DNA from: Gemmatimonadota bacterium
GTDB taxonomy: Bacteria; Gemmatimonadota; Gemmatimonadetes; Gemmatimonadales; GWC2-71-9
Assembly (NCBI GenBank): GCA_003222195.1
Contig: QHVB01000026.1
Location: forward strand, 71,662 to 135,661
Reading direction: 5' to 3'
DNA: 64,000 nt
Shown here: positions 1 to 64,000 of the stretch, piece by piece
How the letters are laid out: every line of letters starts with the position of its first letter
Position numbering within the stretch: the stretch's first letter is position 1
Notes under the pieces: model-generated
Database searches by the model: none
The model's input: the letters and a program-made list of their open reading frames with translations, nothing else
Told to the model about the DNA's origin: nothing
Made by a program: the position numbers and the translations under genes

Positions 1-1
1 C

Positions 2-1702
<1,701 letters not shown>

Positions 1703-1703
<1 letters not shown>

Positions 1704-2230
1704 TGGCCGGCCCGGGGGGAGCCATGCTGCAGGTTCGGGTAGCTCACCTCGGGCTGGATCGTACGACCAACACGCCGGTGGTCATCCTGCAGGAAAACGA
1801 GGGCCAGCGCGTGTTGCCGATCTGGATCGGGCCGGCGGAAGCCAGCGCCATCGCGATGGAGTTGGCGGGCGTCAAATTCTCGCGCCCGCTGACGCACGAC
1901 CTGCTCAAGCAGGTCATCGTCGGACTGGGCGCCGAGCTGCGCAAGGTGATCATCACGCAGGTGAAGGACAACACCTATTTCGCCGAGCTGCACATCTACC
2001 GCGGCGACACCGTCATTCAAATCGACGCCCGTCCCTCGGACTCGATCGCGCTCGCGCTCCGGCTCAAGGCGCCGATCCTGACGAGCGAGACGCTGCTCGA
2101 GTTGACCTCCATCGATACGAGTGAAGGCGCGATCCAGCCGGGCACCGGCAGCAGCCCGCTCGATGCCGACACGCTGAAGTCCTACCTCCAGAACCTCGAT
2201 CCTGAAGATTTCGGCAAGTTCACGCCGTAG
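1703..2230 (+). CDS. bifunctional nuclease family protein (DUF151/BFN-like)
   Basis: LPIWIGPAEASAIAMEL...RPLTHDL...ARPSDSIALALR pattern typical of DUF151. The start shares one nt (TGATG) with the ahcY stop; alternative ATG at 1724. Confidence 0.75.
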
Positions 2231-2249
2231 CGCCGCCCTGCTGCTGGGG

Positions 2250-3191
2250 GTGCTCTGCGGTGGTGCCCCGCTCGCCGGGCAATCGGTGAGCGTGAGCGGG
2301 CGCGTGCTCCGGGGCGGGGGGGGCCGCGACACCGTGCCCCTGGCGAATGTCGTCGTCGTGCTGCACCGCATGTCGAGCACGACTGCCGGGCCGATCGATT
2401 CGGTGCGCAGCGACGCCCGCGGCCGCTATCGCCTGGCCCTGCGGAAACCCGACAGCACGAGCGCGTACGTCGTCAGCGTGTGGTACGACAGCATCGCGTA
2501 CTTCTCGCTGCCCTTGAACATCGCCGGCCGCCCCGCGGTCCATGTGGAGGACGTCGTAGCGTTTCCGTCGAGCCCCACCGGGCCGCCCCTGCGCCTGGCG
2601 CGGCGGCTGGCAACGATCAGCGCCGCGACCAACGACGGCACGCGCGAGGTGCTGGAGATTCTCGAGCTAGACAATCCCGGACAGGCGACGCGGGTCACGA
2701 ACGACACGCTCGTCCCGACCTGGGCGGGTCGCCTGCCGGAGCGCACGGGGCAGTATCGGGCGGGGCAGGGCGATGTCTCGCCCGAAGCGATGCGCTTCCG
2801 ACATGACAGCGTCCTCATCTACGCTCCCATCCCGCCGGGCCTCGCCAAGCAGGTCAGCTACGATTACTCGCTCGCGGCGGGCGCGCCCGCGTTCGTGATG
2901 CCCATCGACCAACCGACCGTCGAAGTGAACCTGCTCGTCGAGGACACCGCCGCGACGGTGATCGCGCCCAAGCTCGAGTCGTTCGGCCTGAAGGAGATCG
3001 AAGGCCGGCGCTTCGCCGCGTATCGCACGGGTCCGCTGGCGGCGGGTGACCGCGTCGAGATCCGGCTGCCGTCGGCGAAATTCCGGGCGCAGGTGTTGCT
3101 GCCCTATGTCATCGGCGTGGTCGGTGCCGGTATGCTGGTCGCGCTCGTCTGGGCATTGCGCCGGAGACCACCAGCACCTAGACTGACCTAG
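2250..3191 (+). CDS. hypothetical exported or membrane-anchored protein with carboxypeptidase-regulatory-like N-terminal region
   Basis: High-GC3 ORF. The SVSGRVL...VVVVLHR...SDARGRYRL motif resembles the CarboxypepD_reg fold, and there is a C-terminal TM helix. The true start is probably upstream at a non-canonical codon (see findings). Confidence 0.5.
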   Translation: MLCGGAPLAGQSVSVSGRVLRGGGGRDTVPLANVVVVLHRMSSTTAGPIDSVRSDARGRYRLALRKPDSTSAYVVSVWYDSIAYFSLPLNIAGRPAVHVEDVVAFPSSPTGPPLRLARRLATISAATNDGTREVLEILELDNPGQATRVTNDTLVPTWAGRLPERTGQYRAGQGDVSPEAMRFRHDSVLIYAPIPPGLAKQVSYDYSLAAGAPAFVMPIDQPTVEVNLLVEDTAATVIAPKLESFGLKEIEGRRFAAYRTGPLAAGDRVEIRLPSAKFRAQVLLPYVIGVVGAGMLVALVWALRRRPPAPRLT

Positions 3192-3195
3192 TCGT

Positions 3196-3345
3196 CATTT
3201 CGCGAATGGGGATACGGAAGCCGGTGTGAGTCCGGCGCGGCCCCGCCACTGTAACGGGCAGTTTGTGAGCGGCTCAATGCCACTGGGGTAACCCGGGAAG
3301 GCGAGCCGGTTCGCCCGGAGCCAGGAGACGTCTTCATTCGCGCCA
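3196..3345 (+). promoter_or_regulatory. cobalamin (B12) riboswitch
   Basis: GGAAGCCGGTGTGAGTCCGGCGCGGCCCCGCCACTGTAACGGG ... GCCACTGGGGTAACCCGGGAAGGCG ... GCCAGGAGAC contains the conserved core and B12 box (GCCACTG). It lies directly upstream of the uptake operon. A TCCCTC/GAGGGA hairpin covers the SD before the ATG at 3370. Confidence 0.85.
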
Positions 3346-3369
3346 CCAGTCGGTTCCCTCGCGGGAGGG

Positions 3370-4185
3370 ATGGTGCTGCGAAGGCTCCTGTTTGTCGTTC
3401 TCGTAGTTTCTAGCTGCACGCCGTCCGGCCGTTCGGCCGCGGGGCCGTCGCAGCGAATCGTTTCACTTCTCCCATCCTTCACCGAGATCCTGTTCGACAT
3501 CGGCGCCGGCGATCGCGTCGTCGGGCGCACGCAATGGTGCGACTACCCGCCCGCCGCCCTCGCCGTGCCAAGTGTCGGGGAAGGGCTGCCTCCCAATATC
3601 GAGGCCGTGGCAGCACGGCGGCCGGACCTGGTGGTGCTGTACAATGCCGGCCCCAACGCGACGGCGGCCAAACAGCTCGAGCGCCTCGGCATCCGCACCG
3701 TGCTGATCGACTTGAATCGCCTGGAAGACCTTGGTCCGGCGGCGCGCACGCTTGGCAAACTGACGGGGCGCGAGCAGCAGGCGGAGTCGCTCGCCACCGC
3801 TATGGATGGTCTTGCGGCGCGACCGCCACCGTCTGCCACGACGTCGCTCGCCTTTGTCGTGTGGGATAACCCGCCCATCATCATCGGGCACGGCAGTTAT
3901 CTCGATCAGCTCGCTGCTCAGGCCGGCGCCCGCAACGTCTTCGGCGACATCACGGCGCCATCCGCGCAGGTCGCGCTCGAGACTATCGTCGCACGCGATC
4001 CGCAGTGGATTGCCGTGCTGTCCGACTCGGCGGCGCCGCCTGGCTTCGCGAAGCGGCGGGAGTGGCGCGCGGTGCGGGCAGTGCGCGAAGGACATTTCTT
4101 GTTCCTCAAGGGGTCCCTGTTCGGTCGTCCCGGACCCCGCTCTGATGAAGCAATCCGGCAGTTCAGGGCACTGCTCGCGCGATGA
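3370..4185 (+). CDS. ABC transporter substrate-binding lipoprotein, BtuF/FhuD-like (cobalamin or Fe-complex type)
   Basis: Signal peptide with lipobox (VVSSC), RIVSLLPSFTEIL first strand and DLVVL motifs. Sits under the B12 riboswitch. Confidence 0.8.
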   Translation: MVLRRLLFVVLVVSSCTPSGRSAAGPSQRIVSLLPSFTEILFDIGAGDRVVGRTQWCDYPPAALAVPSVGEGLPPNIEAVAARRPDLVVLYNAGPNATAAKQLERLGIRTVLIDLNRLEDLGPAARTLGKLTGREQQAESLATAMDGLAARPPPSATTSLAFVVWDNPPIIIGHGSYLDQLAAQAGARNVFGDITAPSAQVALETIVARDPQWIAVLSDSAAPPGFAKRREWRAVRAVREGHFLFLKGSLFGRPGPRSDEAIRQFRALLAR

Positions 4186-5123
4186 AATGGACGGTGCTCG
4201 GTTTGCTGGCCTTCGTCGCGCTGCTCGCGAGCGTAATGCTGGGTCCCGCGGCCGTTCCCCTCGCTCAGCTGGCGCATTCGGATATCGTCTGGAATCTGCG
4301 CGCCCCGCGCGCAGTGCTCGCCTTCCTTGTCGGTGGATCGCTGGGCGTGGCCGGCGCGGCGCTGCAGGCGCTCGTCCGCAACCCACTCGCCGATCCGTTT
4401 CTGCTCGGCCTGTCCGGCGGCGCTGGGCTCGGGGCTGTTCTGGCGATCGCGCTGCACGTGTCGGGCCCGTGGGCCCTGCCGATCGCGGCGTTTGCCGGTG
4501 CGTTGGCCGCACTCGGGCTGGTCTATCGCCTGGGACTGATCGGCGGCGCGGCCCTCGATCCTCGCATCCTGCTCTTGGGCGGCGTGGCGATCGGCGCGTT
4601 CGCCGCGGCGATCACGACGGCGATTGTCTCGCTCGCGAACGCCGCCGAGCTGCGCAACACGTTCTTGTGGCTCTGGGGCGGCCTCTCCGGTGCTTCGTGG
4701 GATGCCGTGTTGCTCGTCGCGCTGTACGCCCCGATTCCGCTGGCCGTGCTGCTCGCCGCCGCCCGTCCCCTCGACCTGCTCGCCTTGGGGGAGGAGCCGG
4801 CCCGCTATCTCGGCGCCGATGTCGAAGCGGTGAAACGGCGCGTCTATCTGGCGGCGTCGCTCCTGACCGCGGCGGCCGTCGCCGTCTCGGGGGTCATCGG
4901 ATTCGTGGGGCTGGTTGTGCCGCACATCGCGCGGCTCACCTGGGGCCACCGCCACCGGGCTTTGCTCCCCGCCGCCTTTCTCGGGGGCGGCGCGCTGCTG
5001 GCGTTTGCGGACACGCTCGCGCGAACCGTCGTCGCGCCCCGCGAGCTGCCCGTGGGCGTCGTGACGGCACTGATCGGCGTGCCGGTGTTCGCGTTCCTGC
5101 TGCGGCGCTGGACGATCGCGTGA
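4182..5123 (+). CDS. FecCD-family ABC permease (BtuC-like)
   Basis: Polytopic membrane protein with FecCD motifs (LVRNPLADPFLLGLSGGA, GVIGFVGLVVPH). ATGA overlap with the upstream gene. Confidence 0.9.
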   Translation: MKWTVLGLLAFVALLASVMLGPAAVPLAQLAHSDIVWNLRAPRAVLAFLVGGSLGVAGAALQALVRNPLADPFLLGLSGGAGLGAVLAIALHVSGPWALPIAAFAGALAALGLVYRLGLIGGAALDPRILLLGGVAIGAFAAAITTAIVSLANAAELRNTFLWLWGGLSGASWDAVLLVALYAPIPLAVLLAAARPLDLLALGEEPARYLGADVEAVKRRVYLAASLLTAAAVAVSGVIGFVGLVVPHIARLTWGHRHRALLPAAFLGGGALLAFADTLARTVVAPRELPVGVVTALIGVPVFAFLLRRWTIA

Positions 5124-5166
5124 AAACCGTGCGTCGTGCGTGGTGCGTCGTGCGTGGGGGCGCCTG

Positions 5167-5958
5167 ATGCTCCGGCTCGACGGGGTGAGTTATCGCTATC
5201 CTGGCGCATCGCGAGACGCGCTGACCGACGTGTCGCTGTCGGTCGGCTTGGGCGAATTCCACGCGGTGCTTGGCCCCAATGGGAGCGGCAAAACCACTCT
5301 CGTGAGAATTGCCTTGGGTGCGTTGCCGCCCCTCGTGGGATCTGCCGACATCGATCGTCGTCCTGCATCCATGTGGCCGCGACAGGATCTGGCCAAGCTC
5401 GTGGGCGTCGTCCCGCAGCGTGAGGATAACCTCTTTCCGCAGCGCGTCCGCGAAACAGTGCTCCTCGGCCGCTACCCGCATCTCTCGCTGTGGGGTCGTG
5501 AGCGCCCGGAGGACCACGCCGCGGTGGATCGCGCGCTCGCCGCCTGCGACGCTCGTCATCTCGCGGACCGCTGGGTCTGGACGCTGTCCGGTGGCGAGTA
5601 TCAGCGCGTGCGCGTAGCCCGTGCCCTCGCCCAGGAGCCCAAGCTGCTGGTCCTCGACGAGCCGGGCATATCGCTTGATCTCAAGCACGAGATGGAATTG
5701 TTCGAGCTGGTCCGCGGCCTCGTCGAGCGGCAGGGACTTGGCGTCCTGATGATCACGCACGACTTGAACCTCGCCGCGCGCTTCGCCGATTCGTTGCTGC
5801 TGTTGGAAGGTGGTCGTCCCATCGCCTCAGGCGCGCCGGCTGAGGTGCTGACACAACAGACAGTCGAGACCGTGTTTTCCTGGCCCGTCGCGATGCAGAC
5901 GATCGAAGGCCGCCCGCAGATGATCCCGCTCCGCAAACCGAAGGAGTCCCAGGCATGA
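5167..5958 (+). CDS. ABC transporter ATP-binding protein (BtuD/FecE-like)
   Basis: Walker A GPNGSGKTT, signature LSGGEYQR, Walker B LLVLDEP. The listed ORF starts at GTG 5140, but ATG 5167 (MLRLDGVSY) is the usual N-terminus. Confidence 0.9.
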   Translation: MLRLDGVSYRYPGASRDALTDVSLSVGLGEFHAVLGPNGSGKTTLVRIALGALPPLVGSADIDRRPASMWPRQDLAKLVGVVPQREDNLFPQRVRETVLLGRYPHLSLWGRERPEDHAAVDRALAACDARHLADRWVWTLSGGEYQRVRVARALAQEPKLLVLDEPGISLDLKHEMELFELVRGLVERQGLGVLMITHDLNLAARFADSLLLLEGGRPIASGAPAEVLTQQTVETVFSWPVAMQTIEGRPQMIPLRKPKESQA

Positions 5959-7847
5959 ACGTGACGTTGCTCGTCTTCGCGCTCGCCGTGCAGCAACCTC
6001 AGGACACCGTCGTCCTCAAGCCGGTGGTCGTCACCGCGACGCGGGTACCGGTCGCGGCCGAGCTCGTCGCATCGGCGGTGACGGTGCTTCGCGGCGCGGA
6101 CCTCGTCGCGCAGGGTGTGCGCACGGTGGCGGACGCGTTGGAGACGGTTCCGGGCGTGCACATCGCCGCGACCGGGAGCGTAGGTGGCCAAACGTCCCTC
6201 TTCATGCGCGGCGGCCAGAGCAACTACGTGAAGGTCCTGCTGGATGGGGTGCCGTTGAACCAGGCCGGCGGCGGGATCGATCTCGCGAATCTCACCACCG
6301 ACAACGTGGACCGCATCGAGATTGTGCGGGGACCCGCGAGCGTGCTGTACGGCTCCGACGCGATGACCGGCGTCGTCCAGATCTTCACACGCGTAGGCGC
6401 AGGGGGCACCGGTGCGCCGCGGATGGGCGCGGAGCTGCGCGCGGGGACGTACGGGTCGACGGATGGCGCAATCGAGCTCCTCGGTGGAACGCCTCGCGTC
6501 GGTTACGCGGCGCGCGTTTCGCGCTTTTCGTCGGACGGCCTGTATGCGTACAACAATCAATACCGCAATAGCGTGGTGAACGCGCGGGTGCAGCTTCGGC
6601 CAGATCCACGCACCGACATGAGTCTCGCGTATCGCTACGGCGACGATGTCTATCACTTTCCGACCGACGGCACGGGGACGCCTGTGGACTCGAATCAGCA
6701 CGCCGCCGAACGCGGGCCGTTGTTCAGCGTCAGTGCCCGCCGCGTTTTCGCGGCACACCTCGATGCACGAATCAGCGCGGGCCTCAAGGAGGCGCGCTTG
6801 TTGTACGACAACCCGCCGGACTCCGCCGGCGACGTGACGTTTTGGAGCCGCGACTGGGTACGACGTGCGACGACGAGCGCTTTGGTCAATTGGAATTCCG
6901 GAACCGGCACGTCACTCGCGTGGGGCATCGAGTACGAAGACGAGCGCCAGCGCGGCACGAGCCTGTTCAGCGCGTCTTATGGGACGTTCCCCGATTCCGT
7001 CAGGGTGCAACGAAACACCACCGGCTACTTCACGCAGGCGGTGATCGCGGCTGGCCGCGCCGCGCTGACACTCGGCGGACGGTTGGACGACAACTCCCAA
7101 TTCGGCACGCATGCCACCTATCGCGGAGGACTGGTCTACCGGCTGGCCGCCGGGGTCCGGCTGCGCGCCTCGGTCGGGACGGGATTCAAGGAGCCGACGT
7201 TCTACGAGAACTTCGCGCGCGGATTCGTGACCGGAAATCCCAGTCTCGATCCGGAGCGGTCCCGCAGCTGGGAGGCGGGAATCGAGCGGGGCGGCATCGC
7301 GGTGGCGTACTTCAACCAGCGCTTCCGGGATCTCATCGAGTACAACCCGGCGCCCCCGGCGGGCCAGCCCAACTACTTCAACGTGGACGGCGCCGTAGCC
7401 GACGGCATCGAGATCGAGGGGGCGGGGGCGTTTTCGCGGGCCGTCAGCGGATCGTTGCGCTATACCTATCTCCACACGCGCGTCGTGGAGTCGGGCGCGC
7501 CGGGCGATCCGGATGGCTTGTTCGTGCCTGGCAAGTCGCTCATCCGCCGTCCCGCACACACGCTGGCACCACAAATCGTCGCAGCCTGGAGCCATCGCGC
7601 CCGGGTGACGATCGGCGCGCTGTGGGTGGGGAGGCGCGACGACCTCGACTTCCGCCGTCCCGTTGGGCAACGGCGCGTCGTGGTGCAACCCTACACGCGC
7701 GTCAACGTCGCCGCGGAGTACGGACTCGGACGGGTGGTCCTGACCGGGAGCGCCGCCAACGTGTTCAATGACCAGCGGCAGGAGCTGCCCGGGTTTCGCG
7801 TCATGGGCCGGGTGCTATTCCTTGGGCTACGCCTTGCGGTTGATTAG
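5955..7847 (+). CDS. TonB-dependent receptor (BtuB-like)
   Basis: Plug domain motifs (VVVTATR, IEIVRGPASVLYGSDAMTGVVQIFT), beta-barrel repeats and a C-terminal aromatic-rich end. ATGA overlap with the ATPase gene. Confidence 0.9.
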   Translation: MNVTLLVFALAVQQPQDTVVLKPVVVTATRVPVAAELVASAVTVLRGADLVAQGVRTVADALETVPGVHIAATGSVGGQTSLFMRGGQSNYVKVLLDGVPLNQAGGGIDLANLTTDNVDRIEIVRGPASVLYGSDAMTGVVQIFTRVGAGGTGAPRMGAELRAGTYGSTDGAIELLGGTPRVGYAARVSRFSSDGLYAYNNQYRNSVVNARVQLRPDPRTDMSLAYRYGDDVYHFPTDGTGTPVDSNQHAAERGPLFSVSARRVFAAHLDARISAGLKEARLLYDNPPDSAGDVTFWSRDWVRRATTSALVNWNSGTGTSLAWGIEYEDERQRGTSLFSASYGTFPDSVRVQRNTTGYFTQAVIAAGRAALTLGGRLDDNSQFGTHATYRGGLVYRLAAGVRLRASVGTGFKEPTFYENFARGFVTGNPSLDPERSRSWEAGIERGGIAVAYFNQRFRDLIEYNPAPPAGQPNYFNVDGAVADGIEIEGAGAFSRAVSGSLRYTYLHTRVVESGAPGDPDGLFVPGKSLIRRPAHTLAPQIVAAWSHRARVTIGALWVGRRDDLDFRRPVGQRRVVVQPYTRVNVAAEYGLGRVVLTGSAANVFNDQRQELPGFRVMGRVLFLGLRLAVD

Positions 7848-7883
7848 CTTCCCACTCTTGTCCTTACCGGTGGGAGGGTGTTG

Positions 7884-9851
7884 ATGCGCCGCTTCGTTTT
7901 TGCAGGGCTGTTTTTCCTCATCGCGCGACCCGCGATGTCCCAGGCCCCGCACATCACACCCGCGGGCGATCCGTCTGTCCGGAACGACACGATCTATAAG
8001 CTGGCCGTCAATCCTGCCGACTACGCGGACGACGATTATGTCTATCTGTTGGACGACGGGGTGTTGCGGTTCGAGCCTGACGGCCGCGGCAGCCGCACCT
8101 ATCGGCAAGTCGTCCAGATTCTGAATCAGGACGGCGCGGAAGCGTGGGGCGAGCAGAGCTTCTCCTACTCGAGCGGCTCGGAGCGGCTCACGGTCAATTG
8201 GATCCGCGTCCTCAAGCCGAACGGCGACGTGATCAGCGCACAGCCGGCGCACGAGCAGGAATCGCTCGCGCCGGTGGCCTTCGATGCTCCGGTCTATTCG
8301 GATGAGAAGGTCCGGCGCGTGACGTTGAGCGGCGTCGCGCCGGGAACACTTGTCGATTGGAGCTATACCGTCGAGCGGGTGAAGCCGCTCGTGCCGGGTG
8401 ACTATTACAGCGGCTGGCGCGTGACCACGGGGCTGCTCACCCGGCGCTCGCGCCTGATTGTCGACGTGCCGTCATCGGTCACGCCCCGCATTCAGGAGCG
8501 CAACGTTCACTTCAAGCGGCTGGATGTGGAATCCCACGGTCGCCGCGTGTACACCTGGGCGACCAAGGACGTACAGAAGATTCAAGGCGAGCCATTTGCG
8601 GCCTCGCCCAACACCCTCTCGGTGCACATCGACGTGGCCGCGCCGATCAGCTGGGCCGATCTCGCCAAGTGGTACGCCGGCCTTTCGACGGGCCGCTACG
8701 CGCTGAATCCCGCGCTCGAGACGCAGCTCGCCGAGCACGTGAAGGACGCGCACACGCTGGAAGATTCATTGCGCGCGGTGCATCGGTGGGTGTCGCAGGA
8801 TTTCCGCTACGTGTCGCTGTCCCTCGGCATTGGCGGGTACCTGCCGCGGATGCCGGCTCAGGTGCTGGAAACGCGCTATGGTGACTGCAAGGACAAGGCG
8901 ACGCTGTTCATCGCGCTGGTGCGGCGGCTCGGCCTCAAGGCCTATCCGGTGCTGCTGAGCGCCAGCGGCAGCGCCGACTCGACGCTGCCGACCGTCCAGC
9001 AGTTCGATCATATGATCGCGGCGGTGGATCGTCCCGAGAAGAATGGCGGCCGCATCTACCTGGATCTCACCTCGGAGCTGACGCCGTACGGGGAGCTGCC
9101 ACCGGCCGAGGAGGGCTCGTTCGTGCTCGTCGTCCACGATGACGGCACATTCGAGGAAGTGACTCTTCCCGAGACCGCGCCCGCCGCGAACCGCTCCGAC
9201 ACGCACATTGTCGGGGAGCTCAGCGCCGACGGCCACTTCACCGGCCGGTACACCGAAACCAAGACTGGCGGCTTGCAGTACGGGCTGCGACGCGCTTACG
9301 CCCGGGTGTTCAGCAAAGACGAGCTTAGTCGTCTCACGCAGGCGCTCGCCAATGGCGTATTCTCCGGCGCATCGGGCGACAGCCTCACCCTGTTCGACGG
9401 CCGCGACCTCCGCGCAAAACCGCAGGTGACTCTGACCGTGCACGACGCCCCCGTGCTGTCGAGCGGCGGCGGCACGCGCATCTTCACCTTGCCCACGGCG
9501 CTGCCGAACTTCGGCTCGCTGGGGCTCGCCTCGCAGCTCGAACGGCGCAAGCCACGCCGCTTCCCGATCGATATCGGTGCGGTCATCGGTCCGATCGAGA
9601 GCGTTGCGGAGCTGCGGATGACTCTGCCGGCCGGGTGGAAGGCGGAGCTGCCGCCCAACGTTAGCGAATCGAGTCAATTCGGCAGCTACAGCGCCGAGTA
9701 CGCGCAGGAGGGTCGCGAGCTGCGGATCTCGCGCCGCATGTCGGGTCACCGCGGCACCGCGCCGCCCGAGGCGGTAGACGCCCTCATCACCTGGCTGCGG
9801 GCGATCTCCAAGGACGACGTCAAGTTCATCGTGCTCCAGCCACGCGAATAA
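7884..9851 (+). CDS. DUF3857 / transglutaminase-like domain protein, secreted
   Basis: Signal peptide, and a transglutaminase-like core RYGDCKDKATLFIALVRRLG...FDHMI (Cys-His). GGGAGG SD lies 7 nt before ATG 7884. Confidence 0.7.
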   Translation: MRRFVFAGLFFLIARPAMSQAPHITPAGDPSVRNDTIYKLAVNPADYADDDYVYLLDDGVLRFEPDGRGSRTYRQVVQILNQDGAEAWGEQSFSYSSGSERLTVNWIRVLKPNGDVISAQPAHEQESLAPVAFDAPVYSDEKVRRVTLSGVAPGTLVDWSYTVERVKPLVPGDYYSGWRVTTGLLTRRSRLIVDVPSSVTPRIQERNVHFKRLDVESHGRRVYTWATKDVQKIQGEPFAASPNTLSVHIDVAAPISWADLAKWYAGLSTGRYALNPALETQLAEHVKDAHTLEDSLRAVHRWVSQDFRYVSLSLGIGGYLPRMPAQVLETRYGDCKDKATLFIALVRRLGLKAYPVLLSASGSADSTLPTVQQFDHMIAAVDRPEKNGGRIYLDLTSELTPYGELPPAEEGSFVLVVHDDGTFEEVTLPETAPAANRSDTHIVGELSADGHFTGRYTETKTGGLQYGLRRAYARVFSKDELSRLTQALANGVFSGASGDSLTLFDGRDLRAKPQVTLTVHDAPVLSSGGGTRIFTLPTALPNFGSLGLASQLERRKPRRFPIDIGAVIGPIESVAELRMTLPAGWKAELPPNVSESSQFGSYSAEYAQEGRELRISRRMSGHRGTAPPEAVDALITWLRAISKDDVKFIVLQPRE

Positions 9852-9880
9852 TCTCACTCCTGCCGAGCGCGACCGAGATT

Positions 9881-10681
9881 GTGTACGCGCTCGGACTCGA
9901 GGACCGCCTCGTCGGGATTTCGCACAGCTGCGATTACCCCCCGAGCGTGAGCGATCGGCCGCGCCTCTCGCGACCTCGGTACAACATCGCCGGCCTGTCG
10001 AGCGGTGAGATCGATGCGGCGGTCCGTGCCGCGCTGCGCGACCACGGCAGCGTGTACGAGATCGACGTCGCCGCGATCAACGCGCTGAATCCGGATCTCG
10101 TGCTCACCCAGGGCATTTGTGATGTGTGTGCAGTGCCTGAGAGTCAGGTCATCGAAAGCTTTGGGGCGGGGATTCGTGTCTTGTCACTCGATGCCCACGA
10201 TATGGCCGCGATCTTCAGGAGCATTTGCGACGTCGGCCGTGCGACCGGTGTCGATGAACGAGCTGAGCGTTTGATCGCGAATTTGCGTCGGCGCATCGAT
10301 GCGGTTCGCGAGCAGGTCGAGGGGCGGCCTAGGCCGCGCGTCCTCGCGCTCGAATGGCTCGATCCCCCCTACGTACCGGGCCACTGGGTACCCGAGCTCA
10401 TCGGTATCGCCGGCGGCGATCTCGTCGCGGGAACGGCTCGGCGGCCGTCGTATCGGATGGAATGGTCGGACCTGCGCGCGCTCCAGCCCGACGTCGTCCT
10501 CATCATGCCGTGTGGGTTTAACCTGGCAGAGACCAGACGGGAAGCGGCGCGGTATGACGAGCCGCTGCGAATGTTGGGGGGCCGCCAGCAGCTCCTCGAC
10601 GCATCATCGTACTTCAGCCGCTCTGGTCCGCGAATTGTGGACGGACTGGAGATTCTGGCGTCGACTATATTCCCCTCGTGA
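9881..10681 (+). CDS. periplasmic-binding-protein (type 8, BtuF-like) family protein without signal peptide; start uncertain
   Basis: LVGISHSCDYPP, PDLVL and DPPYVPGHW motifs. The conserved first strand IISLLPSATEIV lies in-frame upstream of the first canonical start. The probable start is ATA 9848, overlapping the upstream TAA. Confidence 0.75.
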   Translation: MYALGLEDRLVGISHSCDYPPSVSDRPRLSRPRYNIAGLSSGEIDAAVRAALRDHGSVYEIDVAAINALNPDLVLTQGICDVCAVPESQVIESFGAGIRVLSLDAHDMAAIFRSICDVGRATGVDERAERLIANLRRRIDAVREQVEGRPRPRVLALEWLDPPYVPGHWVPELIGIAGGDLVAGTARRPSYRMEWSDLRALQPDVVLIMPCGFNLAETRREAARYDEPLRMLGGRQQLLDASSYFSRSGPRIVDGLEILASTIFPS

Positions 10682-11457
10682 GTCTCGTTTCAACGCCGGC
10701 AATCGTTCTCCGGACCTACCGCTACAGCGAAACGTCGAAAATCGTGCGCCTGGCGACGCGCGATTACGGCGTGCAGAGCGCGATCGCCAAAGGTGTGCTT
10801 CGGCCCCGCAGCCCGTTTGGCGCGGCGCTCGAGACGTTGAGCGAAGGCGTGGCGCAGCTCTATCACAAAGAGACGCGCGAGCTCCAGACCCTGGCCGCCT
10901 TCGACGTGATCGAGCTCCGCCGGGGCCTGGCGGATGACCTGGGCCGGTTTGCGGGGGCGGCGGCGCTGTCCGAAGTGATGCTGAAGATGGCGCCTCCGGC
11001 GCCGCTGCCCGCCGCCTACGAAGCGTTCATCCTGGGATTGGATGCCTTGGTCCGCGCCGAGCCGGGCCAGACCGACGCGGCGGCGGTGCGCTGGCTCTGG
11101 CTGCTCGTGGGAGTGCTCGGCTTCGCGCCGCAGCTCGATGCGTGTGTGCGCGACGGCAACCCAGTCTCCGGAACGGTGGCGTTCAGTGTCGCCGACGGAG
11201 GCGTCCTGTGCGCGAAGTGCGCGGGTCCCCAACCGCCGACCAGGCTGCCGCCGCACGCCTATCGCGATCTCGTGGCCTTGAACGACGAGCAGGTCCCACT
11301 TCCCACGCTCGATGCGGCACACGCCGCTGCCCACCGGCGTCTCATCGCCCGCTTCGTCCGTCACCATCTCGACGAAACGGGACGCAATGGCAATGAGCCG
11401 AAGTCGAGCGCCGTAGACATCTGGGAGCGCCGCGCGTGGGCTCACCCCGGTTCGTAA
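10678..11457 (+). CDS. recO: DNA repair protein RecO
   Basis: N-terminal OB-fold pattern TPAIVLRTYRYSETSKIVRLATRDYG and a C-terminal Cys cluster (CxxC). GTGA overlap with the upstream gene. Confidence 0.9.
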   Translation: MSLVSTPAIVLRTYRYSETSKIVRLATRDYGVQSAIAKGVLRPRSPFGAALETLSEGVAQLYHKETRELQTLAAFDVIELRRGLADDLGRFAGAAALSEVMLKMAPPAPLPAAYEAFILGLDALVRAEPGQTDAAAVRWLWLLVGVLGFAPQLDACVRDGNPVSGTVAFSVADGGVLCAKCAGPQPPTRLPPHAYRDLVALNDEQVPLPTLDAAHAAAHRRLIARFVRHHLDETGRNGNEPKSSAVDIWERRAWAHPGS

Positions 11458-13307
11458 TCGGCACCGCGGGCCACATCGATCACGGGAAGACGGCGCTGGT
11501 GAAAGCCCTCACCGGTGTCGACACCGATCGCTGGGAAGAGGAAAAACGCCGCGGCATCACGATCGATCTCGGGTTTGCCCCGCTCCCACTCCCGGACGGG
11601 ATTCAGGCCAGCGTCGTCGATGTCCCCGGCCACGAAGGATTCGTCAAGAACATGCTCGCCGGCGCGACCGGCATCGACGTCGCGCTGCTCATCATCGCTG
11701 CCGATGAAGGCATCATGCCGCAGACCGAGGAGCACCTCGCCATCCTCGAGCTGCTGGGCGTCCGCCGCGGCATTCCGGTTCTGACCAAGCGCGATCTCGT
11801 GGATGACGAATGGCTGGGTTTGGTGCGCGCCGAAGTCGCCGAACGCCTCTCGCACAGCCGCGTGCGCTGGCATGCACCGATCGCCGTCAGCGCACAGAAT
11901 GGCGAGGGTCTGGACGTTCTGAAAGAAGCGTTGGTGGAGGTTGTGGAGGACCTGCGGGAGCGCCCCGGGGATGATCTGTTCCGCCTGCCAATAGACCGCG
12001 TGTTCGCACTCCCCGGAGCGGGGACGGTAGTCACCGGCTCGACCTGGAGCGGCACCCTCGCCGCAGGCGACAGCGTACGGCTCCTCCCACTCGGTCGCGA
12101 AGTGCGCGTCCGGTCGATTCAGGTGCACAGCCAAGACGCGGCTGCGGCCGGCCCCGGACGACGCACCGCGTTGGCGCTGGTAGGGGTCGCCAAAGAAGAG
12201 CTCGAGCGCGGGCACGTCGCGGTGACCGGCCCAGGGTGGGCGGCCACGAGCACGCTCGATGTCGCGCTGGAGCTCCTGCCCTCGGCCCACAAGCCGCTCG
12301 CCGCACGCACCCGGGTTCGCGTGCATCTCGGCACCGCCGAGGTGCTGGGGCGGGTGGCTCAGGTTCGGGCGATAGGGCCTGGGGATTCGGGCTTAGCCCG
12401 GCTCCTTCTCGAGCGTCCGCTAGTGGCACGGGGCGGCGACCGATTCGTTATCAGGAGTTTCTCTCCCGTCACCACGACCGGGGGCGGAGAGGTTCTCGAT
12501 CCATTTCCCCCCAAACGGCCTCGTGTATCCGAGCGCGGGCTCGCGGTTGGCCAGTCGCCGGCCGAGCGCCTCGCGCGGTTCGTGGATGAGGCTGGTGTTG
12601 CAGGTTTGCGCGTCGGGGACATCGCCGTCCGGCTGGGGATGCTCCCCTCCGCCGTGCCCGACACAATTGCGGCAATGGGCAAGGCCGTACTGCCGGCGGG
12701 CGATTTCCTCGTGGCGCGACGTGCCGTTACAGCCGAGGTCGAGCGGCTTGCGAGTGTGGTGGACGCGCATCACCGGCAGCACCCCCTGGATCCGGGGCTC
12801 TCGCTACAGGCGCTGCGCGCGACCGTCAATGCGCCGGCGCCCGTGCTGGATCTGCTGATCGAGCACGGCGTGAAGAAGCAGGCGTGGGAGCTGGCGGAGG
12901 GAGGCGCCGCGGTGCGCCGGCCCGGCTGGAGTGCCGCCCTGAAGGCCCGAGCGGGCGACGCGGGAGGGCGGCTGGCGCAGCGGCTGGCCGAGGCGCGGTG
13001 GCAGCTTCCTACGGTCTCCGAATTGCAGCGCGAGTTCTCAGATCCATCCGTGCCGGCGCTGCTCGCGCATCTGGCGCGCGAGGGCTCGGTGGAGCGTGTG
13101 GATCAGGAGCGCTATGCACTGAAACAGGCGCTGGAGGAGTTCCAGCGGGCGGTGGAGGAGACCTTGCGCGAGCTGGGCGCTGCCACACCAGCACAATTCC
13201 GTGACCGGCTCGGGTTAACGCGCAAGTACTTGATACCACTGCTCGAGTGGGCCGACCGCCGGGGGATCACCAGCCGTAAGGGAGATACCAGGATTCTCCG
13301 TGCTTGA
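11436..13307 (+). CDS. selB: selenocysteine-specific translation elongation factor SelB
   Basis: G-domain [21 protein letters not shown], then beta-barrel domains and a long winged-helix C-terminal extension typical of SelB. Confidence 0.9.
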
Positions 13308-13418
13308 CAGGCTCTGAGCGCTTCCTAGCTTTTTCAGTGCAGCGTTAAACCTTTGCGCCCTGTACCAACAAGGAGAGCGGTCTAAACGCATCTTTACGTT
13401 TGCAGAGGAGTCGGTGAG

Positions 13419-13862
13419 ATGAAGCTGTATGCCTGGGCATTGTTGTGGGGGGGGCTCGGGCTGCTCGCGGGGGGGGGAGTCGACGGCGTTTTGGGGCAGG
13501 CATCGCCCCCACCGCTCGTGGAGCTCAAGCAGAACTATCCGAACCCCTTCAACCCGGCGACCACGATCCCGTTCACGCTGAGCGGTGATCTGTTTGCCAA
13601 TGGTCATCGGCCGAAGGTCTCGCTGAAGATTTACAATGTGTTAGCCCAGCTCGTGGCGGTGCCGATCCTGCAGGGGAGCGGAGAACCGCTGAGCGATCTG
13701 GAGTTGACGTGCGGCACACCGAGTGCCGGAACCTGTCCGTTCACCGCGTACTGGAACGGCAAGGTCTTGGACACGGATACGGACGCGGCATCCGGCGTGT
13801 ACATCTACCAGCTCGTGGTGGATGGGCGCCGGTTTACGAAGAAGATGATCATCATGAAATAG
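13419..13862 (+). CDS. small secreted protein consisting of signal peptide plus T9SS-type / FlgD-Ig-like C-terminal domain
   Basis: LKQNYPNPFNPATTIPFTL ... LKIYNVLAQLV ... WNGKVLD...ASGVYIYQL...KKMIIMK is the Por-secretion-tail/FlgD_ig signature. GAGGAG SD upstream. Possible own promoter (TTGACA 13304-13309). Confidence 0.7.
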   Translation: MKLYAWALLWGGLGLLAGGGVDGVLGQASPPPLVELKQNYPNPFNPATTIPFTLSGDLFANGHRPKVSLKIYNVLAQLVAVPILQGSGEPLSDLELTCGTPSAGTCPFTAYWNGKVLDTDTDAASGVYIYQLVVDGRRFTKKMIIMK

Positions 13863-13885
13863 TAGACGCGACAAGGCGCGTAACG

Positions 13886-13921
13886 GCGCGGCGGGTGATT
13901 AACACCTGCCGCGCTTTTTTT
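13886..13921 (+). terminator. rho-independent terminator
   Basis: 12-bp GC-rich stem GCGCGGCGGGTG/CACCTGCCGCGC (one G-T pair), 5-nt loop, followed by T7. Confidence 0.75.
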
Positions 13922-13989
13922 CCGCCTCTGTGCGCCGTTCTGCCATTTCGACATCTTTCCTCGGCACACCGGTTGCTTGGGGAGCAAGC

Positions 13990-16605
<2,616 letters not shown>

Positions 16606-16609
16606 AGGC

Positions 16610-17059
16610 ATGGCCGCCGCGCTGGAGCAGGCGCGCCGCGCCGCTGCCCAAGATGAAGTCCCGATTGGCGCGGTCGTGATGCGTGGCGACGAGATCGTCG
16701 CCGAGGCGCACAACGAAACCGTCGCGCGTCAGAATCCCACGTATCATGCGGAGTTTCTGGCCATCGAGCGTGCGCTCGAGGCGTTGGAGACCGATCGGCT
16801 CACCGACTGCACGCTCTACGTTACGCTCGAGCCGTGCGCGCAATGCGCCGGCGCGATCGTGCTGGCAAAAGTGGGGAAGCTGGTGTTTGGGGCCTATGAC
16901 GAGAAGGCGGGGATGTGCGGGTCGGTGGGCGATTTGGTGCGGCATCCGCGGCTGAATCACCGCGTCGACGTCAGAAGCGGCGTCGAAGCTGAAGCGTGCG
17001 CCGAGCTGCTCAAGGATTTCTTTTCAGCAAGGCGTCCAGCGTCTCAGCAGCCTCGCTGA
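16610..17059 (+). CDS. tadA: tRNA adenosine(34) deaminase TadA
   Basis: HAEFLAIE and TLEPCAQCAGA zinc-binding deaminase motifs. About 150 aa from ATG 16610. Confidence 0.9.
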   Translation: MAAALEQARRAAAQDEVPIGAVVMRGDEIVAEAHNETVARQNPTYHAEFLAIERALEALETDRLTDCTLYVTLEPCAQCAGAIVLAKVGKLVFGAYDEKAGMCGSVGDLVRHPRLNHRVDVRSGVEAEACAELLKDFFSARRPASQQPR

Positions 17060-18137
17060 GCTGTTCGTCGGAGACGTAGGGCGCGGGCCCCAACCGAAGG
17101 GTGTCGCCCCGGTAGTCCGTCCAGATATTCTGCTTGCGCAGCGCCTTTTGAATCTTTGCGGCTCGCGTGGCAGGGACCGCCAGGAAGCCGCCAATGGCGT
17201 CGTTCCTCGTTTGTCCCGACAGAATCTCGAGCTGATGCTGGCTGAGCTCTCGCAGCCTCTGCGAGGTCAGTTTCTGCTCTTCAAAAAACTTGAATACGGC
17301 TGCCGCCCGATAATGACTCGTAAAGTCATAGGTCGCGCCGGCAAATCGCGCGGGGCCAGGACCGTATGCAACCGAGCCGCTCCTGGGCGCGCGACTCAAA
17401 TCGGCGAACTCACTAAACCATCCCGTGACCACCGGCCGGAGGTCGCAGTGCTCCGGGAATCGCAGAAACGCATTGCCCGGCCCCAGCTGGCAGTACTTGT
17501 AACCGCCCCCGACCACGTACGCGCGCTGCAGCCCGTGCTCGGAGAGCGAGAACGGCACGACGTTGAGCGCGTGATAGGCATCCACGACCAGATCGGCACC
17601 CACGCGCTCGCAGGCCTCCTGGACTGCCCGGAGATTCGGGACGATATACGCATTCGAGTACAGGACCGCCGAGACCAGCACTGCCGCCGTGCGGTCGTCG
17701 ATCGTTATGGCGAGCCGTTCGGCCAACGTCGCTGCGGGCATTGCCGGCACCTTGATGACCTCGATGCCTTCCTCCGCCAGCCGATCGAGCTGGCGACGGA
17801 TCGTGTGAAACTCGCCGTCCGTCGTGACTAACTGCGGCCGGTTACGCAGCGGTAGCGCCGACAGGAACCGCACGACCACCTCATGCGTGTTCTGCGCGAG
17901 CGCGATGCGCTCAGGCGTGTCGTCGAGCAGCCGCGCAAAGCCGCGCCGCACCTCCTTGGCCTTCTGGAACGCGAGGTCCCAGACGTCATCGACATGCTCG
18001 GCCGTGTCGAGCCACGCCTGCTGCTGTGCCTCGAAGGCGACATCGGGCCACGCCTGATGGGAGTGCCCAGTCAGCAGAATGCGCTCAGTGACGCGAAAAC
18101 GACGGTAGTGCTTCGCCAGCTCTTGCGGATTGATCAC
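17010..18137 (-). CDS. kynU: kynureninase
   Basis: Class-V aminotransferase fold with kynureninase-like N-terminus (ILLTGHSHQAWPD). The GTG start overlaps the kynA stop (GTGA). The listed longer ORF overlaps kynA. Confidence 0.85.
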   Translation of the reverse strand: MINPQELAKHYRRFRVTERILLTGHSHQAWPDVAFEAQQQAWLDTAEHVDDVWDLAFQKAKEVRRGFARLLDDTPERIALAQNTHEVVVRFLSALPLRNRPQLVTTDGEFHTIRRQLDRLAEEGIEVIKVPAMPAATLAERLAITIDDRTAAVLVSAVLYSNAYIVPNLRAVQEACERVGADLVVDAYHALNVVPFSLSEHGLQRAYVVGGGYKYCQLGPGNAFLRFPEHCDLRPVVTGWFSEFADLSRAPRSGSVAYGPGPARFAGATYDFTSHYRAAAVFKFFEEQKLTSQRLRELSQHQLEILSGQTRNDAIGGFLAVPATRAAKIQKALRKQNIWTDYRGDTLRLGPAPYVSDEQLSEAAETLDALLKRNP

Positions 18138-18916
18138 AGCTCGGCGCGAATCGCCCAAAGGTCGGGGAACGCCGGCTGGTTGAGCGTGGTCATGAGGTAC
18201 TCGGCACCGGACGAGCCGCCCGTCCCCGGCTTCGTTCCGATCGTCCGCTGCACCATCTTCACGTGGCGATACCGCCACTCCATGAACCCCTCATCGAGGT
18301 CCACCAGCCGCTCAGCGATCTGCGCCACTGTCGGGTTTTTCTTGTAAACCTCGACGAGGATCCGCTGGACCTCGGATGAAGGCTCGTACAACTGGCTGAA
18401 ATCCCGCTGGAGCAACGCCTTCGGTACGGGATACTTGTTGGTCGCGAGATACTGCAGGAAAGCATCCCACACCGTAGGCTGATTGAACCGCCGCTCGACG
18501 CGTTTCCGATTCTCGCTGCCCTCCGGATACCGCTCGAACGACGGCCGGCCTTTCTTGCCCAGAATGAATTCGATTTCGCGGAATTGATGCGACTGAAAGC
18601 CGCTCCCCGACTCGAGCCGGGCCCGGAACGCCAGAAAATTGAGCGGTGTGATCGTCTCGAGTACGTCGATCTGTGCAACTAATGTCTTGAGGATGGTGAG
18701 GATTCGCTTCAGAGTCGCTGCTGCGAGCGGGGTGTCGTTTGCGCGCAGGAGCTCTTGGAGATAGTCGAGCTCATGCAGCACTTCCTTGAACCAGAGCTCG
18801 TAGACCTGGTGGATGATGACGAAGAGGGTCTCGTCGTGCTCGAGCTCCCCGGGCCGAGGCTGCTGGAGCGATAAGAGCTGGTCGAGCTTGAGATAGCTGG
18901 AGTATGTGACAGTCAT
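18134..18916 (-). CDS. kynA: tryptophan 2,3-dioxygenase
   Basis: [20 protein letters not shown]...[17 protein letters not shown]...[21 protein letters not shown] is a canonical bacterial TDO. ATGA overlap with the upstream gene. Confidence 0.9.
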
Positions 18917-21162
18917 AGCCTCGGTTTGTACTTGTTGAGCGTCGCGTAGGGATCGGGCCAGGGCAGCGGATGACCCTGTTCGTAGGCCGCGTGTCTGGTC
19001 CAGTACGGATCCCACAGATGCGCGCGCGCGAGCACGCAGAGATCGGCGCGCCCCGCCGCCAGGATCGTGTTCACATCCTGATACGACGAGATATTGCCGA
19101 CCGCCATCGTCGCGATGCCCACGTCGTGCCGGATCCGGTCGGCGAACGGCGTCTGAAATTGCCGGCCATACTGCGGCTTGGCCTCGGCCACCGTCTGGCC
19201 CGCGGAGACGTCCGTGATGTCGCAGTCGTGCGCCTTGAGCAGGCGGGCTACTTCGACCGCATCCCCGGGCTGCATCCCCCCGGGCGCCCAGTCGACTGCC
19301 GAAATCCGCACGGACAGCGGTTTGTGGGCGGGCCAGGCGCCGCGCACCGCGTCGAACACCTCGAGCGGAAACCGCATCCGGTTCTCCAGCGAGCCGCCGT
19401 ACTCGTCGGTGCGCTGGTTCGTGAGCGGCGAAATGAAGCTCGCGAGCAGATAGCCGTGCGCGAAATGCAGCTCGAGGAGATCGAATCCGGCGTCGTGCGA
19501 CATCTGCGCCGCGCGGACGAAATGCTGCTTCACCTCGTCCATGTCGGCCCGGGTCATCTCCTTCGGCACCTGGCTGTAAGGGAAGTAGGGCAGCGGGGAC
19601 GCCGAGATGATCGGCCAGTTGCCGTCCGGGAGCGGCTCGTCCATGCCCTCCCACATCCGCTGCGTCGACGCCTTGCGTCCGGCATGGCCGAGCTGCATGG
19701 CGATCTTCGCGCCGCTGTTCACATGCACGAAATCCACGATGCGCTTCCACGCCGCAACATGGTCCGGCTTGTACATCCCGGTGCAGCCCGGCGAGATGCG
19801 GCCCTCGCGTGACACGTCGGTCATCTCCGTGAACACGAGCCCAGCGCCACCGATCGCGCGGCTCCCCAGGTGCACCAGGTGCCACTCGTTCGGCATGCCG
19901 TCCTCGGCGACGTACTGACACATCGGCGACACGACGACGCGATTGCTCAGCACGAGGTCGCGCAGCTTGAACGGCGTGAACATGGGAGGGGGTGCGCGGT
20001 GCGCGGTAAGCGGTACGCGGGACTGCTCTTCGGCGCGTTTCGCGTACCATTCGTCGATGCTTTCAACGAACTTTGGGTCGCGAACCTTCAAGTTGTCATG
20101 CGTTATCCTGAGGCTGCGGGTCAGGAGATTGAACGCGAACTGCAGCGGCTCGAGGTTCATGTAGCGTTCGGTGTCCTCGAACCACTGCAGGCTGACCTGC
20201 GCGGCGCGCTGCAGGCTCTCCACCGCCGGACGCCGCTCGGCCTCATACTCGGTGAGCGCGAACGGCACGTCGGGATGGCGCTGCAAGGCGTTCGCCAGCG
20301 CGATAGCGTCTTCGATCGCGAGCTTCGTCCCGGACCCCACCGAAAAATGCGCCGTGTGCGCCGCGTCGCCCACGAGCACGACGTTGCCGTGCGACCAGGA
20401 CGCGTTTTTGATCGTGACGAAATTGCGCCACAGCGAGCGATTTTTGAGGAGGCGATGGCCCTGGAGCTCGTCCTTGAAGAGCGCCTCGCAGAATTCGACC
20501 GTGTCGGCTTCGCTCGCCCGATCGAGTCCCGCCTTGCGCCACGCGGCCTCCGTGGTCTCGACAATCAACGTCGAATGCCCCTTCTCGTACTGGTAGGCGT
20601 GGACGCGCCACAGCCCGTGCTTATCGCCCTTGAAGTAGAAAGTGAACGCGGGGAAGGGACGGGTCGTGCCGAGCCAGACGAAACGGTTGGGCCGCTCGTC
20701 CAGCGTGGGCTGGAAGTGCTCGACATAGGTCGAGCGCACCACGCTGCTGAAGCCGTCGGCACCGACCACGAGATCGGCATCGGCGTACACCGCTGGATCG
20801 GTGACGTCGGTCCCGACCTCGATACACACGCCCAGCTCCTCACAGCGCCGCCCCAGGACCCGCAGCAGTGCGCGGCGCGACAGCCCGCTGAAGCCGTGTC
20901 CACCTGAGCGGATGACGTGGCCGCGGTAGTGGATGCTGATGTCGTCCCAATGAAAGAACTCGTGCGCCAGCGCGTCGTACGTCTCCGGATCGGCCGTCGC
21001 CAGGTTGTTTTGGGTCGCGTCCGAAAAGACCACGCCAAAGCCGTAGGTATCGTCTAGCCGATTGCGCTCCAGGATCGTGATCTCGTGCCGGGGATGCGCG
21101 TTCTTCATCAGGATGCCGAAGTAGAGCGCCGCGGCCCCGCCGCCAATCGTCACGATTCTCAT
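18913..21162 (-). CDS. bifunctional FAD monooxygenase / old-yellow-enzyme reductase (2-aminobenzoyl-CoA monooxygenase/reductase or salicylyl-CoA 5-hydroxylase family)
   Basis: 749 aa. N-terminal GxGxxG FAD hydroxylase ([28 protein letters not shown]) is fused to an OYE-like NADH:flavin oxidoreductase (SPMCQY...HLGSRA..., HFAHGYLL). Confidence 0.8.
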
Positions 21163-22295
21163 TTGACGAGCTGTCCCGCGATGATGAGATGTTGGATTTC
21201 CGTCGTTCCTTCATAGATCCGCAACGCGCGGACTGACCGATACAGCCGGTCCACCGGATTGTCGGCGAGTACGCCACGCCCTCCCAGGATCTGGACCGCG
21301 TCATCGACAATGCGCTGCGCCGCTTCGGTAGCGAACGCCTTCGCCATCGCAGCCTCGAGCGTGACGCGCGGGGCTCCGCGGTCCTTTTCCCACGCGGCGC
21401 GATAGACGAGCAAGCGCGCGGCCGTCAGGTCGGTGGCCATGCGGGCCAGTTTCTCCTGAATCAGCTGGAACTCCGCGATCGGCTTGCCGAACTGCCGCCG
21501 CGCCTTCGCATGCGCAAGCGCTTCGGCGAGGGCGCGCGCCGCCATGCCACACGCCGCGGCGCCGACGGTGCAGCGTACCCGATCGAGCGTCGCGAGACCG
21601 AGCTTGAATCCTTCGCCATCAGTATCGAGCCGGCATGCACTTGGCACGCGTGCTTTCTGAAAGGCGATTTCGCCCAAAGGATGCGGGGCAGAAAGGACGA
21701 GGGTCCGCACCAGCCGTAGACCCGGCGTGTCTGCAGCCACCACGAAGCACGCGATACCCTTGTCCTTCTTGGCGCGATCGGTGGTCGCGAACACCGTGTA
21801 GAAGTCCGCAATGCCGGCGTTGGAAATAAATGTCTTGGTGCCCGACAGGACGTAGGCGTCGCCGTCCGGCTCCGCGGTTGCGCCGAGGGACGCAACATCG
21901 GAGCCGACGTCCGGCTCGGTCATCGCGAACGACGCCATCGCTCGACCCTGCATGGCCGGCTCCAGCCAGCGGTTGCGCATCGTGGCGTTGGCCGAGAGCA
22001 ACATCGGGACGACGCCGAGCGTCTGCAACGCGAACACGGCGTCGGCGAGCGGCGAGGCTGCGGCGAGGGCTTCGCGGATCAGGCAGCAGGCGCGCCAGTC
22101 CTGATCGCGAATGGGTTGCAACCACCCGACTGCGCCCAGTTTCACGAGCAGCTCGCGCGCCTGAACGCGCGCGGCGGTGTCGTCGGCCGGCTCGGCCAGC
22201 GGCGCGAGCACGCGAGTGGCAAACGCGCTCACCCGCTCGGCCAGCGTCACATGCTTCTCGTCGAGAAATGCGCGGACCGGCCCGGTGTCGACCAT
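21159..22295 (-). CDS. acyl-CoA dehydrogenase
   Basis: ACAD motifs ([34 protein letters not shown]). The ATG start at 22295 shares one nt with the upstream stop (a TTG at 22298 is also possible). Confidence 0.9.
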
Positions 22296-23083
22296 CAAGT
22301 GAATTTGGGGTCGCGCTTGGCGCGGAAGGCATCGTGGGCTTCCCGGAAGTTCGGCGCCTGCATCAGCTGCGCCTGGACTTCGGCCTCGTATGCAAGTGCC
22401 GCTTCGAAGTCGAGTGCCGCCTCGGCCTCGAGCGCCTGCTTCGTGACACCGAGGGCCGCCGACGGCCCGCGCGCCAACTTTTCCGCGACGGCGCGAGCTT
22501 CAACCAAGACCTGTGCCTGTGGGACGACGCGATTGTAGAGACCGATTTCGTGCGCCCGTTTCGCGTCGACGAAGTCGCCCGTCAACAGCATCTCGGTCGC
22601 GTGGCCATAGCCGACGATGCGGGGCAGGAGCCACGCGGCGCCCATGTCGGCCCCCGAGAGGCCGACCTTCGTAAAGAGGAAAGCGATCTTGGCGGATTCC
22701 GCCGCAATCCGCATGTCGCACGCAGCCGCGATGACCGCGCCCGCACCGGCCACCGTGCCGTTCAGAGCGCCGACGATGGGCCGGCGGCAATGCCGCATCG
22801 CGAGAATGAGGTCGCAGGTGAGGCGCGTGAACTCCTGCAGCGTCTTGAGATCGCGGCCGAGCAGCGCACCGATGATGTCCTCGACGTCGCCGCCGGAGCA
22901 GAAGGCGCGTCCGGCGCCCGTGATGATGATGGCGCGCACGCCCGGCTCGGTGTCGAGCCTCCGGAACGTGTCGCGAAGCTCCTGATAGACCTCAAACGTC
23001 AGCGCATTGAGACGTTCGGGCCGGTTGAGGGTGATGGTCGCGACCGCGGTCTTGGTGTCGAGATCATACAGAAGTGACTTCAT
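22295..23083 (-). CDS. enoyl-CoA hydratase/isomerase family protein
   Basis: MKSLLYDLDTKTAVATITLNRPERLNAL...GAGRAFCSGGD crotonase signature. ATGA overlap with the RidA stop. Confidence 0.9.
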   Translation of the reverse strand: MKSLLYDLDTKTAVATITLNRPERLNALTFEVYQELRDTFRRLDTEPGVRAIIITGAGRAFCSGGDVEDIIGALLGRDLKTLQEFTRLTCDLILAMRHCRRPIVGALNGTVAGAGAVIAAACDMRIAAESAKIAFLFTKVGLSGADMGAAWLLPRIVGYGHATEMLLTGDFVDAKRAHEIGLYNRVVPQAQVLVEARAVAEKLARGPSAALGVTKQALEAEAALDFEAALAYEAEVQAQLMQAPNFREAHDAFRAKRDPKFT

Positions 23084-23460
23084 AGGATCGCGACGGCCTC
23101 GATTTCGACGAGCGCTTTCGAATCCATCAGCGATTTTACCTCGACGACGGCCATGGCGGGATAATGGCGTCCCATATGTCGGCGGTGAACTTCGCCGAGT
23201 GGCGTGAGGTTGGCGAGGTACGCCGGGCGGTCCGTGATGTAGCAGACCATGCGACCCACGTTTTCCGGCTTGCCCCCCGCCGAGCGCACGACTTCCATCA
23301 CGCGACCCAGGGCGCCGTCCCACTGCGCCACGAAGTTCCCGACGGGAACAATCTGCCCGGCGACGAACAACACGCGGCCGCCTGTCTCGCCCAGCATCCC
23401 GTGATTCCAGCCACTCGGCCGCGCGCCGAACATGTCGGGATTGATGATCTCGAATGCCAT
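23080..23460 (-). CDS. RidA/YjgF family (reactive enamine/imine deaminase-like) protein
   Basis: 126 aa with the typical RidA length and C-terminal ...VEIEAVA pattern. Confidence 0.8.
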   Translation of the reverse strand: MAFEIINPDMFGARPSGWNHGMLGETGGRVLFVAGQIVPVGNFVAQWDGALGRVMEVVRSAGGKPENVGRMVCYITDRPAYLANLTPLGEVHRRHMGRHYPAMAVVEVKSLMDSKALVEIEAVAIL

Positions 23461-23467
23461 TGGTCTC

Positions 23468-24232
23468 CTATCCTGCGATCGTAACCGCGGTGCCGTTGAC
23501 TCGCTGGCCGTGGAGGTCGGCGAGCGTCAGGACCGCTGCAGCGACTTCGTCCGGCGTGATCAGCCGCCCCTGCGACGCCGACGCCAGCAGCGCGGACAGT
23601 GCCGCGTCGGGATCCTTGCCGGTTTTCGTAACGACACGCTCGACCGATTCCTTCGTCATCTCCGTATCGACAAACCCGGGGCAGACGGCATTGCACCTGA
23701 CGCCCGTGCCCTCGATCTCAGCTGCCACGCTCCGCGTCAGACCAATCACCGCATGCTTCGCCGCCGCATAGGCGGCGATGTAACGGCCACCCGCCAGCCC
23801 GGCGACCGATGCGACATTGACGATCGACCCCCGCTTGCGCTCGAGCATGCCACTCAGAAATGCGCGCGTGCAGAGAAACGTACCCGTCGCGTTCACCGCC
23901 AGCACCCGGTTCCAGTCCTCGAGCGTCGTTTTCACGAGCGGCGCACTGTGCGCCAGACCAGCGTTGTTGACCAGGATGTCGACGGAACCTGCGTGTCGCG
24001 TGGAGGCCTTGGCGAGATCGGCCACACTCGCCGCGTCGGTGACGTCGCAGTGCACCGCCCACGCCTTGCCGCCACGCCCGCGAATTTCGCTCGCCACGCG
24101 CTCGATGCGATCGGTGCGGCGCGCCGCGACGACGATCGCCGCACCCTCAGCGGCCAGGGCGTTCGCGATCGCGGCGCCGATGCCCTGGCCACCACCAGTC
24201 ACGACGGCGACCGCGCCGTCAAAGCGCCGCAA
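23468..24232 (-). CDS. short-chain dehydrogenase/reductase (SDR)
   Basis: TGGGQGIG cofactor motif, NNAG, and YAAAK catalytic motif. Confidence 0.9.
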   Translation of the reverse strand: MRRFDGAVAVVTGGGQGIGAAIANALAAEGAAIVVAARRTDRIERVASEIRGRGGKAWAVHCDVTDAASVADLAKASTRHAGSVDILVNNAGLAHSAPLVKTTLEDWNRVLAVNATGTFLCTRAFLSGMLERKRGSIVNVASVAGLAGGRYIAAYAAAKHAVIGLTRSVAAEIEGTGVRCNAVCPGFVDTEMTKESVERVVTKTGKDPDAALSALLASASQGRLITPDEVAAAVLTLADLHGQRVNGTAVTIAG

Positions 24233-24974
24233 TCACGGCCTCCTCGAGGATCGCGCCCAGCGTTTCTACCAGCCGGGACCCCTCGTCGGCACTGGCCGCC
24301 GCGGGATCGCCAAAGTAGGCGCGTGGGCCGCCCGCCTGCTCGAACGTCTGCTTGCCGGCGCGGATGGCGGCCGAGAGCGAGCGCGGGTTGGGCGCCAGCC
24401 CGCGCCGCAGCGCCTCGCGGACGGCAGCGGGACGCTCGCTCAGGACGATCGAGCTCTCGAACTGGCCCGCATGGCATGCGCCGCTCCGGAACTCGTCGCC
24501 CAGGCGCGAGCCCCACGGCTTGCGCGTGAGGTCCGGGAAGACGATCGGCAAGAGGCGGGCGCCGCTCGCCAGTCTCACCGCTTCATGCAGCGCCGTGAGA
24601 TGTTCCGGATCGAGGTGGGCGTTGGCGAGCGCCAGGAGACGGAAGCCGTGCTGTGACAAGCCTCGCGCGAGATCGACGACGAGCGCCGTGACGGTGACGC
24701 CGGAAATGGACAAAGTGCCGTGAAAGGCGGCGCCAAAGCCTGCCGTGGTGTAGGCCAACGGGGGCAGAATCAGCACCACCTTGTCCCGAGCCCCGAGTCG
24801 CTTGGCCCCAGCGCGCGCCATGGCGGTGGCGATCACGACATCGGTATCGAGCGGCAGATGGGGCCCATGGGCTTCGATGGCCCCTACCGGGAGCACCACG
24901 AGCGTGCGGTCGCGCTCGAGGTCCCTGACCTCCTCCCAGGTGAGTTGCGCGAGCTCATGAACCGGCATCATCAT
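24219..24974 (-). CDS. creatininase (creatinine amidohydrolase/ArfB/MftE) family amidohydrolase
   Basis: LPVGAIEAHGPHLPLDTD and ANAHLDPEH metal-binding motifs characteristic of the creatininase family. First gene of the minus-strand operon. Confidence 0.85.
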   Translation of the reverse strand: MMMPVHELAQLTWEEVRDLERDRTLVVLPVGAIEAHGPHLPLDTDVVIATAMARAGAKRLGARDKVVLILPPLAYTTAGFGAAFHGTLSISGVTVTALVVDLARGLSQHGFRLLALANAHLDPEHLTALHEAVRLASGARLLPIVFPDLTRKPWGSRLGDEFRSGACHAGQFESSIVLSERPAAVREALRRGLAPNPRSLSAAIRAGKQTFEQAGGPRAYFGDPAAASADEGSRLVETLGAILEEAVIAAL

Positions 24975-24982
24975 CCTTTGAC

Positions 24983-26506
24983 ATGACGCACGAGATCCCG
25001 GAGCGCCTCAACATCGCCGATTGGCTGCTCGACGCGCGCGTCCGCGAGGGAAGGGGAGACCGGCCGGCGCTGCTCACCGACCACGGCGCGCTGACCTACC
25101 GTGAGGTGCAGACGCTCGCGAATCGCTTCGGTCATCTACTAAAAAGTGCCGGAGTGGAGCCGGAACAACGCGTCATCATCGCGCTGCCCGACGGGCCGGA
25201 GTTCGTCGCCGCGCTGTTCGGCACACTCAAAGTTGGCGCTGTGGTGGTGATGGTCAACCCGCAGTTGGCCGTCGATGCGATCGAGTACTTCTACTCCTAC
25301 ACCAGGGCGACGGTCGCCCTCGTCCACCGGCACACCGCACCGGTTTTTCAGGCGGCGCGCAGCGCGGCTGGCAGCTACCTCAAGCAGATCATCGTCGTCG
25401 GTGAGTCGACGACCGCGCGCGCGATCGCGGGCGCCCCCCCGGACCTCGAGACGTTCCCGAGTCACCGTGACGATGCCGCGATCTGGCTGTTCTCCGGCGG
25501 CACGACCGGCAAGCCGAAGGCCGTGGTGCAGAGTCACGGCTCCTTCGCGAATACTACCAAGTGCTACGGGCAGGGCGTCCTCGGTCTGACCGAGCGCGAC
25601 ATCACCCTCGCCGTGCCGAAGCTGTTCTTCGGCTACGCGACCGGTTCGAATCTCTTCTTCCCGTTCTCGGTCGGCGCGGCGAGCGCCCTGTTTCCGGAGA
25701 AGAGCACCGCCGAGACCGTGTTCGCCAAGATCCGGAAATTCCGGCCGACCATCCTCGTCAACGTGCCCACGATGGTGAATCAGATGGTCGCCCACCCGGA
25801 CGCGGCGAAGGAGGACCTGTCGTCCCTTCGGCTCGCGACCTCCGCGGGCGAAGCGCTGCCGGTCGAGCTATACGAGCGCTGGCAGCAGACCTTTGGGATT
25901 GAGTTGCTCGACGGACTCGGTACCGCGGAGATGTGGCACATCTTCATCTCGAACAAACCCGGCGCCGTAAAACCCGGCACCCTCGGCACCGTCGTGCCAG
26001 GCTTCGACGTCCGAGTACGCGATGATCTCGGACACGATCTGCCGGACGGCGAGGTGGGCATGTTGTGGGTGCGTGGCGACTCACGCGCGATCGGGTACTG
26101 GCAGCAGCTGGAGAAGACCAAGGCCGCGTTTCGCGGCGAGTGGTACGTGTCCGGCGATTTGATCCGTCGCGACGTCGATGGCTACTTCACGTATTGCGGG
26201 CGCGCGGACGACTTGCTGAAGGTCGGTGGCCGGTGGCTCGCGCCGCAGGAAGTCGAAGGCTGCCTGCTGCAGCATCCGCTCGTGAAAGAAGTCGCCGTCG
26301 TGGGCGTCGAGGACGCGAGTGGGCTCACCAAGCCGCACGCGTTCGTTGTTGCGACGGAGCAACGACCCGGTCTCGCCGAAGAGCTTCAGGCATTCGCTCG
26401 CGAACGGTTGGAACCCTACAAGGCACCACGCGCCGTCAAATTCCTGGATGTGCTGCCACGGACGCACCTCGGCAAAGTCGATCGGGGCAAGCTGCGGCTT
26501 CAATGA
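24983..26506 (+). CDS. benzoate-CoA ligase family enzyme, probable 2-aminobenzoate (anthranilate)-CoA ligase
   Basis: Adenylate-forming motifs (FSGGTTGKPKAV, GEWYVSGD, GKVDR) and an N-terminus typical of benzoate-CoA ligases (NIADWLLD). Divergent from the catabolic operon. Confidence 0.85.
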   Translation: MTHEIPERLNIADWLLDARVREGRGDRPALLTDHGALTYREVQTLANRFGHLLKSAGVEPEQRVIIALPDGPEFVAALFGTLKVGAVVVMVNPQLAVDAIEYFYSYTRATVALVHRHTAPVFQAARSAAGSYLKQIIVVGESTTARAIAGAPPDLETFPSHRDDAAIWLFSGGTTGKPKAVVQSHGSFANTTKCYGQGVLGLTERDITLAVPKLFFGYATGSNLFFPFSVGAASALFPEKSTAETVFAKIRKFRPTILVNVPTMVNQMVAHPDAAKEDLSSLRLATSAGEALPVELYERWQQTFGIELLDGLGTAEMWHIFISNKPGAVKPGTLGTVVPGFDVRVRDDLGHDLPDGEVGMLWVRGDSRAIGYWQQLEKTKAAFRGEWYVSGDLIRRDVDGYFTYCGRADDLLKVGGRWLAPQEVEGCLLQHPLVKEVAVVGVEDASGLTKPHAFVVATEQRPGLAEELQAFARERLEPYKAPRAVKFLDVLPRTHLGKVDRGKLRLQ

Positions 26507-26536
26507 GGCACTCGCACACATTAGTTTGTGGTGCCT

Positions 26537-26623
26537 GGACGGGTGGCCGAGTGGCTTAAGGCGCACGCTTGGAAAGCGTGTTAACGGGCAACCGTTACGT
26601 GGGTTCGAATCCCACCCTGTCCG
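26537..26623 (+). tRNA. tRNA-Ser (anticodon GGA)
   Basis: Manual fold: 7-bp acceptor stem GGACGGG/CCTGTCC, anticodon stem CACGC/GCGTG with loop TTGGAAA, long variable arm, T-arm GTGGG-TTCGAAT-CCCAC. Confidence 0.9.
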
Positions 26624-26630
26624 CCTAGCA

Positions 26631-26717
26631 GGACAGGTGGGTGAGCGGTTGAAACCGCCGGTCTCGAAAACCGGTATGCCCGCAAGGGTATCGAGGGTTC
26701 GAATCCCTCCCTGTCCG
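26631..26717 (+). tRNA. tRNA-Ser (anticodon CGA)
   Basis: Manual fold: acceptor stem GGACAGG/CCTGTCC, anticodon stem CCGGT/ACCGG with loop CTCGAAA, long variable arm, T-arm GAGGG-TTCGAAT-CCCTC. Confidence 0.9.
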
Positions 26718-26722
26718 TCCCC

Positions 26723-27514
26723 ATGGGAATCTGGAACAGCACGCTGGTGTACGTCGGCGCGCGCACGCTGCTCGCGGGAGCGATGGTCGCCCTGTTGCTG
26801 CGGCGTCAGGTTGGCCCGTGGTACGCCGGCGGTCAGGTCGTCTCCGATCTCTCCTGCGCGGCGTTTCTCCTGGCCTACGTCAATCCGGACATTCGTGACG
26901 ACGTCGGCGTGCTCGTCATTCCGCTGCTGCTGTTCGTGCTGTACTGGGAAGCGACGCGATTTCTCGACAACCGGCGCGCCGCCGCCGCTCGCGAGGATGA
27001 AGAAACCACGCTCGACACCATCTTACGGGTCTATGGCTCGATGTGGGCGTTCGGGTTTGTGATGCCGGCGGTCCTCGCGGGCGGCTTTCTGATGTTCGAG
27101 CTGCTGGCGCCCGGACAATGGCCGTTCCCCAATCCGCGGCCGGGGTTGGTGTGCAGTCCAAAGCGGCTCGAGCCAGGCACCGCGGTCACGCTACGCATGA
27201 TGGCCCCGCACGGTGCCGAGCTCAGCATATTCACGCCGGCAGGTCGCTCGCTAGTCATCGTGCCTTTCGTGACAAAGGGGACGCACGCGCCGGGTGCGGG
27301 CTTCGACTACATGGCCCAGTTGACGCTGCGGACCGATACGGTTGCCGGAGTCAGCGCGCCGGGCTCGCGTCCGGAACGCGTTTTCACAGATCCCGGCGTC
27401 TACGTGCTGCGGGTGAGCTCGGAGGCAGAGCTCAACGCGTCTGAGGTCTGCCGGGTACGCTACACGCCCGAAGATGCCGGAGGACGCCGACTTGGCATTC
27501 CTTCCACGCAATGA
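26723..27514 (+). CDS. hypothetical membrane protein (N-terminal TM helices, C-terminal beta-rich domain)
   Basis: High GC3 in this frame and hydrophobic helices. No family recognised. Confidence 0.55.
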   Translation: MGIWNSTLVYVGARTLLAGAMVALLLRRQVGPWYAGGQVVSDLSCAAFLLAYVNPDIRDDVGVLVIPLLLFVLYWEATRFLDNRRAAAAREDEETTLDTILRVYGSMWAFGFVMPAVLAGGFLMFELLAPGQWPFPNPRPGLVCSPKRLEPGTAVTLRMMAPHGAELSIFTPAGRSLVIVPFVTKGTHAPGAGFDYMAQLTLRTDTVAGVSAPGSRPERVFTDPGVYVLRVSSEAELNASEVCRVRYTPEDAGGRRLGIPSTQ

Positions 27515-27541
27515 GTCGTTTATGAGGAGCCATACTCCAAC

Positions 27542-28444
27542 ATGCGACCAGCTACCACCCATCGCGGTATCGTTTCTGTGCGCGACGTGATTATTCGTTG
27601 CGTTCCTCCGGCGTTCCGCGGCGTCCTCCGGCGTCTTTCGGTATCTGCCACCGCCGCCGTCACCCTCACCGCGCCCCTGTCGGCACAATCCGTTGAGTAC
27701 CGCTCTCCCGCCGGTGTGGAATACCGCGCGCAGCGCGACACGGGCGCTATCGCGCGCGCCGAAAGCGCACTGGTCGCCGACCCGCGCAACGTCGACCGCA
27801 TCATCGCGTTGGGCGTCGCGCAGTCCGGCGTCCGGCAGTATCGGGAAGCGATCGAAACCTTCACGCGCGGGCTGAAGCTCGCGCCCAATAATGCGTTGCT
27901 GTATCGCTGGCGGGGGCATCGCTATCTGTCGACTCGGCAGCTCGACCGCGCGATGGACGACCTGACTCGTGGCGCGCGGCTCGACAGCACCATCTACGGT
28001 ATCTGGTATCACCTCGGCATCGTACGCTTTGCGCGCCGCGACTTCGCGGGGGCCGTCGCCGCGTTCACGCGCGCGCTCCCGATCGCCCCCGATTCTGGCG
28101 AGCGCTCGGGCGCGACGGATTGGCTGTGGATGTCGCTGTCGCGCGCCGGACGCACCGCGGATGCGCAGGCGCTCCTCGATCGCCATCCCGATACACCGCG
28201 GGCCGGGAACGCGTATACGCAACGGCTCCGGCTCTATCGCGGTGAGGTATCGCCTGACTCCGTGTTCACGCCTGCCGATACCAGCGACATTCAGATCGCA
28301 ACACTCAGCTATGGCATCGGCAACTGGTATCTGGTCCGCCGCGATACGGCGCAGGCCCGGAAGTGGTTCGAGCGCTCGGTCGCCTCAGGTGGGTGGCCGG
28401 CGTTCGGGTTCATCCTGTCTGAGGTGGAGCTGCCCGGGCGATGA
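27542..28444 (+). CDS. tetratricopeptide (TPR) repeat protein, secreted
   Basis: Signal-like N-terminus and repeated TPR-like helices (ALGVAQSGVRQYREAIETFTRGLKLAPNNALL...). Confidence 0.7.
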   Translation: MRPATTHRGIVSVRDVIIRCVPPAFRGVLRRLSVSATAAVTLTAPLSAQSVEYRSPAGVEYRAQRDTGAIARAESALVADPRNVDRIIALGVAQSGVRQYREAIETFTRGLKLAPNNALLYRWRGHRYLSTRQLDRAMDDLTRGARLDSTIYGIWYHLGIVRFARRDFAGAVAAFTRALPIAPDSGERSGATDWLWMSLSRAGRTADAQALLDRHPDTPRAGNAYTQRLRLYRGEVSPDSVFTPADTSDIQIATLSYGIGNWYLVRRDTAQARKWFERSVASGGWPAFGFILSEVELPGR

Positions 28445-28764
28445 CTGCCGCCGACTTTCGGCGGATGGCGTTGCGCCTCCCCGGGGCCATCGAAGCGGCA
28501 CACATGGGCCACCCTGACTTTCGCGTCAGCGGCAAGATCTTCGCGACACTCGGATATCCCAAGCGCGACTTCGCGATGGTGCAGCTGACCCCGGAGCAGC
28601 AAGAGTTGTTCGTCAAGGCCGAGCCGAAGAGCTTCACGCCGGTGCCGGGCGGGTGGGGCAGGAAGGGCAGCACGCACGTGCTACTCAAGACGGCCAAGAA
28701 GTCCGCTGTACGGGAGGCGCTGACGGTGGCATGGCGGAACCGCACATCAAGGGAAACTCGATGA
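28441..28764 (+). CDS. MmcQ/YjbR family protein
   Basis: ALRLPGA...HPDFRVSGKIFATL pattern typical of the YjbR/CyaY-like fold family. ATGA overlaps on both sides. Confidence 0.7.
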   Translation: MTAADFRRMALRLPGAIEAAHMGHPDFRVSGKIFATLGYPKRDFAMVQLTPEQQELFVKAEPKSFTPVPGGWGRKGSTHVLLKTAKKSAVREALTVAWRNRTSRETR

Positions 28765-30143
28765 ACCTGGTTTTGGTCGTGGCGCTCGTTGCGCAAGCAC
28801 AAACACTCTCTCCCAATCAGCAGCGCGCGCGGGACATCTTCGAGCAGCTCATCAACATCAACACCACGGGCTCGAGTGGCAGTACGACGCTAGCGGCTAA
28901 CGCCATGGCGAAGCGGCTCACGGATGCGGGTTTCCCCGCGGCCGACGTGCAGGTGCTCGGCCGCGAAGGCTCGAAGAACTACAATCTCGTCGCCCGGTTT
29001 CGCGGCACGGGACGGGAGAAGCCGATCCTGTTGCTCGCGCATCTCGACGTGGTCGAGGCCAGGCGCGGCGACTGGTCGCTCGATCCGTTCACATTCGTCG
29101 AGTGCGACGGCTTCTTCTACGGCCGGGGCACGCAAGACATCAAGGACGGCGACGCGATTTTGGTGGCTACGTTGGTGCGACTCAAACAAGAAGGCTACCG
29201 GCCGAACCGCGACCTGATTCTGGCGTTGACGACCGGGGAGGAAGGCGGCAGCGACTATAACGGCGTGGAGTGGCTGCTCGCCCACCGGCGCGACCTGATC
29301 GATGCGGCGTACGTGCTCAACATGGACGCCGGCGATCCGGTCATCCTGAGCGGCAAGCGTTTGATGCGGCCCGTGCAGGCGAGCGAGAAGGTGTACGTGA
29401 CGTTCAAGCTCGAGGTACACAATCCCGGCGGTCACAGTTCGTTGCCCACCAGAGACAACGCGATCTATCGGCTCGCCGCCGCCCTCGGGCGTCTGAGTGC
29501 CTACGAATTCTCGGCGCAGCTCAACGAAATTACGCGCACCTTCTTCCAGCGCATGGCGGGTCTCCAGCAGGGGCAGCTCGCCGCGGACATGGCCGCCGTG
29601 GCAAGTCCGTCGCCCGATTCGGCGGCGATCCGCCGGCTTTCCGACATCAGTCCCCTGTATAACGCGCAGCTCCGCACGACCTGCGTGGCGACTGAGTTGT
29701 TGGGCGGTCACGCCGAGAATGCGTTGCCGCAGACGGCGTCGGCGACGGTCAATTGCCGGATGCTGCCGGGGACACCGTCGGAGGACGTGCAGAACACGTT
29801 GAGCAGAGTGGTGGCGGACACCGCAGTCAAGGTGAGCGTTGTGACGGCGGCGATCCCGAGTCCACCGTCGCCACTCACGCCGGCCATCACGGACCCCATC
29901 GAGCGGGTCACGAAACGGCTCTGGAACATCCCGGTCGTTCCGGTGATGGAAACGGGCGCCACCGATGGGCTGTATCTACGCAACGCCGGCATTCCCGTCT
30001 ACGGCGTCTCGGGGGTCTTCATCGACATTAACGATGTTCGCGCCCACGGCCGCGACGAGCGCGTTGGAGTGCAGGATTTCTATGATGGCGCCGAGTACAT
30101 CTATCGACTCGTGAAGGCGGTCACGGGAAACGGCGGCAGGTGA
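28761..30143 (+). CDS. M20/M25/M40 family metallopeptidase, secreted
   Basis: Signal peptide; LLLAHLDVV, DGFFYGRGTQDIKD, GEEGG and HGRDERV motifs. ATG 28761 overlaps the upstream stop (ATGA). Confidence 0.85.
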   Translation: MNLVLVVALVAQAQTLSPNQQRARDIFEQLININTTGSSGSTTLAANAMAKRLTDAGFPAADVQVLGREGSKNYNLVARFRGTGREKPILLLAHLDVVEARRGDWSLDPFTFVECDGFFYGRGTQDIKDGDAILVATLVRLKQEGYRPNRDLILALTTGEEGGSDYNGVEWLLAHRRDLIDAAYVLNMDAGDPVILSGKRLMRPVQASEKVYVTFKLEVHNPGGHSSLPTRDNAIYRLAAALGRLSAYEFSAQLNEITRTFFQRMAGLQQGQLAADMAAVASPSPDSAAIRRLSDISPLYNAQLRTTCVATELLGGHAENALPQTASATVNCRMLPGTPSEDVQNTLSRVVADTAVKVSVVTAAIPSPPSPLTPAITDPIERVTKRLWNIPVVPVMETGATDGLYLRNAGIPVYGVSGVFIDINDVRAHGRDERVGVQDFYDGAEYIYRLVKAVTGNGGR

Positions 30144-30250
30144 GACGGCGGCAGGTGAGACGGCGGCGAGGTGAAGCGGCGGCGAAGTGAAGCGGCGGCG
30201 AGGTGAGGCGGCGGCAGGTACAACGGCGGCGAGGGGCGGCGAAGGGCGGC
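30128..30250. repeat. tandem repeat, about seven units of 15-16 bp (CGGCGGCRAGGTGARR), grading into 10-bp GGCGGCGARG units
   Basis: CGGCGGC recurs at 30131, 30146, 30161, 30177, 30193, 30209 and 30224. The first unit contains the M20 peptidase stop codon. Confidence 0.85.
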
Positions 30251-30251
30251 G

Positions 30252-30611
30252 CTAGGTCGCGTCGTTCATCGAGATTTTTAGCTTCCACGTCAAGAAATGG
30301 GCCCTGCGTCCTTGGTTAGTAAGACTGGAGCACACGTCGTCCTTCAAATAGCCGAGCGCACCGGCCACCTCTAACTCATATTCGACCTCAGACAGCGATC
30401 CGAGAGACATGTCAAGAAAGCGTCGAAATTCGTTTCGGCCCTTTTTTGATGCGCCCTCGACGATATTTACGGCAGCCGAGAGCGCGGCACGGCGGAGTTG
30501 GGATGTCAGACCATATAGCTCATGTTTGGGAAAGCACTCGGTTGCCTTATAGACTGCAAGGACAAGCTTATGGCATTCCTGCCATGCCAAGAACCGTTTG
30601 TGTGTCGCCAT
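30252..30611 (-). CDS. four-helix-bundle protein (TIGR02436 / 23S rRNA intervening-sequence protein / Avd family)
   Basis: MATHKRFLAWQECHKLVLAVYKATECFPKHELYGLTSQLRRAALSAAVNIVEG...SLSEVEYEL is the family signature. Visibly lower GC than the flanks. The listed 519-aa ORF is a read-through artefact. Confidence 0.85.
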   Translation of the reverse strand: MATHKRFLAWQECHKLVLAVYKATECFPKHELYGLTSQLRRAALSAAVNIVEGASKKGRNEFRRFLDMSLGSLSEVEYELEVAGALGYLKDDVCSSLTNQGRRAHFLTWKLKISMNDAT

Positions 30612-30673
30612 GTGTCTTGATAGACAATTCGAGGTACAGAGCAGGACCATTTCCTCGCGCGGTTCATGTTTTT

Positions 30674-30710
30674 GCCGCCCCTCGCCGCCCTTCGCCGCCA
30701 TTCGCCGCCC
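30674..30710. repeat. C-rich decamer array (GCCGCCCYTC x about 3.7), inverted relative to 30225-30250
   Basis: GCCGCCCCTC GCCGCCCTTC GCCGCCATTC GCCGCCC. The first 26 nt are the near-perfect reverse complement of 30225-30250. The array ends 6 nt before the citrate synthase ATG. Confidence 0.8.
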
Positions 30711-30716
30711 TGTTAC

Positions 30717-31871
30717 ATGAGCTCTAATACCAGGCAGCGCGGTCTTGACGGTGTCGTCGCCGCCCAGACCCGCCTCAGCCACGTCGACGGTCAGGCCGGG
30801 GAGCTGATCATCGGCGGCTACCAGCTCAGCGAGCTGGCCGGTCGTGTCAGCTTCGAGGAGGCCGCGCATCTCCTGTGGCGCGGCGCATTGCCGGCCCCCG
30901 ACGAACTGGCGGCGCTGCGCCGCGAAATTGCCGAGCTCCGCGCGCTGCCGGAAGAAACGATGCACGTGGTGCGGGCCGCGGCGAAGACGCCGCCGATCGA
31001 TGCGTTGCGTATGGCCTGCGCGACCTTGTCGCTGGACCTCGCGCGCCCCGACGACATCTCGCCCGCGGCCGACCTCGCGGCCGCCAAGCTGCTCGCGGCG
31101 CGGTTTCCCACCGTGGTCGCGGCGCATGCGCGGCTGAGCGCGGGCAAGCAGCCGATCGCGCCGCGTACCGATCTGCCCCTGTCCGCGAACTTCCTTTACA
31201 TGGTGCACGGCAAGGAGCCCGATCCGATCGCGGCGCGCGCGATCGACACCTACTGGGTGACGGTGATCGATCACGGGATGAACGCGTCGACGTTCGCCGC
31301 GCGAGTGATCGCCAGTACCCGCTCCGACATCGTGAGCGCGTTGACGGGTGCGATCGGCGCATTGAAGGGGCCGCTGCACGGCGGCGCGCCGGGCCCCGTG
31401 CTCGACATGCTCAAGGACATCAGGTCCGCTGACCGCGCCGAGGCGTGGGTCCGCAACGAGCTGGCCGCCGGCCGGCGCATTATGGGCTTTGGGCACCGCG
31501 TCTACAAGGTGCGCGATCCGAGAGCCGACGTGCTCAGTAAAGTCGCCAACGAGATGAGCTCCGCGGCACTGGAGAACCGGCAGCTGTTCGATCTCGCGCG
31601 TGCCGCCGAGCAGACGATTCTCAAGGTGCTCGAGGAAGTGAAGCCCGGGCGGAATCTTCGGACGAATGTCGAGTTCTACACGGCGCTCGTGCTCCAGGCG
31701 CTGGGCCTGGACCCGCGGTCGTTCGTCGCCACATTTGCGTGCGGGCGCGTGGCGGGGTGGTGCGCTCATGTCATCGAGCAGCACGGTGAGGACCATCTCA
31801 TCCGGCCGCAATCTGAATACGTTGGCCCCCGAGGATTGAAGGTCGGGGGCGATAAAGGGCGGCGAACATGA
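30717..31871 (+). CDS. citrate synthase family protein (small type; citrate or 2-methylcitrate synthase)
   Basis: GLDGVVAAQTRLSHVDG, HGMNASTF, GALKGPLHGGA, GFGHRVYK and DPR motifs. ATG 30717 is preferred over the listed start. Confidence 0.9.
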   Translation: MSSNTRQRGLDGVVAAQTRLSHVDGQAGELIIGGYQLSELAGRVSFEEAAHLLWRGALPAPDELAALRREIAELRALPEETMHVVRAAAKTPPIDALRMACATLSLDLARPDDISPAADLAAAKLLAARFPTVVAAHARLSAGKQPIAPRTDLPLSANFLYMVHGKEPDPIAARAIDTYWVTVIDHGMNASTFAARVIASTRSDIVSALTGAIGALKGPLHGGAPGPVLDMLKDIRSADRAEAWVRNELAAGRRIMGFGHRVYKVRDPRADVLSKVANEMSSAALENRQLFDLARAAEQTILKVLEEVKPGRNLRTNVEFYTALVLQALGLDPRSFVATFACGRVAGWCAHVIEQHGEDHLIRPQSEYVGPRGLKVGGDKGRRT

Positions 31872-31987
31872 TCACACGATTGGCAATCGGGTTCCCCTTC
31901 AGCGGCAAGATTCGCTATACGCGGCTTTTCGTTCGCCGGGACGGACGGTGGCAAGCCGTGCTGATGCAACAGACTCCCATGCAATAA
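31868..31987 (+). pseudogene. 39-codon ORF resembling the C-terminal strand pair of a DUF4440/SnoaL-like protein (possible remnant or micro-protein)
   Basis: MITRLAIGFPFSGKIRYTRLFVRRDGRWQAVLMQQTPMQ. The ...RDGRWQ.V..Q.TP ending is typical of the NTF2-like fold. ATGA overlap with the citrate synthase stop, and lower GC3 than neighbours. Confidence 0.3.
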
Positions 31988-31990
31988 GAC

Positions 31991-32938
31991 TTGGCGCTCC
32001 CTCCTCCCTATCCCGTGCTGATCGCTGCCGAGCTCAAGAATCTTCTCGAGCCGACGCAGCTCGTAGACTTCGATGTCACCTGGATCGCCGCGAGCGACCA
32101 GACTCCCAAGGGCGAGTGGGTTGCCATCGTTCCGCTGCTCTCCCGCTGGGTCGGCGGCACGGAGTTCAAGAATCTCCCCAGGCTGCGCATCGTCGCGAAT
32201 TGCGCCGTGGGCTACAACAACGTCGATCTCGTCGCCGCCGAGATGCGCAACGTCCTCGTGACCAACACCCCCGGCGTGCTTACAGAAGCGACGGCCGACT
32301 TAACGTGGGCGCTGATCCTCGCGACCGCGCGGCGGCTGGTGGAAGGCGTGGATCTCGTGCGCAGCGGGCGCTGGACCGGCTGGCACCCCGAGCAGCTCCT
32401 CGGCCTCGAGCTGCGCGGCCGCACGCTTGGGCTCCTCGGCGCCGGTCGCATCGGCCGGGCGGTCGGCCGGCGGGCGCTGCCGTTCGGTTTGCGCATCCTC
32501 TACGTCGCCCGCACGCCCAAGCCGGAGTTCGAACGCGACACCGGCGCGCGACGCGTGGATACGAGCCAGCTGTTCGCGGAGAGCGACATCCTGAGCGTGC
32601 ACGTGCCGTCCACGCCGGAGACCAAGGGCATGATCAACGGCGAGACACTCGCCCGGATGAAGCGCGGCGCGATTCTGATCAATACGTCACGCGGCGACGT
32701 GGTTCGTGAGGAAGCGCTCGCCATGGCGCTCGAGCTCGGGCAGCTCGGCGCCGCCGGCCTGGACGTCTATACCGACGAACCCCGCATCCATCCTCGATTA
32801 CTAGCGGCGCCGCGCACCGTGCTGTTGCCGCATATCGGCAGTGCGACGGAAGAGACGCGCCGCAAAATGGCCACGATGGCGATCGCGAACGTGCAGTCCG
32901 TACTGGGGGGACAACCCCCTTTGACCCCCGTTTACTGA
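31991..32938 (+). CDS. D-2-hydroxyacid dehydrogenase (glyoxylate/hydroxypyruvate reductase-like)
   Basis: GLLGAGRIGRAV NAD motif, NTSRG and HIGSAT catalytic motifs. TTG start. Confidence 0.9.
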   Translation: MALPPPYPVLIAAELKNLLEPTQLVDFDVTWIAASDQTPKGEWVAIVPLLSRWVGGTEFKNLPRLRIVANCAVGYNNVDLVAAEMRNVLVTNTPGVLTEATADLTWALILATARRLVEGVDLVRSGRWTGWHPEQLLGLELRGRTLGLLGAGRIGRAVGRRALPFGLRILYVARTPKPEFERDTGARRVDTSQLFAESDILSVHVPSTPETKGMINGETLARMKRGAILINTSRGDVVREEALAMALELGQLGAAGLDVYTDEPRIHPRLLAAPRTVLLPHIGSATEETRRKMATMAIANVQSVLGGQPPLTPVY

Positions 32939-32959
32939 TAGGTAGCTTTCACGTCCGAG

Positions 32960-33514
32960 ATGCCTCGGCCCAAAGCAGAAGAACGCACGATTCTCCTGGA
33001 CGCCCGCGCGATGTCGCGGGCGTTGCAGCGTATGGCCGTGGAGATCGTCGAGCTGGCGCACGGCACGGACGATCTCGTGCTCATCGGCATCCAGCGCCGC
33101 GGGGTTGAGCTCGCCGAACGCATCGCGAAACTCATCGAACAGCAGGAAGGTGCACCTGCGTTGATTCCGCGTGGGGCGCTCGACATCACGCTCTACCGCG
33201 ATGACCTCGGCACCGTCGGCCCGAAGCCCGTGATCGGCGAAACGCACATTCCCGGTGATCTCACGGACAAGCACGCGGTCATCGTGGACGACGTGCTTTA
33301 TACCGGGAGGACCGTGCGGGCCGCGCTCGATGAGCTGGCCGACTTCAGCCGTCCGAAGCGCATCTCCCTGTGCGTCCTCGTGGATCGTGGCGGCCGCGAG
33401 CTGCCGATTCAGGCCGACATCGTCGGGAAATCGGTCAAGACCGGACCAGACGACCGCGTCGACGTGCTGGTCGAGGAGCTGGACGGCCGCGATCAGGTGG
33501 ATGTGATCCGATGA
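32960..33514 (+). CDS. pyrR: bifunctional pyr operon regulator / uracil phosphoribosyltransferase PyrR
   Basis: LIGIQRRGV and [21 protein letters not shown]-binding motif; about 180 aa. Confidence 0.9.
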
Positions 33515-34503
33515 CCGCGCCGGCACTCGGCAAGGATCTCACCGGGCTCGAGCACATGACGCCGGAGCAAATCCGCCTCATTCTCGACACGGCCGAGCCG
33601 TTCAAGGAAGTATCCGAGCGCCCCATCAAGAAGGTCCCGGCGCTGCGCGGCAAGACGATCGTCAATCTGTTCTTCGAAGCCTCCACCCGCACACGTATCT
33701 CCTTCGAGTTCGCCGAGAAGCGGCTCTCGGCCGACACCGTGAACGTGGCGGCGACCGGCTCTTCAGTCTCCAAGGGTGAAACGCTGGTCGACACGGCGCG
33801 GAATCTCGAAGCGATGCGGATCGACATGGTGGTGATCCGCCATCCGTCGTCGGGGGCGGCGGAATTCCTCGGCGATCGTATCGCCTCGAACGTGATCAAC
33901 GCCGGCGATGGCAAGCACGAGCATCCGACGCAGGCGCTGCTCGACCTGCTCACGATCCGGGACAAGCACGGCAAGATCGAAGGCCTCAAGGTCTGTCTCG
34001 TTGGCGACGTGCTGCACTCGCGCGTCGCGCGCTCGAACCTGTGGGGATTGTCGAAGCTCGGTGCGGAAGTCGCCGTCTGCGGACCGTGGACGCTCATGCC
34101 CCGGGGCATCCAGGAGCTGGGCGTCACCGTCTTCGGCCGCATCGAGGAAGCGATCGAGTGGGCCGACGTCCTCAACGTGCTGCGACTGCAGCTCGAGCGC
34201 ATGGAAAAGGGATTCATCCCGAGCCTGCGGGAGTACTACCGCGTCTTTGGGGTCACCCCCGAGCGGCTCGAGCGCTCACCCAAGCCGATCACGATCATGC
34301 ACCCCGGGCCCATGAATCGCGGTGTCGAGATCGATTCGCGCGTGGCCGATGGCCCCCACAGCGTCATCCTCGATCAAGTCACGAATGGCGTCGCCGTGCG
34401 GATGGCGGTGCTGTATCTGCTCGCCGGTGGCCGGGCCGAGCTCGCGGATGCCGCGAAGCGAGGGGGAGGGGGAGGGGGAGGGGCAGGGGGGGGGAGCGAG
34501 TGA
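33511..34503 (+). CDS. pyrB: aspartate carbamoyltransferase catalytic subunit
   Basis: STRTR, HPTQ and HPGPMNRG motifs. ATGA overlap with pyrR. Unusual Gly-rich C-terminal tail. Confidence 0.92.
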
Positions 34504-35795
34504 GCCGGCCCATACTGCTGCAGGGTGGGCGCGTGATCGATCCGAGTCGTGATCTGGATGAGCTTGCCGATGTGCTCATTCAGGATGGGAAGATCGCCGC
34601 AGTGGGACGCGGGCTCTCCGCCCCCGATGCTGTCAGCATCCGCAATGTGAAGGGGAAGATCGTCGCGCCCGGTCTCGTCGACTTGCACGTCCATCTGCGC
34701 GAGCCGGGCAACGAAGACGAAGAGACCGTCGCGAGCGGTGCGCGCGCCGCCGCCGCCGGCGGCTTCACCGCGATCTGCGCGATGCCCAACACCGATCCCG
34801 TCACCGACAATCAGGCAGCCGTCGGCTTCATCGTGCGCCAGTCGGGGCGTGCCGGCCTCGCGCGCGTGCATCCGATCGGCGCCGTCTCGATCGGCCAGAA
34901 AGGGGAACGGCTCGCCGAGTTCGGGGAGATGGTGGGCGCCGGCGCCGTCGCCGTTTCCGACGATGGCAGACCGATCGTCTCGAGTCACCTGATGCGTACC
35001 GCGCTCGAGTACGCGCGGACGTTCGACATCCCCGTGGCGGATCATTGTGAGGATCCGGCGCTCGCCGCCGGCGGCGTCATGCACGAGGGTCTCGTCTCGA
35101 CGCGTCTCGGCCTGAAGGGGATCCCCGCCGCAGCTGAGGAGATCATGGTCGCGCGCGATGTCGTCCTGGCGGAGCTGACCGGCGGGCATGTCCATCTCTG
35201 CCACATGTCCTGCCGCGGCTCGGTCGCCATCATTCGCGAGGCGAAGGAGCGGGGCATCCGAGTGACGGCCGAAGTGACGCCGCATCACCTGACGCTCACC
35301 GATTACGCATGCGAGGACTACGACACGCACGCTAAGATGAATCCGCCGCTGCGAGAAGCCGCCGACGTGGCCGCACTCCGGGGCGCGCTCAAGGAGGGTG
35401 TGATCGACTGCATTGCTTCCGATCACGCGCCTCACGCCTACGACGAGAAAGAGGCGGCATTCGACGATGCACCGTTCGGCGTCGTCGGACTCGAAACCGC
35501 TTTTGCCGTCGCCCACACGGAGTTGGTGGAGAGCGGCATCTTCACCCTCCCGGAGCTGATCCGCCGCATGAGCACCGATCCGGCGCGGGTCTTCCACCTC
35601 GCGGAGGCGGGGGGGGGCGGCACACTCGCGCCGGGCTCGGTCGCGGATGTCGCCGTTTTCGATACGACCGCCAAGTGGTCGGTCGATCCGGCCGCGTTTC
35701 ATTCCAAGAGCCGCAACACGCCGTTCACGGGTCGAGCACTGACGGGGCGCGCGGTCCTCACCATCGTCGCCGGCACGATCGTTCACGAGCTGTGA
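34500..35795 (+). CDS. pyrC: dihydroorotase
   Basis: [10 protein letters not shown] and ASDHAPH motifs. The GTG start overlaps the pyrB stop (GTGA). Confidence 0.9.
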
Positions 35796-36451
35796 ACGTC
35801 CGCGCGGTAGCCCGGCGCATGGCGCTGTGCTGCCGCCAGCTCGCGGCGCAGGGCTTGATTGCGGGACGCGACGGCAATCTCTCGGTGCGTTTGGCGCCGG
35901 ACCGCGTCCTCGTCACGCCCAGTGGATTCATCAAATCGCTCGTGACGGCGGCCGATATGGTGGAAGTCGATCTCACCGGCAAACCGCGCACGGGTGGCAC
36001 CCGCAAGCCTACCAGCGAGTTGGACTTACACTTGCGCATCCTTCGCCACCGGCCCGATGTGCTTGCCGTCGTGCACGCGCATCCGCCTACGGCTACAGGG
36101 TTTGCCGTTGCGGGCGAGGAGATTCCGGGCAATTTGTTGCCGGAGCTTATCTTCGTGGTGGGACCGGTGCCGCTCGTGCCCTTCGGTATGCCAGGTACGC
36201 CGGAGCTTGGCGATCGCATCGTCCCATACATCGAAGCCAACCGTCACCAGGCGCTGCTACTGGCCAATCACGGCGCCGTGACGATGGGCAGAACGCTCGA
36301 CGAGGCCTGGATCCGGATGGAGAGTCTCGAGCACGCGGCGCGGATCATCGCCGCGGCGCGCGGGCTCGGGGACCCGAAACCGTTGACCGCCCGGGCCGTC
36401 GAGAGACTCGAAGCTCTGCGCGCCCAAGTGCAGCGGGAGAAGGATGCCTAA
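35792..36451 (+). CDS. class II aldolase/adducin family protein
   Basis: GNLSVR, VVHAHPP and LLANHG motifs. GTGA overlap with pyrC. Confidence 0.8.
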   Translation: MNVRAVARRMALCCRQLAAQGLIAGRDGNLSVRLAPDRVLVTPSGFIKSLVTAADMVEVDLTGKPRTGGTRKPTSELDLHLRILRHRPDVLAVVHAHPPTATGFAVAGEEIPGNLLPELIFVVGPVPLVPFGMPGTPELGDRIVPYIEANRHQALLLANHGAVTMGRTLDEAWIRMESLEHAARIIAAARGLGDPKPLTARAVERLEALRAQVQREKDA

Positions 36452-37205
36452 GGGACCGTCCAAGAGTGCCGCGGCGATTGAGCGGCTCCTAGAAGAACGT
36501 CGCCAGTACGAGGCGTGGCTCGCGCGCATTACCGCGACCGCCGACTCGGCGCCGGAGCACGTCCGCACTCGGGTGAAGGCCGACTACGAGGCGCGACTCA
36601 AGGCCGTCACCGAAGAATTGCGTGCCCACGCCGATGCCGCGCGCCAGCTGATCGCGCAGCGTAAGGAAACCCTGCTCGAGCTGCAGAAAAAGGAGAAGGC
36701 GGTTGCCGAGCGGCTTGCGGAGACCGAGCTGCGACACGAAGTAGGCGAATACGATGAGGCACAGTGGGGGCAGGTGCACAAGGACGCGCTGGCGGATCTC
36801 GGGGCCGTCCGTGACGAGCTGATGGACGTCGAGCGCGACATCACGCGGCTCGAGGAGCTGGATAAGCTCGTGAAGGCCAAACCGACGCCCGCCTCCCGGG
36901 GGGTGGCAGGGGAACTCACGCTGACGCCATCGCCGCCGCTCAAACCCGCCGAGAGGCGCAAGACACCAATCGACGAGTTGGCGTTCCTCAAGTCGGTGAC
37001 GGAAGACGACAAGAACGCCCCGTCGCCGCGCCGCGCGAGCGGTGGGCAGTACCAGCCTGACGACCTCCAGGACGCCGCGCATCTCGCGCCGGTCGACGAG
37101 GACGCGCCGGTCGAGAAGACGCTCAAGTGCCGGGAATGCGGGACGATGAATCTGGCGACGGAGTGGTACTGCGAGAACTGCGGCGCGGAGATGGGCGCGC
37201 TGTAG
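36444..37205 (+). CDS. coiled-coil protein with C-terminal CxxC...CxxC zinc ribbon
   Basis: Heptad-rich N-terminal two thirds, a Pro-rich linker, and terminal KCRECGTMNLATEWYCENCGAEM. Confidence 0.6.
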   Translation: MPKGPSKSAAAIERLLEERRQYEAWLARITATADSAPEHVRTRVKADYEARLKAVTEELRAHADAARQLIAQRKETLLELQKKEKAVAERLAETELRHEVGEYDEAQWGQVHKDALADLGAVRDELMDVERDITRLEELDKLVKAKPTPASRGVAGELTLTPSPPLKPAERRKTPIDELAFLKSVTEDDKNAPSPRRASGGQYQPDDLQDAAHLAPVDEDAPVEKTLKCRECGTMNLATEWYCENCGAEMGAL

Positions 37206-37216
37206 GATAACAATGT

Positions 37217-37246
37217 TGTAGGGGCGCAGCATGCTGCGCCCCTACA
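37217..37246. repeat. 30-bp perfect palindrome TGTAGGGGCGCAGCATGCTGCGCCCCTACA (REP-like; probable bidirectional terminator hairpin)
   Basis: Lies between convergent stops (37205 plus strand, 37255 minus strand). A second copy with one mismatch is at 49451-49478. Confidence 0.8.
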
Positions 37247-37254
37247 TGTTCAGA

Positions 37255-37524
37255 TTACGCCGATGCCTTCTCCTTCAACCGTTTCACTAACGCCGCCAAA
37301 CGGGACTTCTGCCGCGCGGCGTTGTTTTTGTGGATGAGTCCCTTGCGCGCGGCGCGATCGAGGACGCGGGCGGCGAGCGCGTAGGCCGCGGCCGCGGCTT
37401 CGGCGGTAGCGGAGGCGCGCACGTGCTTGAGCGCGGTGCGCAGCGACGAGCGTTGCGCCCGGTTGCGGATGGTGCGCGTGCGCGCTTGGCGCATCGCTTT
37501 CTTCGCGGATTTGATCTTCGGCAT
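37255..37524 (-). CDS. rpsT: 30S ribosomal protein S20
   Basis: MPKIKSAKKAMRQARTRTIRNRAQRS... is a canonical S20; 89 aa from the internal ATG. Confidence 0.92.
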   Translation of the reverse strand: MPKIKSAKKAMRQARTRTIRNRAQRSSLRTALKHVRASATAEAAAAAYALAARVLDRAARKGLIHKNNAARQKSRLAALVKRLKEKASA

Positions 37525-37546
37525 GGCGCGGAAAGTAGACGGTAAG

Positions 37547-38287
37547 TTGCGTCGGGTCAAGACTATACATATCTTTGGCCGTCACCTACCCGAGTCAAAC
37601 ACTATCTCGTTCGAGTTTTTCGTCTGGGCCCCGGTGTTGCTGTTTTCCATGGTCGCCCACGAATACGCTCACGCCGAGGCAGCCTATCGACAGGGTGATT
37701 CCACCGCCTACATGCTCGGGCGCCTGACGCTCAATCCCCTCAAGCATATCGATCCATTCATGACGGTGATCCTGCCGCTCGTGCTCTGGTTCGGGTCGCA
37801 CGGCACCTATACGTTCGGCGGCGCAAAGCCGGTCCCGGTGAACCCGCGGAACTACCGGCAATACGTGCGGGGTGACATCATCGTCTCCCTGGCCGGCATC
37901 GCCGTGAACCTCGTGCTGTTCCTCATTTTCACGGCCTTGTTCGCGACCGTGGGAACCCTGGCGGAAGCGGTGCCCGTGCTGGGTCCGACGCTCGAAATCC
38001 TGCAACGGATGATGTACTACGGCATGTGGCTGAACCTGGTGCTCGCCTTTTTCAACCTGATTCCGATCCCGCCGCTCGATGGCAGTCACGTCTTCTATCA
38101 TCTGCTGCCGCCCGGCGCCGGGATGCAGTACCGGCAGCTGCAGCGCTTCGGCTTCCTCCCGATCATGGTCGTCAGCTTCATGCTCCCTGGCGTGATTCAG
38201 TTCTTCTTATGGCCCGCCGTGAAGCTGATGCGACTCGCATTGGCCATGGTGATTCCGGTCGCGCTGCCGAACGGGCTTCCCTCATGA
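37547..38287 (+). CDS. site-2 protease (peptidase M50) family membrane protein
   Basis: HEYAHA (HExxH) in a TM helix, NPLKHIDP, and a second-site LIPIPPLDGSH motif. The start is uncertain: TTG 37547 is chosen because the listed start overlaps rpsT. Confidence 0.8.
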   Translation: MRRVKTIHIFGRHLPESNTISFEFFVWAPVLLFSMVAHEYAHAEAAYRQGDSTAYMLGRLTLNPLKHIDPFMTVILPLVLWFGSHGTYTFGGAKPVPVNPRNYRQYVRGDIIVSLAGIAVNLVLFLIFTALFATVGTLAEAVPVLGPTLEILQRMMYYGMWLNLVLAFFNLIPIPPLDGSHVFYHLLPPGAGMQYRQLQRFGFLPIMVVSFMLPGVIQFFLWPAVKLMRLALAMVIPVALPNGLPS

Positions 38288-39024
38288 CGAGTCCCATCCT
38301 CCGCGATCCGGGCAACAGCGGGTTCGTGATCGAGCTGGAAAAGTTCTCCGGCCCGCTGGACTTGCTGCTGCATCTGATCCGCGAAGACGAAGTCGACATC
38401 ACCGATCTGCCGATCGCCAAGGTCGCCGATCAGTTCCTCTCCGTGATCAACGAGCTGGGACTGAACCAGGCCGCCGATTACCTCGAAATGGCCGCGCGGC
38501 TGCTGCGGATCAAGGCACAGCTGCTGCTGCCGCGCCGGCTCGGCGACGACGAATGGGAAGACCCGCGTGCCGAGCTGGTGCGCCGGCTGCTCGAATACCA
38601 GCAGATCCGCGAGCTCGTCGACTGGCTGGGTCATGCCGCCGACGTCCGGGCCGAGCGGCTCGGCCGGGGGTACGAGGCGCCGCCGCCCGATGCGCCGCCC
38701 GCACCGCTGCAGATCGACCTGAACGATCTGCTCGCGGCCGCAGAACGCGTCATCGCGCTCATGCCCGATCCGAACTTGCACCACCGCGTCGTGCCGCGGC
38801 CGCTCGACGTCGAAGGGGCGACGGCGCGCATCAATGCGCTGTTGGCCGAGCGAGAGCAGTTTGGCTGGATCGACGTCGTGGGGCGGGGGGGGACGATCGT
38901 GGACATCTTGTCGGCATTCATCGCGCTGCTCGAGCTCGCCAAACGCGGCTCGCTCACGCTGTCGCAGCCTGAACCATTCGGTCCGATGGTGATTACGCGT
39001 GCAACCCCTCGCGAAGCTCCTTGA
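38284..39024 (+). CDS. scpA: segregation and condensation protein A
   Basis: FSGPLDLLLHLIREDEVDITDLPIAKVADQFL is a kleisin ScpA signature. ATGA overlap. Confidence 0.9.
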   Translation: MTSPILRDPGNSGFVIELEKFSGPLDLLLHLIREDEVDITDLPIAKVADQFLSVINELGLNQAADYLEMAARLLRIKAQLLLPRRLGDDEWEDPRAELVRRLLEYQQIRELVDWLGHAADVRAERLGRGYEAPPPDAPPAPLQIDLNDLLAAAERVIALMPDPNLHHRVVPRPLDVEGATARINALLAEREQFGWIDVVGRGGTIVDILSAFIALLELAKRGSLTLSQPEPFGPMVITRATPREAP

Positions 39025-39547
39025 AGCCGCGCTGTTTGCGGCGTCGCGCCCGCTGACCCTCGAGGAGCTGGCCTCCCTCGACCCCAGTGCCGGAGAAATG
39101 GCGCTCCGGGCGTCGCTCGAGGCGCTCGGTGCCGCCTACAATGACGAACACGGCGTCGAGCTGGTCGAGATTGCGGGGGGTTGGCAGTTCCTCACACGCC
39201 GCGAATACGCGGAGACGATCGAGCGCGCGCAGTTCGCCTTGCGGCCACGGCGGCTGTCTCCCGCCGCGCTCGAAACGCTCGCCATCATCGCCTATCGGCA
39301 ACCGGTCGGACGGCTCGAGGTGGACGAGATCCGCGGCGTCGACTCCGGCGCCGTGATCGACAAGCTGGTGGAGCGCGGCCTTATCGAAGTCGTCACGCGC
39401 GGAGAAGGTCTGGGCCGCCCGCTGCTCTACGGCACCACACCGTCGTTCCTGGAGATTCTCGGATTGAAAGGCCTGGAGGATCTGCCGCGGCTCGAAGAGC
39501 TGTCCGTGGCCCTCCGGCGTCCCACCCCGGTCGACGAGCCCGAATGA
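38999..39547 (+). CDS. scpB: segregation and condensation protein B
   Basis: LEAALFAASRPLTLEEL...GGWQF.T...LSPAALETLAIIAYRQPV...IRGV motifs. Confidence 0.9.
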   Translation: MQPLAKLLEAALFAASRPLTLEELASLDPSAGEMALRASLEALGAAYNDEHGVELVEIAGGWQFLTRREYAETIERAQFALRPRRLSPAALETLAIIAYRQPVGRLEVDEIRGVDSGAVIDKLVERGLIEVVTRGEGLGRPLLYGTTPSFLEILGLKGLEDLPRLEELSVALRRPTPVDEPE

Positions 39548-40263
39548 CCGTCATGCGCCTGCAGCGCGCCCTGGCGCGCGCGGGCGTCGCGTCGCGCCGC
39601 AAGGCGGAAGACCTGATCCGCGCGGGCCGCGTGCGCGTGGACGGCGAGACGGCGGGGATTGGCTCAAGCGTCGATCCCGATTCCCAGAAGATCACGGTCG
39701 ACGGCCGTCCCGTACGCAGCGCGGCGCGCACCACTTGGCTCGCGCTCAACAAACCGATCGGCTACGTCGTCAGTCGCTCCGATCCGGAGGGGCGGCGCAC
39801 CGTGTTCGGGCTGCTCCCCAAGGTGCCCGGCCTCACGTACGTTGGTCGGCTGGACGTCATGACCTCCGGGCTCCTGCTCCTGACAACTGACGGCGCGGCG
39901 GCCCACCGGCTCATGCATCCGCGCTACGAGGTGCCCCGCACCTACTGGCTGGGTGTGCACGGCGCGGACAGTGCCGCTATCCGGGCCGCGCTGGCGCAAC
40001 GGATCGTGATCGACGGCCGGGCCGTGCGCATCGTGGAGTCGCGCGTGCGGCCGCAGGGGAAGTCGGTCGAGATCGAGCTGACGGTCGCCGAAGGGCGGCA
40101 GCGGATTGTGCGCCGCATCGCTGAAGCGCTGGGTCTCAAAGTCGAGTGGTTGCACCGTGTGTCCTACGGCCCGGTCCGGCTCGGCAAGCTGGCCGAGGGC
40201 CATTGGCGCGAGCTCACCCGGCAGGAGATCGGAGCGATCGAGCGCTTGCATGGACCTCGCTGA
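39544..40263 (+). CDS. rluB: pseudouridine synthase, RsuA/RluB family
   Basis: S4 domain (MRLQRALARAGVASRRKAEDLI) and catalytic GRLDVMTSGLLLLTTDG. ATGA overlap with scpB. Confidence 0.88.
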   Translation: MTVMRLQRALARAGVASRRKAEDLIRAGRVRVDGETAGIGSSVDPDSQKITVDGRPVRSAARTTWLALNKPIGYVVSRSDPEGRRTVFGLLPKVPGLTYVGRLDVMTSGLLLLTTDGAAAHRLMHPRYEVPRTYWLGVHGADSAAIRAALAQRIVIDGRAVRIVESRVRPQGKSVEIELTVAEGRQRIVRRIAEALGLKVEWLHRVSYGPVRLGKLAEGHWRELTRQEIGAIERLHGPR

Positions 40264-40787
40264 CCGGACAGTGATGTTGCTCGGCGGCAGTGGGGTCGTG
40301 GGCCATGCCGTCGCACGCCGTGTGCTGGCGGCGCCATCGCCGAGGCGTACCTGTGCCGCCAGCTTTGCCCGAACGTGCGAGCCCTCGCGGGCAGCCAGGC
40401 CGGGGCGCTTGCGAAGGCAGCGTGGCGCTTGCTCACCACGGACGGGGCGCTGCGGCAGCAGATTATCTCCGTCGGGTTGCCGATCGTGGCGCCTGAAGGC
40501 AAAAATGTCTACCGCGGTAGCACCGTCGTCGTCCCACCCGAAGCCGGCCGCGACCCGCTGAGCGTCGCACCGCGCGTTGGGTCGATCTGCGTCCGGAGCA
40601 GTTCGGGCTGTGGATCCGGGGGGCCGGCAGCATGATCCGGGAGGCGGAAACGCGACACGCCGGGCCCCAGAGCTCCGGCAGCGACGTCGAGTGGAACGCG
40701 ATCGAGCCCGATGATCCGATCGAGCCCTCACGCTTCGCCACGTGGGTCTTTACCGTCGAGGACAAGGGGACGCGAATCAAGCGCTAA
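40250..40787 (+). pseudogene. frameshifted ORF (three-frame coding signal) with N-terminal Rossmann-like motif
   Basis: High GC3 runs in frame 2 (40250 to about 40333; MDLADRTVMLLGGSGVVGHAVARRVLAA). It then moves to frame 1 (to about 40575) and frame 0 (to TAA 40785-40787, which shares one nt with the next gene's ATG). Confidence 0.4.
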
Positions 40788-42379
40788 TGGCGATCGACAC
40801 AGGAGCAGTGGACCGCGCGCTCGGCGCGATCGGCACGACCTTCCGGCTGACACGCCTGTATCCGCCGTCGCATCCGGCGGTACTCGAAGCGATGCGCCAC
40901 ATCACCGCCTCGCTGCCGGCACTCGCCGGGCTGGGGTCGGTGGAGTTGAAGATCGGCGCGACGGGACTGCACTGGCACGGCCAGCATCTGCTGCCGCGCA
41001 ACACCCAAGTCGCCGAGCTTGCCGGCCTGTTGTTCGCGCGCGGCGTCCGTTCGATTCAGATCAATCCCGGTGTTACGGCGGAGCACTGGCTCGGTCTGTT
41101 TGGCGTCGCCGTAGGCAACGTTGCACCCGACGACGCTGTGCTCGGGCGCATTGCGGTGCTGCTCGGCCGCCGCGCCAGCCAGCGGCTCTCCGCCTCCCGC
41201 GTGCTTGAGGAAGTCGCACCTGCTGCGCCGCCCGCCGCCCCCTCGCCGCCGGTTTCAGTCGACGCCCCTTCGCCGCCGGTTCAATCGCCGCCCCCCGCCG
41301 CCCCATCGGCGCCGGTTTTCATCGCTGCCCCTGCGCCGCCTGCAGAGACGGTCGGACCGACGCGCCAGAGCAGTGCGTTCCGGCCCGATGTGCTGCCGGC
41401 CGATGTCGAAGCGCGACGCGCCGTCACTGCGTTGCAGGCCGCGTCGCGACCCGAAGACCAGCGGACGATGATCGACAAGCTGCGGCAGCTCACGCCGGAC
41501 GTGATCGCATTGCGCGACATCGGCGCCGTGGCCGAGGTCGTGGCCGGGCTCGATCGGTCGCTCGGCAAGATTCAGGATCCCGAGATGCAAGAGGCCATCG
41601 GGGATGTGGCGGGGGCGCTTGCGGACGAGGCTATAGTGGAGCGTATGGTGACGCGGCTTGGCGAGCCCCGTGTCCCGCCTGCCGAGCGCGCGCATCTGGT
41701 GAATGCGGTGGGGGCGTTGGGCGCCGTCTCAGCGGGTCTCGTGGTGGATGCGTATCTGCACGCGGCGCCGGAGCTGCGCGAGGCGTATCGCGCAGCCATG
41801 CGGGCGGCTGGAGAACGCACGGTGGAACTGCTGCAGAGCCGCGTTTCCAGCAAAGTACCCGAGGTGGTCGCGGCCGCGGCGGAGTTCTTAGGGCTGAGTG
41901 GCAGCCCGGAAGTCGCCGAATCGCTCATCGGACTTACGCACCACGCCGATGAGCGCGTGCGGGAAGCGGCGCTCCTCGGTCTCGCGGAGCTGGGTGGACG
42001 AGAGATCGCGCGGCCCGCGATGCCGGCGTTGAAAGACGAATCGGTGTTGGTGCGCACGGCCGCGGCGCGCGCGATTGCGGCGGCGGGCGATATGGGGGCG
42101 ACGACGGTCATGGTGCGACGGCTGGAGCAGGAGAAGGACGAGGGGGTATTGGCTGCGTTGCTGAAGGCGATCGGCCAGCTGGGAGCCAAGGAAGCTCTGG
42201 AAGTGCTCGCGAAGTACGCCGAACCCGGCGGGAGACCGCGGCGCACGCCGTTCGTGCGCGCGGCCGCCATCGAAGGACTGGCGAGTCTGGATCGAATGGA
42301 GGCAAAAGCGTTGCTCGAGCTCTATGCGCGGGACAAGGAGCCCACGGTGAAGCGCGCCGCGGAGGCGTCACTCCGATGA
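40787..42379 (+). CDS. HEAT-repeat protein with N-terminal YPxxHP domain and Pro-rich linker
   Basis: C-terminal PBS-lyase-type HEAT repeats (DERVREAALLGLAEL, DESVLVRTAAARAIAA, DKEPTVKRAAEASL). Its stop forms an ATGA overlap with the moxR start. Confidence 0.75.
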   Translation: MAIDTGAVDRALGAIGTTFRLTRLYPPSHPAVLEAMRHITASLPALAGLGSVELKIGATGLHWHGQHLLPRNTQVAELAGLLFARGVRSIQINPGVTAEHWLGLFGVAVGNVAPDDAVLGRIAVLLGRRASQRLSASRVLEEVAPAAPPAAPSPPVSVDAPSPPVQSPPPAAPSAPVFIAAPAPPAETVGPTRQSSAFRPDVLPADVEARRAVTALQAASRPEDQRTMIDKLRQLTPDVIALRDIGAVAEVVAGLDRSLGKIQDPEMQEAIGDVAGALADEAIVERMVTRLGEPRVPPAERAHLVNAVGALGAVSAGLVVDAYLHAAPELREAYRAAMRAAGERTVELLQSRVSSKVPEVVAAAAEFLGLSGSPEVAESLIGLTHHADERVREAALLGLAELGGREIARPAMPALKDESVLVRTAAARAIAAAGDMGATTVMVRRLEQEKDEGVLAALLKAIGQLGAKEALEVLAKYAEPGGRPRRTPFVRAAAIEGLASLDRMEAKALLELYARDKEPTVKRAAEASLR

Positions 42380-43350
42380 CCACACGCACGGCGAAGACGA
42401 CCGATGCGGTACTGACGCAGACGATCACGCGCGAAGTTGCCAAGCGCATCGTCGGGCAGGAGGTCATGGTGGAGCGCCTGCTGATTGGGCTGCTCACCGG
42501 AGGCCACATACTACTCGAAGGCGTGCCGGGACTGGCCAAGACGCTCGCCGTAAAAACCGTCGCCGAGTGCCTGCGGATCACCTTCTCGCGGATCCAGTTC
42601 ACGCCCGATCTGCTGCCGGCCGACGTGATCGGCACGATGGTGTTCGATCAGCGCTCGCAGGAGTTCTATCCCAAGAAGGGCCCGCTGTTCGCGAACCTCG
42701 TCCTCGCCGATGAAATCAACCGCGCGCCCGCGAAAGTCCAGTCGGCGCTGCTCGAGGCGATGCAGGAGAAGCAGGTGACGATCGGCGGGGAGACCTTCTA
42801 TCTCGGCGAGCCATTCCTCGTGCTCGCGACGCAGAACCCGATCGAGCACGAAGGGACGTACCCGCTGCCCGAGGCGCAGCTCGACCGTTTCATGCTCAAG
42901 GTGCGGGTCGGCTATCCATCGCGCGATGCCGAAAAGGAAATCGTGGGTCGCATGGCCTCGGGACGGCCGATCGAGGTGCAGCGGATCGCGGAAGCCGAAG
43001 ACATTCTCGCCGCCCGGAGCGCGATCGCCGAGCTGTTCATGGATCAGAAGGTGGTCGACTACATCGTGGACGCCGTGCGCGCAACCCGTGAGCCGCAGGC
43101 GGTCGGTCTGCCGGAGCTCAAGCCGCTGATCGCGTTCGGCGCCTCGCCGCGCGCGTCGATCTATCTCGCCCAGGCCGCCCGCGCGCACGCCTACCTGCGC
43201 GGCCGCGCCTTCGTCGTACCCGAGGACGTGAAGGCGATGGCCTTCGACGTGCTGCGGCATCGCATCCTGCTCACGTTCGAAGCCGAGGCGGAGGACGTGG
43301 ACACCGACCACGTGATCACGAAGATCCTCGAGGCGGTCGGAGTGCCGTGA
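42376..43350 (+). CDS. MoxR-family AAA+ ATPase
   Basis: GHILLEGVPGLAKT Walker A, LADEINRAP Walker B, ATQNPIEHEGTYPLPEAQLDRF. Confidence 0.93.
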   Translation: MTTRTAKTTDAVLTQTITREVAKRIVGQEVMVERLLIGLLTGGHILLEGVPGLAKTLAVKTVAECLRITFSRIQFTPDLLPADVIGTMVFDQRSQEFYPKKGPLFANLVLADEINRAPAKVQSALLEAMQEKQVTIGGETFYLGEPFLVLATQNPIEHEGTYPLPEAQLDRFMLKVRVGYPSRDAEKEIVGRMASGRPIEVQRIAEAEDILAARSAIAELFMDQKVVDYIVDAVRATREPQAVGLPELKPLIAFGASPRASIYLAQAARAHAYLRGRAFVVPEDVKAMAFDVLRHRILLTFEAEAEDVDTDHVITKILEAVGVP

Positions 43351-44288
43351 AGTACGAAGGACCAGAGCGCCGCAAGGAAGCGAGGTCCCCGGTCCAGGCG
43401 CGTCGGCGGGCCGTTACCACCGACGTGCTCAAGCAGGTGAAGGGGATCGAGCTGCGGACTCGGAACCTCGTCAGCACCCTGTTCTCCGGCGAATACCGCT
43501 CCGTCTTCCGCGGCCAAGGGATCGAGTTCGCCGAAGTGCGGGCCTACCAACAGGGTGACGACTTTCGCGCCATCGATTGGAACGTCTCGGCGCGCATGGG
43601 CCACCCGTTCGTCAAGACCTTTATGGAGGAGCGCGAACTGACGCTGCTCCTCATCGTGGACCAATCGGGATCGCTGCACTTCGGCCGGCCCTACACCAAG
43701 GCCGGGCTCGCGGTCGAGGTTGCCGCGGTGCTGGCTCTCGCCGCGGCCCGGCACAACGACCGGGTCGGGGCGCTCCTGTTCGCCGACGCACCCGAGTACG
43801 TCGTGCGCCCCGCGAAAGGACGCGCCCACGCCTTGCGTGTCATCCGCGACCTCGTGGCGTTCGCGCCTCGCGGTCGGGGCACGAACCTCGGCGGGGCGCT
43901 GAGTTACGCCGCGAAACTGCTGCGGCACCGGGCTATCGTCGTCGTACTCTCGGACTTTCGTGCCGAGGAGTGGGAGGACCCGCTCACGCAGCTCGCGGCG
44001 CGCCACGAGGTCGTGGCGATCACGATCGACGATCCGCGGGAGTACGACCTCCCGGACGCGGGGTGGGTAGAGCTCGAAGATGCGGAGACGGGGCAGCGCT
44101 TGCTCGTGGATACGAGCCACGGCCCCACGCGCACGCGCATCCGGGTCGCGGCCGAACGGATGCAACAGGAGCGCAGTCGCAAGCTCGTCCAGGCTGGGGT
44201 AGATCGCGTGTCGCTCTTCACCACCATCCCGTACGGGGTTCCGTTGCGGCGTGCCTTTGCCGAGCGGGCGAGGCGCCTGAGCCGGTGA
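43347..44288 (+). CDS. DUF58 domain protein
   Basis: GEYRSVFRGQGIEFAEVRAYQQGDDFRAIDWNVSAR is the DUF58 signature. GTGA overlaps on both sides. Confidence 0.88.
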   Translation: MKYEGPERRKEARSPVQARRRAVTTDVLKQVKGIELRTRNLVSTLFSGEYRSVFRGQGIEFAEVRAYQQGDDFRAIDWNVSARMGHPFVKTFMEERELTLLLIVDQSGSLHFGRPYTKAGLAVEVAAVLALAAARHNDRVGALLFADAPEYVVRPAKGRAHALRVIRDLVAFAPRGRGTNLGGALSYAAKLLRHRAIVVVLSDFRAEEWEDPLTQLAARHEVVAITIDDPREYDLPDAGWVELEDAETGQRLLVDTSHGPTRTRIRVAAERMQQERSRKLVQAGVDRVSLFTTIPYGVPLRRAFAERARRLSR

Positions 44289-45127
44289 TCGCGGGAGCGC
44301 TTCTGCTACTCGTGCTTCAAGCCGAGGGATGGACAGCGGCTCCGCTGCGGCCAACGGTCGGCGATACGATCCGGCTCGAGCGCGCGGTCGGAGCGCCGGC
44401 GGGCTGGCGCGTCCGGGCCGGCAAGCTCGCCTCGGGCACGGTCGCCGAGCCGCTCGGGGATGCCGTGGTACTTGCCAGCGCTTCCGGCGGCTGGGTGGTT
44501 CGATATGCCGTGGTGGCGTGGAGACCTGGCGAGATCACGCTGGCGATGCCTCCGATCTGGCGACTTGGCCCCGATGGGACAGCGGACTCATTGGCCGGCG
44601 GGACGGCGGCGTTCCACGTCGCGAGCGTCATCCCCGACAGCGTGAAGGCCCCCGCGCCGCAGCCCGCCGTCGCGCCGCTGCGGCTCGAACGAGCCAGTGC
44701 GATTCCCGTCACCCTGGCCGTGGTCCTCGCCGGCGGCGTGCTGTTGCTCCTGATCGGGTGGCGACGCCGCGGCCCGCGCGTCATCGCAGCCGGTCCGGCA
44801 CTCGCGGCCGAAGGGGAAATCCCGGACTCGCGCTGGCTCTCCGCCGGCGAGCCGAAGGCGGTTGCGGCGCGGGCGACGCAGCGGCTGCGCCGCGCAGTGG
44901 CGAATGCGATCCCCGACGCACACGAGGCCCTGAGCACCGCGGAATGTCTGGCGGCAATCGAACGAGCGTGGCCCAAGGCGCCGCTGCGTGATCTGCGGGA
45001 GCTGCTGCAGACGCTCGATCAGGTCGCGTTTGCGACGGCGCACGGAGTGGAGGTCGCTCCGCTCGCGGCGCGCGCACGAACCCTCGCACGGGAGTTCAAG
45101 AGGGACGGGAAGGAGGCGTCGCGATGA
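44285..45127 (+). CDS. hypothetical membrane protein of the Bat/MoxR operon
   Basis: High GC3. A central TM helix followed by WRRR. Sits where Bat-type operons carry a small membrane protein. Confidence 0.6.
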   Translation: MIAGALLLLVLQAEGWTAAPLRPTVGDTIRLERAVGAPAGWRVRAGKLASGTVAEPLGDAVVLASASGGWVVRYAVVAWRPGEITLAMPPIWRLGPDGTADSLAGGTAAFHVASVIPDSVKAPAPQPAVAPLRLERASAIPVTLAVVLAGGVLLLLIGWRRRGPRVIAAGPALAAEGEIPDSRWLSAGEPKAVAARATQRLRRAVANAIPDAHEALSTAECLAAIERAWPKAPLRDLRELLQTLDQVAFATAHGVEVAPLAARARTLAREFKRDGKEASR

Positions 45128-46104
45128 CATTCGCCCGGCCGCTGCTTCTGCTGCTGCTCGCGGCGTTGCCGCTCTGGTGGTGGTGGCGCCGCGAGCGCCT
45201 GGCGAAGCTCGCCGGTGCGCCGATGAGCGACGTCCGGCCCGCGCTGGGACCGGTGGAGCGACTGTGGATCGCGCGGCTTCCCGCGTCGCTGCGATCCGTG
45301 TGTCTCGGCGCGTGGATCATTGCCGCGGCCGGTCCGCGACTCGGATCGGCGCGCGCGGAGCTGCGCAGCGAGGGGATCTCGATCGTGCTGGCGGTCGACA
45401 TCTCGAGCAGCATGCTCGCTGAAGATTTCTCGCCTTCGAATCGCCTGGATGTGGCGCGGCGCACCGCGACGGAGTTCGTCCGCGCGCGTGTCTCGGATCG
45501 CATCGGCCTCGTCGCGTTCGCCGGGCAAGCGCTGACTCAGGTGCCGATTACCACGGATTACGAAGTTCTCGAAGAAGCGATTCGGCAGCTGCGCGTGGGA
45601 ATTGTGGAGGACGGAACCGCAATCGGCACGGCCATCGCGACGAGCGCGAACCGTCTGCGCCGTACTCCCGGCAAAAGCAAAGTGGTCATCCTGTTGACGG
45701 ACGGCGTGAACAACAAGGGTATCGTCGATCCGCGCACTGCGGCGCAGGCGGCGGCGACGTTCGGGATCAAGATTTACACCATCGCTGTCGGGAGGCAGGG
45801 CGAGGCGCCCGTGCCGACAGGCCAAGGTCCGCTCGGACTTCGCTACGAGACCCTGCCGGTCGAGATCGACGAGCAGCTGCTCGGGGAGATCGCGCAGACC
45901 ACTGGCGGCCGCTACTTCCGCGCAACCGACGCCGCGTCGCTCTCGAACATTTTCCGCGAGATCGATCGACTCGAGAAGACGCCGGTGCAGCATCTCGTGT
46001 ATCATCGGTACGATGAGGCCTACCGCGTGCCGCTGAGTATCGGGCTGCTGGCGTTGGCACTCGAGCTGGTCCTCGCCGGCACATTCGCGGTGCGGGTTCC
46101 GTGA
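45124..46104 (+). CDS. VWA domain protein (BatA-like)
   Basis: N-terminal TM helices, VLAVDISSSM MIDAS motif, LLTDGVNN, and a C-terminal TM helix. Confidence 0.88.
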   Translation: MTFARPLLLLLLAALPLWWWWRRERLAKLAGAPMSDVRPALGPVERLWIARLPASLRSVCLGAWIIAAAGPRLGSARAELRSEGISIVLAVDISSSMLAEDFSPSNRLDVARRTATEFVRARVSDRIGLVAFAGQALTQVPITTDYEVLEEAIRQLRVGIVEDGTAIGTAIATSANRLRRTPGKSKVVILLTDGVNNKGIVDPRTAAQAAATFGIKIYTIAVGRQGEAPVPTGQGPLGLRYETLPVEIDEQLLGEIAQTTGGRYFRATDAASLSNIFREIDRLEKTPVQHLVYHRYDEAYRVPLSIGLLALALELVLAGTFAVRVP

Positions 46105-47741
46105 TCACGTTCGACGCGCCAATCGTCGTCGCGCTCTCTCCCGTCGTTGCCGCCGCGGTCTGGGCGGCCGCGTCGTGGGCGCGACGCTCGCGAGTGCACC
46201 GGGCTGCCGCATGGTCGGAAGCGACGGCGCGCATCGCCCGCTCCGCGGGGCGATTCGGCGCGCCCGCACTGGGGCTCGCCGCGTGGCTCGCCGCTGTCGC
46301 GCTTTCGGGCCCGCGCTGGGGTGAGGAACGGATCGTGACCGAGACGCGTGGGCTCAACCTGGTATTCGCGATCGACATTTCGCGCTCGATGCTGGCCGAA
46401 GACGCCAAGCCCAGCAGGCTGGGGCGCGCCCTGCGCGAAGCGCGCCGGTTGGTCCAGGACCTCGACGGCGATCGACTCGGGCTCTCCGCCTTCGCGGGCA
46501 CGAGCTACATCCTCTCGCCCCTGTCCGTCGACGGCTCGGCGCTCACGCTGTATCTCGATGCCCTGGACCCGGACGTGGCGTCCGAGGGCGGCACATCGCT
46601 GGCCCCGGCGCTCGCCCAGGGTATCGACCTCCTCCATGCCAGCCCGGAAATCGCCGATCGCGTGCTCGTCATGTTTACCGATGGCGAAGCCCACGACTCG
46701 CTCGAGCAGGCGGTACAGGAAGCCCGCCGCCTTGCGGGACTCGGCATTCATCTGATCCTGGTGGCGGAAGGCGGGAAGCAGCCGACCAAGATTCCCGTGC
46801 GCGACGATCGCGGGACGCTGGTCTCCTGGCAGCAAGACGAATCGGGGACTCAGATCCTGACGAGCCGGCGCGACGACGTGCTGGGGGCGATCGCCGATGC
46901 GGCGCAGGGGACGATCGTCGCCGCGGAGCTGCCGGATCAGGCCGGCGCGGTGCGCGACCTCGTCGCCTCGTATAAGCGCGCGACGGCGACGGAGAGCCGC
47001 ACACAACACGGCCGGCCGCGCGCCTGGATTCCGTTGCTGCTCGCGGGGTTGGTGTTGGCGGCGCAGACATTCACCCGCCGCACCGCTGCGCTGATCGGAT
47101 TGCTGTTCTGTATCGGGCCGACGCTGCAGGCGCAGCGGCCGCGCTCCACCGCCGAGAAGGCATGGGATCAGGGCGATTCGCGCGCCGCCGCGGCCGCCTA
47201 TCTCGCCGAGCTGAAAGCGCACGAGGACGATGACACCGCGTGGTACAACACGGGGACGGCGGCGCTCGCCGCCGGCGATCCCACGCTCGCACGTTCAACG
47301 CTCGCCCGCGCCGCCGCCTCACTCGATCCCGAGCTCCGTTTCCGCGCGCTCTACAATCTCGGCTTGCTGGCGCTGCTCGAGGCGAAATCGGACACGACCG
47401 GCCGTGAGGCTCATCTGGCCGACGCCGAGCGCGCCTATCGCGAGGCTCTGTTACTCAAGCCGTTCCACGTCCGCGCCAAGTGGAACCTCGAGCTCGTGAA
47501 TCGGCTGCGCCGCGGTGGAGGACAGAACCAGCCCAATCCACCGCCGCCCCCATCACCGGGTGGCGGGGGCGGCGGTGGCGGGGCGCAGCCACCCCCCCCT
47601 CCGCCGAGTGGCGGGAATGGGATGAACGAGTCGCAAGCGGATCAGGTGCTGCGCTCGATCGGGCAGGAGGAGTTACGCACGCGCCGCGACCGCACGGGTC
47701 GCACGCGGCGGGCTGCGCCCGCGGGAGTGAAGGACTGGTGA
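46101..47741 (+). CDS. VWA plus TPR protein (BatB-BatC-like fusion) with Pro/Gly-rich tail
   Basis: VFAIDISRSM MIDAS motif, MFTDGEAH, TM helix, TPR helices, then a PPPPPSPGGGGGGG low-complexity stretch. Confidence 0.85.
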   Translation: MITFDAPIVVALSPVVAAAVWAAASWARRSRVHRAAAWSEATARIARSAGRFGAPALGLAAWLAAVALSGPRWGEERIVTETRGLNLVFAIDISRSMLAEDAKPSRLGRALREARRLVQDLDGDRLGLSAFAGTSYILSPLSVDGSALTLYLDALDPDVASEGGTSLAPALAQGIDLLHASPEIADRVLVMFTDGEAHDSLEQAVQEARRLAGLGIHLILVAEGGKQPTKIPVRDDRGTLVSWQQDESGTQILTSRRDDVLGAIADAAQGTIVAAELPDQAGAVRDLVASYKRATATESRTQHGRPRAWIPLLLAGLVLAAQTFTRRTAALIGLLFCIGPTLQAQRPRSTAEKAWDQGDSRAAAAAYLAELKAHEDDDTAWYNTGTAALAAGDPTLARSTLARAAASLDPELRFRALYNLGLLALLEAKSDTTGREAHLADAERAYREALLLKPFHVRAKWNLELVNRLRRGGGQNQPNPPPPPSPGGGGGGGGAQPPPPPPSGGNGMNESQADQVLRSIGQEELRTRRDRTGRTRRAAPAGVKDW

Positions 47742-50125
47742 TTCTTTCCCTGCTGGCCGTGGCGGTGTTCGTCCAAGGGGCGGAAGTCACTGCGAGCGTC
47801 GATCGCACACAGATTCGCGTCGGTGAGGAGTTGACGCTGACGGTGCGCGCGCGCACGCGCTCTGCCGATGCCGTCGAGATCGTGCTTCCGTCACTGAACG
47901 GATTCGCGATCGTCGGCTCCCGCGATATGACGGAAGTCGCGATCAACGGAGCGTCGGGATCCACTCGGACGACGGTTCGAGAGCTGCAACTACGCGCCCA
48001 GCAGGCCGGAGCGCTGCTGATCGGGCCGGTGCGGGCACGGCAGGGCGTGAGCGTCGTGGCGACCGATCCGATTCTGGTGACAGTCGACAGTGCGGCGGAT
48101 CGCACCGCCCTGACGCTGAGCCCGCTGGCGCGCTCGCTGCTCGAAAGCACGCCCGCGCCCGTCTCGCGCCGCGCCGATCGCGTCGCGCTCACCATGCTCG
48201 TGCCGAGCGACACGGTTTACAACGGGCAGCAGGTCGATTTGATCGCGGCGGCTTGGATCCCGCGGGAGTTGAACCAGCGCATGCGGCGGCCGCCGCTGCT
48301 GACGCTGGTCACGCCGGAGGGCGTGTGGGCGTATCCCGCCGCGACCTCATCGGGCGTCGCCCTCTCGCGGCAGGTCGGCGGGCGCTGGATGGATCTGTTC
48401 ATCGCGCATGAGGTCGTCTTTCCACTCACGGCCGGCCGCTTGATCATCCCGCCGGCGTCCGTCGAGTACGCGCTTCCCGTGACCTTCTCATTCTTCAGCC
48501 GTGAGGAGCGGTACACACTGCGCAGCGACTCGATCGCGCTCACCGTCTTGCCGCTGCCCCCGACGAATCCCGCTACGAACGTCGTCGGCGAAGGCTTGCG
48601 TCTCGATCTGCAAGTCGATCCCGCGGCGACGCGCGTGGGAGAGCCCGTCGACGCGTCGGTCACAATCACGGGCGTCGGCAACATGGCGCTGTGGCCCGAG
48701 CCTCCGCTGCGTTGGCCAGCGGGATTTCGCGTGTACCCCGCGCAAATCGAGGTCCGCGTAGCCCCGCAGGCCGGCCGGATCGCCGGCAGCAAGACGTTCC
48801 ATTATCTGGCCGTGCCGGATTCCACTGGCAACTTCAAGTTGGCCGAGGTGCGGTATCCCTACTTCAACGCGACCAGCGGTCGCTACGAGACGGCGACCGC
48901 GACGCCCAAGGCGTTCGCCGTTGCTGCTGGGGCCGAGCCCCGGGCGGCGCGGGTGCTTCCACCGCTGCTGCCGGCGCTGGGCGAGCGTCCCAGCGAGCGC
49001 CTGGGCCAGCGCCTTGGCTGGGAAGGATGGCTCCTGGTGCTGGTGGTGCCGCCGCTCGTCGCAGGGCTGGCGTTGCGCCGCCGGGGCAGGGGGGAGGAGC
49101 GTGCGACTGCCGCCGTGGCCGCCGGTGCGGGGCTCAGCCCTCTCGGTCGACTCGAGCGCGAGTTCCTCGCCGTGCTCGCAAGCCACGTGTCCGATCCGTT
49201 CGCGCGCGACGGCGACGGTCTCGCGCAGGCATTGCGCGCCGCAGGCGTTGACAGCGCCGTCGCTGACCACGTGAAGCGATTGCGCGACCGGCTGCGCGCC
49301 GCGCGCTACGGACCGCGCGGGCTGGGTGATGCGGCGGAGCTCGGGGCGGAAATACAGCAGGTGCTGCGCGTGTTGGGCGCCGAGGGACCGGTACGGACGA
49401 GGCGACCGCATCCCGTCGTGACGACGATTGTTTGCGTGGGGATTCTCGTGGTAGGGTCGCAGCATGCTGCGCCCCTACACGCCCAAACTGCCACGCCGCA
49501 GCCCCCAACGCCCAGCGCCGAGGCGCTGTTCGAGGCGGGTGCGTTGCGCGCGGCCGCCGATTCATTCGCGGCACGCGCCAGCCGCGATCCCGACGATCCG
49601 GCGCATTGGTACAACCTGGGCGCGACGCTGTATCGCGCCGGGGCAGACGGCAAGGCGACCGCGGCGTGGATTCGCGCGGCGCGCCTCGATCCGCGCAATC
49701 AGGCGATTCGGCGCGCCCTGCAGCTGCTGCCGCCGCCCGATCCCGTGACGGAGCAGCTGCTTCGTGTCGGTTGGGCGACGCCCGTCGAGTGGGGATTCTT
49801 CGCTGCGGCGAGCTGGGTTATCCTGTGGCTCGCCGTCGCCTTCGGCGGCGGCCGCCGTCTGGTGATCGCGTTGGTCGGGGCCGTCACGGCAGCGGCCGCG
49901 GTACTCGGAGCGATCGAATGGCAGCGGCGGGATCAGCCGGTCGCGGTGGTGATCGCGGACGCGGCGCCGGTCCGGACCGCGCCGTACGGGGCGGCGAGCG
50001 TGGCGGCGACTGTTCCGGCAGGTGGCGCGTTGCTCGTCAGCCGGAGCTATGGCCCGTGGCGCGAGGTACACCGCAAAGACGGAATTCACGGGTGGGTGCT
50101 GGGAGAGGAGATCCTCGGACTGTGA
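47738..50125 (+). CDS. BatD-like protein continuous in frame with a BatE-like (TPR + TM + SH3-like) module
   Basis: N-terminal signal and the BatD-type repeat VTASVDRTQIRVGEELTLTV. From about 49414 there is a second signal-like segment, then TPR, two TM helices and a C-terminal SH3-like end. No stop separates the two parts. Confidence 0.75.
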   Translation: MILSLLAVAVFVQGAEVTASVDRTQIRVGEELTLTVRARTRSADAVEIVLPSLNGFAIVGSRDMTEVAINGASGSTRTTVRELQLRAQQAGALLIGPVRARQGVSVVATDPILVTVDSAADRTALTLSPLARSLLESTPAPVSRRADRVALTMLVPSDTVYNGQQVDLIAAAWIPRELNQRMRRPPLLTLVTPEGVWAYPAATSSGVALSRQVGGRWMDLFIAHEVVFPLTAGRLIIPPASVEYALPVTFSFFSREERYTLRSDSIALTVLPLPPTNPATNVVGEGLRLDLQVDPAATRVGEPVDASVTITGVGNMALWPEPPLRWPAGFRVYPAQIEVRVAPQAGRIAGSKTFHYLAVPDSTGNFKLAEVRYPYFNATSGRYETATATPKAFAVAAGAEPRAARVLPPLLPALGERPSERLGQRLGWEGWLLVLVVPPLVAGLALRRRGRGEERATAAVAAGAGLSPLGRLEREFLAVLASHVSDPFARDGDGLAQALRAAGVDSAVADHVKRLRDRLRAARYGPRGLGDAAELGAEIQQVLRVLGAEGPVRTRRPHPVVTTIVCVGILVVGSQHAAPLHAQTATPQPPTPSAEALFEAGALRAAADSFAARASRDPDDPAHWYNLGATLYRAGADGKATAAWIRAARLDPRNQAIRRALQLLPPPDPVTEQLLRVGWATPVEWGFFAAASWVILWLAVAFGGGRRLVIALVGAVTAAAAVLGAIEWQRRDQPVAVVIADAAPVRTAPYGAASVAATVPAGGALLVSRSYGPWREVHRKDGIHGWVLGEEILGL
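49451..49478. repeat. second copy of the REP-like palindrome (GTAGGGTCGCAGCATGCTGCGCCCCTAC, one mismatch), inside coding sequence
   Basis: Matches 37218-37245 except T for G at 49457. Encodes VGSQHAAPLH in the batD/E frame. Confidence 0.8.
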
Positions 50126-51825
50126 GCGTCGTCGCGCGCGCGCGCGTCCAGCTGTTGGCGGGAAACGTCGCGGATCAGATCGCCGCCGGTGAAGTCGTCG
50201 AGCGACCGGCATCCGTGGTGAAAGAGCTGGTCGAGAACGCGCTCGATGCCGGTCCCCAGACGGTGCGGGTAGAGTTGGAAGACGGCGGCAAGACACTGAT
50301 CCGTGTCAGCGACGACGGCGCGGGCATGGACCGCGAAGACGCGCGCCTCGCGTTGCAGCGCCACGCCACCAGCAAGATCCGGACGGCGGCCGATCTCATC
50401 GGCGTAGCGACGTTCGGGTTTCGCGGCGAGGCGCTGCCGGCCATCGCCTCGGTGTCGCGCTTCGAGCTGGAGACCTGTGGCGACGGCGACGCTGCCACGC
50501 GCATTCGGGTCACCGGCGGAAGAGTCGAGAGTGAAGCGGAGTCCGTCCGTCAGCGCGGGACGACCGTCACGGTGCGCGGCTTGTTTTACAACACGCCCGC
50601 GCGGCGCAAATTCCTGCGGGCCACGGCGACCGAGACGCGCGCCGCCGTCGAGGCGCTCACCGTCCTCGCCCTCACGCGTCCCGATGTCGCCTTCGCGCTG
50701 ACGAGCGATGGGCGCGGCTTGCTCGACTGCCCGCCGGCCGCGCGGCTGATCGACCGCGTGGGAGCCCTGTGGGGTGCCGAGCTCGCCGAGACACTGCTCG
50801 CGGTGTCGCATCGCGCCGGACCTTTGGAAGTGACCGGGTTCGCCCAGCGCCCCGCGCAAGCCCGCCCCGCGGGCCGCAAAGGCTACGTGTTCGTACGCGG
50901 CCGCCCGATTCGTGATCCGTTCATTCTCCGCGCCGCGGAGGCCGGCTATCGCTCCACCATCGCGCCCGGCGATCGGCCGTCGCTGCTCCTGTTTCTCGAG
51001 CTGCCGGGAGACGCAGTGGATGTGAACGTGCACCCCACCAAGCTCGAGGCGCGGTTTCGGGACAAGTTTTTTGTCGAGAAGGTGGTGGAGGAGGCTGTGA
51101 GGGAGGCGCTGGCGCCTCTGGATTCGGCTGCACCATTGGGTGGTGCCGGGTTTCAGGTGTCAGGTGCCTGGTTTCAGACCGAGGGATCGGCGCACGCCGC
51201 ATCGGGCATCCCTCTCGACCTCTTCGGTGCGCGGTCCCTGACACCCGACACCCGACACCAGACACCGCTTTTGCAGGTCTTCGAGACGTATATCCTCTTC
51301 CAAGCCGACCAGGGCGTCGCGATCGTGGATCAGCATTCGGCCCACGAGCGCGTGCTATACGAAGACGTGATGCGTCAGCTCTCGGGCGATGGCGCGCCGG
51401 CGCAACGTCTGCTGCTTCCTCTCACGCTGGACTTTGCGCCGGCCGAGCTCGATGCGATCGAGGCGCATCGCGAGCTGCTGGCGCGCATCGGGTACGAGAT
51501 CGAGCCGTTCTCCGGCCGAAGCATCGTGGTGCACACGGCGCCCAATCCGCATCCCCGGTTCGAAGCGGCGCGCTGCCTGCAGGAGTTGGTCGCCGATCTC
51601 GCTGGCGGCCGGTTTGGCGGCTGGCAGAATCGACTCGAGCGGTTTGCCGCCACGTACGCCTGCCGCGCCGCGATCAAGGCGGGCCAGACACTCGAGGCCG
51701 ACGAGATGCGCCAGCTCATCGTCCGGCTGCTTTCTGCCACACTCCCCGCGCACGACGTGCATGGCCGGCCCTCGATGGTCCAGTTGCCAAAGGAAGAGCT
51801 GGAACGGCGTTTTGGCCGCACCTGA
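50122..51825 (+). CDS. mutL: DNA mismatch repair protein MutL
   Basis: GHKL ATPase N-terminus (IAAGEVVERPASVVKELVENALDAG, DDGAGM) and C-terminal dimerisation domain (QHSAHERVLYE). The GTG start overlaps the upstream stop (GTGA). Confidence 0.9.
   Translation: MSVVARARVQLLAGNVADQIAAGEVVERPASVVKELVENALDAGPQTVRVELEDGGKTLIRVSDDGAGMDREDARLALQRHATSKIRTAADLIGVATFGFRGEALPAIASVSRFELETCGDGDAATRIRVTGGRVESEAESVRQRGTTVTVRGLFYNTPARRKFLRATATETRAAVEALTVLALTRPDVAFALTSDGRGLLDCPPAARLIDRVGALWGAELAETLLAVSHRAGPLEVTGFAQRPAQARPAGRKGYVFVRGRPIRDPFILRAAEAGYRSTIAPGDRPSLLLFLELPGDAVDVNVHPTKLEARFRDKFFVEKVVEEAVREALAPLDSAAPLGGAGFQVSGAWFQTEGSAHAASGIPLDLFGARSLTPDTRHQTPLLQVFETYILFQADQGVAIVDQHSAHERVLYEDVMRQLSGDGAPAQRLLLPLTLDFAPAELDAIEAHRELLARIGYEIEPFSGRSIVVHTAPNPHPRFEAARCLQELVADLAGGRFGGWQNRLERFAATYACRAAIKAGQTLEADEMRQLIVRLLSATLPAHDVHGRPSMVQLPKEELERRFGRT
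51149..51266. repeat. inverted pair of heptamer arrays (GGTTTCA GGTGTCA GGTGCCT GGTTTCA ... TGACACC CGACACC CGACACC AGACACC) within the mutL linker
   Basis: The 28-nt arms at 51149-51176 and 51239-51266 are 22/28 complementary. An inner 7-bp stem GAGGGAT/ATCCCTC lies at 51181-51187 and 51208-51214. Confidence 0.8.
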
Positions 51826-52801
51826 TACCCGACACCTGACACCTGTCATTGTTGGCCCCACCGGCGTCGGCAAAACCGCCGTCGCGGTCGCGCTCGCATC
51901 TCTCACGCCGATCACCGTCATTTCCGCCGATGCGCGCCAGGTGTATCGCGGCCTCGATATCGGGACCGCCAAGCCCGATCGCGCCACGCTGGCCCGCGTG
52001 CCGCATCGTGGACTCGATCTGGTCACTCCGGGAGAGTCTTACAGCGCGGGACGGTTTGCGCGCGATGCCGCGGCGTGGATCGCGGAAGTGCGCGCCACCG
52101 GCGTGGCACGCCAAATCGTCGTCGTGGGAGGAACTGGCCTGTACGTCCGCGCGATCGCGGACGGACTGTTCCGCGAGCCGCCGTTCGATCCCGCGCGGCG
52201 CGAACAGTTGCGCCAGTGGTCCGAATCGCTCGAAGCCGGCGACCTGGCCCGGTGGGCCGGCCGGCTCGATCCCAACTTTCCCGGCGGCGGCCGCCAGCGT
52301 GCGGCCCGCGCCATCGAGGTGGCGCTTCTGACCGGCCACGCCCTCTCCTGGTGGCAACGGGAGGCGCGCGAGAGCGGTATGCTCCGTCCGTGGTACATTC
52401 ACCTCACCATGCCGCGCGAGGTGCTGCATCGCCGGCTCGCGGCCCGTGTGGACGAGATGTTGCGGGCCGGCCTCGTGCAGGAAGTGCAGCGCCAGCTCGC
52501 GGCCGGCGTGGCGCCCGATGCGCCGGGACTCGACGGGATCGGGTATCGAGAGGTTGTGGCGATGCTGGAGGGCGACTTGCCGGAGAGCGCGTTGTCGCAA
52601 GCCATTCTGGTATCGACGCGTCGCTACGCGAAGCGCCAGGAGACGTGGTTCAGAAACCAACTGCGTGGGGACGAGGGACGGGGGAAGGGGGACGGGGTGT
52701 GGATGCTGGATGCCACCGAGTCGCCGGACATGTTAGCCGCTAAAATTCTCGGGCGTTGGCATACCCTTCCCCCGTCCCTCGTCCCCCGTCCCGGCCTATG
52801 A
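51812..52801 (+). CDS. miaA: tRNA dimethylallyltransferase MiaA
   Basis: [16 protein letters not shown]-loop, ISADARQVYRGLDIGTAKP, RRYAKRQETWFR. The start is uncertain (TTG 51812 chosen; CTG 51836 possible). Confidence 0.88.
   Translation: MAAPDTRHLTPVIVGPTGVGKTAVAVALASLTPITVISADARQVYRGLDIGTAKPDRATLARVPHRGLDLVTPGESYSAGRFARDAAAWIAEVRATGVARQIVVVGGTGLYVRAIADGLFREPPFDPARREQLRQWSESLEAGDLARWAGRLDPNFPGGGRQRAARAIEVALLTGHALSWWQREARESGMLRPWYIHLTMPREVLHRRLAARVDEMLRAGLVQEVQRQLAAGVAPDAPGLDGIGYREVVAMLEGDLPESALSQAILVSTRRYAKRQETWFRNQLRGDEGRGKGDGVWMLDATESPDMLAAKILGRWHTLPPSLVPRPGL
51823..51843. repeat. third heptamer array (TGATACC CGACACC TGACACC) at the mutL stop / miaA start
   Basis: Same unit and orientation as 51239-51266. 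Includes the mutL TGA. Confidence 0.7.
52667..52786. repeat. 23-bp perfect inverted repeat (GGGGACGAGGGACGGGGGAAGGG / CCCTTCCCCCGTCCCTCGTCCCC) with 74-nt spacer inside the miaA 3' end
   Basis: Arms at 52667-52689 and 52764-52786, verified base by base. The G-rich arm is built of GGGACGN heptamers. Confidence 0.9.
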
Positions 52802-53931
52802 GAATCGGCATCACCTGTTACCCGACGTACGGCGGATCCGGGGCTGTCGCCACCGAGCTCGGCCTCGAGCTCGCGCGTCGCGGCCACGAGATCCACTTCA
52901 TTTCCTACGCGAGCCCGTTCCGCCTGCGCGGCTTTGCCGAGCGCGTGACCTTTCATGAAGTGACGCAGCTGGAGTACCCGCTGTTCGAGCAGTCGTCACC
53001 GTACGCGCTGGCACTCGCGGTCAAGCAGCACGAAGTCGCCAAGCGCGAGCAGCTCGACCTGATGCACGTCCACTACGCCATCCCGCACGCCGCCACTGCC
53101 TGGCTGGCGAAACAGATGCTCGAGCACGAGGGATTGCATCTCAAGATCGTGACGACGCTGCACGGCACTGATATCACGCTGGTCGGTCAGGATCCTTCGT
53201 ACTACACGCTCACGAAGTTCTCCATCGAGCAGTCCGACGCCGTGACGGCCGTATCGGCGTACCTGCGGGAGGAGACGTATCGCGCGTTCGGGTGCGGCGA
53301 CTGCGAGGTGCGGGTCATCCCCAATTTCATCTCGGCGGCGGACTACCATCCACCGGCGGACGATTCGTTCCGGCGCCGCCTCGCGCCCAAGGGGGGAGGG
53401 CATCGCGTGCTCGTTCACGTGTCGAACTTCCGGCCCGTCAAGCGAATTGGCGACGTCGTCAGAATCTTTGCCGGCGTCCGCCAGCAGCTCCCCGCCACCC
53501 TGGTCCTTGTGGGCGATGGTCCTGACCGCGACGCCGCGGAGCAACAAGTCGATAGCCTCGGCCTGCGCAAGGATGTGCGCTTCCTCGGCAAGGTCGAGAG
53601 CGTCGGCGATGTGCTCCGCGGCGCGGATTTATTTCTGCTCCCGTCCGCGACCGAATCGTTTGGACTCGCGGCGCTCGAAGCGATGGCGTGCGGCGTGCCG
53701 GTGGTCGCGAGCGCTGCCGGCGGCATCCCCGAGGTCGTGGAGGATGGGAAGACCGGTTTTCTGGCGCCGCCGGGGGATGTTGCCACCATGGTCGACCGGG
53801 CGCTGCGAGCCCTCGGGAACGCGGACGAGCACAGCCGCCTCAAGCGGAACGCCGCCGCGCGTGCGCTCGATTTTTCCGCTGATAGAGTCGTGCCGCGCTA
53901 CGAGGCGCTGTATGAAGAGGTCCTCTCGTAG
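52798..53931 (+). CDS. bshA: N-acetyl-alpha-D-glucosaminyl L-malate synthase (bacillithiol biosynthesis glycosyltransferase)
   Basis: MRIGITCYPTYGGSGAVATELGLELARRGHEIHFI...HVHYAIPHA...TTLHGTDIT closely follows the BshA N-terminal pattern. GT4 EX7E region near the C-terminus. ATGA overlap with miaA. Confidence 0.85.
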   Translation: MRIGITCYPTYGGSGAVATELGLELARRGHEIHFISYASPFRLRGFAERVTFHEVTQLEYPLFEQSSPYALALAVKQHEVAKREQLDLMHVHYAIPHAATAWLAKQMLEHEGLHLKIVTTLHGTDITLVGQDPSYYTLTKFSIEQSDAVTAVSAYLREETYRAFGCGDCEVRVIPNFISAADYHPPADDSFRRRLAPKGGGHRVLVHVSNFRPVKRIGDVVRIFAGVRQQLPATLVLVGDGPDRDAAEQQVDSLGLRKDVRFLGKVESVGDVLRGADLFLLPSATESFGLAALEAMACGVPVVASAAGGIPEVVEDGKTGFLAPPGDVATMVDRALRALGNADEHSRLKRNAAARALDFSADRVVPRYEALYEEVLS

Positions 53932-54749
53932 TGGCGGTCCTCCGCCTGATCCGTGGACCCAATCTCCTCATCGCCGCCGCCGGCGTGTTCGCCGGCGGAT
54001 GGATCGCGCTGGGGCAGATCGCATTGCCGAAGGAGCTGCTGTTCGCGGCGCTGTCGGGCATCGCGCTCGGCGCCGTGGGCAACACATGGAACGACATCCG
54101 CGACGTCGCGGCCGACCGCGTGAATCGTCCCGGGTCGCGGCCCCTCGCAGCGGGACACGTCTCCCGGGGCGCGGCGGATTTCATCCTTTTCGCGGGCACC
54201 TTATTCGGGCTCGTCTTCGCCGCGCTCGTGAGTGGGCGCCAGGTCCTCGCCGCGCTCGCTGCCCTCGCGGTCATGTTTCTCTACTCACCGCTGCTCAAAC
54301 CCCGGCTCTTGGCCGGTAACCTTGCCGTGGCGCTCGTGGCGGGCTCGCCGCCGTTCTACGGCGCCATGGCGGTCGGCCTGCCGGCGGCCGGAGTCGTCCC
54401 GTGGGTGCTCGCGGCATGGCTCCATCTGGTCCGCGAGATCGTGAAGGATGCCGAGGATGAAGCCGGCGACCGCACAATCGGCCGGCGAACGCTGCCCCTC
54501 GTGGTTGGGCGGCGACCGGCTTTGGTCGTGGCGGCGGGAGTCGGATTACTCTTCATCCCCGCCAGTCTGTTGCTGCCGCGGAGCGCCGGATACGGTGGCG
54601 CTTACTTCGTGATCGCGCTGTTCGCGCAGCTGGCGGTGCTGGTGGCGGCCACGTGGCTGCTGCTGGGGCGGGTCGAACGGGTGAGCGCACTGCTCAAGGG
54701 CGCCATGGTGATCGGTCTCATCGCCATGGTCGCGGGAAAGGTCGCATGA
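53931..54749 (+). CDS. UbiA-family prenyltransferase
   Basis: NDIRDVAADRVN (NDxxDxxxD) and KDAEDEAGD second Asp-rich motif; polytopic membrane protein. Confidence 0.8.
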   Translation: MAVLRLIRGPNLLIAAAGVFAGGWIALGQIALPKELLFAALSGIALGAVGNTWNDIRDVAADRVNRPGSRPLAAGHVSRGAADFILFAGTLFGLVFAALVSGRQVLAALAALAVMFLYSPLLKPRLLAGNLAVALVAGSPPFYGAMAVGLPAAGVVPWVLAAWLHLVREIVKDAEDEAGDRTIGRRTLPLVVGRRPALVVAAGVGLLFIPASLLLPRSAGYGGAYFVIALFAQLAVLVAATWLLLGRVERVSALLKGAMVIGLIAMVAGKVA

Positions 54750-55531
54750 CCCTCTGGCAAGGGATTTTGCTCGGGTTGGTGCAGGGGCTCACCGAGTTCC
54801 TGCCCGTCTCGAGCTCCGGGCATCTGCGCGTGCTCGAGGTGGTGACGGGCGTGCGGGCACCGGGCGTGTTTGTCGAGGTCGCGCTCCACGTCGCGACGCT
54901 CGCGGCGGTCCTCGTGGTGTATGGGCGGCGTCTCGTGCAGCTGCTCGCCGGCGCGATCCGCGGCCAGCCCGCCGAGCTTCGCCTGCTCGGTTTGCTCGCG
55001 CTCGCCACGGCACCTGCCGGTGTCATCGGCGTGCTCTTCCATCGACAAGTCGAGGAAGCGGCGACGTCGCTCGTGTACATCGGTCTCGCGTTCATCGTCA
55101 CGGGCTTCATGAACTGGTCGACGCGCGGGCGCTCGGGAGTCAAGCGTGAGCCCAGCGTGCCCGTCGCAGCAGGGATCGGTGGGGCACAAGCGGTGGCGGC
55201 AGTGGTCCGCGGCATCTCACGGTCCGGCTCTACGGTGTGCGCAGCGCTGTGGGGTGGACTCGATCCGGTGGCCGCCGCGGAGTTCAGCTTCCTCCTGTCG
55301 ATTCCCGTGATCGGCGGCGCAGCGTTGGTTGAGGGACGGCATGCGGGGGTGAACATCGCGTCCGTTGGCGCCGTGCCGCTCGCGGTCAGCTTCGCGCTCG
55401 CGTTCGTGGCAGGCCTCTGGAGCATCCGGTTCCTCGTCGCGCTCCTCAAGCGTGGCCGGTTCTACGAATTCGCTCCGTACAACTGGGCGATTGGCGTGCT
55501 CACGATCGCGTACGCGCTGTGGCACGGTTAG
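54746..55531 (+). CDS. uppP: undecaprenyl-diphosphate phosphatase
   Basis: GLVQGLTEFLPVSSSGHL and ISRSGSTV motifs of the BacA/UppP family. ATGA overlap. Confidence 0.92.
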   Translation: MTLWQGILLGLVQGLTEFLPVSSSGHLRVLEVVTGVRAPGVFVEVALHVATLAAVLVVYGRRLVQLLAGAIRGQPAELRLLGLLALATAPAGVIGVLFHRQVEEAATSLVYIGLAFIVTGFMNWSTRGRSGVKREPSVPVAAGIGGAQAVAAVVRGISRSGSTVCAALWGGLDPVAAAEFSFLLSIPVIGGAALVEGRHAGVNIASVGAVPLAVSFALAFVAGLWSIRFLVALLKRGRFYEFAPYNWAIGVLTIAYALWHG

Positions 55532-56292
55532 TCGTCGACGACATTCCCGCGGCCATGCTGGCGCGCCGTTGGGGCATCCCGCAATGCGGTGTGTTCCGGA
55601 CACTCCCTTCCAGTCTCGACGCGATTCATGACCTCGGTGCGCAAGGCGCACCGGCGGGCTCGGTGATCCTCGCCGAAGAGCAGACGGCCGGGCGGGGTCG
55701 GGATGGGCGCACATGGCACTCGCCCGCGGGCGGTGTCTGGCTGGGCATGTTGCTCCGGCCGCCGCTCCCGCCGGCCGGCGTGTTGTCGCTGCGCATCGGT
55801 CTCGTCCTCGCTGACGTCGTCGAAGAGGTGCTCGGCGTTCGCCCGACGTCGATGTCCGGCCCGCGTGCGGCTCTCAAGTGGCCGAACGACGTGCTGGTCG
55901 ATGATCGCAAAGTCGCGGGGATTCTGTGCGAGAGCCGCTGGCAGGGCGACGCGCTGCAGTGGCTGGGCATCGGGATCGGAATCAATGTGGCGAATGAGAT
56001 TCCGCCGGCGCTGGCGGATCGCGCCATCGCGCTGCGAGAGCTCCGGCCCCACGTCCGCCGGCTCGACGTGCTCGATCCGCTCGTGCCGGCGCTGCTACGA
56101 CTCACGACGCACGACGCACGGTTGTCGGAGTTCGAGTGCGCCGCGTTCGCGCGCCGGGACTGGCTGCGGGGGCGGCAGATCCGCACGCCGCTCACGGGCC
56201 GCGCCGCCGGAATCCGGCCGGATGGGGCGTTGCTCGTGGACACCGGCGCGGGCACCACGATGGTGCAGGGCGGCCACGTCGAGCTATCTTAG
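55519..56292 (+). CDS. birA: biotin--[acetyl-CoA-carboxylase] ligase (no HTH domain)
   Basis: EEQTAGRGRDGRTWHSPAGG and KWPNDVLVDDRKVAGIL motifs. Confidence 0.88.
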   Translation: MARLVVDDIPAAMLARRWGIPQCGVFRTLPSSLDAIHDLGAQGAPAGSVILAEEQTAGRGRDGRTWHSPAGGVWLGMLLRPPLPPAGVLSLRIGLVLADVVEEVLGVRPTSMSGPRAALKWPNDVLVDDRKVAGILCESRWQGDALQWLGIGIGINVANEIPPALADRAIALRELRPHVRRLDVLDPLVPALLRLTTHDARLSEFECAAFARRDWLRGRQIRTPLTGRAAGIRPDGALLVDTGAGTTMVQGGHVELS

Positions 56293-56299
56293 CCGCCCC

Positions 56300-57091
56300 A
56301 TGCTCCTCGCCCTCGACATCGGCAACACCGAGACCACAGTTGGGCTGTTCGCCGGTGATCGGCTGGTGGCGCATTGGCGCCTGCATACAACCCCGCAGCG
56401 CACGCCCGACGAGTGGGCAGCGGCTTTCACGGCGCAGCTGACCCAGGCGGGCCATTCGACCGAAGAGATTCGCGCCGCCATCGTGGCATCCGTCGCGCCA
56501 CAGGTGACTCACAGCGTCTGCGACGGGATCCAAGCGGCGACAACGCGCGAGCCGGTCCGGGTGGACGGCCGATCCAAACTTCCCGTGGTGCTCGACGTCG
56601 ACGAGCCGCTCACCGTCGGCGCGGACCGCATCGTCAACACCCTGGCCGCCGTGGAGCTGTTCAAGCAAGACACGATCGTCGTGGACTTCGGCACGGCGAC
56701 GACGTTCGACTGCATCACGGTCGATGGGAAACGCGGAGGCCGTTTCATCGGCGGCGTCATCATGCCCGGCGTCCGCACCGCATCCGATGAGTTGGTGCGC
56801 AAGACAGCGAAGCTTCCCGCGACCGAGCTCCTGCCGCCCACCCGCGCGATCGGGCGCCGCACGGAGGATTGCATTCGCGTCGGCGTGCTGTGGGGCACCG
56901 CCGATGCGGTGGACGGTCTCGTCCGCCGCATCAAGGCCGAGTGGCCGTCCAAGACGCGGCCGATGGTGGTGGCGACTGGCGGGCTCGCCGGTCTTGTCGC
57001 GCCGCTCTGCAAAGAAATCGAATCGGTGCACGCCGACCTGACGCTCATCGGCCTGCGGATCGCGGCAGCGGCGCTCGGCCTGACGTGGTAA
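56300..57091 (+). CDS. coaX: type III pantothenate kinase
   Basis: MLLALDIGNTETTVGLF, GADRIVN, VVDFGTATTFD and GGLA motifs. Confidence 0.9.
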   Translation: MLLALDIGNTETTVGLFAGDRLVAHWRLHTTPQRTPDEWAAAFTAQLTQAGHSTEEIRAAIVASVAPQVTHSVCDGIQAATTREPVRVDGRSKLPVVLDVDEPLTVGADRIVNTLAAVELFKQDTIVVDFGTATTFDCITVDGKRGGRFIGGVIMPGVRTASDELVRKTAKLPATELLPPTRAIGRRTEDCIRVGVLWGTADAVDGLVRRIKAEWPSKTRPMVVATGGLAGLVAPLCKEIESVHADLTLIGLRIAAAALGLTW

Positions 57092-58011
57092 CGGACGCGC
57101 GGACCCTCAACGCCTGGCGCCGGTTCGGATATCGCCTCCTCCCCGGTGATGTCTACTCCTACATCCTGCATATGCGTCCCGCCGAATGGCCGATCATGGC
57201 GGGCCATACGCTGCTTGGCTACGTACTCGCGGTGGGGGTGCGGGGAGCATTGAGCGGAGAGCACATTGGCGCGGCGCTCCGGGCGCTGGGCATCTGGGTC
57301 GTGTTCCTCAACGGCGGCACGCTCGCGCTTAATAGCGTGTTCGACAAGGATGAGGGCGACATCGGGTACCTGAACGCGCCCCCACCGCTGCCGCGGTATT
57401 TGCTGCACTTCAGTGCTGCCCTGCTCGTCATCGGTCAGTTGCTCGCGTTCACGCTCCCCGCCGGGTTTCAGATTGCGTATGCGATCTGTTTCATCTTGTC
57501 GATCCTCTATTCGGTTCCCCCATTTCGATTCAAGGCGGTCGCGGGTGTGGACTGGGTCATCAACATGTGGGGGTTCGGTTCGCTCACGCCGTACGCCGCC
57601 TGGGCCGCGACCGGGCGGCCGCTCGATGTCGGGCATGGTCTCGTGCTCCTCGCGTTTTGCCCTCTGTTCGCCGGGCTCTATCCACTCACTCAACTGTATC
57701 AGTTCGATGAAGACCGCCGGCGCGGCGATCGGACGCTGGCCCTGATTCTGGGAATGCGGACGAGTCTCGTGGTCGCGACAGTGTGTACGGTGTTGGCGTT
57801 TGGCCTGCTCGGCTGGGCCCTGGTCACGCTCCGCGTGGGGGCCAAAGGATTGGCGCTCTTGCTGCCGCTGGCGGTCTGGCTGGCGGTGCTGCTGCCGTGG
57901 CTGGTCGATCATGCGACGCGCACCCCGCGACAACACCAGCGCGGGATGTACCGGGCGCTGGCCGCATGGGCTGTGACCGATGTCGCGGTCTTGTATGTGT
58001 TTGCCACGTAA
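57085..58011 (+). CDS. UbiA-superfamily prenyltransferase-like membrane protein
   Basis: NSVFDKDEGD and YQFDEDRRRGD Asp-rich motifs, about 8 TM helices. The start is uncertain (GTG 57085 or ATG 57172). Confidence 0.7.
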   Translation: MVTDARTLNAWRRFGYRLLPGDVYSYILHMRPAEWPIMAGHTLLGYVLAVGVRGALSGEHIGAALRALGIWVVFLNGGTLALNSVFDKDEGDIGYLNAPPPLPRYLLHFSAALLVIGQLLAFTLPAGFQIAYAICFILSILYSVPPFRFKAVAGVDWVINMWGFGSLTPYAAWAATGRPLDVGHGLVLLAFCPLFAGLYPLTQLYQFDEDRRRGDRTLALILGMRTSLVVATVCTVLAFGLLGWALVTLRVGAKGLALLLPLAVWLAVLLPWLVDHATRTPRQHQRGMYRALAAWAVTDVAVLYVFAT

Positions 58012-58067
58012 GATGCGGTGTTTAGATTAGCAGCGAGAGTCCATTTCACTCACTTCTCGGGAGACGC

Positions 58068-58673
58068 ATGACTTCCGCGACCATTGACCGCTCTGAGTTC
58101 CGCCACGTGCTGCTGAGCGGAACCATCGTCGGTGTGATCACCGCCGCGGCGGTGATCGTCTATCTCTTGGTCGCACGGCTGTTGTCTCCGGGAATCGTGG
58201 CATCACTGCTCGAAACCGTTGTCGTCCTCGCGGGCGCGGTCGCCGCGGCGTTCTTGCCGGGGTTCTTCGCGAGCTCGCGCACGACGCAGGGGATCGCGAG
58301 TGCTGCGGCCATCGGGCTGTGGGGCACGATCGTGTTCATGGCGATCGACATCATTCTGCTGCGGCCGTTCCGCGCGTTCCCCTGGACGTGGGACGCCGTG
58401 GGCGGCGGCAGCACGTGGTGGTACCTCCCCGTCTGGTGGATGCTCGGCACCTTCCTCGCATGGATGGGCGGGCTCGTGACGGCGGGTCGAGCGGCGCGCG
58501 GTAGTGATCTCGCGATCCCGGCGCTGGCCCTGCCGGTGGTGGTGGGTGCGGCACTCGTGGCGCTCGTGATCACCCTTGCCCGGCTCCACGTGTATCTCCC
58601 GGTCGCTGCCGGCGCGGGTTTCACGCTGGTTCTCACGATTTTGGCTCTCGCCGTCATCGTGCGCAAAGGGTAG
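58068..58673 (+). CDS. hypothetical polytopic membrane protein
   Basis: High-GC3 ORF with several hydrophobic helices. No family recognised. Confidence 0.55.
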   Translation: MTSATIDRSEFRHVLLSGTIVGVITAAAVIVYLLVARLLSPGIVASLLETVVVLAGAVAAAFLPGFFASSRTTQGIASAAAIGLWGTIVFMAIDIILLRPFRAFPWTWDAVGGGSTWWYLPVWWMLGTFLAWMGGLVTAGRAARGSDLAIPALALPVVVGAALVALVITLARLHVYLPVAAGAGFTLVLTILALAVIVRKG

Positions 58674-58679
58674 CGAACC

Positions 58680-58997
58680 ATGCCGAGGTGGTTGGCGCAT
58701 TTGCTCCTGGTGGTGGGGTGGCTTCTCACTCCCGCATGGGCCTGGGCAGCGTCGCACGTCGGCCTCTGGCTCGCTGCGCTGGTCGCGCTGCGGTTCGAGA
58801 ATCCCCTCGTCATGCTCGCCATCGCGGGTGCCGGGGCGCTCGTGTTCGGGTTCGCCGTGCTCTGGACCTGGGTTCGCTTCATGCGCCGTCTCCCGCATCT
58901 CCTCTCCCATCACATGGCGCCCCGCGAGGGGACAGGGACAGGGGCCGCGGCCGGGGCAGGGGCGGAGGAACATGCCGCGATTGCGGCCGCGGATTGA
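58680..58997 (+). CDS. hypothetical small membrane protein
   Basis: High-GC3 frame, three hydrophobic helices, Gly/Ala-rich tail. Overlaps the next gene by 26 nt. Confidence 0.5.
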   Translation: MPRWLAHLLLVVGWLLTPAWAWAASHVGLWLAALVALRFENPLVMLAIAGAGALVFGFAVLWTWVRFMRRLPHLLSHHMAPREGTGTGAAAGAGAEEHAAIAAAD

Positions 58998-59946
58998 ACT
59001 CCTCCTCATAGTTGCCGGCGTCTCACAGCTGCCCGCTCAGGGCCGTGATGTCGATCTCCGACTGGGTCGCTGGTATCAAGGCAATCAGTCCACGTCCTAC
59101 GAGCTGCGCACGGACGCTCCGTTCGGCGGGGTTTTCTCGCAGGGTCTCACCGCGCAGGTGCTGATTCACGACAGCCTCGGACGTCACCGCGCGTTCTACG
59201 GAGCGGGGTGGCAGCTACACGCCTGGCGGCGCCGCTCGACATTCGGACCCTACGCCCTCGCAGGTATCGCGCTCGGCATGTCGACCGATACGACCTCGCA
59301 GGAGCTCGCCGCGCTCTGGACGGTTGGCGCCGGCATGGAGTGGCGGCCTATCGCCTCGTTCGCCATCGGCGTGGAAACCGTTTATCGGCTCCAGGACATA
59401 GGCCCGCGTGGTTTCTGGCGTGCCACGTCGCGTTCCCGAGACGGGATCGCCGCGGCGGCGGGGGTATCGCTGACCATCGGAAGGTCAGTGGATCGGCGCT
59501 GGCCAAGTCCTCGCCGGCCAGAGCGTCCGCCGCTCGCGGTGCCGGGGAGGATCGCCGGCAACGCCGCCGACGTGGTGCACACGGCGCTGGCTGCGCTCGG
59601 CACGCCCTATGTCTGGGGCGGTACCGCCGCGAATGGATTCGATTGCTCCGGACTGGTGCAATGGGCCTACGGCCAGCACGGCATTCGCCTGCCGCGCATG
59701 AGCCGAGACCAGGCGCGCTCCGGAACCGAAGTCACGCCGCTCATCGAAGCTCTGCAGCCCGGAGACGTTCTCCTGTTCGCGGCCCAGCCAGGAGGTGGCA
59801 TCACGCACGTGGGGATGTATGTCGGCGAGCAGACGTTCATTCACAGCTCGAACACCGGCGTCAAGTTGTCGCGGCTCGAGGCGCAGGACTCCGAGGGCGC
59901 GTGGTGGGTGGCGCGGTGGGTGGGGGCGCGACGCATAGTGCAATGA
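58972..59946 (+). CDS. NlpC/P60 (C40) family peptidase with N-terminal beta-rich domain
   Basis: GTPYVWGGTAANGFDCSGLVQWAY...HVGMYVG...FIHSS catalytic Cys-His pattern. GGAGGA SD before ATG 58972. Confidence 0.85.
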   Translation: MPRLRPRIELLLIVAGVSQLPAQGRDVDLRLGRWYQGNQSTSYELRTDAPFGGVFSQGLTAQVLIHDSLGRHRAFYGAGWQLHAWRRRSTFGPYALAGIALGMSTDTTSQELAALWTVGAGMEWRPIASFAIGVETVYRLQDIGPRGFWRATSRSRDGIAAAAGVSLTIGRSVDRRWPSPRRPERPPLAVPGRIAGNAADVVHTALAALGTPYVWGGTAANGFDCSGLVQWAYGQHGIRLPRMSRDQARSGTEVTPLIEALQPGDVLLFAAQPGGGITHVGMYVGEQTFIHSSNTGVKLSRLEAQDSEGAWWVARWVGARRIVQ

Positions 59947-60314
59947 CGCGTGTCGTCGCGCCGATCTGCACATTCCTGTTGATCGGTTGTGCCACTCATC
60001 GGCTTCCCGCCGAGCTCCGCGGCTACGCCATCGTCGTCGAGGAGCGGGATCCGCAGAGCGTTGAGCTGGCGCGCGCCCTCCGCGAGCGCGGCGTGAAGGT
60101 GCGGGCGCGGGTGCGGGGAGGGAGCGGCCGAACGGCGGCCCTGTTCTACTTCACGTATAGCGATCCAGGTCCCGGCCAACCCACCTGGTTTCACGTTCGC
60201 CTGGCCGATACCCGTTCCGGGGCCATCGTCAGCGCCGCGACGGTTCAGCTGGACTCCACTACCTCGACCCAACGCGCCCGAGCTGTCGCCGCCGTGCGGG
60301 CCTTGGCCCCTTGA
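59943..60314 (+). CDS. hypothetical lipoprotein
   Basis: Signal peptide with lipobox-like LLIGC. ATGA overlap with the upstream gene. Confidence 0.55.
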   Translation: MTRVVAPICTFLLIGCATHRLPAELRGYAIVVEERDPQSVELARALRERGVKVRARVRGGSGRTAALFYFTYSDPGPGQPTWFHVRLADTRSGAIVSAATVQLDSTTSTQRARAVAAVRALAP

Positions 60315-60339
60315 CATGATGCTGCAGGCCAGAGAGATT
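60311..60339 (+). promoter_or_regulatory. candidate sigma-70-type promoter of groESL (TTGACA-N17-GAGATT)
   Basis: Perfect -35 hexamer at 60311-60316, then a weak -10 after 17 nt, placed just upstream of the CIRCE operator. Confidence 0.35.
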
Positions 60340-60353
60340 CCCCACGTCGTCCA

Positions 60354-60380
60354 TTAGCACTCACCACCAGTGAGTGCTAA
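60354..60380 (+). promoter_or_regulatory. CIRCE operator (HrcA binding site)
   Basis: TTAGCACTC-N9-GAGTGCTAA is a perfect match to the CIRCE consensus, 39 nt upstream of the groES ATG. Confidence 0.93.
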
Positions 60381-60418
60381 CAGATAATCAAATCAAAGAG
60401 TTACGGAGGCTTCAGGCA

Positions 60419-60727
60419 ATGGCAACAGCAACGAAGGCGAAGTTCAAGGTCTACCCGTTGGCCGATCGGGTCGCGATTCGGCCGATGGAGGAGACCGAGA
60501 CGATGAAGGGTGGGCTCTACATCCCCGATACCGCCAAAGAAAAGCCGATCCAGGGCGAAGTCATCGCCGTGGGACCGGGCCGGCGGGAAAAGGGCGAAAC
60601 GATCCCGATGGAGCTGAAGGTCGGGGACCGCGTGGTCTACGGGAAGTACAGCGGCACGCAGATCGAGTTGGACAACGAAGAGATCATCCTGATCAAAGAA
60701 GCCGACGTCATCGCGAAGCTCGCGTAA
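60419..60727 (+). CDS. groES: co-chaperonin GroES
   Basis: [48 protein letters not shown] at 60405-60409. The listed GTG 60374 start lies inside CIRCE. Confidence 0.93.
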
Positions 60728-60738
60728 GCAGCCTCTAG

Positions 60739-62385
<1,647 letters not shown>

Positions 62386-62425
62386 AAGACCTAGACGTCT
62401 AGGTTGTAACGACTTACGTCGCATG

Positions 62426-62468
62426 CTCCCTCCCGTGTGAGGTTCGGCACGGGGGGGAGCCTTATTTT
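62426..62468 (+). terminator. rho-independent terminator of groESL
   Basis: 12-bp stem CTCCCTCCCGTG/CACGGGGGGGAG (one T-G pair), 10-nt loop, followed by CCTTATTTT. Confidence 0.7.
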
Positions 62469-62473
62469 GGTCC

Positions 62474-64000
62474 ATGACCGTCCCGGCGGAAAAGGCCGCT
62501 CTCTCTCGAGAGTTGGCTGATTTCCTTATCGAGCTCTCCATTGCCCTCCACAAGCACGCGATGTATCCGGAGGGGCACCCCTCGCTTGCCCCGGCCGCGG
62601 CCGGTGTCGCCCGCCGCGCCGAGCATCTTTTCGAAGGTCGGAGCACCCTCGCGCTCGGTGTTGCCCGGCAACAACTCGTCATCGAAGGCGTGGCGACGGA
62701 TGTGAAGAATCCGCTCCTTGCCGAGCTCGCTGGTCGGCTGCATCGCCATCACCTCGGCGCCATCACATTCCAGCGCGGGCTCCGGGTCAGTGAAGTCGGC
62801 GACGTGCTGAAGACGTTGGCCATCGAGGCCGATCGCTCGGGCGAGCCGCTGGGACTCGGACCACCGGAGCAGCTCCGTGCGTGGGATCACATCCGGTTGC
62901 ATCCGGTCACGTACGAGCGGCTCGAGCTGCTGGAGGAAGACGAACAAGCCCCGTCCTCGGATGCCAAGGGAGCCAAGGAGCGGGGACTCCGCGGCTCGCA
63001 GCTCTGGGTAGGACTCGCGCGCGCCGCACTCATGGCGGACGCGCTTGCCGCAGATGATGCGCCCCCACCGCCAACCGAGCCGGCCGTCATTGCCAAGGCG
63101 ATCGATGAGAATCAGCATGGCGCCGCGTACGATCAGGTCATCGTCGGATACCTCCTCCAGATTGCGGATGAATTGAAGCACACCGGCGGCGCGGAGGCGG
63201 TGGCGCTGCGACGCCGCACGTCTAAGCTGGTCGGTGCGCTGCAACCGGCGACCCTGCGCCGCTTGATCGAAATGGGAGGCGATAGCGCGCAGCGTACGAA
63301 GTTCGCGATCGATGCGACGCACGGACTGGCGGTCGATGCGGTCCTCGACATCGTGCGCGCGATGGCGGATGCATCCCACAGGACCATCTCCGATCCACTG
63401 GTGCGGATGTTGTCGAAACTGGCGCAACATGCGGAGCAGGGACCCGCCGAGAAGCGCGCGCGGGCGGACGAGGCATTGCGCGATCAGGTGCGCGATCTGC
63501 TGCACGGCTGGACGCTGGACGATCCCAATCCCGACGGCTACGGGCGCGCGCTGCAGAAAATGGCCGCCGCTTCGCCCGGTGCGATCCCGCGCAACGACGG
63601 GCAACAGGCCGCCGAGCCGTTGCGCATCGTCCAGACGGCAGTTGAAGCCGGAGCGCTGGGGTTCGCTGCCTGGCGCGCGGTCGAACGACTCGTGGCCGAG
63701 CACCACATCGGCGAGCTGGTAGATGTGCTCGCCGCCTCCGCCGATGCGTCCTCCGAGCGCGCGCCCGTCCGGGCCGATATGGCCCCCCTCTGGACGCGCG
63801 TGACCTCGCCGGACGTCGTGCGTCAGCTGGCGACCAACGAACCGCCCGACTTCATCACACTCGATCGCGTGCTGCCGCGGCTCCATGTCGACGCATTCGA
63901 GCCATTGCTCGACGTGCTGGGTGCCTCGGAGTCGCGGACGACACGCCGGGGGCTGCTCGATCGTCTCACGCGTGCCCCCCGCGAGCTCGGTCCCGTGATC
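62474..64000 (+). CDS. hypothetical protein (3' end outside window); N-terminal domain paralogous to that of the HEAT protein at 40787
   Basis: Frame is open from ATG 62474 to the window end (509 codons) with high GC3, but it is not in the ORF track because it has no stop. The listed antisense ORF 62462-63886 is the artefact. Confidence 0.75.
   Translation, partial: MTVPAEKAALSRELADFLIELSIALHKHAMYPEGHPSLAPAAAGVARRAEHLFEGRSTLALGVARQQLVIEGVATDVKNPLLAELAGRLHRHHLGAITFQRGLRVSEVGDVLKTLAIEADRSGEPLGLGPPEQLRAWDHIRLHPVTYERLELLEEDEQAPSSDAKGAKERGLRGSQLWVGLARAALMADALAADDAPPPPTEPAVIAKAIDENQHGAAYDQVIVGYLLQIADELKHTGGAEAVALRRRTSKLVGALQPATLRRLIEMGGDSAQRTKFAIDATHGLAVDAVLDIVRAMADASHRTISDPLVRMLSKLAQHAEQGPAEKRARADEALRDQVRDLLHGWTLDDPNPDGYGRALQKMAAASPGAIPRNDGQQAAEPLRIVQTAVEAGALGFAAWRAVERLVAEHHIGELVDVLAASADASSERAPVRADMAPLWTRVTSPDVVRQLATNEPPDFITLDRVLPRLHVDAFEPLLDVLGASESRTTRRGLLDRLTRAPRELGPVI

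Follow-up and report, generated by a model that had tools for sequence, protein, structure and literature searches.

How is the formyl group removed in an operon whose tryptophan 2,3-dioxygenase would produce N-formylkynurenine, when no known type of kynurenine formamidase can be recognised around it? This question is raised by a 64,000-nucleotide stretch of Gemmatimonadota DNA, hereafter the window. An earlier note had described an operon with kynA and kynU, headed by a creatininase-family gene, and had proposed that this first gene is a non-orthologous replacement of kynurenine formamidase. Such a displacement is already known for this enzyme, as many bacteria use a cyclase-fold KynB, while eukaryotes and some bacteria use an alpha/beta hydrolase. 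The features of the locus are the following:

24983 to 26506, plus strand: aryl-CoA ligase (LIG) of the benzoate/anthranilate-CoA ligase family, 507 aa, divergent from CREAT (TIGR02262, 485.7 bits, cutoff 375)
24975 to 24982: spacer of 8 bp between the divergent starts (CREAT ATG at 24974, ligase ATG at 24983)
24219 to 24974, minus strand: CREAT, creatininase/formamide-hydrolase family (PF02633), 251 aa; candidate arylformamidase that heads the operon
23468 to 24232, minus strand: SDR, short-chain dehydrogenase/reductase (PF00106, E 1.6e-63), with a 14-nt overlap with the CREAT stop
23080 to 23460, minus strand: RidA/YjgF-family protein, enamine/imine deaminase family (PF01042, E 3.8e-12)
22295 to 23083, minus strand: ECH, enoyl-CoA hydratase family of the PRK08258 type (NF006107, 353.6 bits, cutoff 330)
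21159 to 22298, minus strand: ACAD, acyl-CoA dehydrogenase (PF00441, PF02770, PF02771)
18913 to 21162, minus strand: bifunctional FAD monooxygenase/OYE reductase of the 2-aminobenzoyl-CoA monooxygenase/reductase family, 749 aa (NF006101, 1150 bits, cutoff 1078)
18134 to 18916, minus strand: TDO, tryptophan 2,3-dioxygenase, 260 aa (PF03301, E 3e-62)
17010 to 18137, minus strand: KYNU, kynureninase-like PLP enzyme of a divergent subtype, closing the operon (PF22580 KYNU_C, a weak match with E 6e-7)

The eight genes from CREAT to KYNU, in the order listed, are tightly packed, with overlaps of 4-14 nt at the junctions except for a 7-nt gap between SDR and RidA. Overlaps of 4 nt are formed by the ECH start (ATG 23083) with the RidA stop, by the TDO start (ATG 18916) with the stop of the monooxygenase/reductase gene, and by the KYNU start (GTG 18137) with the TDO stop. 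A promoter scan of the operon region found no sigma-70-like sites. The ligase has benzoate-CoA ligase 2v7b (E 1e-118) and anthranilate-CoA ligase 4wv3 (E 4e-117) as its nearest PDB entries, and the monooxygenase/reductase shares 55% identity with homologs from Proteobacteria and Actinobacteria.

With respect to the kyn genes, the earlier description holds for kynA, as TDO is clearly recognised by PF03301, with 273 bits against TIGR03036, below the cutoff of 390.7. In the case of kynU it needs to be restricted. By its matches the gene is a divergent subtype, related to the Pseudomonas fluorescens kynureninase 1qz9 with E 1e-10 and 53% identical to a PGAP-annotated 'kynureninase' of a Streptomyces BGC. 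Moreover, going by its gene content, the operon belongs mainly to the 2-aminobenzoyl-CoA (anthranilate-CoA) pathway, with SDR, RidA, ECH, ACAD and the monooxygenase/reductase separating CREAT from kynA.

The CREAT open reading frame is genuine (24974 to 24219, ATG start). PF02633 was matched with E 2.2e-51 and 175.1 bits (cutoff 31.3) over residues 9-246, corresponding to model positions 1-237 of 238, and both motifs quoted earlier, GAIEAHGPHLPLDTDVV and ALANAHLDPEHL, were found, which confirms a creatininase-family gene at the head of the operon. The AF2 model (pLDDT 97.5, pTM 0.94) led in a Foldseek search against the PDB to creatininase-family structures for all of the best 26 matches (TM 0.69-0.76), creatininase itself giving a TM of 0.75 at about 25% identity. 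Residues E34, H36, D45 and H120 align with the same-numbered residues of creatininase. Together with H168 and E173 they are invariant in all 82 in-group sequences (query plus orthologs), and H168 and E173, which belong to the GACHAGxxE motif, are invariant in 11 paralogs as well. From this motif, not from an alignment, we infer that H168 and E173 correspond to creatininase H178 and E183. Altogether, by fold and sequence, CREAT is a member of the creatininase/formamide-hydrolase family with its predicted metal ligands intact.

The fold and the ligand set (E34, H36, D45, H120, E173, plus the H168 position) are common to CREAT and the PF02633 family, which includes creatininase, ArfB, BrbF, MftE and IolN. 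ArfB is a creatininase-family formamide hydrolase that acts on an N-formyl aromatic amine. For BrbF, removal of the formyl group from an N-formyl aminopyrimidine was experimentally shown (PMC9478397), in agreement with the earlier statement that the family contains formamide hydrolases. This chemical precedent, like the family membership with its invariant six-residue predicted active site, speaks for an arylformamidase.

CREAT could instead be an MftE-like peptidase or a true creatininase that came to lie in the operon by chance. These are its best NCBIfam matches, but the scores fall far below the cutoffs: 120.7 bits against 172 for MftE (TIGR03964), with all 50 subfamily members likewise under the cutoff, and 89.6 bits against 235 for creatininase sensu stricto (TIGR04448), where the match is limited to residues 10-187. 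Neither creatinine genes nearby nor mft genes in the window or related loci were found, and the operon position is conserved in at least five named bacterial groups, so that this explanation is effectively refuted. An assignment as IolN, the 3-dehydro-scyllo-inosose hydrolase (NF041098), was rejected as well (38.1 bits, cutoff 245). CREAT thus stays under the curated equivalog cutoff of each of the three, and its context is tryptophan/anthranilate catabolism, whereas the others of the family belong to riboflavin, mycofactocin, creatinine and inositol.

To the question of known formamidases, the answer was negative throughout the window, as had been claimed for kynB. Neither the strict (HxGTHxDxPxH) nor the loose (H-x3-H-x-D-x3-H) cyclase-family metal motif occurs in its six frames, and the window contains no HGG[YFGA]W motif. 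A tblastn search with the alpha/beta hydrolase adjacent to kynA in Azospirillum (arranged kynU-kynA-alpha/beta hydrolase) gave no match to the window, and Pfam scans of 30 other ORFs of the window detected neither a cyclase nor an alpha/beta hydrolase. Motif searches took the place of a canonical KynB query because no KynB was found beside kynA on plasmids (Paraburkholderia, Bacillus and Burkholderia neighbourhoods). The search covered the 64-kb window and flanks of +/-10 kb around 175 loci. In 2.05 Mb of related loci the KynB metal motif was not found, antisense artefacts aside, and the alpha/beta-hydrolase search returned one match only, a weak one. No KynB was seen beside the kyn genes of Gemmatimonadota, Eisenbacteria, Planctomycetota, Acidobacteriota and Myxococcota. 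At one locus, L026, an alpha/beta hydrolase follows KYNU; it was rejected as a formamidase, since a hydrophobic N-terminal leader, a GASYG elbow and the lack of an HGGxW motif make a secreted hydrolase the more likely reading than a formamidase of the cytosol. KynB (cyclase family, PF04199) and the Afmid-type enzymes catalyse the reaction proposed for CREAT (EC 3.5.1.9), and their genes often adjoin kynA/kynU. Both are unrelated to CREAT in fold and sequence, and neither the KynB metal motif (H-x3-H-x-D-x3-H) nor the HGGYW/GHSAG motifs were found in CREAT.

The next step concerns the company that CREAT keeps elsewhere. A first search gave 6,338 homologs at E <= 1e-10, and some 160 related loci, representing at least five named bacterial groups, keep the layout of the window; at locus L001 the 8-bp spacing between CREAT and ligase recurs as well. 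Linkage was counted in 34 non-redundant genome loci with full flanks, scoring kyn genes within 10 kb. The divergent LIG/CREAT pair is present in 31 of the 34 and ECH with ACAD in 30, while TDO or KYNU is found in 26 (both in 23) and kyn genes are absent from 8. The expected co-occurrence with kynA/kynU is therefore real, and it recurs in at least 24 metagenome loci, but linkage to the ligase and to the lower-pathway genes is at least as tight, which counts against an arylformamidase. TDO and KYNU close to those of the window (51-90% identity) and distant ones (26-48%) occupy three different positions around the cluster; these two differently related versions are found in different lineages, with KynB accompanying neither, which again favours an arylformamidase.

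Several reduced layouts were also identified. In L015 the order is LIG / CREAT-TDO-KYNU, with CREAT exactly between ligase and TDO; a metagenome scan for CREAT-TDO-KYNU triplets seeded on this locus returned mostly the canonical layout. L017 and L052 show KYNU-LIG / CREAT, L097 shows TDO-LIG / CREAT-thioesterase-Rieske oxygenase, i.e. another lower route, and L038, L055 and L089 show LIG / CREAT. That several lineages pair CREAT only with TDO, kynureninase or ligase favours an arylformamidase, as does the operon packing that takes in TDO and the kynureninase-like gene.

These neighbourhoods also define the main rival, namely that CREAT is a C-N hydrolase of the lower 2-aminobenzoyl-CoA pathway and a partner of SDR, RidA, ECH and ACAD or, as a variant, that it re-opens a lactam side product. 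The SDR gene directly follows CREAT in most related loci, SDR-RidA-ECH-ACAD follows it in 30 of the 34 full-flank loci, and the 14-nt CREAT-SDR overlap of the window fits the same picture. In loci L042 and L051 (CREAT-(ALDH)-SDR-RidA-ECH-ACAD) this block stands without a ligase, a monooxygenase/reductase or kyn genes in its vicinity, and L026 keeps CREAT-SDR-RidA together; these layouts too weigh against an arylformamidase. In P0145, a relative at 49% identity, SDR-RidA-ECH lies 5 kb downstream. Furthermore, a cyclic amide is the substrate of the family's founding member, IolN, which CREAT matches weakly, is named a ring hydrolase, and a 2015 review describes the lower pathway merely as 'beta-oxidation-like' (PMC4539516).

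However, the abm clusters argue otherwise. Those of Azoarcus evansii, Ralstonia and Phyllobacterium have the monooxygenase/reductase (55%), ECH, ACAD, SDR and RidA in common with the window. Unlike it, they contain a MarR regulator, their ligase is from another subfamily (34-35% identity), and they have no creatininase-family gene, TDO or kynureninase. In the window operon the kyn upper pathway is fused to the abm lower pathway. The two annotated clusters, of Ralstonia and Phyllobacterium, carry the same lower-pathway set, RidA included, without a creatininase-family gene, and CREAT, TDO and KYNU are missing from them together, in support of an arylformamidase. Full-length monooxygenase/reductase homologs occur on 240 of 72,556 plasmids, none of which carries a CREAT ortholog; above 37% identity, no ortholog was found on any of the 72,556. 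In addition, an enamine/imine deaminase is already supplied by RidA, and where the partners of CREAT are limited to ligase, TDO or KYNU, or belong to the Rieske-oxygenase route, the substrate of a lower-pathway hydrolase would not be made locally. We consider this role less likely than that of an arylformamidase.

Because linkage to kyn and to abm genes had to be told apart, distant subfamily members were tried as a tie-breaker and rejected: relatives at 44-47% identity (P0140, P0154, P0144, P0137) lie in unrelated contexts, so that below about 49-55% identity the orthologous group is no longer informative. These relatives have nearly all conserved residues in common with the CREAT group, a further point against an arylformamidase. 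Only P153 and N196 set the orthologs apart from out-paralogs, so no substrate signature was found, and sequence alone cannot separate N-formylkynurenine, N-formylanthranilate and non-formyl substrates.

The most conserved association, the divergent LIG/CREAT pair, which in Myxococcota is found by itself at identities as low as 49-51%, allows for a broader aryl-acylamidase. Such an enzyme would free anthranilate or another aromatic acid from non-formyl N-acyl or amide conjugates (e.g. N-acetylanthranilate, anthranilamide) for the adjacent ligase, which as a benzoate/anthranilate-CoA type requires the free acid. It overlaps with the arylformamidase reading, since N-formylanthranilate is one such conjugate. 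Against it, TDO is present in most clusters and its only product is a formyl amide, and no conserved nearby gene would make other conjugates. This makes the broader activity improbable.

A further comparison is offered by the Streptomyces modules (the S. goshikiensis plasmid BGC; antimycin AntN/AntP/AntF), in which ligase and TDO-kynureninase are divergent as in the window. In the S. goshikiensis BGC the subtypes match those of the window (ligase 48%, TDO 48%, kynureninase 53%), and the slot of CREAT is empty, which is counted for an arylformamidase. These modules contain no formamidase gene and are biosynthetic, whereas the window operon is catabolic. Since their TDO/kynureninase/ligase pathways run without a dedicated formamidase, the step need not be operon-encoded, a point against an arylformamidase.

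Taken together, CREAT is the best candidate for the missing deformylation step of the operon, and we infer, with a probability of about 0.5, that it is an arylformamidase with N-formylkynurenine or N-formylanthranilate as its substrate. The proposed replacement of kynurenine formamidase is partly supported, by a kyn/anthranilate context in which no other formamidase was recognised in the window and related loci. In literature searches, no published account was found that connects kynurenine formamidase, kynureninase or anthranilate with a creatininase or creatinine amidohydrolase.

Mechanistically, a metal-bridged hydroxide held by E34, H36, D45, H120 and E173 would attack the carbonyl of the formamide, and H168 would serve, by analogy with creatininase, as general base/acid. 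A two-metal centre with a histidine base would also resemble canonical KynB, which has a binuclear zinc site with a histidine base (PMC4243253). In the pathway, TDO would open tryptophan to N-formylkynurenine, CREAT would deformylate it ahead of kynureninase, the divergently transcribed ligase would form anthraniloyl-CoA, and the monooxygenase/reductase, RidA, SDR, ECH and ACAD would then degrade the ring. Alternatively, the divergent kynureninase may act first, with CREAT then deformylating N-formylanthranilate. In its boldest form, a formylkynurenine-accepting kynureninase would give the order TDO, kynureninase, deformylase, CoA ligase; with the deformylase just before the ligase, such a re-ordered kynurenine pathway would explain the very tight CREAT-ligase pairing. 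Most likely, the operon is a self-contained tryptophan-catabolic route that CREAT completes.

It is a more tentative proposition that the subfamily forms a third class of bacterial arylformamidase, unrelated in structure to the other two, which completes a tryptophan-to-anthraniloyl-CoA module in the phyla named above, where KynB was not seen beside the kyn genes. If true, kynurenine formamidase would have a third, creatininase-fold solution, and a large subfamily now called 'creatininase family protein' would be assigned a function. It would also fill an annotation gap in the tryptophan catabolism of abundant, mostly uncultured soil phyla and define a complete route of nine genes that leads from tryptophan through the 2-aminobenzoyl-CoA pathway, itself poorly resolved. 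Should CREAT belong to the lower pathway instead, it would supply a missing step of that pathway.

The open reading frame encoding CREAT, the creatininase-family protein considered here as a candidate arylformamidase, was judged to be real. Pfam PF02633 (Creatininase) matches it end to end (175 bits vs a cutoff of 31.3), and the two motifs named in the earlier note, EAHGPHLPLDTD and ANAHLDPEH, are both present in the translation. MftE (120.7/172), creatininase (89.6/235) and IolN (38.1/245) were rejected as identities, all NCBIfam scores being below cutoff, as was also the case in 50 of 50 diverse subfamily members tested; CREAT therefore belongs to a separate, unnamed subfamily. The structural modelling proposed in that note was carried as far as the fold: an AlphaFold2 model built on an alignment was very confident (pLDDT 97.5, pTM 0.94), and its significant PDB neighbours were creatininase-family structures only (TM 0.69-0.76, ~25% identity). 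Residues E34, H36, D45 and H120 align with the same-numbered creatininase residues. These four, and likewise H168 and E173, show no variation across 82 in-group sequences (query and orthologs) and 11 paralogs. Judged from these residues, the two-metal amidohydrolase machinery is predicted to be intact. As only P153 and N196 separate orthologs from paralogs in unrelated contexts, the CREAT sequence gives no substrate signature.

CREAT opens a series of eight co-directional genes: CREAT, SDR, RidA, enoyl-CoA hydratase (ECH), acyl-CoA dehydrogenase (ACAD), monooxygenase/reductase, tryptophan 2,3-dioxygenase (TDO) and a kynureninase-like gene (KYNU). Most junctions are 4-nt overlaps, with a 14-nt overlap at CREAT/SDR and a 7-nt gap at SDR/RidA.

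24974..24219, minus: CREAT, operon gene 1, ATG start, 251 aa
Operon gene 4, minus: enoyl-CoA hydratase (NF006107, above cutoff)
Operon gene 6, minus: bifunctional FAD-monooxygenase/OYE-reductase, 749 aa (NF006101, 1150 bits vs 1078)
Operon gene 7, minus: TDO
Operon gene 8, minus: divergent kynureninase-like enzyme (weak KYNU_C match; 1qz9 at E 1e-10)
24983..26506, plus: benzoate/anthranilate-CoA-ligase family gene, divergent, its ATG 8 bp from that of CREAT

The kynA and kynU previously claimed for this operon correspond to genes 7 and 8, the latter a divergent subtype. The 749-aa protein is assigned by its sequence to the 2-aminobenzoyl-CoA monooxygenase/reductase family. This gene content would encode a route from tryptophan via anthranilate to anthraniloyl-CoA, followed by a dearomatised ring and beta-oxidation-like steps, the ring-degradation part being of the Azoarcus type (summarised in PMC4539516). 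Formamide hydrolysis is the sole step without an obvious enzyme in the operon. The divergent starts (24974-24983; CAT CAT CAT CCTTTGAC ATG) leave so little room that either each promoter must be embedded in the neighbouring coding sequence or the starts as read here are not the real ones; the 8-bp spacing recurs in L001, a related locus, and is ~50-150 bp in other lineages. The nearest relatives of the TDO and kynureninase-like genes (17010-18916; 8977-10964 in locus L092) are not the usual kynA/kynU. Actinobacterial 'TDO family' genes share 48-52% identity with the TDO, as against 37-42% for annotated kynA, and the kynureninase-like protein misses the NCBIfam kynureninase model.

The absence of kynB from the window, as earlier stated, was borne out by several searches. 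Neither the strict nor the loose form of the KynB metal motif occurs in any of the six frames of the 64 kb, and the Afmid-type HGGxW motif is likewise missing from the window; tblastn with the alpha/beta hydrolase of an Azospirillum kynA operon gave no match there. When 30 other ORFs of the window were scanned with Pfam, only housekeeping families came up (ClpB, GroEL, Bat/MoxR operon, citrate synthase, TonB/FecCD transport, others), with no cyclase or alpha/beta hydrolase. In 2.05 Mb of related loci, no KynB-type motif was found beside TDO/KYNU genes. The Azospirillum sp. B510 plasmid operon (L177, 3739-6610) is kynU-kynA-alpha/beta hydrolase, and its hydrolase carries HGGYW and GHSAG, which we take to be motifs of Afmid-type formamidases. 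In Burkholderia multivorans, a homolog with 34% identity is encoded 1.6 kb away from kynA (L179, 7379-8089); both are annotated as 'alpha/beta hydrolase' only, or not at all. Locus L064, where neither TDO nor kynureninase occurs within 10 kb, has an alpha/beta hydrolase weakly similar to that of Azospirillum (29%, E 3e-5; ~7838-8500, minus), set between ECH and ACAD but in the reverse orientation.

Elsewhere in the window, a 23S rRNA-intervening-sequence protein (PF05635, E 8e-29; 30252-30650, minus) is flanked by the genes for an M20 peptidase and citrate synthase; in the syntenic L003 two genes of this kind occupy a similar position, between citrate synthase and 2-hydroxyacid dehydrogenase, and L001 has none. 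The Bat/MoxR-type operon (42376-50125) comprises a MoxR AAA ATPase, DUF58, a pair of VWA proteins, of which one carries TPR, and a BatD-like protein.

The source organism belongs to Gemmatimonadales. The nine window proteins were mapped onto 80 genome and 80 metagenome loci with CREAT orthologs (53-82% identity) from Gemmatimonadota, Eisenbacteria, Planctomycetota, Acidobacteriota/Thermoanaerobaculia and Myxococcota. The commonest layout was that of the window. Relatives at 44-47% identity stand in unrelated contexts, which bounds the orthologous group at ~49-55%. Neighbours were counted over a non-redundant set of 34 genome loci whose flanks reach at least 4 kb upstream and 9 kb downstream: the ligase accompanied CREAT at 31, ECH and ACAD at 30, the monooxygenase/reductase at 27, TDO or KYNU at 26 and both of these at 23. 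Co-occurrence with kyn genes was found, but the ligase and ECH+ACAD were commoner. Some Gemmatimonadota (L019 13918-15390, L061, L072) carry an extra 490-aa OYE (Oxidored_FMN) protein between ACAD and monooxygenase/reductase; four loci of Eisenbacteria (L020 17025-19673, L014, L040, L053) carry an 882-aa Ser/Thr kinase with PD40 beta-propeller repeats between TDO and KYNU. A Longimicrobiales contig (L032) has two CREAT copies ~9 kb apart (1598-2338, ~10651-11400), each ~64% identical to that of the window, the first alone pairing with a ligase.

As kyn linkage is the weakest association, with eight full-flank loci lacking a kyn gene within 10 kb, CREAT could instead hydrolyse a C-N bond in the lower 2-aminobenzoyl-CoA pathway. 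L042 (CREAT-SDR-RidA-ECH-ACAD) and L051 (CREAT-ALDH-SDR-RidA-ECH-ACAD) have no ligase, monooxygenase/reductase or kyn genes nearby, L026 keeps a CREAT-SDR-RidA block adjoining TDO-KYNU, and hydrolytic deamination of the enaminone produced by the monooxygenase/reductase is amidohydrolase-like chemistry. We nevertheless consider this role rather unlikely, since annotated Ralstonia and Phyllobacterium clusters around monooxygenase/reductase homologs share SDR, ECH, ACAD and RidA with the window, and also have MarR plus a ligase from another subfamily, but lack a creatininase-family gene, TDO and kynureninase. What the window operon has beyond these clusters is precisely CREAT, TDO, KYNU and a ligase of the benzoate type. 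No CREAT ortholog above 37% identity was found on 72,556 plasmids, 240 of which carry a full-length monooxygenase/reductase homolog.

Like the comparison with those clusters, the following observations speak for CREAT being part of the upper module, from tryptophan to anthraniloyl-CoA. Several loci have CREAT with upper genes only: divergent from the ligase and followed by TDO-KYNU (L015), opposite ligase-KYNU (L017, L052; Planctomycetota), opposite ligase-TDO (L097), or with the ligase alone (L038, L055, L089; Myxococcota). In the metagenome contig L097 (3911-5925), a hotdog thioesterase and a Rieske ring-hydroxylating oxygenase alpha subunit replace the usual lower-pathway genes, which suggests another lower route or fate for anthranilate or anthraniloyl-CoA. 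TDO/KYNU genes both close to the window's (51-90% identical) and distant (26-48%) occupy three lineage-dependent positions around the cluster. A Streptomyces goshikiensis plasmid BGC, which also carries an enediyne chromoprotein gene, has the same subtypes of ligase (48%), TDO (48%) and kynureninase (53%) in a like divergent arrangement, but the slot held by CREAT in L015 is empty. As such Streptomyces modules have no dedicated formamidase, deformylation need not be operon-encoded.

Archaeal ArfB is a proven formamidase of the creatininase family. Deformylation of N-formylkynurenine and of N-formylanthranilate are both classical arylformamidase activities. BrbF, another family member, has been shown to deformylate an N-formyl aminopyrimidine (PMC9478397), and KynB has a binuclear zinc centre (PMC4243253). 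Altogether, we give about even odds (0.5) to CREAT being an arylformamidase, with N-formylkynurenine or N-formylanthranilate as likely substrate. The proposal that it replaces kynurenine formamidase is partly supported: it gains from the upper-gene-only loci and the lack of a rival formamidase nearby, but loses from kyn linkage being the weakest of the associations and from the Streptomyces modules. The ligase being its tightest genomic partner would make most sense if CREAT made the ligase substrate from N-formylanthranilate: the divergent kynureninase would cleave N-formylkynurenine first, and deformylation by CREAT would then directly yield that substrate. A broader aryl-acylamidase feeding the same ligase seems improbable.

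The earlier note knew of no such enzyme, and our search of the available library likewise found nothing linking the family to kynurenine formamidase, kynureninase or anthranilate. If the arylformamidase role were confirmed, CREAT would give this known reaction its third fold.

Follow-up and report, generated by a model that had tools for sequence, protein, structure and literature searches.

Positions 30127–30711 of the 64,000-nucleotide (nt) stretch of Gemmatimonadota DNA analysed here (the window) are probably one copy of a widespread class of selfish cassettes that resembles the intervening sequences (IVSs) of ribosomal RNA (rRNA) but resides outside rRNA genes. In this copy, a gene for a four-helix-bundle (FHB) protein is bracketed by tandem arrays that are inverted copies of each other; the unit is recurrent, its site is empty in some relatives and its exchange is bounded by the arrays. 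On this reading, the two arms would base-pair when a transcript reads through the cassette; they also provide stop codons for the genes next to it and mark the limits of the exchanged segment. The gene-plus-bracket unit shares its build with rRNA inserts, a link that we did not find described: a literature search, with subscription papers mostly outside its scope, returned no general connection between this protein family and flanking inverted tandem arrays. The nature and origin of rRNA IVSs have been a standing question since about 1990, and their four-helix-bundle family is among the commonest bacterial proteins of unknown function. If rRNA inserts were the tip of a general cassette class, three puzzles, namely the nature of IVSs, the occurrence of PF05635 genes in cas and other operons, and paired heptamer or octamer arrays, would become one testable system.

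The FHB gene lies on the minus strand at 30252–30611 (ATG at 30611, stop codon at 30252–30254) and encodes 119 amino acids (aa). In profile searches its product matches PF05635 (E = 5.8e-29; 100.9 bits, cut-off 33.8) and TIGR02436 (98 bits, cut-off 24), which denote the '23S rRNA intervening sequence protein' family, also called S23p, and residues 3–98 match PDB 2GSC (XCC0516) at E = 2.2e-22. The protein carries the core motif R-x3-S-x3-N-x2-E (R41-AAL-S45-AAV-N49-IV-E52), given in the searched text of PMC3936711 as part of the family motif GxxRxxxSxxxNxxE; in an alignment of 13 sequences across phyla, R41, S45 and E52 are invariant and N49 is nearly so. Compared with diverged alleles from the same site, the window's open reading frame (ORF) is 84–94% identical at codon positions 1–2 and 41–61% at position 3. 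The protein is under purifying selection and is therefore no dead passenger. A 149-aa gene model starting inside the array was rejected because sequences of relatives become nearly identical from the ATG of the 119-aa model onward; the many close homologues of 116–119 aa also disfavour it. PADLOC gave no defence-system match, and a search of viral contigs with a four-sequence family alignment gave no confirmed match.

On one side of the gene, the left array (30127–30251) is G-rich on the plus strand and an inverted copy of the C-rich right array. It consists of an outer part (30127–30234), in which a tandem repeat finder reports 6.9 copies of a 15/16-nt unit of the ACGGCGGCAGGTGAG type, and an inner part (30225–30251; 2.7 copies of GGCGGCGAAG), which begins right after the FHB stop codon and forms the left arm of the inverted repeat. 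The right array (30674–30711; 3.8 copies of GCCGCCCTTC, C-rich on the plus strand) forms the right arm; with 3.8 units there, the lengths of the two sides differ. A 62-nt leader on the minus strand (30612–30673) runs from the right array to the FHB start codon. The arms at 30222–30250 and 30674–30702 are 90% complementary over 29 nt, and an alternative register (30215–30251 with 30683–30719) is 84% complementary over 37 nt. The two-unit pattern GGCGGCGARGGGCGGCGARG has six matches in the window (at most three mismatches) against 0.26 expected, five of them in the two arms. GC content is 0.52–0.56 over 30300–30699 compared with 0.62–0.73 in the flanks. Both host genes are on the plus strand: an M20-family peptidase (28758–30143), whose last codons and stop codon (30141–30143) fall within the outer left array, and, directly downstream of the cassette, citrate synthase (30717–31871), whose ATG at 30717 lies 6 nt past the end of the right array (30710/30711). 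At the same place in relatives, the outer array has from 2 to more than 8 units.

Much of this had been anticipated. The initial annotation described a 119-aa minus-strand FHB gene in a low-GC segment, an inverted repeat of 10-bp units, and peptidase and citrate synthase neighbours with a 6-nt gap to the citrate synthase ATG; the PF05635, TIGR02436 and 2GSC matches, the windowed GC profile, the 29 nt of 90% complementarity with a motif count far above chance, and the gene coordinates bear these points out. Its inverted decamer arms also stand, but its array extent does not, because the left side is much longer, with a 15/16-nt array preceding the 10-nt array.

The leader has no Shine–Dalgarno sequence. 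A comparison of 79 distinct leaders revealed an AAWTGRT-like motif about 40 nt, and a TATYMA-like motif 6–12 nt, upstream of the ATG. These weakly conserved motifs may be the FHB gene's own promoter, giving a leaderless mRNA; a scan of 30000–30900 with the sigma-70 consensus found nothing.

The bracketed arrangement recurs well beyond this locus. In a sample of about 120 relatives, 103 homologues could be tested for arms, with 449 intervals from the same contigs as controls. Flanking inverted arms scoring at least 30 were found for 69 of the 103 homologues and 3 of the 449 controls; at a score of at least 40 the counts were 51/103 and 0/449. Grouped by genomic context, the homologues form 26 clusters, and arms occur in 18 of these; in about a third of homologues the inverted pair is not detectable. 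Of the upstream arrays, 99 of 102 are G-rich; of the downstream arrays, 77 of 78 are C-rich. The median gap is 71 nt from array to start codon and 11 nt from stop codon to array, and median copy number is 4.6 for 7-mers, 4.0 for 8-mers, 3.8 for 10-mers and 4.4 for 15-mers. Unit sequences are lineage-specific, and the unit of bracket and gene appears in many contexts in several phyla. The same build occurs in cyanobacterial plasmid copies, including those at cas6|cas4 and cmr2|cmr3 junctions, and in Gemmatirosa kalamazoonensis KBS708 (NZ_CP007129, about 1007670–1007924), with GGGCAGGA and CTCCTGCC arrays. A cas6|cas4 copy is present in Anabaena sp. 90, and Nostoc PCC 7120 is a further culturable carrier.

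The arrays very often give the neighbouring host gene its stop codon, as they do for the peptidase. Of 101 distinct units, 55 have a stop codon on the inward-reading strand, where shuffles give 33.9 ± 4.0, and the downstream array contains the end of a long inward ORF in 29 of the 61 cases, compared with 6 of 183 controls. This matters for annotation, because ORFs next to the arrays are lengthened or cut short and take their stop codons from them; the arrays also break metagenome assemblies.

Comparison of relatives indicates that the cassette is exchanged as a segment. In genomes L011 and L051 the peptidase directly abuts citrate synthase, with neither gene nor arrays, and the peptidase C terminus is not the same at filled as at empty sites. 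Genomes L010, L011, L012, L051 and L052 have a cassette at a second site, located downstream of citrate synthase. The ORF DNA is 96–98% identical to that of L008, L009, L039, L041 and L044 (third codon positions 92–97%), and in the same five genomes citrate synthase is 82–84% identical (third positions 61–67%) and the peptidase 76–80%. Across four diverged genomes, the cassette is 93–100% identical and the flanks 65–88%. Identity steps down at the arrays; the cassette has thus passed horizontally between genomes. Relatives thus hold both further copies and empty sites, and the empty L011 and L051 junctions together with the identity break at the arrays support the mobility that the initial annotation had suggested. 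Leaders of three types occur among the relatives, and array copy number is variable. A GTGA(G) stop/start overlap is possibly duplicated between filled and empty sites, in genomes that are very diverged and with a unit that itself contains GTGAG; no clear target-site duplication was found in comparing these sites. Neither a transposase, an integrase nor a reverse transcriptase is encoded near the cassette, and no transposase lies within it. The cassette could move by ordinary homologous recombination after DNA uptake.

We propose that a cassette built of a G-rich tandem array, a leader of about 70 nt, a PF05635 ORF and a C-rich tandem array would have inserted antisense into a formerly tightly coupled peptidase–citrate synthase junction. 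In any transcript crossing the whole cassette, such as peptidase-to-citrate-synthase read-through, the arrays would fold into a GC-rich duplex of 26–37 bp. RNase III would cut this duplex, as in rRNA IVSs, and the insert would be lost from the host RNA without ligation, so that the flanking cistrons would stay usable. Slippage would expand and contract the arrays, which would serve as homology where incoming cassettes replace resident ones. The FHB gene itself is probably transcribed from the putative leader promoter; if that promoter is real, the gene's own leaderless mRNA would lack the 5′ arm and carry only the C-rich 3′ array.

Predicted folds agree in part with this scheme. In the minimum-energy and centroid structures of both strands, the array stem closes around the ORF. 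The sense (minus-strand) fold, which the initial annotation had singled out, reaches −234.7 kcal/mol with z = −3.2; the host-sense fold overall is not better than shuffles (z = −1.2). Arm mismatches comprise 64 that are wobble-compatible on FHB-sense RNA, 70 on antisense RNA and 133 transversions; G–U wobble is thus not favoured on either strand, and no RNA-level constraint is singled out. The array lengths on the two sides correlate moderately (rho 0.39) and are often unequal; here, with about 125 nt on the left and 38 nt on the right, most of the left array lies outside the stem. Pairing of the arms in vivo and cleavage by RNase III are extrapolated from rRNA IVSs.

The rRNA IVSs of Leptospira, Coxiella, Brucella and Azospirillum are the closest known counterparts; like the cassette, they hold an ORF of the same family in the loop of a long terminal-repeat stem. 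Excision by RNase III has been demonstrated for the IVSs of Coxiella, Salmonella and Leptospira, and IVSs were long ago proposed to be remnants of mobile elements (PMC4990558). In the Coxiella IVS, the 5′ end carries GACAGAT heptamers and the stem is where RNase III cuts (PMC4990558). On Azospirillum lipoferum plasmid AZO_p2 (L128), an FHB ORF lies inside a true 23S rRNA gene (Rfam LSU, 1015.7 bits), flanked by TCAGAGGACGGATGACAGAGGACGGAGGACAGAAAGG on the 5′ side and CCGTCCTCTGTCTTCTGTCATCCGTCTTCTGA on the 3′ side, G-first inverted arrays with units of about 7 nt; its 5′ arm is G-rich, as in the window cassette. These two cases support the initial annotation's view of an IVS-like stem-plus-ORF architecture at a non-rRNA site. 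The IVS class is defined by insertion in a 23S rRNA gene (helix 25 or 45); the window cassette has the complementary stem and the S23p ORF but lies outside rRNA, between protein genes and antisense to them, and Rfam found no rRNA or other family in 29500–31500. It also differs in its units, which are 10 and 16 nt long rather than the roughly 7 nt of the L128 and Coxiella IVSs; in its leader of about 62 nt, which has promoter-like motifs and is absent from L128 and, according to PMC4990558, from the Coxiella IVS; and in its ORF, which is under purifying selection whereas that of the Coxiella IVS is decaying. RNase III excision, demonstrated for IVSs, is putative for the window cassette. MITEs and foldback transposons are similar in that tandem sub-repeats make up their inverted termini, they vary in presence and absence, they leave gene-less derivatives and they decay by internal deletion, but the window cassette has no transposase, and its termini vary between lineages where theirs are conserved.

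Paired arrays that lack a gene have also been reported, and the heptamer repeats of cyanobacteria belong with them as known relatives of the window arrays. As far as the searched parts of the two papers go, Xanthomonas has 70–75 pairs of inverted GGGAATC arrays (PMC4692102) and Geobacter metallireducens has paired arrays among its 'global regulator binding sites' of classes 1–3 (PMC2700814). In those parts, the hepta-, octa- and nonanucleotide arrays have about 3–5 copies on opposite strands, often within operons, and resemble gene-less pairs in the window; the reported pairs contain no gene, two Geobacter examples being about 80–100 bp apart. They were interpreted there as quadruplex elements or regulator sites, and the searched parts draw no connection to the four-helix-bundle family or to IVSs.

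Such arrays bear on a quite improbable alternative, in which arrays of this kind are a general form of punctuation at the ends of genes, prone to slippage and able to form hairpins, with a role as terminators, insulators or recombination hot spots, and ordinary FHB genes acquired horizontally tend to land in existing arrays or be captured between them. The window itself contains gene-less inverted pairs at 51149–51266 and 52667–52792 and, at several junctions between genes, G-rich arrays without a partner; similar pairs lie inside Geobacter metallireducens operons and 70–75 pairs in Xanthomonas, and recombination is frequent among Gemmatimonadales anyway, as in L047, where a 93–98% identical tract lies inside citrate synthase. 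Arrays without the gene at unrelated sites, one of the observations that the initial annotation had listed as counting against a cassette, do formally occur; we read the window's gene-less arrays as counterparts of ORF-less IVSs and not as a refutation. An origin as internally deleted FHB cassettes was rejected because the best local alignments of their spacers (51178–51239 and 52698–52763) with 108 cassettes score 28 and 23, no better than the shuffle maxima of 29 and 34; a resemblance noticed by eye was not significant. Against the punctuation idea, the empty sites of L011 and L051 also lack arrays, so array and gene arrive together at the peptidase|citrate synthase site, and cassettes from two separate sites both have GGCGGCG-type units; the units thus move along with the gene. 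Arms are about 100-fold enriched over control intervals from the same contigs, and the conserved geometry (11 nt from stop codon to array, leader of about 71 nt) argues for one unit. It is very improbable that the G-rich arrays are G-quadruplex elements, as proposed for the Xanthomonas GGGAATC repeats, with an incidental inverted partner. GGG or GGGG runs do recur every 10 nt in the window units, and Rehm et al. investigated whether related heptamer repeats form G-quadruplexes (PMC4692102), but many FHB-flanking units have no G runs (among them GTAGACA, GTAGCGA, GTCAGGA, GACGGTAA and AAAGCTA) and the complementary C-rich partner is almost always present.

An unlikely but weightier alternative takes the arrays as protein-binding sites, on DNA or a single strand, with a homopentameric FHB protein binding 4–5 units per end, like a transposase on terminal repeats, and driving recombination, maintenance or autoregulation. 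Copy number is about four whatever the unit length, which a fixed stem length would not predict; the closest solved relative, the homopentamer 2GSC, is described in the searched text of PMC3936711 as five four-helix bundles. The arrays bound the exchanged segment, and different FHB clades within one genome carry different units (L010 and L017, both in DATLXS01). Avd, the accessory protein of diversity-generating retroelements (DGRs), binds nucleic acid and a reverse transcriptase. It is a distant member of the same four-helix-bundle superfamily, and the FHB protein has a weak Avd-family match (phrog_3206, E = 5e-5; PMC10053308). Covariation of unit and protein is, however, equally explained by common descent of whole cassettes, units of 16 and 10 nt are mixed in a single array, and inverted arrays that have other units and no gene are present in the window, with dozens more in Xanthomonas and Geobacter. 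Binding of single-stranded repeats needs no inverted arrangement, and binding is putative for members outside DGRs. The binding-site idea is compatible with the cassette explanation and does not exclude it. We give hardly any credence to the gene being itself the Avd of a DGR. To our knowledge, DGRs have not been described with tandem arrays on their flanks. The phrog_3206 match speaks for an Avd identity, and PF05635 is the family usually matched by Avd proteins (PMC10053308), but the window cassette, unlike Avd, has no reverse transcriptase nearby. Across 16 independent contigs the genes called within 3 kb on either side include no reverse transcriptase or other DGR-type gene, and on that ground a DGR identity was rejected; the neighbours are housekeeping genes, those within 3 kb being OTCase, PRTase, 2-hydroxyacid dehydrogenase, citrate synthase, M20 peptidase, YjbR and a TPR protein.

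Beyond the cassette explanation for this locus, we tentatively entertain a broader one: FHB genes with inverted arrays might form a distinct, phylum-spanning class of mobile elements, in which a pentamer would recognise 4–5 units per end, in either RNA or DNA form, and help the cassette to be copied or to recombine, perhaps together with a host reverse transcriptase as Avd does in DGRs. If so, rRNA IVSs would be members that landed in rRNA by chance, the 'CRISPR-associated' 23S_rRNA_IVP genes in cas operons would belong to the same class, and the gene-less paired heptamer or octamer arrays of Xanthomonas, Geobacter and cyanobacteria would be non-autonomous derivatives. Guilt-by-association screens may label FHB genes 'CRISPR-associated' owing to the arrays.

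Within the window, a GGGCGGCGAA motif after the citrate synthase stop codon (about 31855–31880) was considered as a cassette remnant and rejected, its score of 28 not being significant against a shuffle maximum of 31. Elsewhere, the FHB genes of L076 and L052 are truncated onto the C-rich array, a form of decay. An array of GGGAATC units overlaps with the annotated start of XCC0516, the member of the family that has been crystallised. Heptamers of the TCAGRAK type, found on the flanks of FHB genes in Nostoc and Trichormus, correspond in reverse complement to MTYCTGA, the class-3 unit of Geobacter.

The minus-strand four-helix-bundle (FHB) gene of the window (30252–30611; 119 amino acids) belongs to the 23S rRNA intervening sequence protein family, as the initial annotation had held (PF05635, E=5.8e-29; TIGR02436, E=3.6e-28). 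Among relatives with a solved structure, XCC0516 (PDB 2GSC, E=2e-22) is the nearest; the phage Avd family matches the protein only weakly. Profile matches likewise confirm its neighbours, both on the plus strand: an M20-family peptidase gene ending at 30143 (Peptidase_M20, 99 bits; NF006596, 614 bits) and a citrate synthase gene with its ATG at 30717 (PF00285, 396 bits). The sequence of 29900–31000, read with the ORF table, places a G-rich tandem array between the peptidase gene and the FHB ORF, and on the other side a 62-nt spacer, a C-rich tandem array and then, as previously noted, 6 nt to the citrate synthase ATG. A tandem repeat finder reported 10-nt arrays at 30225–30251 (2.7 copies) and 30674–30711 (3.8 copies), and an outer array of 16-nt period at 30127–30234 (6.9 copies). 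The inverted decamers described from the sequence are therefore present; the longer outer array, within which the peptidase stop codon (30141–30143) falls, had been overlooked. The bracketing is real: a repeat finder paired the arms as 30222–30250/30674–30702 (29 nt, 90% complementary) and, in a second register, as 30215–30251/30683–30719 (37 nt, 84%), and of the six occurrences of a two-unit motif in the window (0.26 expected), five fall inside the two arms. The low GC content of the segment also holds, at 0.52–0.56 over 30300–30699 versus 0.62–0.73 in both flanks.

The main interest of this cassette (ORF, leader and arrays; 30127–30711) lies less in the locus itself than in the family-wide pattern it exposes. 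For each homologue the arm score was that of the best local alignment between its 200-nt upstream flank and its reverse-complemented 200-nt downstream flank, with 360-nt intervals from the same contigs as controls. Scores of at least 30 were reached by 69 of 103 FHB genes and 3 of 449 control intervals, and scores of at least 40 by 51/103 and 0/449. Brackets are a feature of the FHB family in general: 18 of the 26 genomic-context clusters formed by 107 cassettes have arms. Among 118 genes, some with flanks that end at contig ends, detectable arrays flank 70 on both sides, 32 only upstream and 8 only downstream, and the other 8 have none. Units are lineage-specific (for example, GACGGTAA, GGTCAGGC, GGCAGGGA, TAGACGGG, GGCGGATA, ACGACGGTAGGTAAA, GTAGACA and GTAGCGA, and GGGCAGGA/CTCCTGCC in Gemmatirosa), mostly with periods of 8, 15, 10 or 7 nt. 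Polarity is almost invariant, with upstream arrays G-rich (99/102) and downstream arrays C-rich (77/78); because the polarity of an inverted repeat is identical from either strand, the G-first order belongs to the element and not to gene orientation. Spacing is conserved as well: downstream arrays start a median of 11 nt past the FHB stop codon, and upstream arrays end a median of 71 nt ahead of the start codon. Many cassettes without inverted arms come from one FHB clade (L015–L017, L073, L074, L078, L080 and L081 among the homologous loci; 50% identity), which adjoins a second, type-I-like citrate synthase; its only repeats are short (CGGATCG)n runs on the upstream side, with no downstream partner.

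Homologues of the window FHB protein carry the names Gemmatimonadetes or Gemmatimonadales. The exact protein is found on 16 contigs with an identical neighbourhood in all, none of which encodes a reverse transcriptase, transposase or integrase within 3 kb of it. A tblastn survey of species-representative genomes and metagenome contigs with the three proteins recovered the order citrate synthase–FHB–peptidase, arrays included, in many relatives. In two loci, L011 and L051, the peptidase gene directly abuts citrate synthase with neither FHB gene nor arrays (in L051 the peptidase TGA overlaps a citrate synthase GTG start), so that gene and arrays were gained or lost together at this site. A second cassette site, downstream of citrate synthase, is occupied in L010, L011, L012, L051 and L052, and its cassettes are likewise bracketed by inverted arrays of GGCGGCG type. 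Array unit type therefore moves with the FHB gene and is not tied to the site.

These empty junctions, together with cassette identity above that of the flanks, bear out the earlier suggestion of a mobile cassette. In comparisons with L008, L009, L039, L041 and L044, the FHB ORF is 96–98% identical in DNA (third codon positions, 92–97%), whereas identity is 82–84% over the first 600 nt of citrate synthase (third positions, 61–67%) and 76–80% at the peptidase end. In 100-nt sliding comparisons, identity is 0.93–1.00 across about 30250–30700 and steps down at the arrays to 0.65–0.88 beyond; in L008 and L039, which have other leader types, the high-identity tract reaches only about 30600. Multiple alignment joins the same ORF to three leader types and gives a different array copy number in every genome. 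FHB kinship is thus decoupled from that of the host genes: the cassette, or at least the ORF, was recently exchanged or replaced between diverged genomes in tracts ending at the arrays, and is younger than the genomes carrying it. L010, L046, L048, L050 and L053, with similar host divergence, carry divergent alleles at this site (70–84% DNA identity) in which codon positions 1–2 are conserved at 84–94% and position 3 at 41–61%, the pattern of a working protein under normal purifying selection. As a caveat on exchange, L047 carries a separate tract inside citrate synthase (window 31100–31500) that is 93–98% identical while the rest of its locus is about 75–87%, which indicates that homologous recombination is frequent among these Gemmatimonadales lineages independently of the cassette. 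Candidate routes of movement are array-based homologous replacement following DNA uptake, protein-guided recombination and an RNA intermediate. Of the small gene after citrate synthase (31869–31990), only the last ~32 residues (...GFPFSGKIRYTRLFVRRDGRWQAVLMQQTPMQ*) remain; in L011 a full ~143-amino-acid version is followed by the second FHB cassette. The window has lost most of this gene and has no cassette at the downstream site.

The proposed likeness to the stem-plus-ORF architecture of 23S rRNA intervening sequences (IVSs) was upheld by folding and by an rRNA example. On both strands of 30120–30725 the array stem encloses the ORF in minimum-energy and centroid folds alike (sense strand, −234.7 kcal/mol, z = −3.2; host-sense strand, −242 kcal/mol, z = −1.2). 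Arm mismatches show no G–U bias on either strand, upstream and downstream array lengths are correlated at only rho = 0.39, and copy number is about 4 for every unit length, which fits a unit count better than a fixed stem length. Because weak AAWTGRT and TATYMA motifs recur in the leaders at a spacing of about 22 nt, with TATYMA 6–12 nt from the ATG, and the leaders compared lack a Shine–Dalgarno sequence, the FHB gene may have its own promoter and a leaderless mRNA without the 5′ arm; a sigma-70 consensus scan revealed no promoter. The array stem should then form only in transcripts entering from outside, as for an insert in an operon or rRNA, making RNase III cleavage the natural expectation and RNA processing plausible by analogy. 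We speculate that the C-rich, G-poor 3′ array on the FHB mRNA is a Rho loading site shielding the convergent host gene.

The arrays also supply stop codons. Of 101 distinct units, 55 carry a stop codon when read inward (on the G-rich strand) versus 33.9 ± 4.0 after shuffling each unit, and 38 have stops in all three frames versus 20.0 ± 3.2. Open frames of at least 150 codons reading into the cassette end within the downstream array in 29/61 cases (displaced controls, 6/183) and within the upstream array in 14/85 (8/255). The window peptidase terminates as ...GNGGR* in the first outer unit, and its C terminus is unlike that at empty sites.

A tblastn search of a plasmid collection yielded finished sequences. 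Locus L128 of Azospirillum lipoferum AZO_p2, which matches the Rfam LSU model at 1015.7 bits, is a 23S rRNA gene interrupted by an FHB ORF between arms TCAGAGGACGGATGACAGAGGACGGAGGACAGAAAGG (5′) and CCGTCCTCTGTCTTCTGTCATCCGTCTTCTGA (3′); by eye these arms have ~7-nt units, with the G-rich arm first. The Coxiella IVS has tandem GACAGAT heptamers in variable number at its 5′ end and a 28-bp terminal stem, inside which RNase III cuts (PMC4990558). The window cassette lies outside rRNA, the location that defines an IVS, and is therefore classed not as an IVS but as an IVS-like cassette within a protein-coding operon. Heptamers of GTCAGGA, GGCAGAA, GGAGATA or CAGGTGA type flank the cyanobacterial copies, several of which lie within operons, co-oriented with their neighbours and with an array directly against the ATG. 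A cassette occupies the cas6|cas4 junction in Pseudanabaena and Anabaena 90 and cmr2|cmr3 in Picosynechococcus. Such insertions may explain reports that the 23S_rRNA_IVP family is 'found in cas loci' (PMC3936711; PMC10910872), and the published CRISPR association may reflect cassette insertion rather than CRISPR function. The plasmid loci concerned (L122, L125 and L126) have heptamer arrays with the FHB gene between cas6/cas4 or cmr2/cmr3; in L122 both adjoining arrays are in direct orientation (AAAGCTA, ~15 copies upstream; AAAGCCA, ~10 downstream), with an inverted partner further upstream. PMC4692102 describes a (GGGAATC)4 array overlapping the annotated start of XCC0516, the crystallised Xanthomonas protein, and 70–75 gene-less inverted pairs per genome; PMC2700814 gives 24, 21 and 8 such gene-less pairs in Geobacter metallireducens, annotated 'global regulator binding sites', two example pairs being ~80–100 bp apart and one lying between proB and proA. 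Our literature search found no paper joining IVS arms, FHB-flanking arrays, cas-operon copies and the Xanthomonas and Geobacter pairs.

Decaying cassettes make an origin of gene-less pairs from cassettes plausible. In L076 and L052, FHB genes are cut after ...NIVEGA(S) and fused to the C-rich array, and the window holds an N-terminal relic of 23 codons on the minus strand (27465–27533; MAPHKRLIAWKEC...; tblastn E=0.004) that matches FHB residues 1–23 at 52% identity. The spacers of the two gene-less pairs in the window have no significant similarity to any cassette. The two truncations (L076, 2501–2665) are independent yet fall at nearly the same codon, which suggests a microhomology deletion hot spot. 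In the L052 contig, citrate synthase is surrounded by three FHB copies (1056–1406, 2501–2860 and 4172–4333): a tandem pair downstream and, at the peptidase junction, a truncated copy. The window's relic overlaps both the end of ORF 26723–27514 and the called start of a TPR protein gene; upstream of it, on its own strand, lies a G-rich 10/11-nt array that is degenerate (27600–27634).

One gene-less pair, GGTGTCA ×4.1 (51149–51177) and GACACCC ×3.9 (51240–51266), 62 nt apart, lies in ORF 49432–51825, which by eye looks like mutL, probably within its linker region; a third array, CACCTGA ×3.9 (51819–51845), sits at the stop of this ORF and the start of the next gene. The other, GGGGACG ×4.4 (52667–52697) and CCCGTCC ×4.1 (52764–52792), 66 nt apart and with a spacer lacking significant similarity to FHB cassettes, is read through as the ~45-amino-acid C-terminal tail of an ORF (miaA-like by eye) whose stop at 52801 overlaps ATG 52800, the putative start of the next gene. 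A tandem repeat of 26/36-nt period at 41226–41340 (CGCCCCCTCGCCGCCGGTTTCAATCGA), with a CGCCGCC core in common and without an inverted partner, appears to code a Pro-rich repetitive segment. Unpaired or weakly paired G-rich arrays stand at the gene junctions 5128–5157 (CGTGCGT), 19991–20020 (GGTACGC), 34460–34494 (GAGGGG) and 58927–58963 (AGGGGC); the GAGGGG array codes the Gly-rich tail of an ORF that ends at 34503 with a TGA overlapping a GTG, a possible start of the next gene. The source genome is peppered with such G-rich tandem arrays.
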